A program made the translations under genes and the position numbers. Positions 1 to 42,185 of a DNA stretch of 42,185 nt are shown one piece after another. Numbering within the stretch: position 1 is the stretch's first letter; each line of letters starts with the position of its first letter. The notes under the pieces were generated by a model. The model saw only the letters and a list, made by a program, of their open reading frames with translations, was not told the origin of the DNA and did not search any database. Location: the NCBI GenBank assembly GCA_017466275.1, contig JAFTUL010000008.1:1-42185 (forward strand), given 5' to 3'. The DNA is from Clostridia bacterium (GTDB lineage: Bacteria; Bacillota; Clostridia; UMGS1883).

Positions 1-12
1 AAATATATTTTC

Positions 13-57
13 AAAAAAGCAACGGCTATTAAGTACCGCTTAATAGCCGTTGCTTTT
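13..57 (-). terminator. Rho-independent terminator downstream of argH
   Basis: Perfect 19-bp stem AAAAGCAACGGCTATTAAG (15-33) / CTTAATAGCCGTTGCTTTT (39-57) with a 5-nt loop. On the minus strand it lies ~10 nt after the argH stop (67-69) and runs into a T-tract. Confidence 0.85.
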
Positions 58-66
58 CATAATTAG

Positions 67-1449
67 TTATATAGATTTATTCAAAAAAGCTTTTATATAT
101 TCAATCTGTACTTCAATTGATGCAACTGATGTGCCACCTGCGGAAATACGCTTTTCGGCACAATTTTTAAGGTCGATTTCAGCATATAAGTCTTCCTCGA
201 AAAGGTTATCAAATTCCTTGTATTCGGGAAGAGTAAGCGTTTCAAGTGTTTTGCCCTCGGCAACACATTTGCCTACAATCTGACCAACTGTCTTATACGC
301 ACTGCGGAAAGGCTGACCTTTTTTTACAAGATAGTCTGCAAGGTCTGTTGCATTTATGAAGCCCTCACCTGCAGCGGCATACATCTTGTCTTTTCTTACG
401 GACATTGTTTCAATCATAGGAGCAAATACGCTGAGGCATTTTTTAACGGTCTCGCTACTGTCAAATATTGCTTCCTTATCCTCCTGCATATCCTTATTGT
501 ATGCAAGTGGAATACCCTTTAAGATTGTCAGCATTGCCATAAGGTCACCGTACACTATGCCGGTTTTCCTGCGGACAAGCTCTGCCATATCGGGGTTTTT
601 CTTCTGGGGCATAATTGATGAACCCGTTGTGTAAGAATCGTCAAGCTCAACGAATTTGAATTCCCAGGATGACCACAAAATTACTTCCTCTGCAAAACGG
701 GAAAGGTGTGTCATAATAAGAGCAAATGCACTCATAAGCTCCACGCAGAAATCACGGTCGGAAACGCCATCAATACTGTTTAATGTAATTCCGTCAAAAC
801 CGAGAAGCTTCGCTGTCATTTCGCGGTCGGTTTCGTAGGTTGTACCTGCCAACGCACAAGAGCCGAGGGGGGAGAAGTTCATTCTTTTTACGGCATCCTC
901 AATTCTGCCCATATCACGAATAAACATCATTGCATAGGCACAAAGGTGATGTGCAAACATAATCGGTTGCGCACGCTGAAGGTGTGTATAACCGGGGAGA
1001 ATTGTTTCCTTGTTTGCCTCTGCCTGCACTAAAATAGCACCTAAAAGCTTTTTTATAAGTGCAATGATTTCCTGTGCTTCATCACGCATAAAAAGGCGGA
1101 TATCGAGAGCAACCTGGTCATTACGGCTGCGTGCTGTGTGTAATCTTTTACCCACGTCACTGATTCTTTTGGTAAGCTCTGGTTCAACAAACATATGAAT
1201 ATCTTCCGCATCAAAATCGAACGCAAGTTTTCCGTCGTTAAGGTCGGAAAGAATTTCTTTAAGTCCCTTTATAATTGTATCACAGTCACTCTGTGAAATT
1301 ATGTTGCACGCTGCCAGCATTGTTGCATGTGCAATAGAGCCTTCAATATCCTGCTTATACATTTTGCAGTCAAAATGTATGGAAGAGTTAAAATCGTCAG
1401 CTTCTTTATCGAGGGCTTTGGAGAAACGCCCTGCCCACATCTTATCCAT
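67..1449 (-). CDS. argH: Argininosuccinate lyase
   Basis: 460-aa ORF with N-terminus MDKMWAGRFSK and the fumarate-lyase family signature GSSIMPQKKNPD. Lies directly downstream of argG. Confidence 0.97.
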   Translation of the reverse strand: MDKMWAGRFSKALDKEADDFNSSIHFDCKMYKQDIEGSIAHATMLAACNIISQSDCDTIIKGLKEILSDLNDGKLAFDFDAEDIHMFVEPELTKRISDVGKRLHTARSRNDQVALDIRLFMRDEAQEIIALIKKLLGAILVQAEANKETILPGYTHLQRAQPIMFAHHLCAYAMMFIRDMGRIEDAVKRMNFSPLGSCALAGTTYETDREMTAKLLGFDGITLNSIDGVSDRDFCVELMSAFALIMTHLSRFAEEVILWSSWEFKFVELDDSYTTGSSIMPQKKNPDMAELVRRKTGIVYGDLMAMLTILKGIPLAYNKDMQEDKEAIFDSSETVKKCLSVFAPMIETMSVRKDKMYAAAGEGFINATDLADYLVKKGQPFRSAYKTVGQIVGKCVAEGKTLETLTLPEYKEFDNLFEEDLYAEIDLKNCAEKRISAGGTSVASIEVQIEYIKAFLNKSI

Positions 1450-1473
1450 TAAAACACCTACTTTAAAGTATTA

Positions 1474-1496
1474 GGCTGGTGACAGTGTCACCAGCC
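1474..1496 (-). other. Intercistronic GC-rich hairpin between argG and argH
   Basis: 10-bp perfect stem GGCTGGTGAC / GTCACCAGCC with a 3-nt loop, 18 nt after the argG stop. No clear U-tract on the minus strand, so a processing/stability element or weak attenuator is more likely than a full terminator. Confidence 0.4.
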
Positions 1497-1514
1497 ACAA
1501 ATTTTAGTTTAGAA

Positions 1515-2741
1515 TTATTTATTCTTGTTCTGAGCGTCAACCATAGCCTGCACTGCAATGGGAAGACCGTAAAGGTTGATAAAGCCTTCAGAATCCTTCT
1601 GGTTATAGTCGCTTTCGCCGAATGTTGCAATTTCTTCAGAGTAAAGAGAGTAATCGCTCCATACACCTGCGTTAATCATATTACCCTTGTAGAGCTTAAG
1701 TCTTACCTTACCGGTAACCTTTTCCTGAGTTTTGTCAACGAATGCACTGAGAGCCTCACGAAGAGGTGTAAACCACTGACCGTTGTAAACAAGCTCTGCA
1801 AAGGTGATGGAAAGCTTCTGCTTTTCGTGGAGAGTCATCTTGTCAAGGCAGATTGATTCGAGAACGCTGTGTGCCTTGTAAAGGATTGCACCACCGGGAG
1901 TTTCGTAAACACCACGGCACTTCATACCTACAAGACGGTTTTCAACGATGTCAAGAAGACCGATACCGTTCTTTCCACCAACTTCATTGAGGGCAAGGAT
2001 AATTTCCTTTGCACTCATTTTTTTGTCGTTGAAAGCTACGGGAACACCCTGCTCAAAGTCAAGTGTGATATATGTGGGTTCATCGGGAGCCATAATGGGA
2101 GATACGCCCATTTCAAGGAAACCGGGCTTCTCATACTGCGGCTCATTACCTGTATCCTCGAGGTCAAGACCCTCGTGAGAAAGGTGCCAGAGGTTCTTAT
2201 CCTTGGAATAGTTTGTTTCACGGTTAATCTTAAGAGGAACAGTGTGTGCTTCTGCATATTCGATTTCCTCTTCACGGGACTTGATATCCCAGATTCTCCA
2301 GGGTGCGATAATGGGCATCTTGGGAGCAAAGTGCTTGATAGCAAGCTCAAAACGAACCTGGTCATTACCCTTACCTGTACAGCCGTGGCAGATTGCATCT
2401 GCACCCTCTTTAAGAGCTATTTCAACAAGACCTTTTGCAATGCAGGGACGTGCATGGCTTGTGCCGAGAAGATATTCCTCGTATACTGCACCTGCCTTCA
2501 TTGTGGGGATGATGTATTCATCTACATACTCTTCTGTAAGGTCAAGTACATAAAGCTTGGAAGCACCTGTCTTTAATGCCTTTTCTTCAAGACCGTCAAG
2601 TTCGTCATTCTGTCCTACATTACCTGCAACTGCGATAACTTCACAGTTGTTGTAGTTTTCCTTAAGCCACGGAATAATAATTGATGTGTCAAGTCCGCCG
2701 GAATAGGCGAGAACTACTTTTTTAATATCTTTTTTATCCAT
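1515..2741 (-). CDS. argG: Argininosuccinate synthase
   Basis: 408-aa ORF with the N-terminal ATP-PPase motif [11 protein letters not shown]. Strong RBS AAAGGAGAT 7-8 nt upstream of the ATG. Confidence 0.97.
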
Positions 2742-3055
2742 TTTAATAATCTCCTTTTTTTAGCCGAAACAACCAATACTGAATGCGCCTTAAACGGCGA
2801 AATTTTGGCAGTTTTCGGCTTGTCGTCTTTATAATGCACAAAGCATTATTGCATCCTCCGTACCAAAAACTGCAAAAAATTTCGCTCGTTTAAGGTCGAA
2901 GAATTTTACAATAGCAGATTTTTGTCTGTGCAAGGCAAAAACGGAGCAAATATTCGTTATATTTGCGAGTATTTTAACACAGCAGAGGCGGAAATCTGCA
3001 TTATAAAATCGCATTTAGTGTTGGTTGCTTCGGCTATCAATCTTTCATTGAAAAC

Positions 3056-3084
3056 AGTATAACACTAAATGTATAATTATGCAA
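3056..3084 (-). promoter_or_regulatory. Putative sigma-A promoter of argGH (-35 TTGCAT, 17-nt spacer, -10 TATACT on the minus strand)
   Basis: The minus strand reads TTGCAT (3084-3079), a 17-nt spacer, then TATACT (3061-3056). The same -35 and its flanks recur upstream of argC at 13497-13502. Confidence 0.5.
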
Positions 3085-3091
3085 GTCTTTT

Positions 3092-3156
3092 TGCATAAAA
3101 ATTCATAAATTTTTGAATATTCGTGCATAAATTATAATTTTATGCACGAATATTCA
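3092..3156. promoter_or_regulatory. Cluster of ARG-box-like (ArgR/AhrC operator) sequences, including an 18-bp perfect inverted repeat
   Basis: TGCATAAAAATTCA (3092-3105) fits the ARG-box pattern TGAAT-W4-ATKCA in reverse orientation. TGAATATTCGTGCATAAA (3114-3131) and its exact reverse complement (3139-3156) flank a 7-nt spacer. The cluster sits just upstream of the argG promoter and just after the carB stop. Confidence 0.55.
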
Positions 3157-3161
3157 TTTTT

Positions 3162-6100
3162 TTAATACTCGTAGATACCTTCAAATACCTTTTCAGCATC
3201 ACCGGTTAAGAATACGCCCTCGTCGGTATAACGAACGATAAGCTCGCCGCCCTCAACCCTTACGGAAATGTCGGTATCCTTTTCACAGTATCCGTTTTCA
3301 ACTGCCGCAATAGCTGCTGCACAGGCACCAGTACCGCACGCAGGTGTTTCACCGTTACCGCGTTCCCATACTCTCATTCTGATTGTACGCTTGTCAATAA
3401 TCTTTACAAACTCTGTATTAATACGCTCGGGGAAGATAGGTGCGTTTTCAAAACGGGGACCGATTGTGGGAACATCAATGTTGTATACGTTGTCACAGAT
3501 AACAACACAATGGGGATTACCGATTGAAAGACAGGTAATGTCGTACTTCTTACCACCGATTGTAACGGTTTCGTTTATAATCTTGTCACCGGGCATATCC
3601 ACGGGGATAGCCGCAGGTGAAAATTCTGCATCGCCCATCTGAACTGTTACACTTGTAACCTTTCTGTCGAAGAGGTGGAGAGTCAGCTTTCTGACACCGC
3701 TTGCAGTTTCAACTGTGATATGACGGTGCGATACATACCCATTATCCCAGAGGTACTTACCTACACAGCGGATAGCGTTACCTGCCATTCTGCCCTCACT
3801 ACCGTCGGTGTTGAATATACGCATCTTGGCATCTGCAACCTCAGACTTTTCAATAAGAACAAGTCCGTCTGCGCCGATACCTCTGCGACGGTCACTAAAC
3901 ACAATTGCAAGTGCTTCGGGGAATTTGATGCTTCCGTCAAAGTTATTGATGAATATATAGTCGTCGCCTGTACCTTCCATCTTGATGAAAGGAATGTTAA
4001 GCTTCTCTGTACGGAGCTTTGCAATGTCTGTAAGCTCTGTATTGTACTGGTTGAAACGGCTTAAGAGAATGTCAGCCAATGCATGTGCAGTATCAAGAGA
4101 GGTAAGACACGCAATGCTGAGCTGAAGTGCCCTGCGGTGAAGTCTTATAAACTTCTCAATTTCCTTGGGACGGCCGGAGTTGGTATGGATTATATAACCA
4201 ATCTTTTCGCTTTCAAGGAGTGAGTAAATCTTTTCACCCTCAACAGTTTCAACTGGAATACCGAGAGAATCAATGATAAGTGCATTCTTTTCATCGGCAT
4301 AGATTTCAAGTCCTGCATCAGAAAGCTTCTTTGCAAGCTCGATAAGGTCATACTTATCCTTGGAATCAACGCTGATATATACTCCGCCACGGCTTTCAAG
4401 GTTGAAGCCTGCGGAAATGAGTCCCTTGAAGAGTGCTTCATTAAGAGTCTTACCAATACCTAAAACTTCACCTGTGGACTTCATTTCAGGTCCTAAGATG
4501 GAGTTGATGCCTGAAAGCTTCTCAAATGAGAACACGGGAACTTTAACGGCATAGTAGGGGGGCATCTTGTAAAGTCCGCTTCCATATCCGAGGGAAAGGA
4601 GAGGTGCTCCCTGCATAACCTGTGTTGCAAGGTCAATCATAGGAATGCCTGTTACTTTACTGATATAAGGAACTGTTCTTGACGCTCTGGGGTTAACTTC
4701 AATAACATAAAGTTCGTTGTCATATACAACATACTGAATATTGATAAGTCCCTGTGTCTTAAGGGAAAGTGCCAGCTTTGTTGAGCAGTCAACAATCTTG
4801 TCAAGCATCTTGTCAGTTATATTGAAGGGAGGATATACAGCAATGGAGTCACCGCTGTGTACACCTGCACGCTCAACGTGTTCCATAATACCTGGGATAA
4901 GAACATCCTTACCGTCACTTATAATATCAACTTCAAGCTCTTTACCCATCATATATTTATCAACGAGAACGGGGTTCTCAATCTTCTGTGAAAGGATGAT
5001 GTCCATATACTGGATAACATCCTCTTCCTTGTAAGCAATTGTCATATTCTGACCGCCGATTACATAGGAGGGACGGAGAAGTACGGGGTAGCCGAGCTTT
5101 TCAGCAGCTTCGAGGGCTTCTTCCTTAGCCATTACGGAAAGACCGCTGGGACGCTTGATATCAAACTTTTCAAGGAGTGCATCGAACTGTTCGCGGTCCT
5201 CCGCCATATCGATACTCTTTGCAGAAGTACCAAGAATCTTGATTCCGCTTTCGTCAAGGAATTTAACAAGCTTGATAGCTGTCTGTCCGCCGAATGCAAC
5301 AACTACGCCCTCAGGCTTTTCAACCTCAATAACATTCATTACATCCTCGGGAGTGAGAGGCTCGAAATAAAGCCTGTCCGCTGTGTCAAAGTCAGTAGAA
5401 ACTGTTTCGGGGTTGTTATTAATGATAATAACCTCATACCCCATTTCCTTAAGTGCCCATACACAATGAACGGAGGAGTAGTCGAATTCGATACCCTGAC
5501 CGATTCTTATAGGACCGGAGCCGAGAACGATAACCTTTTTATTATCAGTAGAAACTGCTCTTGCTTCACAGTCTTCGTCATATGTTGAGTAGAAATAAGG
5601 CGTCTTTGCCTTGAATTCGCCACCGCAGGTGTCAACCATCTTGTAAACACAGTTCTTGTGTGCAGGGCATTTGCAACCGCTGATTTCCTCAAGGGCTTTG
5701 TCTGTAAAGCCAAGCTTTTTACCCTTTTCGTAAAGCTCGGGAGTAAGGTTTCCGCGGATGCTCTTTTCGAAGTCTACAATATTTTTAATCTTGGAAAGGA
5801 ACCACTTGTCAATTCTTGTGATTTCGTTGATTCTGTCAATTGTAATTCCTCTAACCAACGCTTCGTAAACAGTGAAAATTCTAAGGTCGTCAAGGTCATA
5901 AAGCTTCTTTTCAATATCTTCAATAGCCTGAACTTCCTTGTGCTGGAGAGTTTCTGTCTTAAGCTCTGCACCTCTTACAGCCTTCATAAGAGCTGATTCA
6001 AAGGAGTTACCGATAGACATAACCTCACCGGTAGCCTTCATCTGTGTGCCGAGCTTTCTGTCAGCATACACAAACTTGTCAAAGGGCCACTTGGGGAACT

Positions 6101-7166
6101 TAACTACCATATAGTCAACTGCAGGCTCGAAGCAAGCGTATGTTACGCCGGTAACATCATTTTTGATTTCATCAAGTGTGTAGCCCAGTGCAATCTTTGT
6201 AGTAACCTTTGCAATGGGGTAACCAGTTGCCTTACTTGCAAGGGCGGAAGAACGAGATACACGGGGGTTAACCTCGATTACCGCATATTCAAAGCTGTCG
6301 GGATTAAGAGCAAACTGACAGTTACAGCCACCTTCAATCTTAAGCTCTGTGATAATATCAAGTGCCGCTTTTCTGAGCATTGAATATTCTTTATCGGAAA
6401 GAGTTGCCGCAGGAGCAACAACTATACTGTCGCCTGTGTGAATACCAACGGGGTCAACATTTTCCATACTGCAGATGGTGATTGCATTGCCTGCATGGTC
6501 GCGCATAACCTCGAACTCTACTTCTTTCCAGCCGTAGATGTACTTTTCAATAAGTACCTGCGTAATGGGGGAAAGAGTAAGACCGTTGTTTGCAATCTTT
6601 GCAAGAGTATCGGCATCGTATGCAACACCGCCGCCTGCACCACCGAGGGTGAATGCGGGACGAACTATTACGGGGTAGCCGATTTTCTCTGCAATGCTGA
6701 GACATTCATCAACTGTTGTAGCAATGTCGGACGGAATACAACCCTGACCGATTTTGAGCATTGTTTCCTTGAAAAGCTCACGGTCCTCTGCACGGTCAAT
6801 AGCCTCAGCATTTGTACCGATAAGCTTAACGCCCATTTTGTCAAGGTAGCCTTCCTTGTCAAGCTGCATTGCAATTGTAAGACCTGTCTGTCCACCAAGG
6901 GATGCAAGGAGACTGTCGGGTCTTTCCTTTTCAATGATTCTCTTTATTGTATCTGCTGTAAGAGGCTCAAGATAGATTTCATCTGCAAGAGCCTTATCTG
7001 TCATAATTGTAGCAGGGTTGGAGTTTACAAGAACGATATTAACTCCCTCATCACGGAGGACACGGCAAGCCTGAGCGCCTGCGTAGTCAAATTCGGCAGC
7101 CTGTCCGATAACGATAGGGCCTGAACCGATAACGAGTACCTTTTTGATGTCTTTATTTTTAGGCAT
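3162..7166 (-). CDS. carB: Carbamoyl-phosphate synthase large subunit fused in frame to a C-terminal diaminopimelate epimerase (DapF) domain
   Basis: Residues ~1-1055 are colinear with CarB: two ATP-grasp repeats and an MGS-like tail ending ...TSLDTAHALADILLSRF. The last ~279 aa (nt 3165-4001) carry DapF hallmarks FIKMEGTGDDYIFI, GNAIRC, GNPHCV and ACGTGACA. No stop codon or RBS lies at the junction. Preferred start is ATG 7166 (MPKNKDIKKVLVIGSGPI) with RBS GGAGGAA 6 nt upstream; the ORF track extends to 7181. Confidence 0.9.
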   Translation of the reverse strand: MPKNKDIKKVLVIGSGPIVIGQAAEFDYAGAQACRVLRDEGVNIVLVNSNPATIMTDKALADEIYLEPLTADTIKRIIEKERPDSLLASLGGQTGLTIAMQLDKEGYLDKMGVKLIGTNAEAIDRAEDRELFKETMLKIGQGCIPSDIATTVDECLSIAEKIGYPVIVRPAFTLGGAGGGVAYDADTLAKIANNGLTLSPITQVLIEKYIYGWKEVEFEVMRDHAGNAITICSMENVDPVGIHTGDSIVVAPAATLSDKEYSMLRKAALDIITELKIEGGCNCQFALNPDSFEYAVIEVNPRVSRSSALASKATGYPIAKVTTKIALGYTLDEIKNDVTGVTYACFEPAVDYMVVKFPKWPFDKFVYADRKLGTQMKATGEVMSIGNSFESALMKAVRGAELKTETLQHKEVQAIEDIEKKLYDLDDLRIFTVYEALVRGITIDRINEITRIDKWFLSKIKNIVDFEKSIRGNLTPELYEKGKKLGFTDKALEEISGCKCPAHKNCVYKMVDTCGGEFKAKTPYFYSTYDEDCEARAVSTDNKKVIVLGSGPIRIGQGIEFDYSSVHCVWALKEMGYEVIIINNNPETVSTDFDTADRLYFEPLTPEDVMNVIEVEKPEGVVVAFGGQTAIKLVKFLDESGIKILGTSAKSIDMAEDREQFDALLEKFDIKRPSGLSVMAKEEALEAAEKLGYPVLLRPSYVIGGQNMTIAYKEEDVIQYMDIILSQKIENPVLVDKYMMGKELEVDIISDGKDVLIPGIMEHVERAGVHSGDSIAVYPPFNITDKMLDKIVDCSTKLALSLKTQGLINIQYVVYDNELYVIEVNPRASRTVPYISKVTGIPMIDLATQVMQGAPLLSLGYGSGLYKMPPYYAVKVPVFSFEKLSGINSILGPEMKSTGEVLGIGKTLNEALFKGLISAGFNLESRGGVYISVDSKDKYDLIELAKKLSDAGLEIYADEKNALIIDSLGIPVETVEGEKIYSLLESEKIGYIIHTNSGRPKEIEKFIRLHRRALQLSIACLTSLDTAHALADILLSRFNQYNTELTDIAKLRTEKLNIPFIKMEGTGDDYIFINNFDGSIKFPEALAIVFSDRRRGIGADGLVLIEKSEVADAKMRIFNTDGSEGRMAGNAIRCVGKYLWDNGYVSHRHITVETASGVRKLTLHLFDRKVTSVTVQMGDAEFSPAAIPVDMPGDKIINETVTIGGKKYDITCLSIGNPHCVVICDNVYNIDVPTIGPRFENAPIFPERINTEFVKIIDKRTIRMRVWERGNGETPACGTGACAAAIAAVENGYCEKDTDISVRVEGGELIVRYTDEGVFLTGDAEKVFEGIYEY

Positions 7167-8211
7167 TCTTGCTTCCTCCAATCATTTCAAAAAATTTGTT
7201 GTACAGAAAGTTTGTTTCGTTGGGTCCGTCACCGGCAATGGGATGGAACTGAATTGAAACTGCATTCTTTCCGTTATATTCAATACCCTCACAGCTCTTG
7301 TCGTTAAGGTTTTCATAAGTAACTGTTGCACATTCAGGAAGTGTATCAGTTACAACTGTATAGCTGTGATTCTGGCTTGTTATATAAACACGACCTGTTT
7401 CTATCTCTCTAACGGGCTGGTTTGCACCTCTGTGTCCGTAGGTAAGCTTTTCAACCTTTGCACCGTTTGCCATTGCAAGGAGCTGGTGACCAAGGCCTGT
7501 TGCGAAGATGGGCTTTTTACCGAAAACTTCCTTAATAACATTTATAGCATCTATCATATCCTCAGGATTTCCGGGACCGTCGGAAAGGTAAACCGCATCA
7601 TAGGATAAAAGCTCGTCCGCTTTTGTGTTATAGGGGAGAACAGTAACTGTTGCACCTTTGTCAGCAAGTGTCTTAACGGCTGACTTGGTAGTACCGAAGT
7701 CAAGGAGAGCAATTTTTGCATCTCCGTCACCAACTGTGTACTTTTCCTTGGTGCTGACAATTGAAACTGCATCCTTTGTATCAAAGGCGGTAAGATTTGC
7801 ACCGTTAGGCTCTTTTGTGGTGATGCGGGCGGTCATTGTACCCTCTTCACGGATAATCTTGGTGATTTCTCTCGTGTCGATTCCGCATATACCCATAATG
7901 CCCTGTTCTTTAAGGAAATTATCTAAAGTTCCCTCACAGCGGAAGTTTGAGGGCATATCACAGATTTCACGAACAATATATCCCTTTAAATGCACCTTTT
8001 CACTTTCCATATCGGAGTAAATCATACCGTAGTTACCGATAAGGGGATATGTCTGAACAAGAATCTGTCCGTAGTAGCAAGGGTCTGTAAGAGCTTCAAT
8101 ATAGCTTCCCATAGATGTGGAAAAGACGATTTCGCCGGTTTCCTCTGTTACTGCACCGAAGCTTTCACCACAGAAAACTTTTCCGTTTTCCAGAATCAAA
8201 TATGCTTTCAT
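7159..8211 (-). CDS. carA: Carbamoyl-phosphate synthase small subunit with a degenerate glutaminase triad
   Basis: 350-aa ORF colinear with CarA (LSDGPGNP, ...GLGHQLLAMANGA..., QNHSY, QFHP). The nucleophile position reads ATGLGHQ instead of GICLGHQ, and HPE is replaced by HPI. Confidence 0.92.
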   Translation of the reverse strand: MKAYLILENGKVFCGESFGAVTEETGEIVFSTSMGSYIEALTDPCYYGQILVQTYPLIGNYGMIYSDMESEKVHLKGYIVREICDMPSNFRCEGTLDNFLKEQGIMGICGIDTREITKIIREEGTMTARITTKEPNGANLTAFDTKDAVSIVSTKEKYTVGDGDAKIALLDFGTTKSAVKTLADKGATVTVLPYNTKADELLSYDAVYLSDGPGNPEDMIDAINVIKEVFGKKPIFATGLGHQLLAMANGAKVEKLTYGHRGANQPVREIETGRVYITSQNHSYTVVTDTLPECATVTYENLNDKSCEGIEYNGKNAVSIQFHPIAGDGPNETNFLYNKFFEMIGGSKNA

Positions 8212-8249
8212 ATAACCATGCCTTTCTGAATTTTAGTATAATAATTGGC

Positions 8250-9152
8250 TTACGCCATAAGTTTAACCATAACTGCCTTTTGTGCGTGGAGTCTGTTTTC
8301 AGCTTCTTCAAAAATTTCGTCTGCGTGCTGTTCGATTATCTCAGCGGTGATCTCCTCACCACGGTGTGCGGGAAGACAATGAAGAACCATTGCACCGTCA
8401 TTTGCAACCTGCATAAGCTCAGAATTAATCTGATAATCCTTGAAGATTTTTGCTCTTTCCTGAAATTCTTCTTCCTGCCCCATAGATGCCCATACATCTG
8501 TATAAAGAACATCTGCAGCGGAAGCAGCTTCCTTAATATCGGAAGTACAGGTGAATTTTCCAGTTTCATATGCCCACTTCATAATGTCGGCATCAGGCTC
8601 ATACCCCTTGGGACAGGCGATGGAAACTTCCATACCCATCTTGATACCGCCGACGATAAGGGAGTTTGCCATATTGTTACCGTCACCCACGAAACACATC
8701 TTGAGTCCCTCAAGCTTGCCTTTCTTTTCACGTATTGTCATAAGGTCAGCAAGCACCTGACAGGGATGACAGTAGTCTGTAAGACCGTTTATAATCGGAA
8801 TGTTACCGAATGCTGCCAAATCCTCAACCTCTTTCTGTTCAAAAGTACGAATCATAATACCGTCAAGAAATCTGGAAAGAACACGTGCTGTATCCTGAAT
8901 AACCTCACCACGGCCTATCTGCAGGTCGCGTGGGCTTAAGAAAAGCGCTGTACCGCCAAGGTCAAATATACCAACTTCAAAAGATACTCTTGTTCTTGTG
9001 GAAGACTTCTGGAAAATCATACCGAGAGTCTTACCTTTCAAAAGGTGATGCTCGATACCGTTTTTCTTTTCATACTTCAGCTTATCCGCAAGGTCAAGAA
9101 TTTCTACAATCTCTTCCTTGGTAAGGTCACCGAGTTTTAATAAGTGTTTCAT
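8250..9152 (-). CDS. argF: Ornithine carbamoyltransferase
   Basis: 300-aa ORF with the carbamoyl-phosphate motif SSTRTR, ornithine-site motifs DVWASMG and HCLPAHRGEE. Stop/start overlap with argD. Confidence 0.95.
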   Translation of the reverse strand: MKHLLKLGDLTKEEIVEILDLADKLKYEKKNGIEHHLLKGKTLGMIFQKSSTRTRVSFEVGIFDLGGTALFLSPRDLQIGRGEVIQDTARVLSRFLDGIMIRTFEQKEVEDLAAFGNIPIINGLTDYCHPCQVLADLMTIREKKGKLEGLKMCFVGDGNNMANSLIVGGIKMGMEVSIACPKGYEPDADIMKWAYETGKFTCTSDIKEAASAADVLYTDVWASMGQEEEFQERAKIFKDYQINSELMQVANDGAMVLHCLPAHRGEEITAEIIEQHADEIFEEAENRLHAQKAVMVKLMA

Positions 9153-10312
9153 AATTTACATGCCTCCTTGATTATGTCAAGAGCTTTTATAAGCTCATTG
9201 GTTTCTATGTTAAGCGGGGGAAGAAGTCTTACCTTATCCTTTGCAGTAAGTACCAACACACCCTTATCTATGCAGTAGTTTACAACTTCCTTTGCTTCCT
9301 TGGTTGTTTTAATTCCCATCATCAGTCCAAGACCGGAGATGCTTTCAATACCCTCTGCCCCCGAAAGTGTTTCACGGATAAGGTTAGCTTTTTTAGTAAC
9401 CTCCTCCAAGAATTCATCGGTAAGTCTTGACAGAACATTTACCGCACCGCTGCAGCAAACGGGGTTTCCGCCGAAGGTGGAGCCGTTAAGTCCGGGTTCA
9501 AAAATATCCTTTACCTTTTCACCGAGCATTGTTGCACCGAGGGGAAGACCGCCTGCAAGTCCCTTTGCAGTTGAAACAACATCAGGCTTGATACCGTAGT
9601 GCATATATGCGTAAAGCTTACCCGTTCTGCCGTTTCCTGTCTGTACCTCGTCAATAATCAGTACAAGGTCGTTTTCCTTGCAGAGTCTGGCTGCTTCTTC
9701 AATAAATTCTTTATCAAGAGCGTTAACGCCGCCCTCACCCTGAACAATTTCAATCATTATACCGCAGCACTTGTTGTTTTTGACTGCTTCATTAAGCGAG
9801 TTGATGTCATTGGGTGTTGCGTGCACAAAGCCCTCTGTAAGTGGAAGAAATTCCTTGTGGAAGTTTTCCTGTCCCGTTGCAGCAAGTGTTGTATGTGTTC
9901 TTCCGTGGAAGCTTTTTTCAAGAGTTACTATTGTATAGTAATCAGCACCTTTGTTGAGTGCACCGTACCTTCGTGCAACCTTTATGGCACATTCGTTTGC
10001 TTCTGCGCCGGAGTTGGAGAAGAATACATTCTTCATCCCCGTCCTTTCGCAGATCATCTGGGCAAGGTCAGCACAAGGTGATGTGTAGTAGAGGTTGGAG
10101 GTATGGGCAAATTTGTCAAGCTGTGCCTTTACTGCATCCACCCACTCGCTGTCACACGCACCGAATGTATTTACGGCAATACCGCTTCCTAAATCGATAT
10201 ATTCCTTACCGTCGCTGCCCTTAAGGATTGCTCCCTTTCCTCCGACAATTTCCACGGGGAAACGGCCATAGGTAGGTGCGACAAACTTACTGTCTTTTTC
10301 AAATGTGTTCAT
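9149..10312 (-). CDS. argD: Acetylornithine aminotransferase
   Basis: Class-III PLP aminotransferase with the PLP-lysine context DVVSTAKGLAGG. Preferred start is ATG 10312 (MNTFEKD) with RBS AAGGAG 7 nt upstream; the ORF track start 10336 contains that RBS. Confidence 0.93.
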   Translation of the reverse strand: MNTFEKDSKFVAPTYGRFPVEIVGGKGAILKGSDGKEYIDLGSGIAVNTFGACDSEWVDAVKAQLDKFAHTSNLYYTSPCADLAQMICERTGMKNVFFSNSGAEANECAIKVARRYGALNKGADYYTIVTLEKSFHGRTHTTLAATGQENFHKEFLPLTEGFVHATPNDINSLNEAVKNNKCCGIMIEIVQGEGGVNALDKEFIEEAARLCKENDLVLIIDEVQTGNGRTGKLYAYMHYGIKPDVVSTAKGLAGGLPLGATMLGEKVKDIFEPGLNGSTFGGNPVCCSGAVNVLSRLTDEFLEEVTKKANLIRETLSGAEGIESISGLGLMMGIKTTKEAKEVVNYCIDKGVLVLTAKDKVRLLPPLNIETNELIKALDIIKEACKL

Positions 10313-10377
10313 AGTCAGACTCCTTTTATATCCCAAATTACGGTGCGTACATAAAGTACTGCACCGTAAAAATAAGT

Positions 10378-11232
10378 TTACTCTCCCTTGACAAACATAG
10401 TACCGATACCTTCGTTGGTCAAGGTTTCGATAAGTATGGAATGGGGGATTCTGCCGTCAATTATAAATACTTTTCTCACACCGCTGTTGATTGCATCAAT
10501 ACAGCACTCAACCTTGGGAATCATACCGCCGGAGATAACACCCTCCTCAACAAGCTTGGGTGCTTCATTCACAACGATTTTGGAAATAAGAGTAGAGGGG
10601 TCATCCTTATCACGAAGAATACCCTCAATATCAGTCATGGAAATAAGACTTTCAGCACCTAAAATTCCTGCAATTTTGGATGCTGCTGTATCAGCGTTGA
10701 TATTATAAACATTGCCCTCTTTGTCACAGCCCACTGTGGAAATTACGGGAATATAACCCTTTTCCAATACATCTGTAATAGGCTCTACATTAACATTGGT
10801 AATTTCACCAACGAAGCCCAGTTCGGGATTGAGAACTTCTGCCTCAATCATATGACCGTCAATACCGCAAAGGCCGACAGCCTTACCACCTTTGTGATGA
10901 AGAAGGTTTACAAGATTCTTGTTAACCTTACCTGCAAGTACCATTTGTACAATGTCAACTGTTTCTTTATCAGTAACACGCAGACCGTTTACAAACTGGG
11001 ATTCCTTGCCGACAGCCTTGAGCATCTGAGTGATTTCGGGACCGCCACCGTGAACGAGGACTACTTTAATACCGATAAGGGAAAGAAGAACAATATCCCC
11101 CATAACGGCATCCTTAAGCTCGTCATTAATCATTGCATTACCGCCGTACTTAACAACGATAATTTTATCTGTATATTTCTGTATGTAAGGAAGTGCCTGT
11201 GTAAGGACTTCTGCGCGCTGTGCGTTTGTCAT
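10378..11232 (-). CDS. argB: Acetylglutamate kinase
   Basis: Amino-acid kinase fold with IVVKYGGNAM, VLVHGGGP and NINADTAA. Preferred start is ATG 11232 (MTNAQRAE) with RBS GGAGGAA upstream. Confidence 0.95.
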   Translation of the reverse strand: MTNAQRAEVLTQALPYIQKYTDKIIVVKYGGNAMINDELKDAVMGDIVLLSLIGIKVVLVHGGGPEITQMLKAVGKESQFVNGLRVTDKETVDIVQMVLAGKVNKNLVNLLHHKGGKAVGLCGIDGHMIEAEVLNPELGFVGEITNVNVEPITDVLEKGYIPVISTVGCDKEGNVYNINADTAASKIAGILGAESLISMTDIEGILRDKDDPSTLISKIVVNEAPKLVEEGVISGGMIPKVECCIDAINSGVRKVFIIDGRIPHSILIETLTNEGIGTMFVKGE

Positions 11233-11267
11233 TGTTCTTTCCTCCAAAACTTTTCTTCGTTACAGTA

Positions 11268-12509
11268 TCATGTGCGGTAGTCACCGTTGATTTTTACATA
11301 ATCGTAAGTCAGGTCGCATCCCCAGGCAGTGGCAGATACATCACCGTCGTTAAGGTTTATTATAATATTAATTTCCTTTTCAAGCAATATTTTCTTTGCA
11401 ATTTCTTCAGAAAAATCTACACCTGCACCGTTTTTGCAAACTGCAATTGTTCCCTCTTTAGAACTGAAAGATACGTCGATTTTGTTAACATCCACATCTG
11501 CACCACTGTAACCGATTGCACAAAGCACTCTGCCCCAGTTTGCATCTGCACCGAACATAGCCGCTTTAAGCAGGGAAGAGCAGATAACGGATTTTGCAAC
11601 TGTTTTTGCACATTTTTCATCCTTTGCACCGCTTACCGCACACTCAAGAAGCTTTGTTGCACCCTCGCCATCACCTGCAATCATCTTGCACAGATGGATT
11701 GTAACTGTGTTAAGAGCCTTTGCAAAAATTTCAAAATCCTCGCCCTCAGACTCAATCATAGTATTTCCTGCAAGGCCGTTTGCCATAACACTGACCATAT
11801 CATTTGTGGAGGTATCACCGTCAATGCTAATCATATTGAAAGTGTTCTTTATATCTGTTGAAAGTGCTTTCTGAAGCATTTCGGGAGAAATTGCGGCATC
11901 TGTTGTAATGAACACAAGCATTGTTGCCATATTGGGATGAATCATACCGCTGCCTTTAGCAATACCTGCAATCTTACACTCCTTACCGCCAAGGGTAAAG
12001 CTTACTGCAATTTCCTTTTTTACAAGGTCTGTTGTGAGGATTGCTTCGGAAGCATAATCTGCGTGCTCGCTGTCTTTGCCTAGACCTGCTGCAAGCTCTT
12101 TCATTCCGTTTGCAATCGGTTCAAGGTCAAGAGGCTGACCTATAACACCGGTAGATGCTACGATAACATCCTCAGCCTTGACATCTGTATGTTCCGAAAC
12201 AAGCTTGCACATTGCTTCTGCAATTTCTATTCCGTTTGCGTTACAGGTGTTTGCATTACCGCTGTTGCAGATAACTGCCTGTGCGTAACCGTTTGCAATG
12301 TTGTTTTTTGTAACTGTAAGGGGAGCACCCTTAACGAGATTCGTTGTATATGTAGCAGCCGCAGCAGCGGGAACATCACTTACGATAAGTGCAATGTCAC
12401 GCTTTGTACGGTTTTTACGGATTCCGCAGTGAATACCGTTTGCAGAAAACCCTTTCGGAGCACATACGCCACCATCTATTATTTTAAACATCTGTATCAT
12501 TCCTTTCAT
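11268..12509 (-). CDS. argJ: Bifunctional ornithine acetyltransferase / N-acetylglutamate synthase
   Basis: 413-aa ORF with the autoproteolysis site MATMLVFITTDA. ATG 12509 overlaps the argC stop (ATGA). An alternative start is ATG 12491 (MFKIIDGGV) with RBS AAAGGAA. Confidence 0.95.
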   Translation of the reverse strand: MKGMIQMFKIIDGGVCAPKGFSANGIHCGIRKNRTKRDIALIVSDVPAAAAATYTTNLVKGAPLTVTKNNIANGYAQAVICNSGNANTCNANGIEIAEAMCKLVSEHTDVKAEDVIVASTGVIGQPLDLEPIANGMKELAAGLGKDSEHADYASEAILTTDLVKKEIAVSFTLGGKECKIAGIAKGSGMIHPNMATMLVFITTDAAISPEMLQKALSTDIKNTFNMISIDGDTSTNDMVSVMANGLAGNTMIESEGEDFEIFAKALNTVTIHLCKMIAGDGEGATKLLECAVSGAKDEKCAKTVAKSVICSSLLKAAMFGADANWGRVLCAIGYSGADVDVNKIDVSFSSKEGTIAVCKNGAGVDFSEEIAKKILLEKEINIIINLNDGDVSATAWGCDLTYDYVKINGDYRT

Positions 12510-13437
12510 ATATCGAGCATTGCAGAGGGTTTTTCACCCATTACAATGTTCATACATTCAAGTGCCGCACCGGAGGCACCCTTACCGAGATTGTCATATC
12601 TTGCAATGAGGAGGATTCTCTCATCATTACCGGAAACGGTTATCTGCATTGAATCCTTGAAAGAAAGTGCATTTGCACGTATAAGTCCGCTTTCATCAAT
12701 GCTTTCAAGATAAGTAACAATTTCGCCTGTATATTTTTCTTTGTATGCCTTTTTAATATCTTCTACGGTAAATCCGTCGTTAAGCTGGCTTTTGAAAATC
12801 GGTACGGTTACTGCCATACCACTGTAAAAATCCGATACAATGGGGCAGAATATGGGGGCATTTGTAAGCCCTGTCACCTTGCCCATTTCGGGAAGATGCT
12901 TGTGGGTCTGACCAAGTGCATACTGACGGGGAGCATCGAAAAGCTTATTTCTTTCTTCATCCTCATATTCTGCAATCATTTTCTTACCACCGCCGCTGTA
13001 ACCTGTAATGCTGTGGCAGGTGAGAAGAGTGTCTTTGTCAATAATCCCATTTTCAATGAGGGGGTATACAAGAGCAATGAATCCGCTTGCGTGACAGCCT
13101 GGCACTGCAATTCTTTTTGCAGAAGCTACCTTTTCAAAATGCTCCTTTGAAAGCTCGGGAAAACCGTATGCCCAGTTATCATTTGTTCTGTGTGCCGTGG
13201 AGGTGTCAAGAACAACTACGTTTTCATTTTCAATCATATTTACTGCTTCTATTGCCGCCGCGTCGGAAGACAAAGGAACGCAATGTCGCAGGAATTAAGT
13301 GCTTTCTTTCTTGCATCGTTATCCTTGCGAAGCTCCTCGGGAAGCTTTATAAGTTCTATATCATTTCTTTTGGAAAGCCTTTCGACTATCCTCAGACCCG
13401 TAGTGCCGGCACTGCCGTCAATAAATACCTTTTTCAT
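12506..13437 (-). pseudogene. argC: N-acetyl-gamma-glutamyl-phosphate reductase (short/type-2 form) interrupted by a 1-nt frameshift
   Basis: Two adjacent ORFs together cover one ArgC. The 5' part MKKVFIDGSAGTTGLRI...DIAFLCLP then reads TRRQ-stop (stop 13249-13251). The 3' part continues in another frame as (S)DAAAIEAVNM...VPGCHASG... The frames switch at ~13262-13267 (CTT CCG ACG versus expected CTT CCN GAC). Confidence 0.85.
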
Positions 13438-13473
13438 AACAAAATCGCTCCAATACAATATCACGTTTTGTAT

Positions 13474-13522
13474 ATTCTAACTCATAATGCATAAATATGC
13501 AAGCTTTTTGCATAAAAATTCT
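13474..13522 (-). promoter_or_regulatory. argC operon promoter (-35 TTGCAT, 17 nt, -10 TAGAAT) overlapped by ARG-box-like operators
   Basis: The minus strand reads TTGCAT (13502-13497), a 17-nt spacer, then TAGAAT (13479-13474). TGCATAAATATGCA (13488-13501) lies between -35 and -10, and TGCATAAAAATTCT (13509-13522) lies just upstream. The block 13497-13530 is ~90% identical to 3079-3112. Confidence 0.55.
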
Positions 13523-13691
13523 TAAAAATTTTATAAAACGCCAAAAATAGCTTGAAAAAGCAGATGTAATTTGTGCATAAATATAAAAAATGGAAATATC
13601 TCCGCAACAAATCAATTTATTATAGCATATAATAGGTAATTAGTAAAGAAAAAATTTGACAAATAGTAGCAATTATCGGCTATTAATTTTG

Positions 13692-13719
13692 TTGACTTTT
13701 CACCTCTTTATGGTATAAT
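13692..13719 (+). promoter_or_regulatory. Putative sigma-A promoter of the RNase J gene
   Basis: TTGACT (13692-13697), a 16-nt spacer, then an extended -10 TGgTATAAT (13711-13719). This implies a ~130-nt leader before the ATG. Confidence 0.6.
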
Positions 13720-13854
13720 TAGTCATTGAAGAGACGTATAATAAAGTATGTTCTCAGTAGTACTGAATACAGCGGTAAAGGATATGAAGCAATGTACATA
13801 GGAGATGTTCAGGACATATTCTTTGTAAACCGTAGATATGAAAAGGAGAAAATA

Positions 13855-15522
13855 ATGGCAAAAAAATTAAAATTGAAGATGATTCCTCTTGGCGGATTGA
13901 ATGAAATCGGCAAGAATATTACTGCATTTGAAATCGGCGGTGAAATTCTTGTTGTCGATTGCGGTATGGCATTCCCCGAGGACGGAATGTTCGGTGTAGA
14001 CTGCGTAATTCCCGATATGACATATCTTATCAATAATAAAGACAAGGTAAAGGGCGTAGTAATAACTCACGGACACGAGGACCATATAGGAAGTATTGCA
14101 TATCTTTTGCGCAGTGTAAATGTTCCTGTTTACGGAACACGTCTTGCCTGCGGACTTATAGAGCAGAAGCTTAAAGAACACGGAATTTTGTCTGTTGCCA
14201 AGCTTAACCGTGTGAAGGCAGGAGATACAGCTAAAATCGGTAAGAATATCAGCGTTGAATTTATCCGTGTAAATCACAGTATCAGTGATGCTGTCGGTAT
14301 GGCAATAAAAACCCCCGTGGGTACTGTTGTTCATACGGGTGACTTCAAAATTGACTGTACTCCGATTGAGGGCAATATGATTGACCTTGCACGCTTTGGC
14401 GAGCTTGGAAAACAGGGTGTACTCGCCCTTATGAGCGACTCAACAAACGTAGAGCGTGCCGGTTATACAATGAGTGAAAGAACTGTCGGTGAAACCTTTG
14501 AAACACTTTTCAAAGGAACCCGTTCGAGAATATTTGTTGCAACCTTTGCATCCAATGTCGACCGTGTTCAGCAGGTAATAAATGCCGCCGTCCGCAACCG
14601 CAGAAAGGTTGCTGTGTCGGGCAGAAGTATGGTTAATATAATTGATGTTGCATCAACTCTCGGCTACCTTAAAATTCCCGAGGGAACAATGATTCCTATT
14701 GAGGATGTTAAGAAGTATCAGGACCATCAGCTTGTAATCATCACAACGGGAAGTCAGGGTGAGCCTATGAGTGCTCTTACCCGTATGGCATTTTCCGACC
14801 ATAAAAAGGTGGAGATTGGTAAGGGCGACCTTGTAATTATTTCAGCATCTCCCATCCCCGGAAACGAAAAAACCGTATCAAATGTAATTAATGAGCTTTA
14901 CAGAAAGGGTGCCGAGGTTGTACATTCTGCACTTACAGAGGTACACGTATCGGGACACGCCTGCAGGGAAGAGCTTAAAATAATAATGGGACTTGTAAAA
15001 CCCAAATACTTTGTTCCCGTACACGGGGAAAGCCGTCACCTCCGCCGTCACGCAATGCTGGCAGAGGAAATGGGAATCCCCAGAAAAAATATTTTCAAGC
15101 TTGAAAACGGCAGTGTGCTTGAATTTACGGCGGACAGTGCCAAGGTTACGGGCAATGTTCAGGCAGGTGACCTTTTAGTTGACGGCTACGGTGTAGGCGA
15201 TGTAGGAAATATCGTACTCCGCGACAGAAAACACCTTGCTGAAGACGGTATAATAATGGTTGTTATGGCAATCAACGGAAAAACACACAAAATGTCTGCA
15301 GAGCCGGAGGTTATCACAAGAGGATTTATATATATGCGTGATAACGAGGGACTTATGGAGGAAATGAAGAGGATTGTGACGATTGCTCTTCAGGATACCC
15401 TTATTTCTAAAAACCGCGACTGGAACACTATCAAATACAATGTGAAGAATGCATTGGGAAGCTATATTTATGAGGGAACTCACAGAAAACCAATGATATT
15501 GCCCGTAATTATGGACGTGTGA
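13855..15522 (+). CDS. rnj: Ribonuclease J (metallo-beta-lactamase / beta-CASP family)
   Basis: HGHEDHIG motif and a 555-aa length typical of RNase J when started at ATG 13855 (MAKKLKLKMIPLGG), with RBS AAGGAG at 13843-13848. The ORF track start 13726 lacks an RBS. Confidence 0.93.
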   Translation: MAKKLKLKMIPLGGLNEIGKNITAFEIGGEILVVDCGMAFPEDGMFGVDCVIPDMTYLINNKDKVKGVVITHGHEDHIGSIAYLLRSVNVPVYGTRLACGLIEQKLKEHGILSVAKLNRVKAGDTAKIGKNISVEFIRVNHSISDAVGMAIKTPVGTVVHTGDFKIDCTPIEGNMIDLARFGELGKQGVLALMSDSTNVERAGYTMSERTVGETFETLFKGTRSRIFVATFASNVDRVQQVINAAVRNRRKVAVSGRSMVNIIDVASTLGYLKIPEGTMIPIEDVKKYQDHQLVIITTGSQGEPMSALTRMAFSDHKKVEIGKGDLVIISASPIPGNEKTVSNVINELYRKGAEVVHSALTEVHVSGHACREELKIIMGLVKPKYFVPVHGESRHLRRHAMLAEEMGIPRKNIFKLENGSVLEFTADSAKVTGNVQAGDLLVDGYGVGDVGNIVLRDRKHLAEDGIIMVVMAINGKTHKMSAEPEVITRGFIYMRDNEGLMEEMKRIVTIALQDTLISKNRDWNTIKYNVKNALGSYIYEGTHRKPMILPVIMDV

Positions 15523-15531
15523 GAAAACTAA

Positions 15532-16671
<1,140 letters not shown>

Positions 16672-16675
16672 AACT

Positions 16676-16706
16676 AAAATAAGCTCCCTATATGGGAGCT
16701 TATTTT
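16676..16706. terminator. Bidirectional Rho-independent terminator between the convergent tgt and small membrane-protein genes
   Basis: 13-bp stem AAAATAAGCTCCC / GGGAGCTTATTTT with a 5-nt loop and A/T tracts on both sides. Confidence 0.85.
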
Positions 16707-16722
16707 AGTTTCCACAACTTTT

Positions 16723-16995
16723 TTATCTTATAGCCATAAGGTAGGCAGTCAATACTGCTGTCATAAATGTGTACAGAGTTACACCGATAAAAAATCCTGC
16801 ACGGCTTTTTTTCTTCTGACTTTGAATCGGCGGGGCTTCAAGGGATTTTACGTACATATCTACAATTTTTTGTGCTTCTATTACTGCATCGCTTTCATTT
16901 GTTACCACTTCGTCACGCAGTATGAAAATAGCTTGTTCAATTCTTGGCGAATTTAGATTGTTCAAAACAACGATTTTCCGTGTGTTATTATTCAT
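16723..16995 (-). CDS. Hypothetical small protein with a single C-terminal transmembrane anchor
   Basis: ~90-aa ORF with a soluble N-terminal part, a basic stretch QKKKSR, then the hydrophobic tail AGFFIGVTLYTFMTAVLTAYLMAI. RBS GGAG lies 9 nt before ATG 16995; the ORF-track ATG 17004 abuts the RBS. I recognise no family. Confidence 0.55.
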   Translation of the reverse strand: MNNNTRKIVVLNNLNSPRIEQAIFILRDEVVTNESDAVIEAQKIVDMYVKSLEAPPIQSQKKKSRAGFFIGVTLYTFMTAVLTAYLMAIR

Positions 16996-17086
16996 AATAT
17001 TCATCTCCTATCTATGGAAATTATTGACATACTTGCGTGATGTTATACACTTCTAATAAACTTTCTTTTGCGAAAGGCTGACCTTG

Positions 17087-19420
17087 TCAGCCTATATAAG
17101 CCGCCAGCACAGTCAGGTCATCACCAGGCTCTGAATTGGATATTTCTTTTGCCTTTCCCAGTATCATCTGTGCCAGTGCTTCAGGCTCAGTGCCGTCATA
17201 TTCGTCAATCATTTCCTTTATCCACGACAGCTTTCCGTTTTCCGAGGCGGTCACACCGTCAGAAACCATTACTACCATACTTCCTTTTTCGGAATTGACG
17301 GAGAATATTTCTGTATCTCCCGTTGCAAATGCACCTGCAGGCAGGGAGGGGGCAGAAATCTTTTCTACACTGTCTTTTATTTTTGTATAGCTTCCTGAGC
17401 CTCCGCATTTATAAATTTTTGATGAGCCGTCATCAAGGTTAATTATGCATAAATCAATGGCGGCAATACTTCCTGAAAATGTCCACAAAAGCATTGAGTT
17501 TATAATGTTAATTGCAGTTTCCGGCTCCATCTTAAGGCATAACAGCTTCAAAAGAAGATTTGATGCAGTACGGCTTTCCTCTCTTGCTATTTCACCGCTT
17601 CCCATACCGTCACATAAAATCATTGCATATGTATGCCTGTCCAACAAGGCGTACATAGCGTGGTCTCCGCTGACTTTCCTTTTTGCCTTAACTGCAGATG
17701 CCACCGCTGTGGTAATAGAAAAAGCAGGCTTGACAACATATGTAAACGAACACTCTCCGCAGCAGCGTACCCCCGTTCTTACAAAGGGCTTTCCGAGTGC
17801 ATCCTCAAGAATGCTGCATACGGATTTTTCACATCTGCCGAAACCGCCGCAGCTTTCGAGCTTTAATGTCACCTGCATTTCGTCCTCTTTACCGCTGACA
17901 AAAATATCACGGGCGGATATACCCTCTTTCCGAAGAAGCATTTTGAGGTTATCGGCGGCAACGCTGTCACAATCGATGCTTTCGGAAAGCTCTTTTGCAC
18001 CAAGCCCCAATATCCCAGATATGCCGTCAAATATGCTGTATGCCGTTGTACGGAACTCGCTTAACTTTTCAGTCCACATACAGTCGTTTTTATATATTTC
18101 AAACATTTTGGAAAACTCAGATACAAACTGGTCGCTCCTTAGACAATGTGGCGGTGCACAGTCGGCTGTCGCAGGTTTTCCACCCTGAAGATTTTGACAT
18201 AGCATGTCCATAGCTTCCTTGGTGGCTTTTGCATCCCTGCCCCAGCAGTATTTCCTGAGTCCGCAGCTTCCGCAGGTGTTTCTCGCAGTTCTTCTGTATA
18301 AAATCAGCGTGTTGTACTCATCATTATTCCTAAGCTCAAAAATACGGCGGAAGCTTTTCTGACAGTTTTCCACGGTTGATTGTGCTCCCCTCAGCTTTCC
18401 TGCAACAAGGTCAAAGGCAGGTGGGGAAGCAAGGGAAAACTGATTTAATGCACTAAATACTTTTTGTGGCATACAATAAAGTATAAATGCCGCTATAACG
18501 GTGTCAGTCAGGCTAATAAAGACCTCCGTAGAGCCGTTTGACAAAATAGTGACAATAGCGTTTGTCATAACAAAAGAAACGCACGCTGCCCACTTACCGT
18601 TTTTTGCAAAATATCCCGAACACAATCCGCAAAGAGCATATGAGGCGGCACCACCGTCAATTCTTCCACGGCTGAGACAGCTTACAATACCCATTATGAT
18701 TCCTGCACTGCAGGCCTGCAGACTTCCGAAACGAACTGCAAAAAGAAGCACGCACAGAACACAGGCAATTCCCGTAAAGGAAAAAAATCCGGGTATGCCG
18801 AAATTTCCTATTCCGCAAAGAATTCCGCCTGAAAGTAAAGCAAAAGAAACCGTCTCTTCTGCGGTCAGCGTTCTTCTGAATCGTAATGATGATACAAGAT
18901 TAAGTGCAACTGCAAATGCCCTTACACAAAACCAAACCGTGGCACTTTCCACAATAAGAACCATACTGTCATAAAGAAGCGGATACCCGTCAAAGGTTAC
19001 ATCGGCAAACAATAGGAATAATCCCGATAATAAAATGCTCAGGCAGGCACTTACGCCTTTAATTCCCGAGTTATGATTCTTTTTCTGCAGAAAGCGTTCA
19101 TGTACAAGTGAAAACAGTATGACTGAAATTATGTATTTGCCCACAGGCAAAATGCCCCTGCCTGAGAAAAGAAGCCCCAGAATGGCTGAAACTGCACAGG
19201 CATAAGTTCCTCCGAAACCGAAATTTGCCGCAAAAAAAGCAAACCCAAGCGGCGTTGCACCACCAATAAAGCTTGTCCTCGACAGCAGAAACGCACATAT
19301 ACATTTTAAAGCTGTTGCGGTGAATACATATTTTTTTACTTTTATAATAGGTTGTCCTTTGAAAAAACTGCGGGTTTTACCCATTCTCTCCCGCAAGGGT
19401 CTGGGATTTGATACACTCAT
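17087..19420 (-). CDS. spoIIE: Stage II sporulation protein E (membrane-bound PP2C phosphatase)
   Basis: 777-aa ORF. The N-terminal ~330 aa are polytopic membrane segments. The C-terminal PP2C domain carries LCDGMGSG and VMVSDGV motifs, and the architecture is typical of SpoIIE. Confidence 0.9.
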   Translation of the reverse strand: MSVSNPRPLRERMGKTRSFFKGQPIIKVKKYVFTATALKCICAFLLSRTSFIGGATPLGFAFFAANFGFGGTYACAVSAILGLLFSGRGILPVGKYIISVILFSLVHERFLQKKNHNSGIKGVSACLSILLSGLFLLFADVTFDGYPLLYDSMVLIVESATVWFCVRAFAVALNLVSSLRFRRTLTAEETVSFALLSGGILCGIGNFGIPGFFSFTGIACVLCVLLFAVRFGSLQACSAGIIMGIVSCLSRGRIDGGAASYALCGLCSGYFAKNGKWAACVSFVMTNAIVTILSNGSTEVFISLTDTVIAAFILYCMPQKVFSALNQFSLASPPAFDLVAGKLRGAQSTVENCQKSFRRIFELRNNDEYNTLILYRRTARNTCGSCGLRKYCWGRDAKATKEAMDMLCQNLQGGKPATADCAPPHCLRSDQFVSEFSKMFEIYKNDCMWTEKLSEFRTTAYSIFDGISGILGLGAKELSESIDCDSVAADNLKMLLRKEGISARDIFVSGKEDEMQVTLKLESCGGFGRCEKSVCSILEDALGKPFVRTGVRCCGECSFTYVVKPAFSITTAVASAVKAKRKVSGDHAMYALLDRHTYAMILCDGMGSGEIAREESRTASNLLLKLLCLKMEPETAINIINSMLLWTFSGSIAAIDLCIINLDDGSSKIYKCGGSGSYTKIKDSVEKISAPSLPAGAFATGDTEIFSVNSEKGSMVVMVSDGVTASENGKLSWIKEMIDEYDGTEPEALAQMILGKAKEISNSEPGDDLTVLAAYIG

Positions 19421-19577
19421 TGGTAAATCATCCTTTCATACTCTTTCGCAAGTATTTTAGCATTTGTGGTGTGAGAGTTTTTGTCTAACCATGTACTAAA
19501 GAAAAAAAGTTTTCGTCATACTGTTTCAATAAGTTGCAGAATTTATAAAATTTGTTCAAAATTATGTCTGTTTCGGC

Positions 19578-19605
19578 TTGACTTTACTTTTTAAGGGAGT
19601 ATAAT
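19578..19605 (+). promoter_or_regulatory. Putative sigma-A promoter of the MATE transporter gene
   Basis: TTGACT (19578-19583), a 16-nt spacer, then TATAAT (19600-19605). Confidence 0.6.
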
Positions 19606-19650
19606 CAGCTTGTAAGCGTGAAGATATTGCAGGAGCAGGGGGATTTGTTT

Positions 19651-21015
19651 ATGAAAAAGCATACCGTGGATATGACAAAAGGGAATATCTTTAAATTAAT
19701 AATAGCTTTTACAATTCCGATTATGATATCGGGCATTTTGCAGACACTTTATAATGCTGCAGATATGATTGTTGTGGGTCGGTTTGCAGGCCCTAAATCC
19801 CTTGCGGCAGTAGGTTCGACAGGCTCGGCAATAAATCTTCTCATCGGTATATTTGTGGGGCTTTCCTCGGCGACAAATGTTATAGTTGCGAGAAAGTTCG
19901 GAGCAGGGAATAAGTCAGGCGTTTCCAAGGCTGTTCACACATCTATTGCAGTCTGCCTTGCAGGTGGTGTGTTTCTTGCAATAGCAGGATTTTTCCTTTC
20001 AAAACAGATTCTTTTATGGATGAGTTCTCCCGAGGATGTTATAAACCTTTCTACTCTCTCCATGAAAATATATTTTATGGGCGTTCCTGCTATGCTGATT
20101 TACAATTTCGGCAGTGCTATTCTTCGTGCGGTGGGCGACTCAAAAAGACCTACATATTACCTTATGATATCGGGGATAGTAAACGTACTTCTGAATCTTG
20201 TATTTGTTATTTTATTTAAAATGGATGTGGCAGGTGTCGCCCTTGCTACTGTTGTTTCGCAGGTTATGTCAGCTGTGCTTGTTGTCCGCTGTCTTGTTAA
20301 GACAGATGATAGTTACAAGCTTGTTATAATAAAACTCAAAATACATACTGAGGAGCTTAAGGAGATAATTTTTCTTGGCATACCTGCAGGAATACAGGGT
20401 GCAGTTTTCTCGATTTCAAACATTATAATACAATCCTCAATAAATGCCTGTGGTTCTCAGGTAATGGCAGGAAACTCTGCCGCTGCCAGTGCAGAAGGTA
20501 TTGTCTACATTGCAATGAATTCTTTTTTCCACGCAACCCTCACTTTTGTAGGACAGAACTACGGAGCACATGATTTTAAGAGAATAAGGAAAGGTTTTTG
20601 GACTGCATTCTGTACTTCCGCAGTTTTCAGTTTTCTGCTATCGATTACATTCTCCCGCTTTGCTGAATTTTTCCTGAAATTCTATACTGATAAGCCAGAA
20701 GTAATAAAAATCGGAGCAGACAGAATGCATATTGTATGCGCACTTTATTTCCTGTGCGGACTTATGGAAGTGGGGGCAGGTGCTCTCCGCGGTATGGGTG
20801 TTGCTTTCCGTTCAATGCTCACTTGCCTTGTAGGGGCTTGCGGCATCCGTCTTGTGATGACAATAATGGGTGCACCTTATTCCAAGGCGGAGGACCTTAA
20901 GATTCTTTATATTTCATATCCTATTTCATGGGTAGTTACGGCAACTGCACTGGGGATTGTGTTCTTTACAATTTTAAGAAACAGGGAAAAGAAATGGATT
21001 AATCAGAACAAATAA
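19651..21015 (+). CDS. MATE family efflux transporter
   Basis: 12-TM-type hydrophobic protein with the typical MATE N-terminus (...GNIFKLIIAFTIPIMISGILQTLYNAADMIVVGRF). ATG 19651 is preferred, with AGGGGGA upstream. Confidence 0.9.
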   Translation: MKKHTVDMTKGNIFKLIIAFTIPIMISGILQTLYNAADMIVVGRFAGPKSLAAVGSTGSAINLLIGIFVGLSSATNVIVARKFGAGNKSGVSKAVHTSIAVCLAGGVFLAIAGFFLSKQILLWMSSPEDVINLSTLSMKIYFMGVPAMLIYNFGSAILRAVGDSKRPTYYLMISGIVNVLLNLVFVILFKMDVAGVALATVVSQVMSAVLVVRCLVKTDDSYKLVIIKLKIHTEELKEIIFLGIPAGIQGAVFSISNIIIQSSINACGSQVMAGNSAAASAEGIVYIAMNSFFHATLTFVGQNYGAHDFKRIRKGFWTAFCTSAVFSFLLSITFSRFAEFFLKFYTDKPEVIKIGADRMHIVCALYFLCGLMEVGAGALRGMGVAFRSMLTCLVGACGIRLVMTIMGAPYSKAEDLKILYISYPISWVVTATALGIVFFTILRNREKKWINQNK

Positions 21016-21018
21016 TTA

Positions 21019-21044
21019 AAAGGGAGATGCTCGCATCTCCCTTT
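21019..21044 (+). terminator. Rho-independent terminator after the MATE gene
   Basis: AAAGGGAGAT-GCTCGC-ATCTCCCTTT hairpin starting 4 nt after the stop, followed by a short T-rich stretch. Confidence 0.7.
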
Positions 21045-21045
21045 C

Positions 21046-21074
21046 TTGACTTTGTAAGGCATTGCAGATATAAT
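21046..21074 (+). promoter_or_regulatory. Putative sigma-A promoter of the GTPase-NYN fusion gene
   Basis: TTGACT (21046-21051), a 17-nt spacer, then TATAAT (21069-21074), ~35 nt upstream of the ATG. Confidence 0.65.
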
Positions 21075-21108
21075 ATAATAGAAACTTTTAAGAAAAGGAA
21101 ACTACCTT

Positions 21109-23667
21109 ATGAAACGAATTGCACTGGGAATACTGGCACACGTTGACAGCGGAAAAACAACCCTTTCCGAAGCGATGCTTTATACGGCAGGGGAAATTCG
21201 TACCCTTGGCAGGGTTGACCACCGTGATGCCTTCCTTGATACAAATGAAATAGAAAAAGACCGTGGAATCACCATATTTTCCAAACAAGCGGTGATAAAT
21301 CTTGAGAACACGCAGATAACACTCCTTGATACCCCCGGTCACGTAGATTTTTCGGCAGAAACGGAAAGAGTTTTGTGGACACTTGATGCCGCAGTACTGG
21401 TTGTCAGCGGAAGCGAGGGTGTGCAGAGTCATACTCAGACTTTGTGGAAGCTTCTTTCGGAACATGCTATTCCAACATATATTTTTGTCAATAAAATGGA
21501 TATGGACGGAACCGATAAGGACAAGATTTTAGCTGACCTTAACAAGAGTTTGGGCAGCGGTTTTGTCGTGTTTAATAATGAGGATAGGGAAGCGTTTTTT
21601 GAGGAAGCTGCATTATGCAGTGAGGAGCTTTGTAATTCGTTCCTTGAAAACGGAACAATTACTGATGAAGAAATTTCAGAAGCAATCGAAAGCAGGAAGA
21701 TGTTCCCCTGCTATTTCGGTTCTGCACTGAAGCTTCAGGGTGTAGAGGAATTTTTGAGTGGTGTTGATAAATACACCACCTATAATGGGGAAAATCCTCG
21801 GCTTGGGGCAAGGATTTTTAAAATTTCCGAGGATGAGAAAGGAAACCGCCTTACCCATATGAAAATAACAGGAGGAGTTCTCCGTGTCCGTGATAAGATA
21901 CAGTCGGGCGATGCCGAGGAAAAAGTCAGCGAAATCCGTGTGTACTCCGGTGCAAAGTACAAAAATGTGCAGGAAGTGTATGCAGGCGATGTATGTGCCG
22001 TTTTGGGTATCACAACTCTTTTGGGCGGTCAGGGAATAGGATTTGAGGATAATTCTCCTGCCCTTACATTGGAGCCTGTATTTAATTACCGTGTGGTGCT
22101 TGAGGATGGGGTAGACCCCCGTGTAGCCCTTGCACAGCTCCGCAAATTGGAGGAAGAGGAAACTCAGCTTCGTGTAGGGTGGAACAGTGCCCTTGGTGAA
22201 ATAAATATTCAGCTTATGGGCGAGGTGCAGCTTGAAGTATTGCAGAAAATTCTCGCAGACCGTTTTAAACTTAATGTAGAGTTTGCTCAGGGAAGCATCA
22301 TATATAAAGAAACTATAACAGCCCCCGTTGAGGGTGTGGGACATTACGAGCCACTTCGTCATTATGCCGAGGTGCATCTTCTTCTTGAACCATTAAAAAG
22401 AGGGGCAGGACTGGTGTTTGATACGGACTGCAGTGAGGACTATTTGGGCAAAAACTGGCAAAGGCTTGTGCTTACCCACCTTAATGAAAGAAGACATATC
22501 GGGGTCCTTACGGGGAGTGCAATTACCGATATGAAAATAACCCTGAAATCGGGAAAAGCACACCTGAAACATACCGAGGGCGGTGATTTCAGACAGGCAA
22601 CCTACCGTGCGGTACGTCACGGATTGAGATGTGCCGAAAGCATACTTCTGGAGCCTTATTATGAGTTTATTTTAGAAGTTCCCACCGACTCTACGGGCAG
22701 GGCGATGACCGACCTTTCTGAGATGGGTGCGGAAATGTCTGCCCCCGATTTAATAGGGGATATGTCCGTTATAAAGGGAAGTGCCCCAGTAAGCAAAATC
22801 CGTTCATATCAGCGTAGCGTAACCTCCTATACTCACGGTCTCGGAAAACTCTCTTGCTCGTTCAAGGGCTACGGCACTTGTGTGAATCAGGAAGAGGTTA
22901 TTGCCGAAACGGGTTATAACTGTGACAGTGACGTTGAAAATACAGCAGACAGCGTATTCTGTGAACACGGTGCAGGCTTCAATGTACCGTGGCATCAGGT
23001 GACAGAATATATGAACCTTGAAAGTATCTTCGATGAAAAAACAGAAGACATCACACCCCATCATTTTGCAAAGAAAACCTCATCCTCGTACAGCGATGAT
23101 GAGCTTATGGCAATATTTGAACGTACCTACGGAAAAATTGTCCGTAAAAACCACAACGCAATGCGTACTCCCAAGGATGCGGCACCGCCGAAGAAACACC
23201 GCAGTGTACCGCAGAAGCAGGGACCCGGCTATCTCCTTATTGACGGTTATAACATAATATTTGCATGGGACGAGCTTAAAGAGGTTGCAAAGGATAACCT
23301 CGAGGATGCACGCAATATGTTAATTGACCGTGTATGCTCTTACCGTGCACTTCACTCACAGGAAATTATCCTTGTGTTTGATGCCTACAAGGTTAAAGGA
23401 AACCGCGGGGAGGTGGAGAAAATCCATAACATCAGCGTGGTTTACACCAAGGAGGCACAGACTGCCGATGCCTATATTGAAAAGACTGCACACGAGCTTG
23501 GAAAGAAGCATCACGTACAGGTTGCAACCAGCGACGGGCTTGAGCAGATGATAATATTGGGAAGCGGTGCAGTCAGGATAAGTGCCGCGGCATTTATCAA
23601 GGATATGGAGGATACAGGCAGGGAAATAGAGAAAATTCTGCGGGACATTTCAAATAAAAATGTATAA
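21109..23667 (+). CDS. TetM/EF-G-like translational GTPase fused to a C-terminal Rae1/YacP-type NYN (PIN-like) endoribonuclease domain
   Basis: G1 AHVDSGKT, G3 DTPGH and G4 NKMD; the N-terminus MKRIALGILAHVDSGKTTLSEAMLY resembles TetM/TetO. A GTPase-plus-domains-II-V body of ~640 aa is followed by a basic linker. Residues 705-852 (nt 23221-23664) carry YacP/Rae1 motifs LLIDGYN, LVFDAY, QTADAYIE and VATSDGLEQ. Confidence 0.9.
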   Translation: MKRIALGILAHVDSGKTTLSEAMLYTAGEIRTLGRVDHRDAFLDTNEIEKDRGITIFSKQAVINLENTQITLLDTPGHVDFSAETERVLWTLDAAVLVVSGSEGVQSHTQTLWKLLSEHAIPTYIFVNKMDMDGTDKDKILADLNKSLGSGFVVFNNEDREAFFEEAALCSEELCNSFLENGTITDEEISEAIESRKMFPCYFGSALKLQGVEEFLSGVDKYTTYNGENPRLGARIFKISEDEKGNRLTHMKITGGVLRVRDKIQSGDAEEKVSEIRVYSGAKYKNVQEVYAGDVCAVLGITTLLGGQGIGFEDNSPALTLEPVFNYRVVLEDGVDPRVALAQLRKLEEEETQLRVGWNSALGEINIQLMGEVQLEVLQKILADRFKLNVEFAQGSIIYKETITAPVEGVGHYEPLRHYAEVHLLLEPLKRGAGLVFDTDCSEDYLGKNWQRLVLTHLNERRHIGVLTGSAITDMKITLKSGKAHLKHTEGGDFRQATYRAVRHGLRCAESILLEPYYEFILEVPTDSTGRAMTDLSEMGAEMSAPDLIGDMSVIKGSAPVSKIRSYQRSVTSYTHGLGKLSCSFKGYGTCVNQEEVIAETGYNCDSDVENTADSVFCEHGAGFNVPWHQVTEYMNLESIFDEKTEDITPHHFAKKTSSSYSDDELMAIFERTYGKIVRKNHNAMRTPKDAAPPKKHRSVPQKQGPGYLLIDGYNIIFAWDELKEVAKDNLEDARNMLIDRVCSYRALHSQEIILVFDAYKVKGNRGEVEKIHNISVVYTKEAQTADAYIEKTAHELGKKHHVQVATSDGLEQMIILGSGAVRISAAAFIKDMEDTGREIEKILRDISNKNV

Positions 23668-23713
23668 AAATCAAATATATTACGTTTATTGACGAAAAAA
23701 TGCACTGAAAAAC

Positions 23714-23742
23714 TTGACTAAAAAGACCCGAGGCTGTATAAT
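23714..23742 (+). promoter_or_regulatory. Putative sigma-A promoter of the PFOR gene
   Basis: TTGACT (23714-23719), a 17-nt spacer, then TATAAT (23737-23742), giving a ~90-nt leader. Confidence 0.65.
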
Positions 23743-23831
23743 ATCTTAGGATGATTATGGGGGAGTCTGTTTCCTGTAATCTATCTGTGCGTTTAATTTT
23801 TGTTTATATATATCAAGGAGGTAAAAATACT

Positions 23832-26800
23832 ATGGCAAGAAACAAGAAAACCATGGATGGTAACACCGCCGCAGCATATGTCTCATATGCGTTTACCGAC
23901 GTTGCTGCTATCTACCCCATCACTCCTTCCTCAAACATGGCTGAGGTTACGGACGAATGGGCAGCAAAAGGCAAGAAGAATATGTTCGGCAGAACAGTAA
24001 AGATTGCAGAAATGCAGTCTGAGGGTGGTGCAGCAGGTGCCGTTCACGGTTCACTTACAGCAGGTGCTCTTACAACTACTTATACTGCTTCTCAGGGTCT
24101 TCTTCTTATGATTCCCAATATGTACAAGATCGCAGGTGAGCTTCTTCCGTCAGTTATTAACGTATCTGCACGTGCACTCGCTTCACACGCTCTTTCAATC
24201 TTTGGTGATCATCAGGACGTATATGCATGCCGTCAGACAGGTTATGCAATGCTTTGTTCTGCTAATCCTCAGGAAGCTATGGACCTCGGTGCAGTAGCAC
24301 ATCTTACAACACTTAAAGCAAGAGTTCCTTTCCTTCATTTCTTTGACGGATTTAGAACTTCTCACGAATATCAGAAGGTTGAGTGCTGGGATGACGAACA
24401 GCTCAAGAAGCTCGTTGATATGGATGCAATAGACGCATTCCGTCGTCGCTCTCTTAACCCCGAACATCCTGCACAGCGCGGTACAGCTCAGAACCCCGAC
24501 GTTTTCTTCCAGGCAAAGGAAGCAAACAACAAGTTCTATGATGCAGTTCCCGACCTTTGCCAGGAATATATGGACAAGGTTAATGCAGAAATCGGTTCTG
24601 ACTACAAGCTCTTCAACTACTACGGTGCAGCAGATGCTGAGCACGTAATCGTTGCAATGGGTAGTGCTTGTGACACTATTCAGGAAACAGTTGACTATCT
24701 TGTAAAGAACGGCGTTAAGGTTGGTCTTATCAAGGTTAGACTTTACAGACCTTTCTCTGCTAAGCACCTTATCGAAGCTATCCCTGCTTCTGTTAAGAAA
24801 ATCAGCGTTCTCGACAGAACCAAGGAATGCGGTAGCATCGGTGAGCCTCTCTACCTCGACGTTGTTGCAGCTCTCCGTGACAGCCAGTTCAAGGATATCG
24901 AAATCTTCGGCGGACGTTACGGCCTTGGCTCTAAGGATACAACTCCTGCTCAGATTATCGCTGTATACAAGAACAACGACAAGAAGAGATTTACAGTTGG
25001 TATCAATGATGATGTAACATTCACATCTCTCGAAATCACAGAAAATCCCGACACAACTCCCGAGGGTACAACAAGCTGTAAGTTCTGGGGTCTTGGTGCT
25101 GACGGTACTGTTGGTGCTAACAAGAACTCTGTTAAGATTATCGGTGACCACACTGATATGTACGTTCAGGCTTACTTCGACTATGACTCCAAGAAGTCCG
25201 GCGGTCTTACAGTATCTCACCTTCGTTTCGGTAATTCCAAGATTACAAGCACATACCTTATCAACAAGGCTGACTTCGTTGCATGTCACAAGGCTTCTTA
25301 CATCAGAAAGTACGATATGGTTAGCGACGTTAAGCCCGGCGGTGTATTCCTTCTTAACTGCCCCTGGACAAAGGCTGAAGAGTTTGAAGCTCACATCCCC
25401 GGTCAGGTTAAGCGTTACATTGCAGAAAACAACATCCAGTTCTATGTAATCGACGGTGTTGCTATCGGTAAGGAAATCGGTCTTGGTAACAGAATTAACA
25501 CTGTACTTCAGTCTGCATTCTTCAAGCTTGCTAACATCATCCCCGCTGATGATGCTATCCAGTATATGAAGGACGCTGCTACTGCTTCTTACTCCAAGAA
25601 GGGTGAAGCAATCGTTAAGATGAACCACGACGCTATCGATATGGGTGCTCAGAAGGTTGTTAAGGTTGATGTTCCTGCTTCCTGGAAGGATGCAAAGGAT
25701 GAAGACCTCACAGTTAAGTTTGACGGTGAAGGCAAACTCATCGATTACATCAACAACATTCTTAACCCCATCAACTCTTTTGCAGGTATGAAGCTCCCCG
25801 TATCCGCATTCGTTCCTTATGCTGACGGTGAAGTTCCGCTTGGTTCTTCTGCATTTGAAAAACGCGGTATCGCAATTGACGTTCCCGAATGGAAGAGCGA
25901 AAACTGTATCCAGTGTAACTTCTGTTCTTATGTATGTCCTCATGCTTGTATCCGTCCTGTAGTTCTTACAGAAGAGGAAGCAAAGAATGCTCCCGAGGGT
26001 ATCAAGTATATCAATATGACAGGTCTTAACGGTCTCTACTTTGCAATGGCAGTATCCGTACTTGACTGTACAGGCTGCGGCTCTTGTGCAAACGTATGTC
26101 CCGGTAAGAAGGGCGAGAAGGCTCTCGTTATGCAGCCTCTCGAAACACAGGAAGCTCAGCAGGCAGTATTTGACTACGGCATCAAGCTTCCCTCCAAGCC
26201 TGAAGTTCTTGAAAAGTTCAAGGAAACAACAGTTAAGGGCAGCCAGTTCAAGCAGCCCCTCCTCGAGTTCTCCGGTGCTTGTGCAGGTTGTGGTGAAACA
26301 CCTTATGCTAAGCTCGTAACACAGCTTTACGGTGATAAGATGTACATTGCTAACGCAACAGGTTGTTCTTCAATCTGGGGTGGTAGCTGTCCCTCTACTC
26401 CTTACACAGTTAACGAAAAGGGCGAAGGTCCTGCTTGGGCTAACTCTCTCTTCGAAGACAATGCAGAGTATGGTTATGGTATGTACCTTGCACAGAATAC
26501 TCTTCGTCAGGATTTGGTTGCAAAGGTTGAAGCAGTTTCCGAAAAGGCAGATGACGCTTCTAAGGCAGTAATTGCTAAGTATCTCGATACTGTTGAAGAT
26601 GTAAACGCTAACAAGGTAGCTACAGCTGAACTCGTTGAAGTTCTCGCTAAGATGAACACACCTGAAGCAGCTGAAATCCTCAAGGATAAGGAATACCTTT
26701 CCAAGAAGTCCGTATGGATTCTCGGTGGTGACGGTTGGGCATACGATATCGGTTACGGCGGTCTTGACCACGTACTTGCAAGCGGTGATGATGTAAACAT

Positions 26801-27353
26801 CCTTGTATTCGATACAGAAGTTTACTCCAACACAGGCGGTCAGTCTTCCAAGGCTACTCCCACAGGTGCTATTGCTAAGTTCGCAGCAGCAGGTAAGGAA
26901 GTTAAGAAGAAAGACCTTGCAGCTATCGCTATGAGCTACGGTTATGTATACGTTGCTCAGGTTGCTCAGGGTGCTGACAACAACCAGTGTATGAAGGCAT
27001 TCGTTGAAGCTGGTACTTACAACGGACCCTCCATCGTTATTGCATACGCTCCCTGTATCAACCACGGTATCAAGGGCGGTATGAGCATTGCTCAGACTGA
27101 AGAAAAGCGTGCAGTACAGGCTGGTTACTGGCACCTCTTCCGTTTCGACCCCAGAAGAACAGCAGAAGGTCTCAATCCCTTCCAGCTTGATTCTAAGGAA
27201 CCCACAGAAAGCTATGAGGACTTCCTTATGAATGAGGTTCGTTACAACTCCCTTGCTCGTTCTAACCCTGAAAGAGCAAAGGCACTCTTCGAAAAGGCAG
27301 CAGCTAATGCTAAGGCTAAGTATGCTGAACTTGTTGAAAGAGCTAGCAAGTAA
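23832..27353 (+). CDS. nifJ: Pyruvate:ferredoxin (flavodoxin) oxidoreductase, single-polypeptide form
   Basis: ~1173 aa from ATG 23832 (MARNKKTMDGNTAAAYV) with RBS AGGAGG at 23815-23820. Two ferredoxin-type clusters (CIQCNFCSYVCPH, CTGCGSCANVCP) and a TPP-binding GDGW...YSNTGGQ region. Confidence 0.97.
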   Translation: MARNKKTMDGNTAAAYVSYAFTDVAAIYPITPSSNMAEVTDEWAAKGKKNMFGRTVKIAEMQSEGGAAGAVHGSLTAGALTTTYTASQGLLLMIPNMYKIAGELLPSVINVSARALASHALSIFGDHQDVYACRQTGYAMLCSANPQEAMDLGAVAHLTTLKARVPFLHFFDGFRTSHEYQKVECWDDEQLKKLVDMDAIDAFRRRSLNPEHPAQRGTAQNPDVFFQAKEANNKFYDAVPDLCQEYMDKVNAEIGSDYKLFNYYGAADAEHVIVAMGSACDTIQETVDYLVKNGVKVGLIKVRLYRPFSAKHLIEAIPASVKKISVLDRTKECGSIGEPLYLDVVAALRDSQFKDIEIFGGRYGLGSKDTTPAQIIAVYKNNDKKRFTVGINDDVTFTSLEITENPDTTPEGTTSCKFWGLGADGTVGANKNSVKIIGDHTDMYVQAYFDYDSKKSGGLTVSHLRFGNSKITSTYLINKADFVACHKASYIRKYDMVSDVKPGGVFLLNCPWTKAEEFEAHIPGQVKRYIAENNIQFYVIDGVAIGKEIGLGNRINTVLQSAFFKLANIIPADDAIQYMKDAATASYSKKGEAIVKMNHDAIDMGAQKVVKVDVPASWKDAKDEDLTVKFDGEGKLIDYINNILNPINSFAGMKLPVSAFVPYADGEVPLGSSAFEKRGIAIDVPEWKSENCIQCNFCSYVCPHACIRPVVLTEEEAKNAPEGIKYINMTGLNGLYFAMAVSVLDCTGCGSCANVCPGKKGEKALVMQPLETQEAQQAVFDYGIKLPSKPEVLEKFKETTVKGSQFKQPLLEFSGACAGCGETPYAKLVTQLYGDKMYIANATGCSSIWGGSCPSTPYTVNEKGEGPAWANSLFEDNAEYGYGMYLAQNTLRQDLVAKVEAVSEKADDASKAVIAKYLDTVEDVNANKVATAELVEVLAKMNTPEAAEILKDKEYLSKKSVWILGGDGWAYDIGYGGLDHVLASGDDVNILVFDTEVYSNTGGQSSKATPTGAIAKFAAAGKEVKKKDLAAIAMSYGYVYVAQVAQGADNNQCMKAFVEAGTYNGPSIVIAYAPCINHGIKGGMSIAQTEEKRAVQAGYWHLFRFDPRRTAEGLNPFQLDSKEPTESYEDFLMNEVRYNSLARSNPERAKALFEKAAANAKAKYAELVERASK

Positions 27354-27371
27354 TTAAATACTTGATTATAC

Positions 27372-27405
27372 AAAACACCGCAGGAATTTTCCTGCGGTGT
27401 TTTTA
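27372..27405 (+). terminator. Rho-independent terminator after the PFOR gene
   Basis: AAAACACCGCAGGA-ATTT-TCCTGCGGTGTTTT, a perfect 14-bp stem ending in a T-tract. Confidence 0.88.
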
Positions 27406-27444
27406 AGCCATAAACAATTATGTCTATAAAATGAGGTGATTCGT

Positions 27445-27672
27445 ATGAAAAATATTCATTTTGATATATGGTTGGGAATCGGTCTTAATATCTTGCATTA
27501 CAGAAAAGAACAAGGGATGACACAAATGCAGTTGGCAGAAAAGTGTAACTTGAGCAGAAATCATATTCAGCGAATTGAAACTGCTGCTTCTTCGTGTTCT
27601 CTTGACACGCTTATTGATATTGCAGAAGCACTCCGAATACCCCTTAAAAAACTATTTGAATTCAGAGAATAG
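27445..27672 (+). CDS. XRE-family helix-turn-helix transcriptional regulator (small, stand-alone)
   Basis: HTH_3-like core QGMTQMQLAEKCNLSRNHIQRIE. RBS GAGGTG lies 7 nt before ATG 27445; the ORF track uses GTG 27436. Confidence 0.8.
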   Translation: MKNIHFDIWLGIGLNILHYRKEQGMTQMQLAEKCNLSRNHIQRIETAASSCSLDTLIDIAEALRIPLKKLFEFRE

Positions 27673-27704
27673 AAAAAGAAGTCTGCCGTCGCAGACTTCT
27701 TTTT
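27673..27704. terminator. Bidirectional terminator between the convergent XRE gene and nagB
   Basis: AAAAAGAAGTCTGC-CGTC-GCAGACTTCTTTTT with A/T tracts on both sides. Confidence 0.82.
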
Positions 27705-27714
27705 AGTTTTGTTT

Positions 27715-28500
27715 TTATTTTTCGTTCTTGTAAATTTCCTTGAAATACTTGTATGTGTCAACCTTAAGCTCACCACAAGCGTCCTCATCACAAGCAATGA
27801 TTCCGTCGGGATGAAGCTGAAGTGCGCTGATTGTCCAAGCGTGGTCTACACCGCCCTCAACACAGTGACGGAGTGCTCTTGCCTTGTTATGACCGCTGAT
27901 AAGGAGAAGTACCTGCTTGGAATCGCAAACAGTACCAACACCAACGGAAAGAGCAGTCTTCGGAACTTTGTCGGGGTCATTGCCGAAGAAACGGGAGTTA
28001 ACAATAAGTGTATCCTGAGTAAGTGCTCTCACACCTGTACGGGATGTAAGTGATGTAAAGGGTTCGTTAAATGCGATATGTCCGTCTACACCGCTTCCAC
28101 CGAGGAAAAGGTCAATTCCGCCGTCGGATGCGATTTTATCCTCATAACGCTGACATTCTGCCTCAAGGTCGTCAGCCATACCGTTAAGGATATTAACGTT
28201 TTCTGCAGGAATATCAATGTGGTTAAAGAAATTGTCATGCATAAAGTACCAGTAGCTCTGGTCGTGTTCTCTGGGAAGACCTACATATTCATCCATATTG
28301 AATGTTACTACATTCTTGAATGTTATTTTGCCAGCCTTGTTCATTTCAGCAAGTCTTTTGTAAACGCCGAGGGGGGAAGAACCTGTGGGAAGACCAAGAA
28401 CGAAAGGACGGTCCTCCTTGTGATTGTTGATTGCATCAGCAATATGCTGTGCAGCCCATTCACACATAGCATCATAGTTGTCTCTGATAATAAGTTTCAT
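27715..28500 (-). CDS. nagB: Glucosamine-6-phosphate deaminase
   Basis: 261-aa ORF with [15 protein letters not shown] and [11 protein letters not shown] motifs typical of NagB. Confidence 0.93.
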
Positions 28501-28661
28501 TTCTATGCATCTCCTATTCTGAATCTCAGGAAATTATATTCCTTTGATTATTATTATACTCCTAAATTTTGCATTTGTCCAGTAACTTTAAGTGGAATTT
28601 CTCTGTAAAAATGTGTTTACATTGTCGGAACGTGACACAATTCCGCATTATCGTTAATGTA

Positions 28662-29621
28662 TTACAACAGATAATCGCTGAGCTGTCTTCTTGAATTTGC
28701 CTTAAATTTAGATGATGGCTCGGAAACCGTTTCTCCGTCAAAGAATTTCGGGGAAACAGTAACCTCGGAAGAAACCACATCTCCGTTTATCATACCAAGG
28801 AGTGTGCTTATAACCTCGGCACAGAAAATACCGCCATCTTCACCAATGCAGGTTATATCTAACGGTGTGTTTTGCCATCTGCAACCCAGAGAAATTACGG
28901 AAATATCTTCGGGGACGGAAAGCCCGTTTCTGCTTTGACTCATATATGTTTTAAAAGCAATATCGTAATTATCACACACAATTGCCGAATATTCTTTGCT
29001 TTCAGAGTAGTCTGTATATATTGAAAAATCCCTTGAGGCATCCTGAATTCCCGAAAGAATCTTTTGATTATCACCCATAAACAGAATCTTTTTATGTCCA
29101 AGCTCGGAAAGTTTCTCTCCTGCCAAATTTCCGCACTCATACTGATTCACAGTGACAGAAACTGCACCTTTCTGCTCTGCACCTGCAAAAAGCAGGGGAG
29201 TAGCGTTTGCCTTTATAATCTCAATGCTCTTTTTCGGGAGTGTACAACCAAGGACAATTATTCCGTCGGCATTACGGCTGAGTGCACTTGTAACGGCACT
29301 TTCGCAAAGGTCGGTGTTTCCCTGCGTGTTCATCAGAAGTATTCCGTAACCGCGTTTTCGAAGCATAAGCTCAATTTCCTTTACAGAATTTGCCGTATTG
29401 ACAGAAGTAATATCATCAACAATAAGTGCAATACTCATTGTCTTACCCCCACGCAGAAAACCTGCAGAGAGGTTGGGGATATAACCCATCTTTTTTGCAG
29501 TATCGTTAATGTAAGTTTTTACCTCTTTGGAAATATCTTTCATATCACGGAGTGCATGGGAAACAGTATTAACCGAGTAACCTGTCTTTTTTGCAATGTC
29601 GGAAAGTGTAATCTTTTTCAT
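28662..29621 (-). CDS. LacI-family transcriptional regulator
   Basis: N-terminal HTH MKKITLSDIAKKTGYSVNTVSHALR followed by a periplasmic-binding-protein-like sugar-binding core. ATG 29621 has RBS GAGGTG 6 nt upstream. The ORF-track extension to 29963 has no protein-like sequence and overlaps the cca start. Confidence 0.88.
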   Translation of the reverse strand: MKKITLSDIAKKTGYSVNTVSHALRDMKDISKEVKTYINDTAKKMGYIPNLSAGFLRGGKTMSIALIVDDITSVNTANSVKEIELMLRKRGYGILLMNTQGNTDLCESAVTSALSRNADGIIVLGCTLPKKSIEIIKANATPLLFAGAEQKGAVSVTVNQYECGNLAGEKLSELGHKKILFMGDNQKILSGIQDASRDFSIYTDYSESKEYSAIVCDNYDIAFKTYMSQSRNGLSVPEDISVISLGCRWQNTPLDITCIGEDGGIFCAEVISTLLGMINGDVVSSEVTVSPKFFDGETVSEPSSKFKANSRRQLSDYLL

Positions 29622-29728
29622 AAAATTCACCTCTACATTAATTATAATGTAAACCGGAAAAAATTGCAATAGTATATTGTAGAAATATTGTGTTTGGTAT
29701 ATAATAGAAGCAAAGAGGAGGTGTAACC

Positions 29729-31069
29729 GTGCAGCATGAAGAAAATATAAAAACATCAATGCTTCTTGCAGAAAAAATTGCCGAAAGAGGCGGAAGAGCC
29801 TATTATGTAGGCGGTTTTGTCCGTGACAGATTGCAAGGACTTGAAAATAAGGATATTGATATTGAAGTACACGGCATAACGCCTGATACCCTTGAAGAAA
29901 TACTTTCCTCAATCGGTGGATGCATTCCTGCAGGGAAAAGCTTTGGCGTGTACAAGCTTGCACATCACAGCATCGATGTGGCTATGCCGAGGAAAGAAAC
30001 CCCGACGGGAAAGGGACACCGTGATTTTAAAATTGATGTTGACCCGTTTATAGGAACAAAAAAGGCGGCAATCCGCCGTGATTTTACAGTTAATGCAATT
30101 ATGCAGGATGTAATTACGGGGGAGATAATTGACCATTTTGGCGGTCAGGAGGATTTAAAAAACGGCATACTCCGTCACGTGAATGATACGGCATTTGGTG
30201 AGGATCCTCTTCGTGTACTGCGCGGTGCACAGTTTTCTGCAAGGTTTAATTTTACAATTGTTCCCGAAACAATGGAGCTTTGTAAAAAAATTGATCTTAC
30301 AACACTTTCTTCTGAGCGTGTCTTTGATGAACTGAAAAAAGCCCTGCTTAAATCTGATAAACCGTCTGTTTTCTTTGAAAATCTCAGAGAAATGAATCAT
30401 CTTTCCTTTTGGTTTCCTGAGGTGGAGAAGCTTATAGGAATACCCCAACACTCCGTTCACCACAAAGAGGGGGATGTATGGACTCATACAATGATGGTGC
30501 TTGACGAATGTGCCAAAGTGCGTGATAGGGCAGAGTATCCTCTTTATTTTATGGTGTCGGGATTGGTACACGATTTCGGTAAAATTATCTGCACTGAATT
30601 CAAAAAGGGTGATTATCACGCATACCGTCACGAAACCGAGGGCAGGGATATTGTAAAGACCTTTATACGGCGTATTACAAACGAGAATTCCCTTTTGTCC
30701 TATGTGCTGAATATGACCGAACTTCATATGAAGCCACGTATACTTTTTAATGATGACTCATCAGTAAAATCGACAAACAAAATGTTTGATGCATCCATAT
30801 CACCAAACGACCTGATACTTCTGGCTCTATGCGACGGAAAAGGAAAGATTCCCGCAAAGCCTTGTGAAAAGGCAGAGGAATTTTTAAGAGAAAGGCTTGA
30901 AATTTTTAATGAATATATGTCCCGTCCGTATGTAACAGGGCAGGATTTAATAGAGGCAGGGATAAAGCCCGGGCAAGAATTTTCCGAGCTTTTAAAATTT
31001 GCTCATAAGTTGCGTCTTTCGGGAGTTAGTAAAAAGGAAGCTCTTTCCCAAATATTAAAATTTCGTTAA
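29729..31069 (+). CDS. cca: CCA-adding tRNA nucleotidyltransferase with a C-terminal HD domain
   Basis: Pol-beta nucleotidyltransferase head (YYVGGFVRDRL...DIDIEV), RRDFTVNA motif and an HD region (HKEGDVWTHT ... LVHDFGK). GTG 29729 lies 7 nt after AGGAGG. Confidence 0.85.
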   Translation: MQHEENIKTSMLLAEKIAERGGRAYYVGGFVRDRLQGLENKDIDIEVHGITPDTLEEILSSIGGCIPAGKSFGVYKLAHHSIDVAMPRKETPTGKGHRDFKIDVDPFIGTKKAAIRRDFTVNAIMQDVITGEIIDHFGGQEDLKNGILRHVNDTAFGEDPLRVLRGAQFSARFNFTIVPETMELCKKIDLTTLSSERVFDELKKALLKSDKPSVFFENLREMNHLSFWFPEVEKLIGIPQHSVHHKEGDVWTHTMMVLDECAKVRDRAEYPLYFMVSGLVHDFGKIICTEFKKGDYHAYRHETEGRDIVKTFIRRITNENSLLSYVLNMTELHMKPRILFNDDSSVKSTNKMFDASISPNDLILLALCDGKGKIPAKPCEKAEEFLRERLEIFNEYMSRPYVTGQDLIEAGIKPGQEFSELLKFAHKLRLSGVSKKEALSQILKFR

Positions 31070-31140
31070 TATTATTGATATTAACGAAATTTTGTTTTAT
31101 AGTGTATTTGTGAAAATTTGTGTTCAGAGGTAGAAAATTT

Positions 31141-32514
31141 ATGCTAAAGAAATTATTTGCTCCCACGGATATGACAAAAGGTACACCGTGGAAGAGTATT
31201 GCAATGTTTACTTTCCCTATGCTTATAGGTAATATTGCACAACAGCTATACAGTACGGTTGACAGTATTGTAGTTGGTAAATATGTCGGTGACAACGCCC
31301 TTGCGGCGGTAGGAAGCTCTCTCCCGATTCTGAATATGTTGCTGGTACTTTTTATTGGCATTTCGGTAGGGGCAAGCATTATGGTTGCACAGTATTTCGG
31401 TGCAAAAAACAGGGAAAAGCTTTCTTATTCAATCGGTAACTGTATTACAGCTACGCTGATTTCCTGCGTAGTGCTGGTACTTGTAGCAACACCGTTTATA
31501 CGCCCTGTGCTGGAGCTTTTAAATACTCCCGATACGATTATTAATGACTGTGCCAACTACCTTACCATTTCCCTTGTAGGTATTGCAGGCATGGCGTTTT
31601 ATAACATCCTCAGCGGTATTATAAGAGGTATGGGCGATTCATTCTCCGCTCTTTTATACCTTTTAGTTGCAACCATTATTAACACCGTACTGGACGTATG
31701 GTTTGTTGCAGGTCTTGGCTGGGGAGTAGCGGGTGTAGCTATTGCAACGGTTGTTGCACAGGTGATTTCTTCTATCTTATGTCTTATTAAAATTACAAAG
31801 ATGAGAGAGTATGTTGATTTTGGGCTGAAGTATATGCGTCCTCGTGCGTCGTATATCCGCACTCTTATAAAGCTTGGACTTCCCTCGGGTATAACTCAGG
31901 CAATAATGTCCTCTGCAATGATTGTTGTGCAGGCACTTACCAACCAGTTCGGTGAAGCATTTATTGCGGCGAACATTATCATAATGCGTGTTGACGGCTT
32001 TGCTATGATGCCCAATATTTCATTTGGTACAGCAATGAGTACCTATGCAGGACAGAATGTCGGTGCAGGACTTTATGACCGTGTTACCAAGGGTGCAAAG
32101 CAGGGGACAATTATGGCGGTTGGCTGTTCTGCAGTTATTACTGCAATAATTCTTCTTTTCGGTAAGAATCTTATGGGACTTTTCACAGAAACAGCATCCC
32201 TTGTGGAGATGAGCTACAACCTTATGATGATTCTTGCGGCAGGCTATATCGCAATGGCGGTTACACAGAGCCTTTCGGGCGTTATGCGTGGTGCAGGTGA
32301 CACAATGACACCTATGTGGATATCGCTTATCACAGCGGTCGGTATACGTGTTCCACTTGCATACGGCATTTCGTATTTTACAAGGACTCCTGAGCTTCCC
32401 TTGGGTATTAAGGAATGTATTCAGATTTCCCTTGTTACCTGCTGGATTGTAGGTGCAATTGTAACCATAATTTTCTACGCAAGAGGAAAGTGGAAGAGTA
32501 AAGCTCTTAAATAA
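31141..32514 (+). CDS. MATE family efflux transporter (second copy)
   Basis: Polytopic membrane protein with N-terminus ...TKGTPWKSIAMFTFPMLIGNIAQQLYSTVDSIVVGKY, parallel to the first MATE gene. ATG 31141 follows GAGGT. Confidence 0.9.
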   Translation: MLKKLFAPTDMTKGTPWKSIAMFTFPMLIGNIAQQLYSTVDSIVVGKYVGDNALAAVGSSLPILNMLLVLFIGISVGASIMVAQYFGAKNREKLSYSIGNCITATLISCVVLVLVATPFIRPVLELLNTPDTIINDCANYLTISLVGIAGMAFYNILSGIIRGMGDSFSALLYLLVATIINTVLDVWFVAGLGWGVAGVAIATVVAQVISSILCLIKITKMREYVDFGLKYMRPRASYIRTLIKLGLPSGITQAIMSSAMIVVQALTNQFGEAFIAANIIIMRVDGFAMMPNISFGTAMSTYAGQNVGAGLYDRVTKGAKQGTIMAVGCSAVITAIILLFGKNLMGLFTETASLVEMSYNLMMILAAGYIAMAVTQSLSGVMRGAGDTMTPMWISLITAVGIRVPLAYGISYFTRTPELPLGIKECIQISLVTCWIVGAIVTIIFYARGKWKSKALK

Positions 32515-32522
32515 GGTGAAAT

Positions 32523-32560
32523 AAAAGGAAGAACATCGTATTGCGAAGTTCTTCCTTTTT
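32523..32560. terminator. Bidirectional terminator between the convergent MATE and SLOG genes
   Basis: AAAAGGAAGAAC ... GTTCTTCCTTTT, a 12-bp stem overlapping the stop codon of the minus-strand gene. Confidence 0.8.
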
Positions 32561-33071
32561 ACAGAATCGAAATTGATAAATCTTTCGGTCTAATCAGGTG
32601 TATTTCTTTCTTTTCTTTTTTTGCATACCGCACGGTGTATGCCGTGCCACCTTTGAAAAATCCGTTCCATACTGCAATTACTCTTTGGGAATTGTCTACC
32701 ATAAATCTATTTCTTGCAAGCATACAGGTATCGGTGTACATCGGGCTTATAATAGTTTTTGTGGCTGCAAACCCGAGAATTTTTTCAAATCTTTCTTTGT
32801 CACTTTCTGCCCATCCTATATACTGCTCGGGACAGGGAAGTGCTGCGTGCAGGCGGATGTTTTCATTTTCCTGTGCCTTTTCAATTACAATCTCTGCAGC
32901 AAAGGTGTCAATTCCCCGTGCCATACCGCAGTAAAAATCTGTGTATCCGTCCTCAATTGCAGTATCTACAACACTTGTTAAGGTTTTCTTCAGTTCTTTT
33001 GTGAGGTCGCTTTCTTCGTCCTTCATCCACGGCAGATGCTCAGGACGGTGACCTGTAAAACAACAATACAT
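32559..33071 (-). CDS. SLOG-fold protein, DUF1273/YpsA-like
   Basis: MYCCFTGHRPEHLPW... N-terminus, GMARGIDTFAAE and a VAVWNG-like motif (VIAVWNG), resembling the YpsA/DUF1273 family as I recall it. ATG 33071 has a weak GGTGA RBS; the ORF-track ATG 33089 has none. Confidence 0.6.
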   Translation of the reverse strand: MYCCFTGHRPEHLPWMKDEESDLTKELKKTLTSVVDTAIEDGYTDFYCGMARGIDTFAAEIVIEKAQENENIRLHAALPCPEQYIGWAESDKERFEKILGFAATKTIISPMYTDTCMLARNRFMVDNSQRVIAVWNGFFKGGTAYTVRYAKKEKKEIHLIRPKDLSISIL

Positions 33072-33177
33072 AATATCACCAAAATTCATTATATCATATC
33101 AAAAATATAAACACAATTTAAAAATGTATAAAATTCCTTTTTAATGACTATAATACAGATAAAAGGAGTTGAGTAAA

Positions 33178-33384
33178 ATGGATAACACAGCTTTAACAAT
33201 AGCAATTATCGGTGCAATCAACTGGGGTTCAATCGGACTTTTCGGTGTTGACCTCGTAGCACTCCTGTGCGGTGGACAGACGGCAATTCTCAGCAGAATT
33301 ATTTATACTGTCGTAGGTCTTGCGGGTCTTTGGTGTATTACATTGCTCTTCAAGGAAAAAATTCCTGCAAGAAACAGCCGTTAA
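33178..33384 (+). CDS. DUF378 (YuzA-like) small membrane protein
   Basis: 68 aa with the characteristic IGAINWGSIGLFGVDLVA motif and two TM helices. RBS AAGGAG lies 9 nt before ATG 33178. Confidence 0.8.
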   Translation: MDNTALTIAIIGAINWGSIGLFGVDLVALLCGGQTAILSRIIYTVVGLAGLWCITLLFKEKIPARNSR

Positions 33385-33423
33385 AAAAAGTAGTTTCCGT
33401 ATTTTTACGGAAACTACTTTTTT
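33385..33423 (+). terminator. Rho-independent terminator after the DUF378 gene
   Basis: AAAAAGTAGTTTCCGTA-TTTT-TACGGAAACTACTTTTTT, a perfect 17-bp stem plus a T-tract. Confidence 0.88.
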
Positions 33424-33663
33424 AATTTTCACAAAAGGTAAGGGATAGGAAAAAATGTTCAGAACGGACAAACTGAACCACGGCTTGCCGTGGGTTACCC
33501 GAAGCTGTATGTGATACAGCGAGAGGTGAAGTTTGTTCGTAGCAAAAGGCTTATTAAAAAGAAAAATCGAATAATGAGATTTTTCAACCAAGACACATTT
33601 TCTAGCTATGTTTATGTGAGTTTTATATTAGTCAATTCTTTCCTTTTGCGTTCTGGACATTTT

Positions 33664-34311
33664 TTACATCCCTTTAGGGCAAACTCTCATGCATACTCCA
33701 CATACTGCTCCCCGACCTATGTGTTTAAAATTATCTTTCATATAATCACTGCACGCCTTTGCATCATAAATATCCTCACGGCACATACCGTCTTTGTATT
33801 CAACCCCTTTTATTGCCATAGCTTTGCAGGCATCCTTGCAGAGGGTACAGTCACCGCAAAGAGATTGTTGCTCCTTGCAAACTGTTTCGAGAGGTGCATC
33901 AGTGAACACTGTGCCAAGACGGACACGGGGACCGTATTTATGTGAAATGAAAAGACAACTTTTTCCGATATAACCAAGCCCTGCACTGACAGCAGCTTTT
34001 TTGTGGGAAAACAATCCTTTCAGTCCCTCTATTGACTGGCTGGCAGGAATGGCAGCGGCATTGTAACCCTTGTGCTGAAGTGCCATTACAAGCTGATGCA
34101 TCACGGAATCCATATATGCATTCATTGTCCTGTAATGCTGAAAATATGTATGGGTAGGTGCATCGTCAATCTGGTCAACTACTGCATCAGATAAATGGAA
34201 AACAAGAGAAACCGCATTTTCCAATCCAGCGAAAGGCGTGTCTGTACATTTTGTAAAACCAATGTCGGAAACAAATCTTTCGTCCAAGAAACTTTTTATA
34301 TATTCATTCAT
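33664..34311 (-). CDS. 4Fe-4S cluster protein related to epoxyqueuosine reductase / reductive-dehalogenase-like proteins (short form)
   Basis: 215-aa ORF. GLGYIGKSCLFISHKYGPRVRLG resembles QueG-family core motifs. Ferredoxin-type CGDCTLCKDAC plus a second Cys cluster CGVCMRVCP. Confidence 0.5.
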   Translation of the reverse strand: MNEYIKSFLDERFVSDIGFTKCTDTPFAGLENAVSLVFHLSDAVVDQIDDAPTHTYFQHYRTMNAYMDSVMHQLVMALQHKGYNAAAIPASQSIEGLKGLFSHKKAAVSAGLGYIGKSCLFISHKYGPRVRLGTVFTDAPLETVCKEQQSLCGDCTLCKDACKAMAIKGVEYKDGMCREDIYDAKACSDYMKDNFKHIGRGAVCGVCMRVCPKGM

Positions 34312-34418
34312 AGCATTTCCTCAGATATATTTTTTACAAGAATTATAACATGGTATAAAAGAAAAAACAAGAAAAAAACTAACACAATTACGTTTTTATG
34401 CTGATAGGATAATTTTGC

Positions 34419-34447
34419 TTGCACTTAGCTTGTAATTGTGATATAAT
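34419..34447 (+). promoter_or_regulatory. Putative sigma-A promoter of the CDP-alcohol phosphatidyltransferase gene
   Basis: TTGCAC (34419-34424), a 17-nt spacer, then TATAAT (34442-34447). Confidence 0.55.
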
Positions 34448-34479
34448 GACACATTATATGTCAAAAGAAGGCGATACAG

Positions 34480-35010
34480 GTGAAATATGTAAATGTAGCA
34501 AATGCAATTACTATGATTCGTATCATAGGAACTTTGCTGCTCGTTTTTACACAGCCATTCTCAGCATTATTTTTTGTAATATATACAATATCGGGTATAA
34601 GTGATGTGTTTGACGGTTATGTAGCAAGAAAGACAAAAACTTCAAGTGCATTCGGGGCAATGCTTGACAGTATTGCTGACCTTGTTTTATATGCTGTTAT
34701 GGTACTTAAAATATTCCCTGCACTGTGGAACACGCTTCCAATGGGGATTTGGTATGCGGTTACAGTTATTGTTATAATAAGAATAGTTTCTTATTTCCTT
34801 GTTGCAGTAAAATACAAACGTTTTGCTTCTCTTCATACCAAGCTTAACAAAGTAACAGGCTTTGCGGTGTTTATGATTCCTTATATGATTATGGCACCAA
34901 TGGTTGCAGTTCCCTACTGCATTACGGCTTGTACAATTTCGGCAGTATCAACTGTTCAGGAAATTACAATACATATGAATAGTACAGAATATGAAGGTAA
35001 AGAAAAATAG
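34480..35010 (+). CDS. CDP-alcohol phosphatidyltransferase family protein (PgsA-like)
   Basis: Signature D-G-x2-A-R-x8-G-x3-D-x3-D present as DVFDGYVARKTKTSSAFGAMLDSIADL. Small polytopic membrane protein with a GTG start. Confidence 0.85.
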   Translation: MKYVNVANAITMIRIIGTLLLVFTQPFSALFFVIYTISGISDVFDGYVARKTKTSSAFGAMLDSIADLVLYAVMVLKIFPALWNTLPMGIWYAVTVIVIIRIVSYFLVAVKYKRFASLHTKLNKVTGFAVFMIPYMIMAPMVAVPYCITACTISAVSTVQEITIHMNSTEYEGKEK

Positions 35011-35015
35011 TAGAT

Positions 35016-35055
35016 AAAGCGCTCTGAAAACTACGTTTTAGGGGCGCTTTATTTT
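35016..35055 (+). terminator. Rho-independent terminator
   Basis: Extended hairpin AAAGCGCTC..AAAAC-TAC-GTTTT..GGGGCGCTTT followed by ATTTT. Confidence 0.7.
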
Positions 35056-35071
35056 AAAAAGAGGAAAACAT

Positions 35072-35737
35072 ATGATTAGTTATAAACTTCTTCGGGAAAT
35101 TATGCCTGTCACGGAAGAGGAAAACCGAATAATACGTGGCGGTAGCATCGAGCGTGATTTATATATGTCAGGCGGCAGCGATGTTATCAACAGCAAGCTT
35201 CTTTTAGAAAAGGGGAAGCTTATTTCGGTGCGTCCGCATACCCGGTTTGCAGATTTTCCGGAGCATAGCCACGATTTTATCGAGGTTGTGTATATGTGTC
35301 TGGGAAGCACAACGCATATCATAAACGGGAAAGAGGTACTTCTCTCCGAGGGGGAGCTTTTGTTTCAGCATCTTATGAATTGTACAGACAGTATTTCCTA
35401 CGCAAATGAGGAGGATGAGCTTGTGGTAAAATTCCTCCGATACATAGACGATAACTACCGTGATGCCTCTCTTTCAGAGGCGGCAAAGCTTCTTTTCTGT
35501 GATTCGAGCTGGCTTTCCCGTGAGATAAAGAAACGGACTGGAAAAAATTATACTGACCTTATAAGGGAAAGGAGACTTGCACAGGCCGTTTTCTACCTTA
35601 AAAATACAAATATGAAAATTTCACAGATAGTCCCTGCAATCGGGTATGATAATGTAAGCTATTTTTACAGAATCTTCTTTGAAGCATATAATATGACCCC
35701 TAAACAGCTTCGCGGTGCAAATAAGGACAAATTTTAA
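35072..35737 (+). CDS. AraC-family transcriptional regulator (cupin N-terminus plus HTH), unusually short
   Basis: The C-terminal ~100 aa is an AraC HTH (YRDASLSEAAKLLFCDSSWLSREIKK...GYDNVSYFYRIF). The N-terminal cupin start (FPEHSHDFIEVVYMCLGSTTHIINGKE) breaks off after GELLFQ. Total length is 221 aa, whereas my recollection of this architecture is ~280-330 aa. Confidence 0.8.
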   Translation: MISYKLLREIMPVTEEENRIIRGGSIERDLYMSGGSDVINSKLLLEKGKLISVRPHTRFADFPEHSHDFIEVVYMCLGSTTHIINGKEVLLSEGELLFQHLMNCTDSISYANEEDELVVKFLRYIDDNYRDASLSEAAKLLFCDSSWLSREIKKRTGKNYTDLIRERRLAQAVFYLKNTNMKISQIVPAIGYDNVSYFYRIFFEAYNMTPKQLRGANKDKF

Positions 35738-35816
35738 TCAAACCAAGATATTAAAAGTGAATGCATAGTGTGATAAAATATTCTTGAATAAGATTCTTTA
35801 AAAAGGATAGAAAATT

Positions 35817-36842
35817 ATGTCAAGATTTGAATATGCAAAAGAAAGATACGCTACACTTGGCGTAGATGTTGAAAAAGCAATTGCAACACTTAAAGATATC
35901 CCTGACAAGCTTGAACCCAAGCATTTTGCTCCGTGGGTAGAGCTTGCAAAAAAGCACAATATGGGTATTGACTTTAACCCCACATTCTTCTCCCACAGCA
36001 AGGTTAAGGACGGTCTTACCCTTTCCAGCCCCGACGAGGAAACACGTCGTTTCTGGATTGAGCACGGTAAGGCTTGTATCAGAATTTCACAGTATTTTGC
36101 AGAGGAAACAGGAGTTCCCTGCGTGATGAACATATGGATTGGTGACGGTTACAAGGACATCCCCTCTGACCGTCTCGGACCGAGAATGAGGTATAAGGAT
36201 TCTATCGAGCAGATTCTTTCCGAGCCTTATGACTTTAACCTTGTAAAGCCCTGCGTTGAGTCCAAGGTATTTGGTATCGGTGTGGAAGCATACACAGCAG
36301 GCTCCGCTGAATTTGCACTTTCCTTTGCGGCAACCCACGAAAAGTGCCTTCCCCTTATGGATAACGGTCACTATCATCCCACAGAAATGGTGTCTGACAA
36401 GATTCCTGCACTTTTGTGCTATTTCCCCGAAATTGCACTCCATATAACCCGTCCCATCCGTTGGGACAGTGACCATAGTGTTCTGTTCGACGACGAAACA
36501 AGAGAAATGGCAAAGGAAATCATCCGTTGCGACGCTCTCAACAGAGTATATATGGCACTTGATTTCTTTGATGCATCCATTAACCGTATTGCATCATGGG
36601 CAGTAGGTTTCAGAAGCTGGCAGAAAGCACTTCTTATGGCTCTTTGTACACCTAATGAGTCACTTAAAAAACTTCAGGATGAAAATAAGCTTACAGAGCT
36701 TATCGTAATGCAGGAAGAGGTAAAGACACTTCCTTTCGGCGATGTATGGGAGGAATATTGCAGAAGATGCGGTGTAATCGCTGACAGCAGTTGGTTTGAA
36801 GAAATTAAGAAATATGAGAAGGAAGTTCTTGCCAACAGATAA
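35817..36842 (+). CDS. rhaA: L-rhamnose isomerase with an in-frame internal deletion (~75 aa missing near the N-terminus)
   Basis: Colinear with RhaA from ...KHFAPWVELAKKHNMGIDFNPTFFSH to the C-terminus (HYHPTE, RPIRWDSDH, LDFFDASINRI). It is 341 aa versus ~419 aa. Residues 1-29 match the RhaA N-terminus, then the HCWQGDD...NLHAIY segment is absent. Confidence 0.85.
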   Translation: MSRFEYAKERYATLGVDVEKAIATLKDIPDKLEPKHFAPWVELAKKHNMGIDFNPTFFSHSKVKDGLTLSSPDEETRRFWIEHGKACIRISQYFAEETGVPCVMNIWIGDGYKDIPSDRLGPRMRYKDSIEQILSEPYDFNLVKPCVESKVFGIGVEAYTAGSAEFALSFAATHEKCLPLMDNGHYHPTEMVSDKIPALLCYFPEIALHITRPIRWDSDHSVLFDDETREMAKEIIRCDALNRVYMALDFFDASINRIASWAVGFRSWQKALLMALCTPNESLKKLQDENKLTELIVMQEEVKTLPFGDVWEEYCRRCGVIADSSWFEEIKKYEKEVLANR

Positions 36843-36859
36843 ATGACGTGATATAATTT

Positions 36860-36884
36860 AAGGAGGATGATTTATCATCCTCTT
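36860..36884 (+). other. Intercistronic hairpin between rhaA and rhaB
   Basis: AAGGAGGATGA-TTTA-TCATCCTCTT (8 perfect bp plus a bulged extension) followed by TTGAATATTT. It pairs an SD-like AAGGAGGA with its complement. Confidence 0.4.
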
Positions 36885-36907
36885 TGAATATTTAGGAGGA
36901 AATGAAT

Positions 36908-38362
36908 ATGAAGGTTTTAGCTTTTGACTTTGGTGCATCCAGTGGCAGAGCGATTATAGGTACATTTGAAAACGGAAAAATTTCTTTGGAGGAAATACAT
37001 CGCTTTGACAATGGTCCTGTGCTTATGAACGGCGGATTTTACTGGGATTTGCCCAAGCTTTTTCACGAGGTTAAGCAGGGACTTATCAAGGCTGAAAAAT
37101 ACGGCTATGAGAGTATCGGTATCGATACCTGGGGTGTTGACTATGCTCTTATAACACTTGACGGTCTTTTGCTGGGCAATCCCTACAACTACCGTGATGA
37201 AAGAACAATCCCCGTATTTGAAAAAATAAAGGAAACAATAGGCGAGAGTAAGCTTTATAAAATGACAGGTATTCAGAATATGAATATCAATACTCTTTAT
37301 CAGCTTCTTGAAACAAAGGAAAACCATCCCGATTTCTATGCTCTTGCTGACAGACTCATACTTATGCCTGACCTTTTTGGCTATCTTCTGACCGGCAAGG
37401 TTTATGCAGAACGTTCTATGGCATCTACGACTCAGCTTCTTGACCCCTATACAAAAGATTGGAATAAGAAGCTTATCGACAAGCTTGGTCTTGACATTAC
37501 CAAGTTCCCCGAACTTGTTGACAGCGGTACGCAGATTGCTCCTATAAAAGAGGAAATCTGCAAGGAGCTTGACATTACTCCCAAGATGCTTACAGCTATT
37601 GCAGGACATGACACGGCAAGTGCAGTCGTTGCAGTTCCTGCCAAGGTAAAGGATTTCGTATATATTTCCTGCGGAACATGGTCACTCTTCGGTACAGAGC
37701 TGGATGAACCCTGCATTACCGAAATGTCTGCAGAAATGAATATCACAAACGAGGGCGGTCATAACCGCACAACCCGTTTCTTAAAGAATATCATTGGCTT
37801 GTGGATGATTCAGGAAACACGCCGTCAGTTCAAGCGCGAGGGTAAGGATTACTCTTATGCCGATATGGAAAAAATGGCACGTGAATCCAAGGCTATGCAG
37901 TGCTTCATTGACCCTGACGACCCCAGATTTACACCTCCCGGAAATCAGATTCAGCGTATCCGCGAATTCTGTCAGGAAACAGGTCAGTATGTTCCCGAGA
38001 CAGACGGTGAAATCGTTCGTTGTATCTACGAATCACTTGCAATGAAGTATAAATATACTTTTGAAAACCTGCAGAAATGCACAGGCAAAACCTTTGAAGC
38101 AATTCATATGGTTGGCGGCGGTACAAAGGACGGCTTCCTCTGTCAGATGACAGCCGACGCAACCAATGTTCCTGTTATTGCAGGTCCTATTGAAGCAACT
38201 GCAGCAGGTAACATTGCAGTACAGCTTATCGCAGCAGGGGAAATCAAGGACCTTAAGGAAGCACGTGAGATTATTGCAGATTCTTTCTCTGTGCAGGAAT
38301 TTACCCCCTCTGATAAGACCTTTGACGAGTATTACGAAGATTTTTGTAAGATACTTAAGTGA
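36908..38362 (+). CDS. rhaB: Rhamnulokinase (FGGY carbohydrate kinase family)
   Basis: N-terminus KVLAFDFGASSGRAI and FGGY-type architecture of ~484 aa, next to rhaA. ATG 36908 lies 8 nt after AGGAGG; the ORF-track ATG 36902 is too close to it. Confidence 0.9.
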   Translation: MKVLAFDFGASSGRAIIGTFENGKISLEEIHRFDNGPVLMNGGFYWDLPKLFHEVKQGLIKAEKYGYESIGIDTWGVDYALITLDGLLLGNPYNYRDERTIPVFEKIKETIGESKLYKMTGIQNMNINTLYQLLETKENHPDFYALADRLILMPDLFGYLLTGKVYAERSMASTTQLLDPYTKDWNKKLIDKLGLDITKFPELVDSGTQIAPIKEEICKELDITPKMLTAIAGHDTASAVVAVPAKVKDFVYISCGTWSLFGTELDEPCITEMSAEMNITNEGGHNRTTRFLKNIIGLWMIQETRRQFKREGKDYSYADMEKMARESKAMQCFIDPDDPRFTPPGNQIQRIREFCQETGQYVPETDGEIVRCIYESLAMKYKYTFENLQKCTGKTFEAIHMVGGGTKDGFLCQMTADATNVPVIAGPIEATAAGNIAVQLIAAGEIKDLKEAREIIADSFSVQEFTPSDKTFDEYYEDFCKILK

Positions 38363-38371
38363 TTTTAGAAC

Positions 38372-38407
38372 AAAAAACACCTAAAATTAAATTTAGGTGT
38401 TTTTTTG
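38372..38407 (+). terminator. Rho-independent terminator after rhaB
   Basis: AAAAACACCTAAA-TTAA-TTTAGGTGTTTTT hairpin plus a T-tract. Confidence 0.85.
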
Positions 38408-38420
38408 TTGTAAAATGGGG

Positions 38421-38449
38421 TTGACAAATCGCCTCAAATTAACTATTAT
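38421..38449 (+). promoter_or_regulatory. Putative sigma-A promoter of the antiporter gene
   Basis: TTGACA (38421-38426), a 17-nt spacer, then TATTAT (38444-38449). Confidence 0.65.
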
Positions 38450-38492
38450 ATTAGAGGTTTGTTTTTTATTTCAATAAAAGGAAGTCTTAAAA

Positions 38493-39791
38493 ATGAGTAC
38501 ATTATTATCTATGTCAATCGCCCTTTTGGCAGGCCTCTTAATGACAAGAGCGTTCAAGCCGTTAAAACTGCCGTCTGTTACTGCATACCTTATTGCAGGC
38601 GTACTTATCGGTCCCTATTGTATGGGACAGCTCGGCGTAGCAGGACTCGGGTTTGAAAGTATGGATGCGGTACACGCACTCTCGCTTGTTTCTCAGGTGG
38701 CATTGGGATTCATTGCCTTTTCTATTGGTAACGAATTTCGTGCGGAGGATATTAAGCATATAGGAAAGCAGGCATTTGTTATCGGTATATTTCAGGCACT
38801 TATCGCAACATTGTTTGTTGATATAGCACTTTTTGTTGTTCACAAAATGATGCCTGATGTTCTTTCTGTTTCTCAGGCGATTACACTTGGTGCTATTGCA
38901 ACTGCAACTGCACCCGCAGCAACCCTTATGGTTGTCCGTCAGTACAAGGCAAAGGGTAAGCTTACTGATTTGCTTCTTCCCATTGTTGCTCTTGATGATG
39001 CCGTTGGCCTTATCGTGTTTGCCGTATCTTTCGGTATTGCAAAAACACTTGTCAGCGGAAATCTTGATATGATTTCAATTCTTGTAAATCCCTTGGTTGA
39101 AATTGCTGCATCACTTATTCTCGGAGCAATTATGGGCTGGATTCTCACTCAGCTTGAAAAAATGTTCAATTCCAACACAAATCGTCTTAATATGACAATA
39201 ACTTTTGTTGTTCTTACAGTTGCACTTTCTATGATTAAGTTTAATATTGGACCCGTACACGTTGGATTTTCTTCTCTTCTTGTATGTATGATGCTCGGTA
39301 CAGTATTCTGCAATACCTGTCCTTTGTCACACGACCTTATGGAAAAGTCCGACAAATGGACATCACCGCTTTTTGCACTTTTCTTTGTTGTAAGCGGTGC
39401 AGAGCTTGAACTTAGTGTATTTGCACAAGGAGCAATTGTTGTTATCGGTATTGTATATATTATTTTCCGTTCTCTCGGTAAATATTGCGGTACATTCATC
39501 AGTGCAAAAATGACCTCCTGTTCTCCTGAAATCTGCAAATATTTGGGTATCACACTTCTTCCGCAAGCAGGTGTTGCCCTTGGTATGTGCACAATTGCAT
39601 CGGCAGAATTTGGTCAGCCTGGTGTACTTATCCGTAACATCACGCTATTCGCCGTACTTATATACGAAATTTTTGGTCCCGTGATGACTCGTATGGCACT
39701 TCAGGCAGCAGGCGATATTAAGCCTATGAGTAACGAAGTTAAGATGCGCCGTCATATTAAACTTGAAGAAGCTAAAAACAGAGCCAAATAA
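38493..39791 (+). CDS. Cation:proton antiporter (CPA2 / Na+-H+ exchanger family), membrane domain only
   Basis: 432-aa polytopic protein with N-terminus LLAGLLMTRAFKPLKLPSVTAYLIAGVLIGP typical of the Kef/NapA-type family. No soluble KTN/RCK domain. Confidence 0.88.
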   Translation: MSTLLSMSIALLAGLLMTRAFKPLKLPSVTAYLIAGVLIGPYCMGQLGVAGLGFESMDAVHALSLVSQVALGFIAFSIGNEFRAEDIKHIGKQAFVIGIFQALIATLFVDIALFVVHKMMPDVLSVSQAITLGAIATATAPAATLMVVRQYKAKGKLTDLLLPIVALDDAVGLIVFAVSFGIAKTLVSGNLDMISILVNPLVEIAASLILGAIMGWILTQLEKMFNSNTNRLNMTITFVVLTVALSMIKFNIGPVHVGFSSLLVCMMLGTVFCNTCPLSHDLMEKSDKWTSPLFALFFVVSGAELELSVFAQGAIVVIGIVYIIFRSLGKYCGTFISAKMTSCSPEICKYLGITLLPQAGVALGMCTIASAEFGQPGVLIRNITLFAVLIYEIFGPVMTRMALQAAGDIKPMSNEVKMRRHIKLEEAKNRAK

Positions 39792-39795
39792 TACT

Positions 39796-39825
39796 GAAAA
39801 CCGTTTGCAAAAGCAAACGGTTTTC
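39796..39825 (+). terminator. Rho-independent terminator
   Basis: GAAAACCGTTTGC-AAAA-GCAAACGGTTTTC, a perfect 13-bp stem. Confidence 0.85.
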
Positions 39826-39887
39826 ATCTTGCATAAAATATAATAAACAGCAGAGAATATAATTAAAAATAAGTATGGTGATAATAT

Positions 39888-40814
39888 ATGATTCTGACAG
39901 TTACTCCAAATCCTTGTATAGACAGGGTATATTTCGTAGATGAATTTGAGATGGGCGAGGTACACCGCCCGCACCGTTTTACCTGCTCGGCAGGCGGAAA
40001 GGGACTCAATGTGTCCCGTGTAGCACATCTTATGGGACATAAAACTCTTGCAATGGGATTTGTCGGCGGATTCAACGGCGAATTCATAAAGAGTGAAATA
40101 ACAAAGCAGGGGGTAGAAAATAAATTTACACAGATTGACGGGGAAACACGTATCTGTATAAATATTTCCGATAAAAACGGTCTGTCGGGAGAAATCCTCG
40201 AATCAGGACCTTTTGTAACGGAGGAGGAGAAAAAAGCATTTCTCCTTGCTTTTGAAAGTGAGATTGATTCTGCGGACATTGTCTGTGCGGCAGGAAGCCT
40301 CCCGAAAGGGCTTGACAGTTCATTTTACATTGAGCTTATCCGCATTGCGAAAAAACACGGAAAGAGGATTGTTACCGATGCCAGCGGTAAAACCCTTGAG
40401 GATGTTATTAGGGCACAGCCCTTTATGGTGAAGCCCAATCGCTATGAACTTTCCCTCCTTATGGGAAAGGAAATTGATTCAATTGCCGATGTAAAAGAAG
40501 CACTTACCTTTTTGCAAAAATCGGGCGTAGAGCTTCCCCTTGCAACACTGGGGAAAGACGGTGCTATGGCACATATCGACGGTAAGTTCTATAAATTCTC
40601 TTCTCCTGAGGTGGAGGTTATAAATACTGTCGGCTCAGGTGACAGCTCCGTTTCGGGAATAGCCGTGGGTTTAAGCCGTGGAATGAGCATTATCGACTCC
40701 GTAAAGCTTGGTATGGCGGCAGGAACGGCAAATACACAATCTCCCGAAACAGGATTCGTTACAAAAGAGCTTGTGGAGAAATATTATAAAGAAATAATAG
40801 TTGACACTATATAA
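39888..40814 (+). CDS. PfkB-family hexose-phosphate kinase (1-phosphofructokinase / tagatose-6-phosphate kinase type)
   Basis: MILTVTPNPCIDR N-terminus, GGKGLNVSR, and C-terminal NTVGSGDSSVSG motif, 308 aa. The substrate cannot be assigned from sequence alone. Confidence 0.88.
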   Translation: MILTVTPNPCIDRVYFVDEFEMGEVHRPHRFTCSAGGKGLNVSRVAHLMGHKTLAMGFVGGFNGEFIKSEITKQGVENKFTQIDGETRICINISDKNGLSGEILESGPFVTEEEKKAFLLAFESEIDSADIVCAAGSLPKGLDSSFYIELIRIAKKHGKRIVTDASGKTLEDVIRAQPFMVKPNRYELSLLMGKEIDSIADVKEALTFLQKSGVELPLATLGKDGAMAHIDGKFYKFSSPEVEVINTVGSGDSSVSGIAVGLSRGMSIIDSVKLGMAAGTANTQSPETGFVTKELVEKYYKEIIVDTI

Positions 40815-40820
40815 TAACAC

Positions 40821-40858
40821 AAAATAGCCTTGTGTACGAAAGTACACAAGGCTATTTT
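40821..40858. terminator. Bidirectional terminator between the convergent pfkB-family gene and ppdK
   Basis: AAAATAGCCTTGTGTAC-GAAA-GTACACAAGGCTATTTT, a perfect 17-bp stem with flanking A/T tracts. Confidence 0.88.
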
Positions 40859-40874
40859 AATATTTAAACTATGA

Positions 40875-42185
40875 TTAGTTTTCTTCCTTAATCTTAGCCT
40901 GTGCAGCTGCAAGACGAGCAATCGGCACACGGAAAGGAGAACAAGATACATAGTCAAGACCAATCTGGTGGCAGAATTCAACGGAAACGGGGTCACCGCC
41001 ATGCTCACCGCAGATACCGCAGTGCATTTCGGGACGAACCTTCTTACCAAGTTCAACTGCCATTTCCATAAGCTTACCAACACCTGTCTGGTCAAGCTTA
41101 GCAAAGGGATCGTTTTCGAAAATCTTTGCATCATAGTATGCATCAAGGAACTTACCAGCGTCATCACGGGAGAAACCATATGTCATCTGTGTAAGGTCGT
41201 TTGTACCGAAACAGAAGAACTCAGCTTCCTTAGCAATGTCGTCAGCTGTAAGAGCAGCTCTGGGAATCTCAATCATTGTACCAACTTCGTACTTGAGGTC
41301 GATACCTGCATTTGCGATTTCTTCGTCAGCTGTCTTAACAACGTCGTTCTTAACATACTTAAGCTCTTTGATATCGCCAACAAGGGGAATCATAATCTCG
41401 GGAACGATGTTCCAGTCGGGATGAGCCTTCTTAACATTGATAGCTGCACGGATAACAGCTCTTGTCTGCATCTTTGCAATTTCAGGATATGTTACTGCAA
41501 GACGGCAGCCACGGTGACCCATCATGGGGTTGAACTCGTGGAGAGAAGCGATGATAGCCTTGATATCAGCTACACTCTTACCCTGAGCCTTTGCAAGTGC
41601 TTCGATGTCAGCTTCCTCTGTGGGAACGAATTCATGAAGCGGAGGATCAAGGAAACGGATTGTTACGGGGTTACCTTCAAGAGCTTCGTAAAGCTTTTCA
41701 AAGTCGCCCTGCTGATAGGGAAGAATCTTTTCAAGAGCAGCTTCTCTTTCTTCAACTGTATCGGAGCAAATCATTTCACGGAATGCAGCGATTCTTTCAG
41801 CTTCGAAGAACATATGCTCAGTACGGCAAAGACCGATACCTTCTGCACCAAGTTCGCGAGCCTTCTTAGCATCAGCGGGTGTATCTGCGTTTGTTCTAAC
41901 CTTAAGAGTTCTGAACTCGTCAGCCCACTGCATAATTCTGCCGAACTCACCTGCGATTTCAGCATCAACTGTGGGGATGATACCGTCGTAGATGTTACCA
42001 GTAGAACCGTCGATGGAGATGAAATCTCCTTCTGTATATGTCTTACCGCCAAGGGTAAACTTCTTATTTTCTTCGTCCATGTTGATGTCACCGCAACCGG
42101 AAACACAGCATGTACCCATACCACGAGCAACAACTGCTGCGTGAGATGTCATACCGCCACGAACTGTGAGGATACCCTGAGAAGC
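40875..42185 (-). CDS. ppdK: Pyruvate, phosphate dikinase (C-terminal ~435 codons; the 5' end lies beyond the window)
   Basis: The phosphohistidine motif (GG)MTSHAAVVARGMG is followed by a PEP-utilising TIM-barrel domain (GLCRTEHMF, FFCFGTNDLTQ, CGEHGGDP). The reading frame stays open to the window edge. Confidence 0.95.
   Translation of the reverse strand, partial: ASQGILTVRGGMTSHAAVVARGMGTCCVSGCGDINMDEENKKFTLGGKTYTEGDFISIDGSTGNIYDGIIPTVDAEIAGEFGRIMQWADEFRTLKVRTNADTPADAKKARELGAEGIGLCRTEHMFFEAERIAAFREMICSDTVEEREAALEKILPYQQGDFEKLYEALEGNPVTIRFLDPPLHEFVPTEEADIEALAKAQGKSVADIKAIIASLHEFNPMMGHRGCRLAVTYPEIAKMQTRAVIRAAINVKKAHPDWNIVPEIMIPLVGDIKELKYVKNDVVKTADEEIANAGIDLKYEVGTMIEIPRAALTADDIAKEAEFFCFGTNDLTQMTYGFSRDDAGKFLDAYYDAKIFENDPFAKLDQTGVGKLMEMAVELGKKVRPEMHCGICGEHGGDPVSVEFCHQIGLDYVSCSPFRVPIARLAAAQAKIKEEN

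Follow-up and report, generated by a model that had tools for sequence, protein, structure and literature searches.

The carbamoyl phosphate synthetase (CPS) encoded in a 42,185-nt stretch of DNA from a Clostridia bacterium (contig JAFTUL010000008.1; the whole stretch is called the window here) is best explained as an ammonia-dependent enzyme in which the small subunit, CarA, is kept for a structural and tunnel role, a reading that we consider probable. The features of carA on which it turns are as follows, with the equivalent residues of Escherichia coli CarA.

7159..8211, minus strand: carA, CPS small subunit of 350 aa without the glutaminase nucleophile and the triad acid (Pfam, NCBIfam, alignment, AF2 model)
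7495..7497, minus strand: codon GGC of Gly239, which stands in place of the nucleophile Cys269 (alignment, codon read directly)
7243..7245, minus strand: codon CAT of His323, at the position of the triad His353 (His kept in the window strain only)
7237..7239, minus strand: codon ATT of Ile325, at the position of the triad Glu355 (alignment, codon read directly)
8077..8079, minus strand: codon of Cys45, at the position of the active-site Ser47 (alignment, codon read)

CarA matches CPSase_sm_chain (PF00988) over residues 5-130 (E 1.8e-50) and then GATase (PF00117) over residues 169-342 (E 1.6e-39), and it scores 419.4 bits with NF009475 (curated cut-off 221) and 382.9 bits with TIGR01368 (cut-off 307.35; both NCBIfam). 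The phmmer alignments to the E. coli CarA structures 1jdb, 1c30, and 1cs0 were gap-free at both active-site motifs—with PIFATGLGHQLLA in the window protein aligned to PVFGICLGHQLLA in E. coli, and SIQFHPIAGDGP aligned to SFQGHPEASPGP—at about 36% identity between the two proteins, so that the register, which the initial annotation had called unambiguous, is confirmed. In the nucleophile elbow, A-T-G-L-G is found instead of the G-x-C-x-G of active class I GATases; the Cys is absent and replaced by Gly as first described, the His is present, and the Glu expected two residues past it is absent. The latter substitution had been said to need more than one nucleotide change, and in fact three separate GAA or GAG from ATT. 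The pocket is further altered in the window clade by S47C, K202T, N240D, and D244N (E. coli numbering). Window CarA is thus predicted to be unable to hydrolyze glutamine, and because the triad nucleophile and acid are absent, the enzyme should not be annotated as glutamine-hydrolyzing or filed under EC 6.3.5.5.

The window contains an assembly error elsewhere, in argC, where one nucleotide is missing at 13264, and a check of the carA sequence was therefore warranted. The exact 350-aa protein was called on five contigs from five independent assemblies, and positions 7110-8300 showed 0 differences from Logan contigs of three sequencing runs (X1-X3). A different strain (X4) was found to differ only synonymously at the Gly codon (GGC>GGA) and the Ile codon (ATT>ATC), and to carry CGT (Arg) at the His323 codon (7244 T>C on the plus strand). 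Independent assemblies and contigs therefore read GGC or GGA at the nucleophile codon, not TGC, in keeping with the earlier judgment that sequencing errors at both sites were unlikely. Although the argC deletion would lend some color to a sequencing or assembly artefact, or to a strain-specific pseudogene, such a reading is already refuted by the five identical proteins, the matching contigs, the purely synonymous variation of the key codons in other strains, and the conservation of the Cys-less state throughout the clade, and its probability is negligible.

The close clade comprises about 96 non-redundant CarA sequences, 69-96% identical to window CarA. The relatives do share the substitutions: the nucleophile position is Gly in 96/96, and the Glu position is taken by a hydrophobic or Cys residue or by Thr (I, V, C, or T), with Glu in 0/96. 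With such uniformity, the triad substitutions are far beyond chance. Position 353 is Arg or Ala in every clade member other than the window strain, indicating that His323 is not under selection; the triad as first described, with Cys and Glu lost and His still visible, thus stands for the two losses and is corrected for the His, which is peculiar to this strain; elsewhere in the clade all three triad residues are as a rule missing. Of the residues that line the glutamine site, S47, K202, and N240 have been replaced in Cys-less CarA proteins, and G313 is variable. Little or no variation is seen at G241, G243, L270, G271, H272, H290, G292, N294, N311, and H312, and the motifs GPG, G-L-G-H-Q, G-H-x-G-x-N, and Q-N-H are kept. 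All relatives are gut or rumen metagenome-assembled genomes (MAGs), and the runs with the locus are gut and bovine gut metagenomes; the host, proposed at the outset to be a gut or rumen anaerobe, is an uncultured gut/rumen Clostridia bacterium related to Oscillospiraceae/Acutalibacteraceae.

The dN/dS of carA was 0.118 (0.079 in the N-terminal domain and 0.131 in the GATase domain), to be compared with 0.087 for argD, 0.084 for argJ, and 0.042 for carB. Contigs from four bovine gut metatranscriptomes span carA and arg genes, although DNA carry-over is possible in such contigs; the strain that they represent has ACC (Thr) at position 355. Given this purifying selection and the presence in metatranscriptome contigs, CarA is evidently a functioning subunit that lacks the glutaminase triad, and not a pseudogene. 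The AF2 model (pLDDT 91.5, pTM 0.91) superposes in Foldseek on the small subunit of 1jdb with a TM score of 0.94 and on the N-terminal moiety of CPS1 with 0.91. Furthermore, the ratio of CarA to CarB distances is 3.9-5.1 in close Cys-less pairs, versus 1.37 in canonical pairs. This raised ratio and the changed glutamine-site residues are the relaxation expected for a lost activity.

The large subunit is encoded immediately downstream, as a fusion.

4065..7166, minus strand: CarB moiety of the fusion protein, comprising two ATP-grasp synthetase halves, an oligomerization domain, and the allosteric domain (NCBIfam, Pfam)
3162..3992, minus strand: DapF (diaminopimelate epimerase) domain, in frame at the CarB C-terminus (TIGR00652, PF01678, motifs)

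carA and carB are separate genes, not one fused polypeptide; the carB ATG (7166-7164) overlaps the carA stop TAA (7161-7159) in an 8-nt overlap, ATGCCTAA, an arrangement also found in related loci with both genes on the contig. Compared with E. coli CarB (1bxr_A), the N-terminal half aligned end to end, and Glu217 and the ammonia-tunnel gate residues Cys232, Ala251, and Ala314, as defined for the E. coli protein (PMC4655335), are identical. The CarB part scores 1458 bits with NF003671 and 1434 bits with TIGR01369 (NCBIfam), and Pfam reports CPSase_L_D1/D2 twice, D3, and a weak MGS-like match (E 2.9e-4). The allosteric domain shows T974D, T977N, and deletion of K993 relative to E. coli, in which we take these residues to bind the phosphate of UMP/IMP. 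Such changes would fit an arginine-dedicated enzyme and would leave room for a separate pyrimidine CPS. The DapF domain covers positions 2-268 of the 270 in TIGR00652, with a score of 268.5 bits (cut-off 114.65), and contains both catalytic-Cys motifs, GNPHC and CGTG. The gene call for the fused large subunit on locus L081 is 1334 aa long. The CarB::DapF fusion extends across the whole group and was seen in about 60 related loci.

The CPS genes lie within an arginine operon.

8250..13437, minus strand: argC, argJ, argB, argD, and argF, upstream in the same operon (NCBIfam; synteny in loci L001-L025, L079, and L086)
12506-13437, minus strand: argC, split in the window by the 1-nt assembly deletion (NCBIfam)
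1515-2741, minus strand: argG, downstream (NCBIfam; same order in relatives)
67-1449, minus strand: argH, downstream (NCBIfam; same order in relatives)

Downstream argG and argH (67..2741) complete the arginine pathway, and no second, canonical carA/pyrAA occurs within the 42-kb window. A CarA orthologue with 61% identity (P0069) retains an intact Cys-His-Glu triad in the identical context TGT-RNaseJ-argCJBDF-carA-carB::dapF-argGH; since this arg operon is perfectly syntenic, the triad was lost in place. In a CarB neighbor-joining tree, which carries no support values, canonical and Cys-less loci are interleaved, a pattern that calls for the Cys to have been lost independently at least 4-6 times. 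Among the nearest cluster representatives at 50% identity, 98/150 are without Cys, 84 of these having Gly. The loci, for their part, were collected with peptides of the Cys-less protein as seeds, and their sampling is biased in favor of Cys-less relatives. Cys-less CarA is not confined to an arginine paralogue: besides the arg-linked CPS operons it occurs in pyr-linked ones, including pyrR-pyrB-pyrC-pyrF-carA-carB (L047), pyrR-pyrC-pyrF-carA-carB (L080), and carA-carB::dapF-pyrF (L091), each with a Cys-less carA. Overall, the Cys-less state is very widespread and has evolved repeatedly, with window CarA as one instance and no single oddity.

We infer that ammonia is the physiological nitrogen donor because the triad has been lost and function retained, and the role of CarA and the energetic and ecological rationale set out here are inferred with it. 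In the proposed mechanism, the CPS would take free NH3 from ammonia-rich gut surroundings; NH3 would react with carboxyphosphate to give carbamate, with subsequent phosphorylation to carbamoyl phosphate; 2 ATP would be spent, and the extra ATP for prior glutamine synthesis would be avoided. CarB, fused to DapF, retains the tunnel gate as well as its two ATP-grasp synthetase halves. CarA, translationally coupled to carB, would be its partner in structure and probably form the mouth or initial part of the ammonia tunnel; its nucleophile-elbow backbone and tunnel-side motifs are conserved, while the residues for catalysis and glutamine contact have been eroded. The Km of E. coli CPS for NH4+ is very high, and efficient use would need adaptation; none was identified in this analysis. 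The repeated independent loss of the triad suggests that these bacteria make arginine and pyrimidine precursors directly from free ammonia. A bolder form of the proposal is that large parts of the gut and rumen Clostridia (Oscillospirales and others) have repeatedly made the one CPS that they possess obligately dependent on ammonia, with triad-less CarA as the intake port of the tunnel, and this we regard as conceivable while leaning against it.

CarA could instead act as a regulatory sensor that binds glutamine or another ligand unhydrolyzed and modulates CarB allosterically, with nitrogen still drawn from free ammonia. The window clade shows little or no variation at Gly241, Gly243, Leu270, Gln273, Asn311, and His312, and with the last three conserved some ligand might still bind at the old site; the GATase domain is still constrained; and the E. 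coli C269S protein is reported, by Mareya and Raushel in 1994, to bind glutamine with stimulation of the ATPase partial reaction. The pocket changes S47C, K202T, N240D, and D244N are present even in this clade, however, and glutamine contacts have decayed further in older Cys-less lineages (among the Cys-less cluster representatives, Gln273 is kept in 59/98, Ser47 in 16/98, and Asn240 in 16/98). Many Acutalibacteraceae copies have also lost the entire C-terminal segment past the former His-Pro-Glu motif, and what remains conserved consists mostly of backbone or tunnel-type motifs, making a sensor unlikely. That glutamine is still the donor, through a nucleophile moved to Cys45 or a separate glutaminase docking in trans, is very improbable. 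Cys45 occupies the Ser47 position, beside the carbonyl of the substrate, the small Gly at 269 would leave it space, the window strain retains His323, and a Cys in place of Ser47 goes together with a Gly in place of Cys269 in several lineages that appear to be independent (76/96 of the close clade and 49/54 other sampled Cys-less loci). Yet the change that accompanies triad loss is to Ala in 16/96 of the close clade (Ala or Ser together, 20/96), position 47 is Thr in the commonest Acutalibacteraceae type, and Cys is found in only 13/98 distant Cys-less representatives. Furthermore, the rest of the clade has Arg or Ala where the general-base His should be, the Glu has been lost, and the operon contains no candidate glutaminase gene.

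The operon CPS might also be a dispensable relic, its Cys-less CarA drifting while a canonical CPS or a carbamate kinase encoded elsewhere supplies carbamoyl phosphate. The 42-kb window leaves room in the genome for a second copy, many Firmicutes have two CPSs (PMC8121099), and the apparent loss of nucleotide-binding residues in the allosteric domain is as expected of an arginine-specific paralogue. This explanation is nevertheless hard to reconcile with purifying selection on both CarA domains and very strong selection on CarB, with a state fixed in a clade whose CarA sequences diverge down to 69-71% identity, and with the metatranscriptome contigs over carA. An intact-triad orthologue occupies the same operon position, the pyr operons of other lineages have Cys-less CarA as their CPS, and convergent upkeep in dozens of lineages is not the behavior of a relic; we thus consider a relic quite improbable. 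The ammonia-dependent CPS with a structural and tunnel CarA remains the preferred reading.

To our knowledge, the textbook rule is that all bacterial CPSs are glutamine-dependent, and a direct ammonia route has long been thought absent in bacteria. The window locus and about 100 clusters of relatives (50% identity) represent natural triad-less bacterial CPSs under selection. If ammonia is used, they would be many independent bacterial analogues of vertebrate CPS I and a natural experiment in amidotransferases shedding their glutaminase; one ATP would be saved per carbamoyl phosphate, and models of nitrogen flux in the gut and rumen should send the arginine and pyrimidine nitrogen of these taxa via free ammonia. 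If, in addition, the only CPS is ammonia-dependent, arginine and pyrimidine synthesis would hang directly on free ammonia, the textbook rule would be overturned, and the need for ammonia that has long been known in many anaerobes of the gut and rumen could have a molecular reason. A structural paper of 2015 states that glutamine is used by all CPS types except CPS1 (PMC4655335). If ammonia is used, annotation pipelines also mislabel Cys-less proteins as "glutamine-hydrolyzing", such as WP_073092557.1 (Thermosyntropha lipolytica) and a MAG protein (P0398).

E. coli CarAB (EC 6.3.5.5; 1jdb, 1c30) shares with the window CPS the two-gene, two-subunit layout, the CarA fold, the GPG, GLGHQ, and QNH motifs, and the CarB Glu217 and tunnel gate. 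It differs in that the window protein has Gly for Cys269 and Ile for Glu355, with Arg or Ala for His353 in the relatives; in Ser47 to Cys, Lys202 to Thr, and Asn240 to Asp; and in the C-terminal DapF of CarB and the non-conserved residues of the allosteric nucleotide site. The E. coli CarA mutants C269G/C269S and H353N (1c30, 1a9x) are hit at the same positions as window CarA, and they reportedly lose glutamine-dependent and keep NH3-dependent synthesis, in work ascribed to Rubino and co-workers in 1986 and to Miran and co-workers in 1991; this retained synthesis is the activity proposed for the window CPS. Unlike these laboratory-made mutants, the window state is natural, fixed, and old, with further remodeling of the pocket.

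In human CPS1, the Cys is replaced by Ser294, glutamine is not used, and ammonia is taken from the environment (PMC4655335). Vertebrate CPS I (EC 6.3.4.16; 5dot/5dou) thus resembles the window enzyme in retaining a glutaminase-like domain, superposable on the window CarA model, in which the nucleophile Cys has been replaced. CPS I is, however, one fused polypeptide, obligately activated by N-acetylglutamate, mitochondrial, and eukaryotic, whereas the window has separate bacterial subunits with Gly, not Ser, at the nucleophile, and the origins are independent. Among bacteria, isolated CarB works with ammonium, and Bacteroides thetaiotaomicron CarB2 (BT3866) has been proposed to act as a CPS that depends on ammonium when the gut is rich in it (PMC8121099). 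Both cases concern a gut anaerobe in a high-ammonium niche with a CPS proposed to bypass glutamine, and B. thetaiotaomicron has carAB co-located with dapLF where the window has carB fused to dapF. CarB2 is an orphan large subunit with no small subunit to pair with, and it exists beside a canonical CarAB, whereas window CarA is present, conserved, triad-less, and translationally coupled to carB. Archaeal formation of carbamoyl phosphate from ammonia by the Pyrococcus carbamate-kinase-like CPS and the Methanobrevibacter smithii minimal CPS (cited in PMC8121099) is likewise prokaryotic and uses free ammonia, as proposed for the window CPS, but relies on a carbamate kinase fold or a half-size synthetase without a CarA-like subunit. 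By these comparisons, the window CPS is best explained as a bacterial counterpart both to vertebrate CPS I and to CarB2 as proposed for Bacteroides.

On its minus strand, the window carries an entire operon for arginine biosynthesis, argC-argJ-argB-argD-argF-carA-carB-argG-argH, assigned by NCBIfam matches. The features bearing on the glutaminase triad of CarA (Cys269, His353, and Glu355 in Escherichia coli numbering) and on its gene neighbors are as follows.

12506-13437, minus strand: argC, broken by the loss of 1 nt from a C-run at 13264, relative to relatives
7159-8211, minus strand: carA, 350 aa, two Pfam CPS small-subunit domains, scoring higher than the curated cut-off of each of the two NCBIfam CarA models
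7495-7497, minus strand: Gly239, codon GGC, nucleophile position (Cys269)
7243-7245, minus strand: His323, codon CAT, triad-His position
7237-7239, minus strand: Ile325, codon ATT, triad-Glu position
7166-7159, minus strand: 8-nt overlap of the carA stop and the carB ATG, ATGCCTAA
3162-7166, minus strand: carB::dapF, 1334 aa from the overlapping ATG, a full CarB and, in the same frame after it, a full DapF

Comparison by phmmer with PDB sequences showed zero gaps between the GATase domain and E. coli CarA across both motifs, with PIFATGLGHQLLA in the window opposite PVFGICLGHQLLA in E. coli CarA at the nucleophile, and QFHPIAG opposite QGHPEAS at the His-Glu motif. The register at the nucleophile, which the initial annotation had called unambiguous, is borne out by these gap-free motifs and by the lack of any Cys in the elbow, and a misaligned register or displaced Cys is thereby ruled out. 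The two substitutions that it had noted, Cys to Gly and Glu to Ile, were read directly as codons GGC and ATT, the latter requiring three base changes and not merely, as had been claimed, more than one. Nor does TGC appear at the nucleophile in other assemblies and contigs: over 7110-8300, the window shows 0 differences from the Logan contigs of three metagenome runs, and the same 350-aa protein is encoded on five contigs, each from an independent assembly, which together rule out sequencing error. In a fourth run, a related strain carries the synonymous codons GGA and ATC at the two key positions, and CGT (Arg) in place of CAT. The window strain is the only clade member with His (CAT) at 7243-7245, the others having Arg (CGT) or Ala; this His323 is an apparent single-transition back-mutation from an Arg codon at a position no longer constrained, and is evidently of no consequence.

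The key carA codons are solid although the window itself carries an error elsewhere, in argC. All three DNA runs, and the two RNA runs with contigs across the site (same or close strains), have the base missing at 13264, and the split does not mark a pseudogene but an assembly error or a rare variant carried by the window. Two further ORFs of the window were recorded. The 852-aa ORF at 21109-23667 (plus strand) encodes an unusual domain combination: a full translational GTPase of the EF-G/Tet(M) type (GTP_EFTU, EFG_II-IV, EFG_C), joined at its C-terminus to a YacP-like NYN nuclease domain. The LacI-family regulator ORF at 28662-29963 (minus strand) has an N-terminal extension of ~118 aa ahead of the HTH domain, which may be no more than a product of mechanical ORF calling from an alternative start farther upstream.

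Loss of the triad is fixed in the clade. Among 5.8 billion proteins searched, a tight clade of 67 clusters at 90% identity was recovered, 69-96% identical to the query, and all 67 have Gly at the nucleophile, I/V/C/T in place of Glu, and R or A in place of His, so that the relatives share the substitutions, as the initial annotation had proposed to check. Scanning of species-representative genomes, seeded with peptides of the Cys-less protein (that is, CarA without the nucleophile Cys), gave 80 loci, 26 of which belong to the close clade of nearest Cys-less relatives; all 80 are from uncultured gut or rumen MAGs labeled Clostridia, Oscillospiraceae, or Acutalibacteraceae.

Pairwise dN/dS for 17 taxa
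carA (whole): 0.118
carA N-terminal domain: 0.079
carA GATase domain: 0.131
carB: 0.042
dapF: 0.058
argF: 0.039
argD: 0.087
argJ: 0.084

The dN/dS of carA is low, and the CarA protein is therefore clearly maintained. Relative to its CarB partner, Cys-less CarA outpaces intact-triad CarAs in evolution, the CarA/CarB distance ratio being 3.9-5.1 in close Cys-less pairs versus 1.37 in canonical pairs. The AF2 model of CarA has a pLDDT of 91.5, with TM scores of 0.94 to E. coli CarA and 0.91 to the N-terminal moiety of human CPS1. Thus, a pseudogene, or drift, is ruled out by the dN/dS values, by conservation throughout the clade, and by the confidently modeled fold. In addition, carA and its operon neighbors are covered by contigs from four metatranscriptomes of the bovine gut, with DNA carry-over possible.

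Relative to intact-triad relatives, further changes are found at Ser47 (to Cys/Ala), Lys202, Asn240, and Asp244 (E. coli numbering), and position 313 is variable. Invariant or nearly so, in both the close clade and the other sampled Cys-less lineages, are Gly241, Gly243, Leu270, Gly271, His272, Gln273, His290, Gly292, Asn294, Asn311, and His312. Retention was also counted in a divergent set of 98 Cys-less representatives.

Residues kept among 98 Cys-less representatives (E. coli numbering)
His353: 11/98, mostly lost
Glu355: 31/98, mostly lost
Ser47: 16/98, mostly lost
Asn240: 16/98, mostly lost
Gln273: 59/98, placed under mostly lost
Gly241: 97/98, retained
Gly271: 97/98, retained
His272: 93/98, retained
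His290: 94/98, retained
Gly292: 96/98, retained
His312: 91/98, retained

The side chains for catalysis and glutamine contact are thus eroded, whereas the backbone of the elbow and the segment toward CarB persist. The nucleophile itself is replaced by Gly in 84 of these representatives, and by Asp (7), Ala (3), Ser (2), or Asn (2) in the rest; nucleophile elbows have a strained backbone, which would favor Gly once the thiol is unneeded. At position 47 (window 8077-8079; L001-L080 among the scanned carA loci), Ser has recurrently changed to Cys: most Cys-less CarAs from the Oscillospirales lineages sampled have Cys there, as does L038, where Cys269 remains, with Thr, Ala, or other residues elsewhere. 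Relocation of the nucleophile to Cys45 was judged unlikely from the residue variation at position 47 among Cys-less CarAs. Furthermore, many Cys-less CarAs are shortened at the C-terminus (QFEPxD-stop), as in Acutalibacteraceae MAG loci L040, L043-L046, L048-L075, and L078, with ~20-25 residues gone just past the former His-Pro-Glu motif, a region that includes the tunnel-wall Gly359-Pro360 of E. coli CarA.

The nearest proteins with an intact Cys-His-Glu triad (P0069, 61% identical) lie in the same context as the window gene—TGT, RNase J, argCJBDF, carA, carB::dapF, argGH—indicating that the triad was lost in situ within an orthologue and ruling out origin from a diverged paralogue. On a CarB neighbor-joining tree (without support values), the intact-triad loci L086, L088, and L028/L031 are interleaved with Cys-less loci, L086 being sister to the window clade (CarB 83.6% identical), and this interleaving implies that the loss occurred independently at least four to six times. 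Intermediates are found in L030, with Cys to Gly alone and His and Glu intact, and in L038, with Cys kept and His replaced by Asn.

In the large subunit, the CarB part scores 1458 bits to NF003671 and the DapF part 268 bits to TIGR00652. The in-frame fusion is present in ~60 related loci among L001-L091 (ORFs of 1336-1369 aa), including the intact-triad loci L028, L031, L086, and L088, and it therefore predates the triad loss; at L037, L047, and L080, which are pyr-operon loci, CarB is unfused. A full-text literature search turned up no paper on a CarB-DapF fusion; in Bacteroides thetaiotaomicron, carAB and dapLF occur together in a high-affinity-ammonium locus (PMC8121099).

Among the 150 best CarA matches in an exhaustive HMMER search of 1.84 billion representatives of 50%-identity clusters, 98 lack the Cys. 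The sole cultured carrier found is Thermosyntropha lipolytica DSM 11003 (P0201, WP_073092557.1); the matches to a profile of the Acutalibacteraceae-type CarA were all MAG proteins, and a second cluster look-up returned no cultured organisms among its names. In both P0201 and P0398 (a MAG protein), Gly stands at the nucleophile position and another residue takes the place of the His. The RefSeq name of P0201 is "glutamine-hydrolyzing ... small subunit," and the naming of the two proteins looks like systematic mis-annotation by family models blind to the triad. One MAG bin, JAZRTB01, holds two distinct Cys-less carA loci, L023 and L026; the CarB fragment of L023 is 71% identical to the window CarB, yet its CarA belongs to the close clade (CarB 93-98% elsewhere), a mismatch that could be due to bin contamination, a chimeric contig, or recombination.

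The gene arrangements that contain Cys-less CarA are varied.

Operon types with Cys-less CarA
argF-carA-carB::dapF: OTCase confirmed by NCBIfam
carA-carB::dapF, standalone: L090
carA-carB::dapF-pyrF: L091
pyrR-pyrB-pyrC-pyrF-carA-carB: L047, classic pyrimidine operon
pyrR-pyrC-pyrF-carA-carB: L080, classic pyrimidine operon

This variety, pyrimidine operons included, argues against a canonical CPS always backing up the Cys-less one. No second carA was found within the 42-kb window or in the flanks (10 kb) of those related loci that were scanned.

By alignment, Glu217 and the tunnel-gate residues Cys232, Ala251, and Ala314 of CarB (as defined in PMC4655335) are the same as in E. coli. In the allosteric domain (window ~4065-4300), Ser948 and Lys954 are kept, Thr974 and Thr977 are replaced by Asp and Asn, respectively, and the Lys993 segment is deleted. 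The Thr974, Thr977, and Lys993 region is what we take to be the site of the UMP/IMP phosphate contacts in E. coli CarB; if so, nucleotide regulation has probably been lost, and such changes would suit an arginine-dedicated enzyme.

Without Cys269, thioester formation is impossible, and the C269G/S and H353N mutants of E. coli CarA lose glutamine-dependent synthesis and keep ammonia-dependent synthesis. The simplest reading is that the window enzyme would be an ammonia-dependent CPS. CarA would be kept because CarB needs it structurally, and the emptied pocket and conserved tunnel stretch would probably admit NH3; the shortened C-terminus of the Acutalibacteraceae proteins would be expected to open the tunnel to solvent. 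Ammonia is abundant in the gut and rumen, and skipping glutamine would spare the ATP of glutamine synthetase. According to Trotta et al. (1971, cited in PMC8121099), CarB in isolation is an ammonium-dependent CPS, and in human CPS1, Ser replaces the Cys and ammonia is drawn from the medium (PMC4655335).

By sequence, fold, and context, the window protein belongs to the CarA family; because it lacks the catalytic hallmarks that define an active class I amidotransferase, EC 6.3.5.5 is not the proper entry for the holoenzyme. No description of a naturally Cys-less bacterial CarA was found in the full-text literature searched, and all eubacterial CPSs characterized to date are glutamine-dependent according to a 2021 paper (PMC8121099). 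Cys-less CarA is noteworthy as widespread, convergent, mis-annotated, and readily testable. The window enzyme may be likened to CPS I in its mode of working, but is not of the same lineage, being bacterial, composed of separate subunits, and of independent origin. The nearest prior art is the proposed CarB2 of B. thetaiotaomicron, a parallel case, but one from which the window system differs in retaining its small subunit.

Follow-up and report, generated by a model that had tools for sequence, protein, structure and literature searches.

An EF-G/Tet-like translational GTPase fused to a Rae1-type endoribonuclease in Clostridia, a candidate factor for RNA cleavage near stalled or collided ribosomes

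Background

What could a bacterium gain from joining a ribosome-docking GTPase and an endoribonuclease in one polypeptide? This question is raised by a gene on contig JAFTUL010000008.1 of the Clostridia bacterium assembly GCA_017466275.1, of which a stretch of 42,185 nt, here called the window, was analysed. It had been predicted from the letters of this DNA that an 852-aa protein combines a TetM/EF-G-like GTPase with a Rae1/YacP NYN nuclease, and that the GTPase might sense a vacant or stalled A site and deliver the nuclease there, as a module of mRNA surveillance or defence.

The original prediction knew of no functional description of such a protein, and we likewise found no functional study of any family member in the literature. 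The architecture itself, however, has been reported: a TetM-like/NYN_YacP fusion was described in "ten species" by Atkinson 2015 (BMC Genomics 16:78, Additional file 8; PMC4342817) and again by Matelska et al. 2017 (NAR 45:6995; PMC5499597), and both papers raised the question of its nuclease. The family is thus not new, and the window protein is, as judged by its sequence, a further member of it.

Results

The fusion is a single gene with its own transcription signals

The gene and the signals around its 5' end are the following.

21019..21044, + strand: hairpin terminator of the upstream MatE gene, 11-12 bp G+C-rich stem, then a T run
21046..21074, + strand: putative sigma-70-type promoter, TTGACT, 17 nt, TATAAT, 11/12 positions as in the consensus
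21094..21101, + strand: Shine-Dalgarno-like AAAGGAAA, 9 nt 5' of the ATG, from reading the sequence
21109..23667, + strand: ORF of the EF-G/Tet-like GTPase–Rae1-type nuclease fusion, 852 aa, stop codon included, ATG start, uninterrupted

As predicted, one continuous ORF encodes the whole protein and is preceded by a promoter of its own. The two boxes (TTGACT at 21046-21051 and TATAAT at 21069-21074, with a spacer of 17 nt) begin immediately 3' of the MatE hairpin and probably serve as the fusion-gene promoter. The downstream PFOR gene has a separate TTGACT-17-TATAAT at 23714-23742. Since the predicted MatE terminator isolates the gene transcriptionally on one side and PFOR has its own promoter on the other, the fusion gene appears to be monocistronic. 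The expected 5' UTR of about 27-30 nt would be too short to accommodate a leader peptide or an attenuator.

In all 80 genome loci of relatives that were examined, the fusion was a single in-frame gene. When the window was included, 77/81 sequences gave a single HSP of more than 800 aa, and the other four were cut by contig ends. An artefact made of two separate genes was rejected, the single in-frame HSP running throughout the 81 sequences, and no stop or frameshift separated two genes in the loci of the relatives. No operon partner was conserved, as had been expected from the window, the commonest neighbour family occurring in at most 8/81 loci.

The GTPase body combines Tet-like and EF-G-like features

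A Pfam scan of the 852-aa protein placed all six domains at or above their gathering scores, five of them in the GTPase body.

21109..21777, + strand: G domain, aa 1-223, with a short Tet-like G' insert (GTP_EFTU 4-223, 163.6 bits)
21808..22287, + strand: domains II, aa 234-303 (EF-G_D2, 38.1 bits), and III, aa 322-393 (EFG_III, 27.0 bits, exactly the Pfam cut-off of 27)
22294..22635, + strand: domain IV, aa 396-509 (EFG_IV, 60.3 bits)
22645..22881, + strand: domain V, aa 513-591 (EFG_C, 60.0 bits)

Domains II-V follow each other in EF-G order. The GTPase part ends at about residue 591 and not at about 640 as first assumed. The G domain carries G1 AHVDSGKT (10-17), G2 T55, G3 DTPGH (74-78, including the catalytic His78), G4 NKMD (128-131) and G5 SAL (205-207); in 70 diverse family sequences these motifs were invariant or nearly so, with the catalytic His78 kept in 69/70. 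The AF2 model (pLDDT 87.7) matched ribosome-bound structures of both EF-G and TetM with Foldseek E ~1e-53. By domains and motifs, the protein classifies as an EF-G/EF2-family translational GTPase, and GTPase activity is predicted.

Several comparisons would fit a tetracycline ribosomal-protection protein to which the nuclease is an accessory. The five-domain layout and the short G' insert are those of Tet(M) and Tet(O) (PDB 3J9Y, 4V6V), which were also the best full-length PDB sequence matches (245-252 bits over residues 1-592; Foldseek identity of the model to TetM 3J9Y was 26-27%). The best NCBIfam model was tet_protect, and PGAP names relatives 'TetM/TetW/TetO/TetS family tetracycline resistance ribosomal protection protein'. 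Yet the protein stayed far under every curated Tet cut-off (NF012153, tet_protect, 418.4 vs 775; NF033148, 283.5 vs 1100; NF012155, 243.9 vs 1420), and EF-G nearly equalled Tet in PDB score (227 vs 252 bits). The description 'TetM-like' is right for no more than the N-terminal half; at E <= 1e-3, domain IV by itself matched EF-G but no Tet protein.

In Tet proteins, loop III of domain IV (YYSPVS) displaces tetracycline. This loop aligns with 484-AHLKHT-489 of the window protein (family consensus AHxKHTEGGDFR), where H485 corresponds to the EF-G tip His573. The alignment stops at 592; where Tet proteins carry a short C-terminal helix and end at about 640 aa, the fusion has another conserved module, followed by a tether and the NYN domain. 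A leader of the tet(M) type would not fit in the short 5' UTR of the gene, and in contrast to Tet(M)/Tet(O) the fusion carries a nuclease and is not on a mobile element. With a chromosomal, syntenic position, normal GC and an apparently vertical spread in hundreds of species added to these differences, we consider a simple role in tetracycline protection very improbable.

Overall fold and complete GTPase motifs are shared with EF-G (Thermus thermophilus PDB 4V90, 4M1K), whereas loop I of domain IV is 4 residues shorter than in EF-G and lacks GGRGQ, and the G' insert is shorter. Because the scores are below the EF-G cut-offs (TIGR00484, 275.5 vs 659.4; NF009381, 320.9 vs 583), the protein is unlikely to be a translocase. 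Its domain IV tip is family-specific and rich in His and Lys (408-EGVGHYEPLRHY-419 and 483-KAHLKHTEGGDFR-495). Domain IV was also the most conserved region of the protein (conservation 0.73; 39/114 columns at >=90%), which argues for a specific contact with the decoding centre.

The nuclease domain retains the Rae1 active site

23227..23664, + strand: NYN_YacP (Rae1-type) endoribonuclease domain, aa 707-852 (Pfam NYN_YacP 709-848, 164.4 bits, E 2.9e-48)

The C-terminal region scored far above the gathering score of NYN_YacP (PF05991; 24.6), and it aligned with residues 3-144 of B. subtilis Rae1/YacP (PDB 5MQ8) with E 4.7e-28. All motifs named in the original prediction for the two halves were found, those of the nuclease being LLIDGYN, LVFDAY, QTADAYIE and VATSDGLEQ. 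Its expectation of retained acidic residues proved right: D712, D758, D787 and D809 align with D7, D53, D81 and D104 of Rae1 and were invariant in 70/70 diverse sequences; N715 is also listed among the catalytic residues. GTPase centre, nuclease centre and domain IV are all under strong purifying selection, and the covalent fusion of a translational GTPase to a Rae1/YacP nuclease is real.

Rae1/YacP is a single-domain protein encoded in a mrnC-yacO-yacP neighbourhood. The fusion nuclease shares its NYN_YacP fold and the four catalytic Asp; Rae1 is ribosome-associated, as the fusion presumably is. In contrast to Rae1, the nuclease forms the C-terminus of an 852-aa multidomain GTPase encoded by a monocistronic gene, and the genomic setting differs, with MatE and PFOR as neighbours in the window and no conserved neighbourhood in 81 loci. 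It ends at about Rae1 residue 147, and the C-terminal tail of Rae1 is absent. A second NYN copy was found neither in the window nor in the 80 loci.

A conserved module and a flexible tether separate domain V from the nuclease

22882..23028, + strand: post-domain-V module, aa 592-640, conserved and acidic, pLDDT ~90
23029..23226, + strand: flexible tether, aa 641-706, with a variable acidic linker, a conserved helix and a basic stretch
23095-23136, + strand: conserved tether helix ELMAIFERTYGK (ELxxIFERTYG), aa 663-676, seen as regional conservation

The linker had been described as basic and about 60 aa long. Only its last part fits this description (aa 677-706, with 8 K/R and 1 D/E), whereas in total 115 residues separate domain V from the nuclease, including the folded acidic module 592-640, the variable acidic linker 641-662 and the helix 663-676. 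In the family, the basic part makes up the last third of the tether and has a median net charge of +7.

The module 592-640 is predicted to consist of a helix (594-601), a beta-hairpin (615-626) with SVFCxHGAG and a second helix (628-634). S615, F617 and G621 were invariant and C618 and W628 nearly so, and the module contains 10 D/E and 0 K/R. With 46 close sequences AF2 gave low confidence for 592-705, and the 97-sequence alignment resolved 592-640. With the same 97 sequences, aa 647-661 and 678-698 had pLDDT <50 and are predicted to be disordered. No Pfam family matched the module even at E <= 10, a PDB profile search returned only chance matches to viral fusion glycoproteins (E >= 0.3), and a profile search of a 5.8-billion-protein set found it in short fragments of the fusion family and in no other architecture. 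Across the family, 89-218 aa lie between the SVFC motif and the first catalytic Asp.

These features bear on the suggested A-site delivery, in which the GTPase would sense a vacant or stalled A site and the NYN domain would cut the A-site codon in the manner of RelE. When EF-G or TetM is bound to the ribosome, the 30S A site is taken up by domain IV. In the fusion, domain IV is the most conserved region, and the nuclease is joined after domain V via the 115 residues. Cleavage inside the A site is sterically unlikely, because domain IV would occupy this site and the nuclease hangs from the far end on its 89-218-aa tether. The fusion and the two intact catalytic centres speak for such delivery, as did the A-site docking that the discoverers of Rae1 first put forward (recounted in PMC12407103); the same authors have since withdrawn this model, and their current cut position for Rae1, on collided ribosomes, lies 12 nt upstream of the A-site codon (PMC12407103). 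With its premise abandoned, A-site delivery is very unlikely.

The fusion is widespread in Clostridia and has a housekeeping context

The example given by Atkinson, Ruminococcus albus 7 YP_004106010.1, was 55% identical to the window protein and collinear with it (window 2-852 vs 3-857), with the same domain order. Published fusions share with it the domain IV tip RAHxKHTEGGDFR, the post-domain-V SVFCxHG.. and the NYN motifs. The phyletic survey that had been suggested showed the family to be far larger than in the 2015 report, with matches in 587 or more species genomes and in several hundred clusters at 50% identity. The best 120 homologues all had the fusion architecture, the best 150 representatives of 50%-identity clusters were fusions or fragments thereof, and 439 representatives matched at E <= 1e-30. 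The fusion appears to have a wide vertical distribution, and its diverged relatives in Clostridia number in the hundreds. Dominant gut and rumen Clostridia are among the carriers (Agathobacter rectalis, Ruminococcus, Monoglobus, Oscillospiraceae).

The window neighbours MatE and PFOR, and SpoIIE two genes upstream, are housekeeping genes. Synteny around the fusion gene was kept with a sister genome, and its GC and composition were normal and matched the neighbours. Full-length 'plasmid' matches were Agathobacter and Monoglobus replicons of 252 kb and 518 kb; the Agathobacter locus was inspected and had housekeeping neighbours.

Ribosome-targeting nucleases are common among defence effectors, and an anti-phage or toxin-like role in translation shutdown would agree with this general pattern and with the presence of the fusion in two 'Bacteriophage sp.' records. 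Phage carriage was rejected for the record inspected, which is unverified and had a phage hallmark in 0/10 ORFs tested; here, an NAD(P)H-hydrate dehydratase gene adjoins the fusion gene and a citrate transporter gene lies further along. No PADLOC model matched the fusion protein or the two upstream neighbours tested (MatE, SpoIIE), and no immunity gene or other partner was conserved in the 81 loci. Together with the housekeeping context, the kept synteny and the neighbour-like composition, these results speak against the defence module of the original prediction, and a shutdown effector is extremely unlikely.

Discussion

We propose that the fusion is a chromosomal housekeeping factor of Clostridia, in which a Rae1-type nuclease is tethered to its own ribosome-docking module and cuts RNA near a stalled or collided ribosome; we give this reading a probability of about one half. 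From the domains present we infer the following course. In the GTP form, domains I-V would bind the ribosomal factor-binding site, with the conserved domain IV reaching the decoding centre. The ribosome recognised would be one whose elongation is disturbed, either a stalled one whose A site is empty or abnormal, or the one that trails in a collision. On its flexible tether of 89-218 aa, the NYN nuclease could then cut RNA within reach of the factor site, an argument on reach that is drawn from tether length alone. The likeliest target would be the mRNA between collided ribosomes, cut where it enters or a short way outside the entry side, and not inside the A site. Cleavage may make the ribosomes available to trans-translation rescue; this has been shown for free-standing Rae1, which makes tmRNA substrates on collided ribosomes (PMC13622287). 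GTP hydrolysis would then release the factor. The analogy has a condition: the Rae1 cut site is at the mRNA exit end, far from the stalled ribosome's own factor site; for the analogy to apply, either the factor must be bound to the trailing ribosome or the fused nuclease must have another cut position. The conserved modules 592-640 and 663-676 lie outside what this explanation accounts for.

The docked GTPase could also let the tethered nuclease cut rRNA nearby (GTPase-associated centre, sarcin-ricin loop, 30S shoulder) or a ribosome-bound tRNA, with a role in rRNA maturation, ribosome quality control, or ribosome inactivation and turnover in starvation or sporulation. The C-terminus of EF-G-type factors adjoins 23S rRNA elements, which counts for an rRNA target, the basic tether could bind rRNA, and the host, which has SpoIIE close to the fusion gene, forms spores. 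Moreover, rRNA or tRNA processing was the original proposal for YacP-type NYN domains (PMC5499597, PMC4342817), which counts against the mRNA model, and a test of rRNA RNase activity of these fusions was explicitly proposed by Atkinson 2015 (PMC4342817). On the other hand, Rae1, the only characterised NYN_YacP member, cuts mRNA, and the fused domain retains its active site. A ribosome-killing enzyme behind a constitutive-looking promoter would need tight control, of which no sign was seen, and no immunity or partner gene lies beside the fusion. Taken together, we regard an rRNA or tRNA target as rather unlikely.

In the Hbs1 case, recruitment runs through a translational GTPase, and to our knowledge no covalent GTPase-nuclease fusion exists in the SmrB, Cue2 or Dom34/Pelota-Hbs1 systems. 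For cleavage of mRNA by the tethered nuclease, SmrB of E. coli, Cue2 of yeast and Dom34/Pelota with Hbs1 offer a functional analogy only, as nucleases or rescue factors at stalled or collided ribosomes (PMC12407103); the SMR nuclease fold of SmrB and Cue2 is unrelated to NYN, and no homology is claimed. In a more specific form, which we put forward somewhat more tentatively, the family would be a self-contained bacterial no-go-decay factor. Its GTPase would read the stalled or collided ribosome via the factor site and, with the His/Lys-rich domain IV tip, via the decoding centre, and would license the tethered Rae1 nuclease on adjacent mRNA, with GTP hydrolysis as a timer.

The family is abundant in dominant gut and rumen Clostridia, yet no member has been characterised in the years after its first report in 2015. 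Since RefSeq/PGAP gives Tet names to proteins that score below the Tet cut-offs and have no loop for displacing tetracycline, counts of tetracycline resistance in gut metagenomes may come out too high where resistome surveys go by product name. An active field, with papers in 2025 and 2026, is asking by what means Rae1 reaches stalled or collided ribosomes, and a natural fusion to a factor-site GTPase is a strong and testable hint on targeting. It also offers a handle for cryo-EM, in that complexes with a dead GTPase or trapped by GDPNP would be expected to remain ribosome-bound. If the no-go-decay reading is true, the fusion would show how Rae1-type nucleases are targeted, and many gut Clostridia would have hard-wired in one polypeptide what Bacillus does with free Rae1.

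GTPase and nuclease centres of the fusion

The protein was searched against Pfam, and the following domains were found at or above their gathering scores:

aa 4-223, GTP_EFTU
aa 234-303, EF-G_D2
aa 322-393, EFG_III (27.0 bits, exactly the cut-off)
aa 396-509, EFG_IV
aa 513-591, EFG_C
aa 709-848, NYN_YacP (164.4 bits, E 2.9e-48)

The C-terminal domain aligned with residues 3-144 of the B. subtilis Rae1/YacP crystal structure 5MQ8 (E 4.7e-28), and Rae1 D7, D53, D81 and D104 were matched by D712, D758, D787 and D809, respectively. The domains, this alignment and the four retained Asp residues bear out the original prediction of a translational GTPase and a Rae1/YacP nuclease in one protein. When the window protein was compared with 69 representatives only ~40-50% identical to it (n = 70), G1 (AHVD[AS]GKT), the G2 Thr, G3 (DTPGH), G4 (NKxD) and G5 (SAL) were invariant or nearly so, and the catalytic His78 was present in 69 of the 70 sequences. 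D712, D758, D787 and D809 of the nuclease, together with N715, were invariant in all 70. Judged by this conservation, GTPase and nuclease activities are evidently both needed.

Gene and transcription unit

The elements around the fusion gene are as follows:

21015, end of the upstream MatE gene
21019-21044, hairpin terminator closing the MatE gene
21046-21051 and 21069-21074, + strand, fusion promoter TTGACT/TATAAT with a 17-nt spacer, directly after the terminator (11 of 12 consensus positions)
9 nt upstream of the fusion ATG, AAAGGAAA sequence
21109-23667, + strand, fusion ORF, a single ATG-initiated frame of 852 codons
23714-23742, TTGACT-17-TATAAT promoter of the downstream pyruvate:ferredoxin oxidoreductase (PFOR) gene

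Since a terminator lies upstream, the fusion has its own promoter and PFOR has a separate one, the gene is monocistronic, as had been read from the sequence originally. The expected 5' UTR is shorter than 30 nt, too short to hold a leader peptide or attenuator. The ORF list places the PFOR start at 23751; the -10 element of its promoter ends at 23742 and a strong GGAGG Shine-Dalgarno sequence precedes an ATG at 23833, which is probably the true start (MARNKK...).

Family size and earlier reports

The 120 best homologues, the most distant of which is 58% identical, all have the Pfam architecture of the fusion. With residues 595-852 as query, 439 representatives were found at E <= 1e-30 in a 50%-identity representative library, the best 150 of which were either fusions of 800-1150 aa, with the match at the C-terminus, or evident fragments. 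When one genome per GTDB species was scanned, relatives turned up in at least 587 genomes; the best 80 of these belonged to Oscillospiraceae, Ruminococcus (including R. flavefaciens ND2009), Ruminiclostridium, Monoglobus, Congzhengia, Faecalispora, Lachnospiraceae and other Clostridia. The window gene adds one member to a family that is already very large.

In each of these 80 loci and in the window the fusion aligned as one in-frame HSP, which exceeded 800 aa in 77 of the 81 sequences and was cut by contig ends in the remaining four. Therefore, the objection that sister genomes might show a stop or frameshift fails, and an assembly or reading artefact that joins two genes is ruled out. Long low-complexity inserts occur in some family members, such as P0136 (1156 aa) and P0180 (1069 aa); they are rich in Gly/Ser/Arg/Asp where they interrupt the G' region and in Gly/Ser/Ala where they interrupt the tether, so both positions tolerate large insertions.

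The architecture is present in databases and has been described twice (Atkinson 2015, PMC4342817; Matelska et al. 2017, PMC5499597). Members from R. albus 7, E. eligens, E. rectale, B. proteoclasticus, C. cellulolyticum, C. lentocellum, C. phytofermentans, C. thermocellum and D. hafniense are given in Additional file 8 of PMC4342817, and a full-length alignment of the window protein with the R. albus one gives 55% identity. Matelska et al. also drew attention to the TetM-like/NYN_YacP fusion without settling its role (PMC5499597). As originally supposed, full-text literature searches found no functional study of the family. Keyword searches of two recent Rae1 papers, a 2025 NAR paper (PMC12407103) and a 2026 preprint (PMC13622287), gave no mention of the fusion, and the 'fused' passages listed concern strain or reporter constructs.

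Relation to Tet proteins and EF-G

RefSeq/PGAP names relatives 'TetM/TetW/TetO/TetS family tetracycline resistance ribosomal protection protein', for instance WP_306784676.1 of Agathobacter rectalis (NZ_CP143948.1, 6120-8921), and the best NCBIfam model for the fusion was indeed the general tet_protect equivalog. Its score was however 418 bits against a cut-off of 775, and the fusion fell further below the cut-offs of the TetM/W/O/S and Tet(M) models. Against PDB sequences it scored 252 bits with Tet(O), 245 bits with Tet(M) and 227 bits with Thermus EF-G, by which it is nearly equidistant from Tet proteins and EF-G.

Where Tet proteins carry the loop III signature (YYSPVS in the alignment), the fusion has AHLKHT, and domain IV alone matched only EF-G at E <= 1e-3. 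H485 aligned with the EF-G tip histidine (T. thermophilus H573). Loop I is four residues shorter than that of EF-G and lacks GGRGQ. Both the replacement motif [RK]-A-H-x-K-H-T-E-G-G-D-F-R and a loop I motif, EGxGH[YF]EPLRHY, are conserved family-wide, and the mean majority fraction was 0.73 in domain IV, the highest of the whole protein, compared with 0.67 in the nuclease and 0.62 in the G domain. The sub-cut-off scores, the replaced Tet loop, the EF-G-like but altered domain IV and its conservation together argue against both a bona fide Tet protein and a translocase; the fusion appears to form a distinct EF-G-family lineage, in which the putative decoding-centre probe has its own constrained function. 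With the scores below the Tet cut-offs and the loop III motif missing, simple tetracycline protection is highly improbable. The RefSeq naming is probably an over-annotation, which bears on resistome counts.

The region between domain V and the nuclease

The original prediction placed a ~60-aa basic linker here. A basic stretch exists only at residues 677-706, and it is preceded by a conserved acidic module, an acidic stretch and a conserved helix. The first of these is:

aa 592-640, window 22882-23028, conserved acidic mini-domain following domain V

It contains ten D/E and no K/R residues; S615, F617 and G621 are invariant, and C591, Y603, D608, C618, H620, G623, W628 and H636 nearly so. AlphaFold with a 46-sequence alignment gave low confidence for 592-640, whereas with 97 diverse sequences pLDDT reached ~90 in the module and 87.7 overall. 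The predicted fold consists of a helix (594-601), a beta-hairpin (615-619/622-626, with a SVFCxHGAG turn) and a second helix (628-634). The module had no Pfam match and no PDB sequence match, and the only hits of a profile search were fragments from the fusion family.

A variable acidic stretch (pLDDT <50) follows, then a short conserved helix, ELxxIFERTYG (663-676), and finally the variable basic stretch, with a family median of 33 aa and a net charge of +7. Across the family, the SVFC motif and the first catalytic Asp lie 89 to 218 residues apart (median 98). Low pLDDT and variable tether length point to a flexibly tethered nuclease, and the basic end of the tether resembles an RNA-binding arm.

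Genomic context

In the window the fusion is surrounded by an arginine biosynthesis cluster and genes for RNase J, Tgt, SpoIIE, MatE, PFOR, the CCA-adding enzyme and sugar catabolism; the window is chromosome of spore-forming Clostridia. In the sister genome GCA_054290705.1, whose fusion protein is 94% identical, gene order is conserved: RNase J and Tgt are followed, beyond a three-gene insert, by SpoIIE, MatE, the fusion and PFOR. Across the 81 loci no gene family recurred as a neighbour in more than eight. GC and GC3 of the fusion gene, and of each of its parts, match those of the neighbours.

Within the arginine cluster (argH, argG, carB, carA, argF, argD, argB, argJ and argC at 67-13273), a 1339-aa ORF (3162-7181, - strand) has carbamoyl-phosphate synthase large-chain domains to ~aa 1060 and a C-terminal DAP_epimerase domain in two stretches to aa 1332, and looks like an in-frame CarB-DapF fusion.

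A tblastn search of plasmid and phage collections gave four records with a full-length copy. Two of them, replicons of 252 and 518 kb, are deposited as plasmids, and the one examined, from A. rectalis, has housekeeping genes around the fusion. The other two are unverified 'Bacteriophage sp.' contigs from human faeces in GenBank (MT835563.1 and MT835514.1), which match at least 91% of the C-terminal 268 aa of the fusion. MT835563.1 carries a full 875-aa fusion gene (5397-8024) with an adjoining NAD(P)H-hydrate dehydratase and a citrate transporter further along; since none of its ten ORFs tested was a phage hallmark, it is probably a misfiled bacterial contig. The fusion gene behaves as a vertically inherited housekeeping gene and no PADLOC defence model matched, so that the defence module suggested originally is scarcely credible.

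In A. rectalis NZ_CP143948.1 the fusion gene is directly preceded, on the opposite strand, by a BrnT toxin/CopG antitoxin pair (5456-5964), which has no counterpart beside the gene in the window or the sister genome. Over 119 aa, the fused NYN domain shares 55% identity with a free-standing 'NYN domain-containing protein' of C. difficile, present in plasmid collection records of ~97-150 kb. As this is as close as many fusion-to-fusion comparisons, it suggests that the fused domain derives from a clostridial free YacP.

Proposed mechanism

We propose, at roughly even odds (about 0.5), that the fusion docks at the factor site, cleaves by its tethered nuclease on the mRNA entry side and hands ribosomes over to tmRNA. 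The GTP-bound EF-G-like body would occupy the factor-binding site and hold domain IV at the decoding centre. The nuclease would sample the mRNA entry side of the ribosome bound by its own body; its cut would pass the ribosomes on to tmRNA, and the factor would leave upon GTP hydrolysis. Estimated from chain length alone, the tether would reach roughly 70 A as a random coil and ~200 A at full extension. The trailing ribosome of a disome is in the rotated pre-translocation state, a natural EF-G substrate. Action of the nuclease on rRNA or tRNA is conceivable but unlikely.

The original prediction had the GTPase deliver the nuclease into the A site. In EF-G and TetM complexes, however, domain IV fills the 30S A site, and the nuclease could therefore not occupy it. 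The A-site model of Rae1 has moreover been revised by its own authors (PMC12407103), and delivery into the A site is thus very unlikely. According to the 2026 preprint, Rae1 generates trans-translation substrates on collided ribosomes (PMC13622287).

New here are the scale of the family, the evidence against a Tet identity, the hyper-conserved tip of domain IV, the conserved module that follows domain V, the conserved motif in the tether, and the reinterpretation of the fusion in light of the 2025-2026 Rae1 work.
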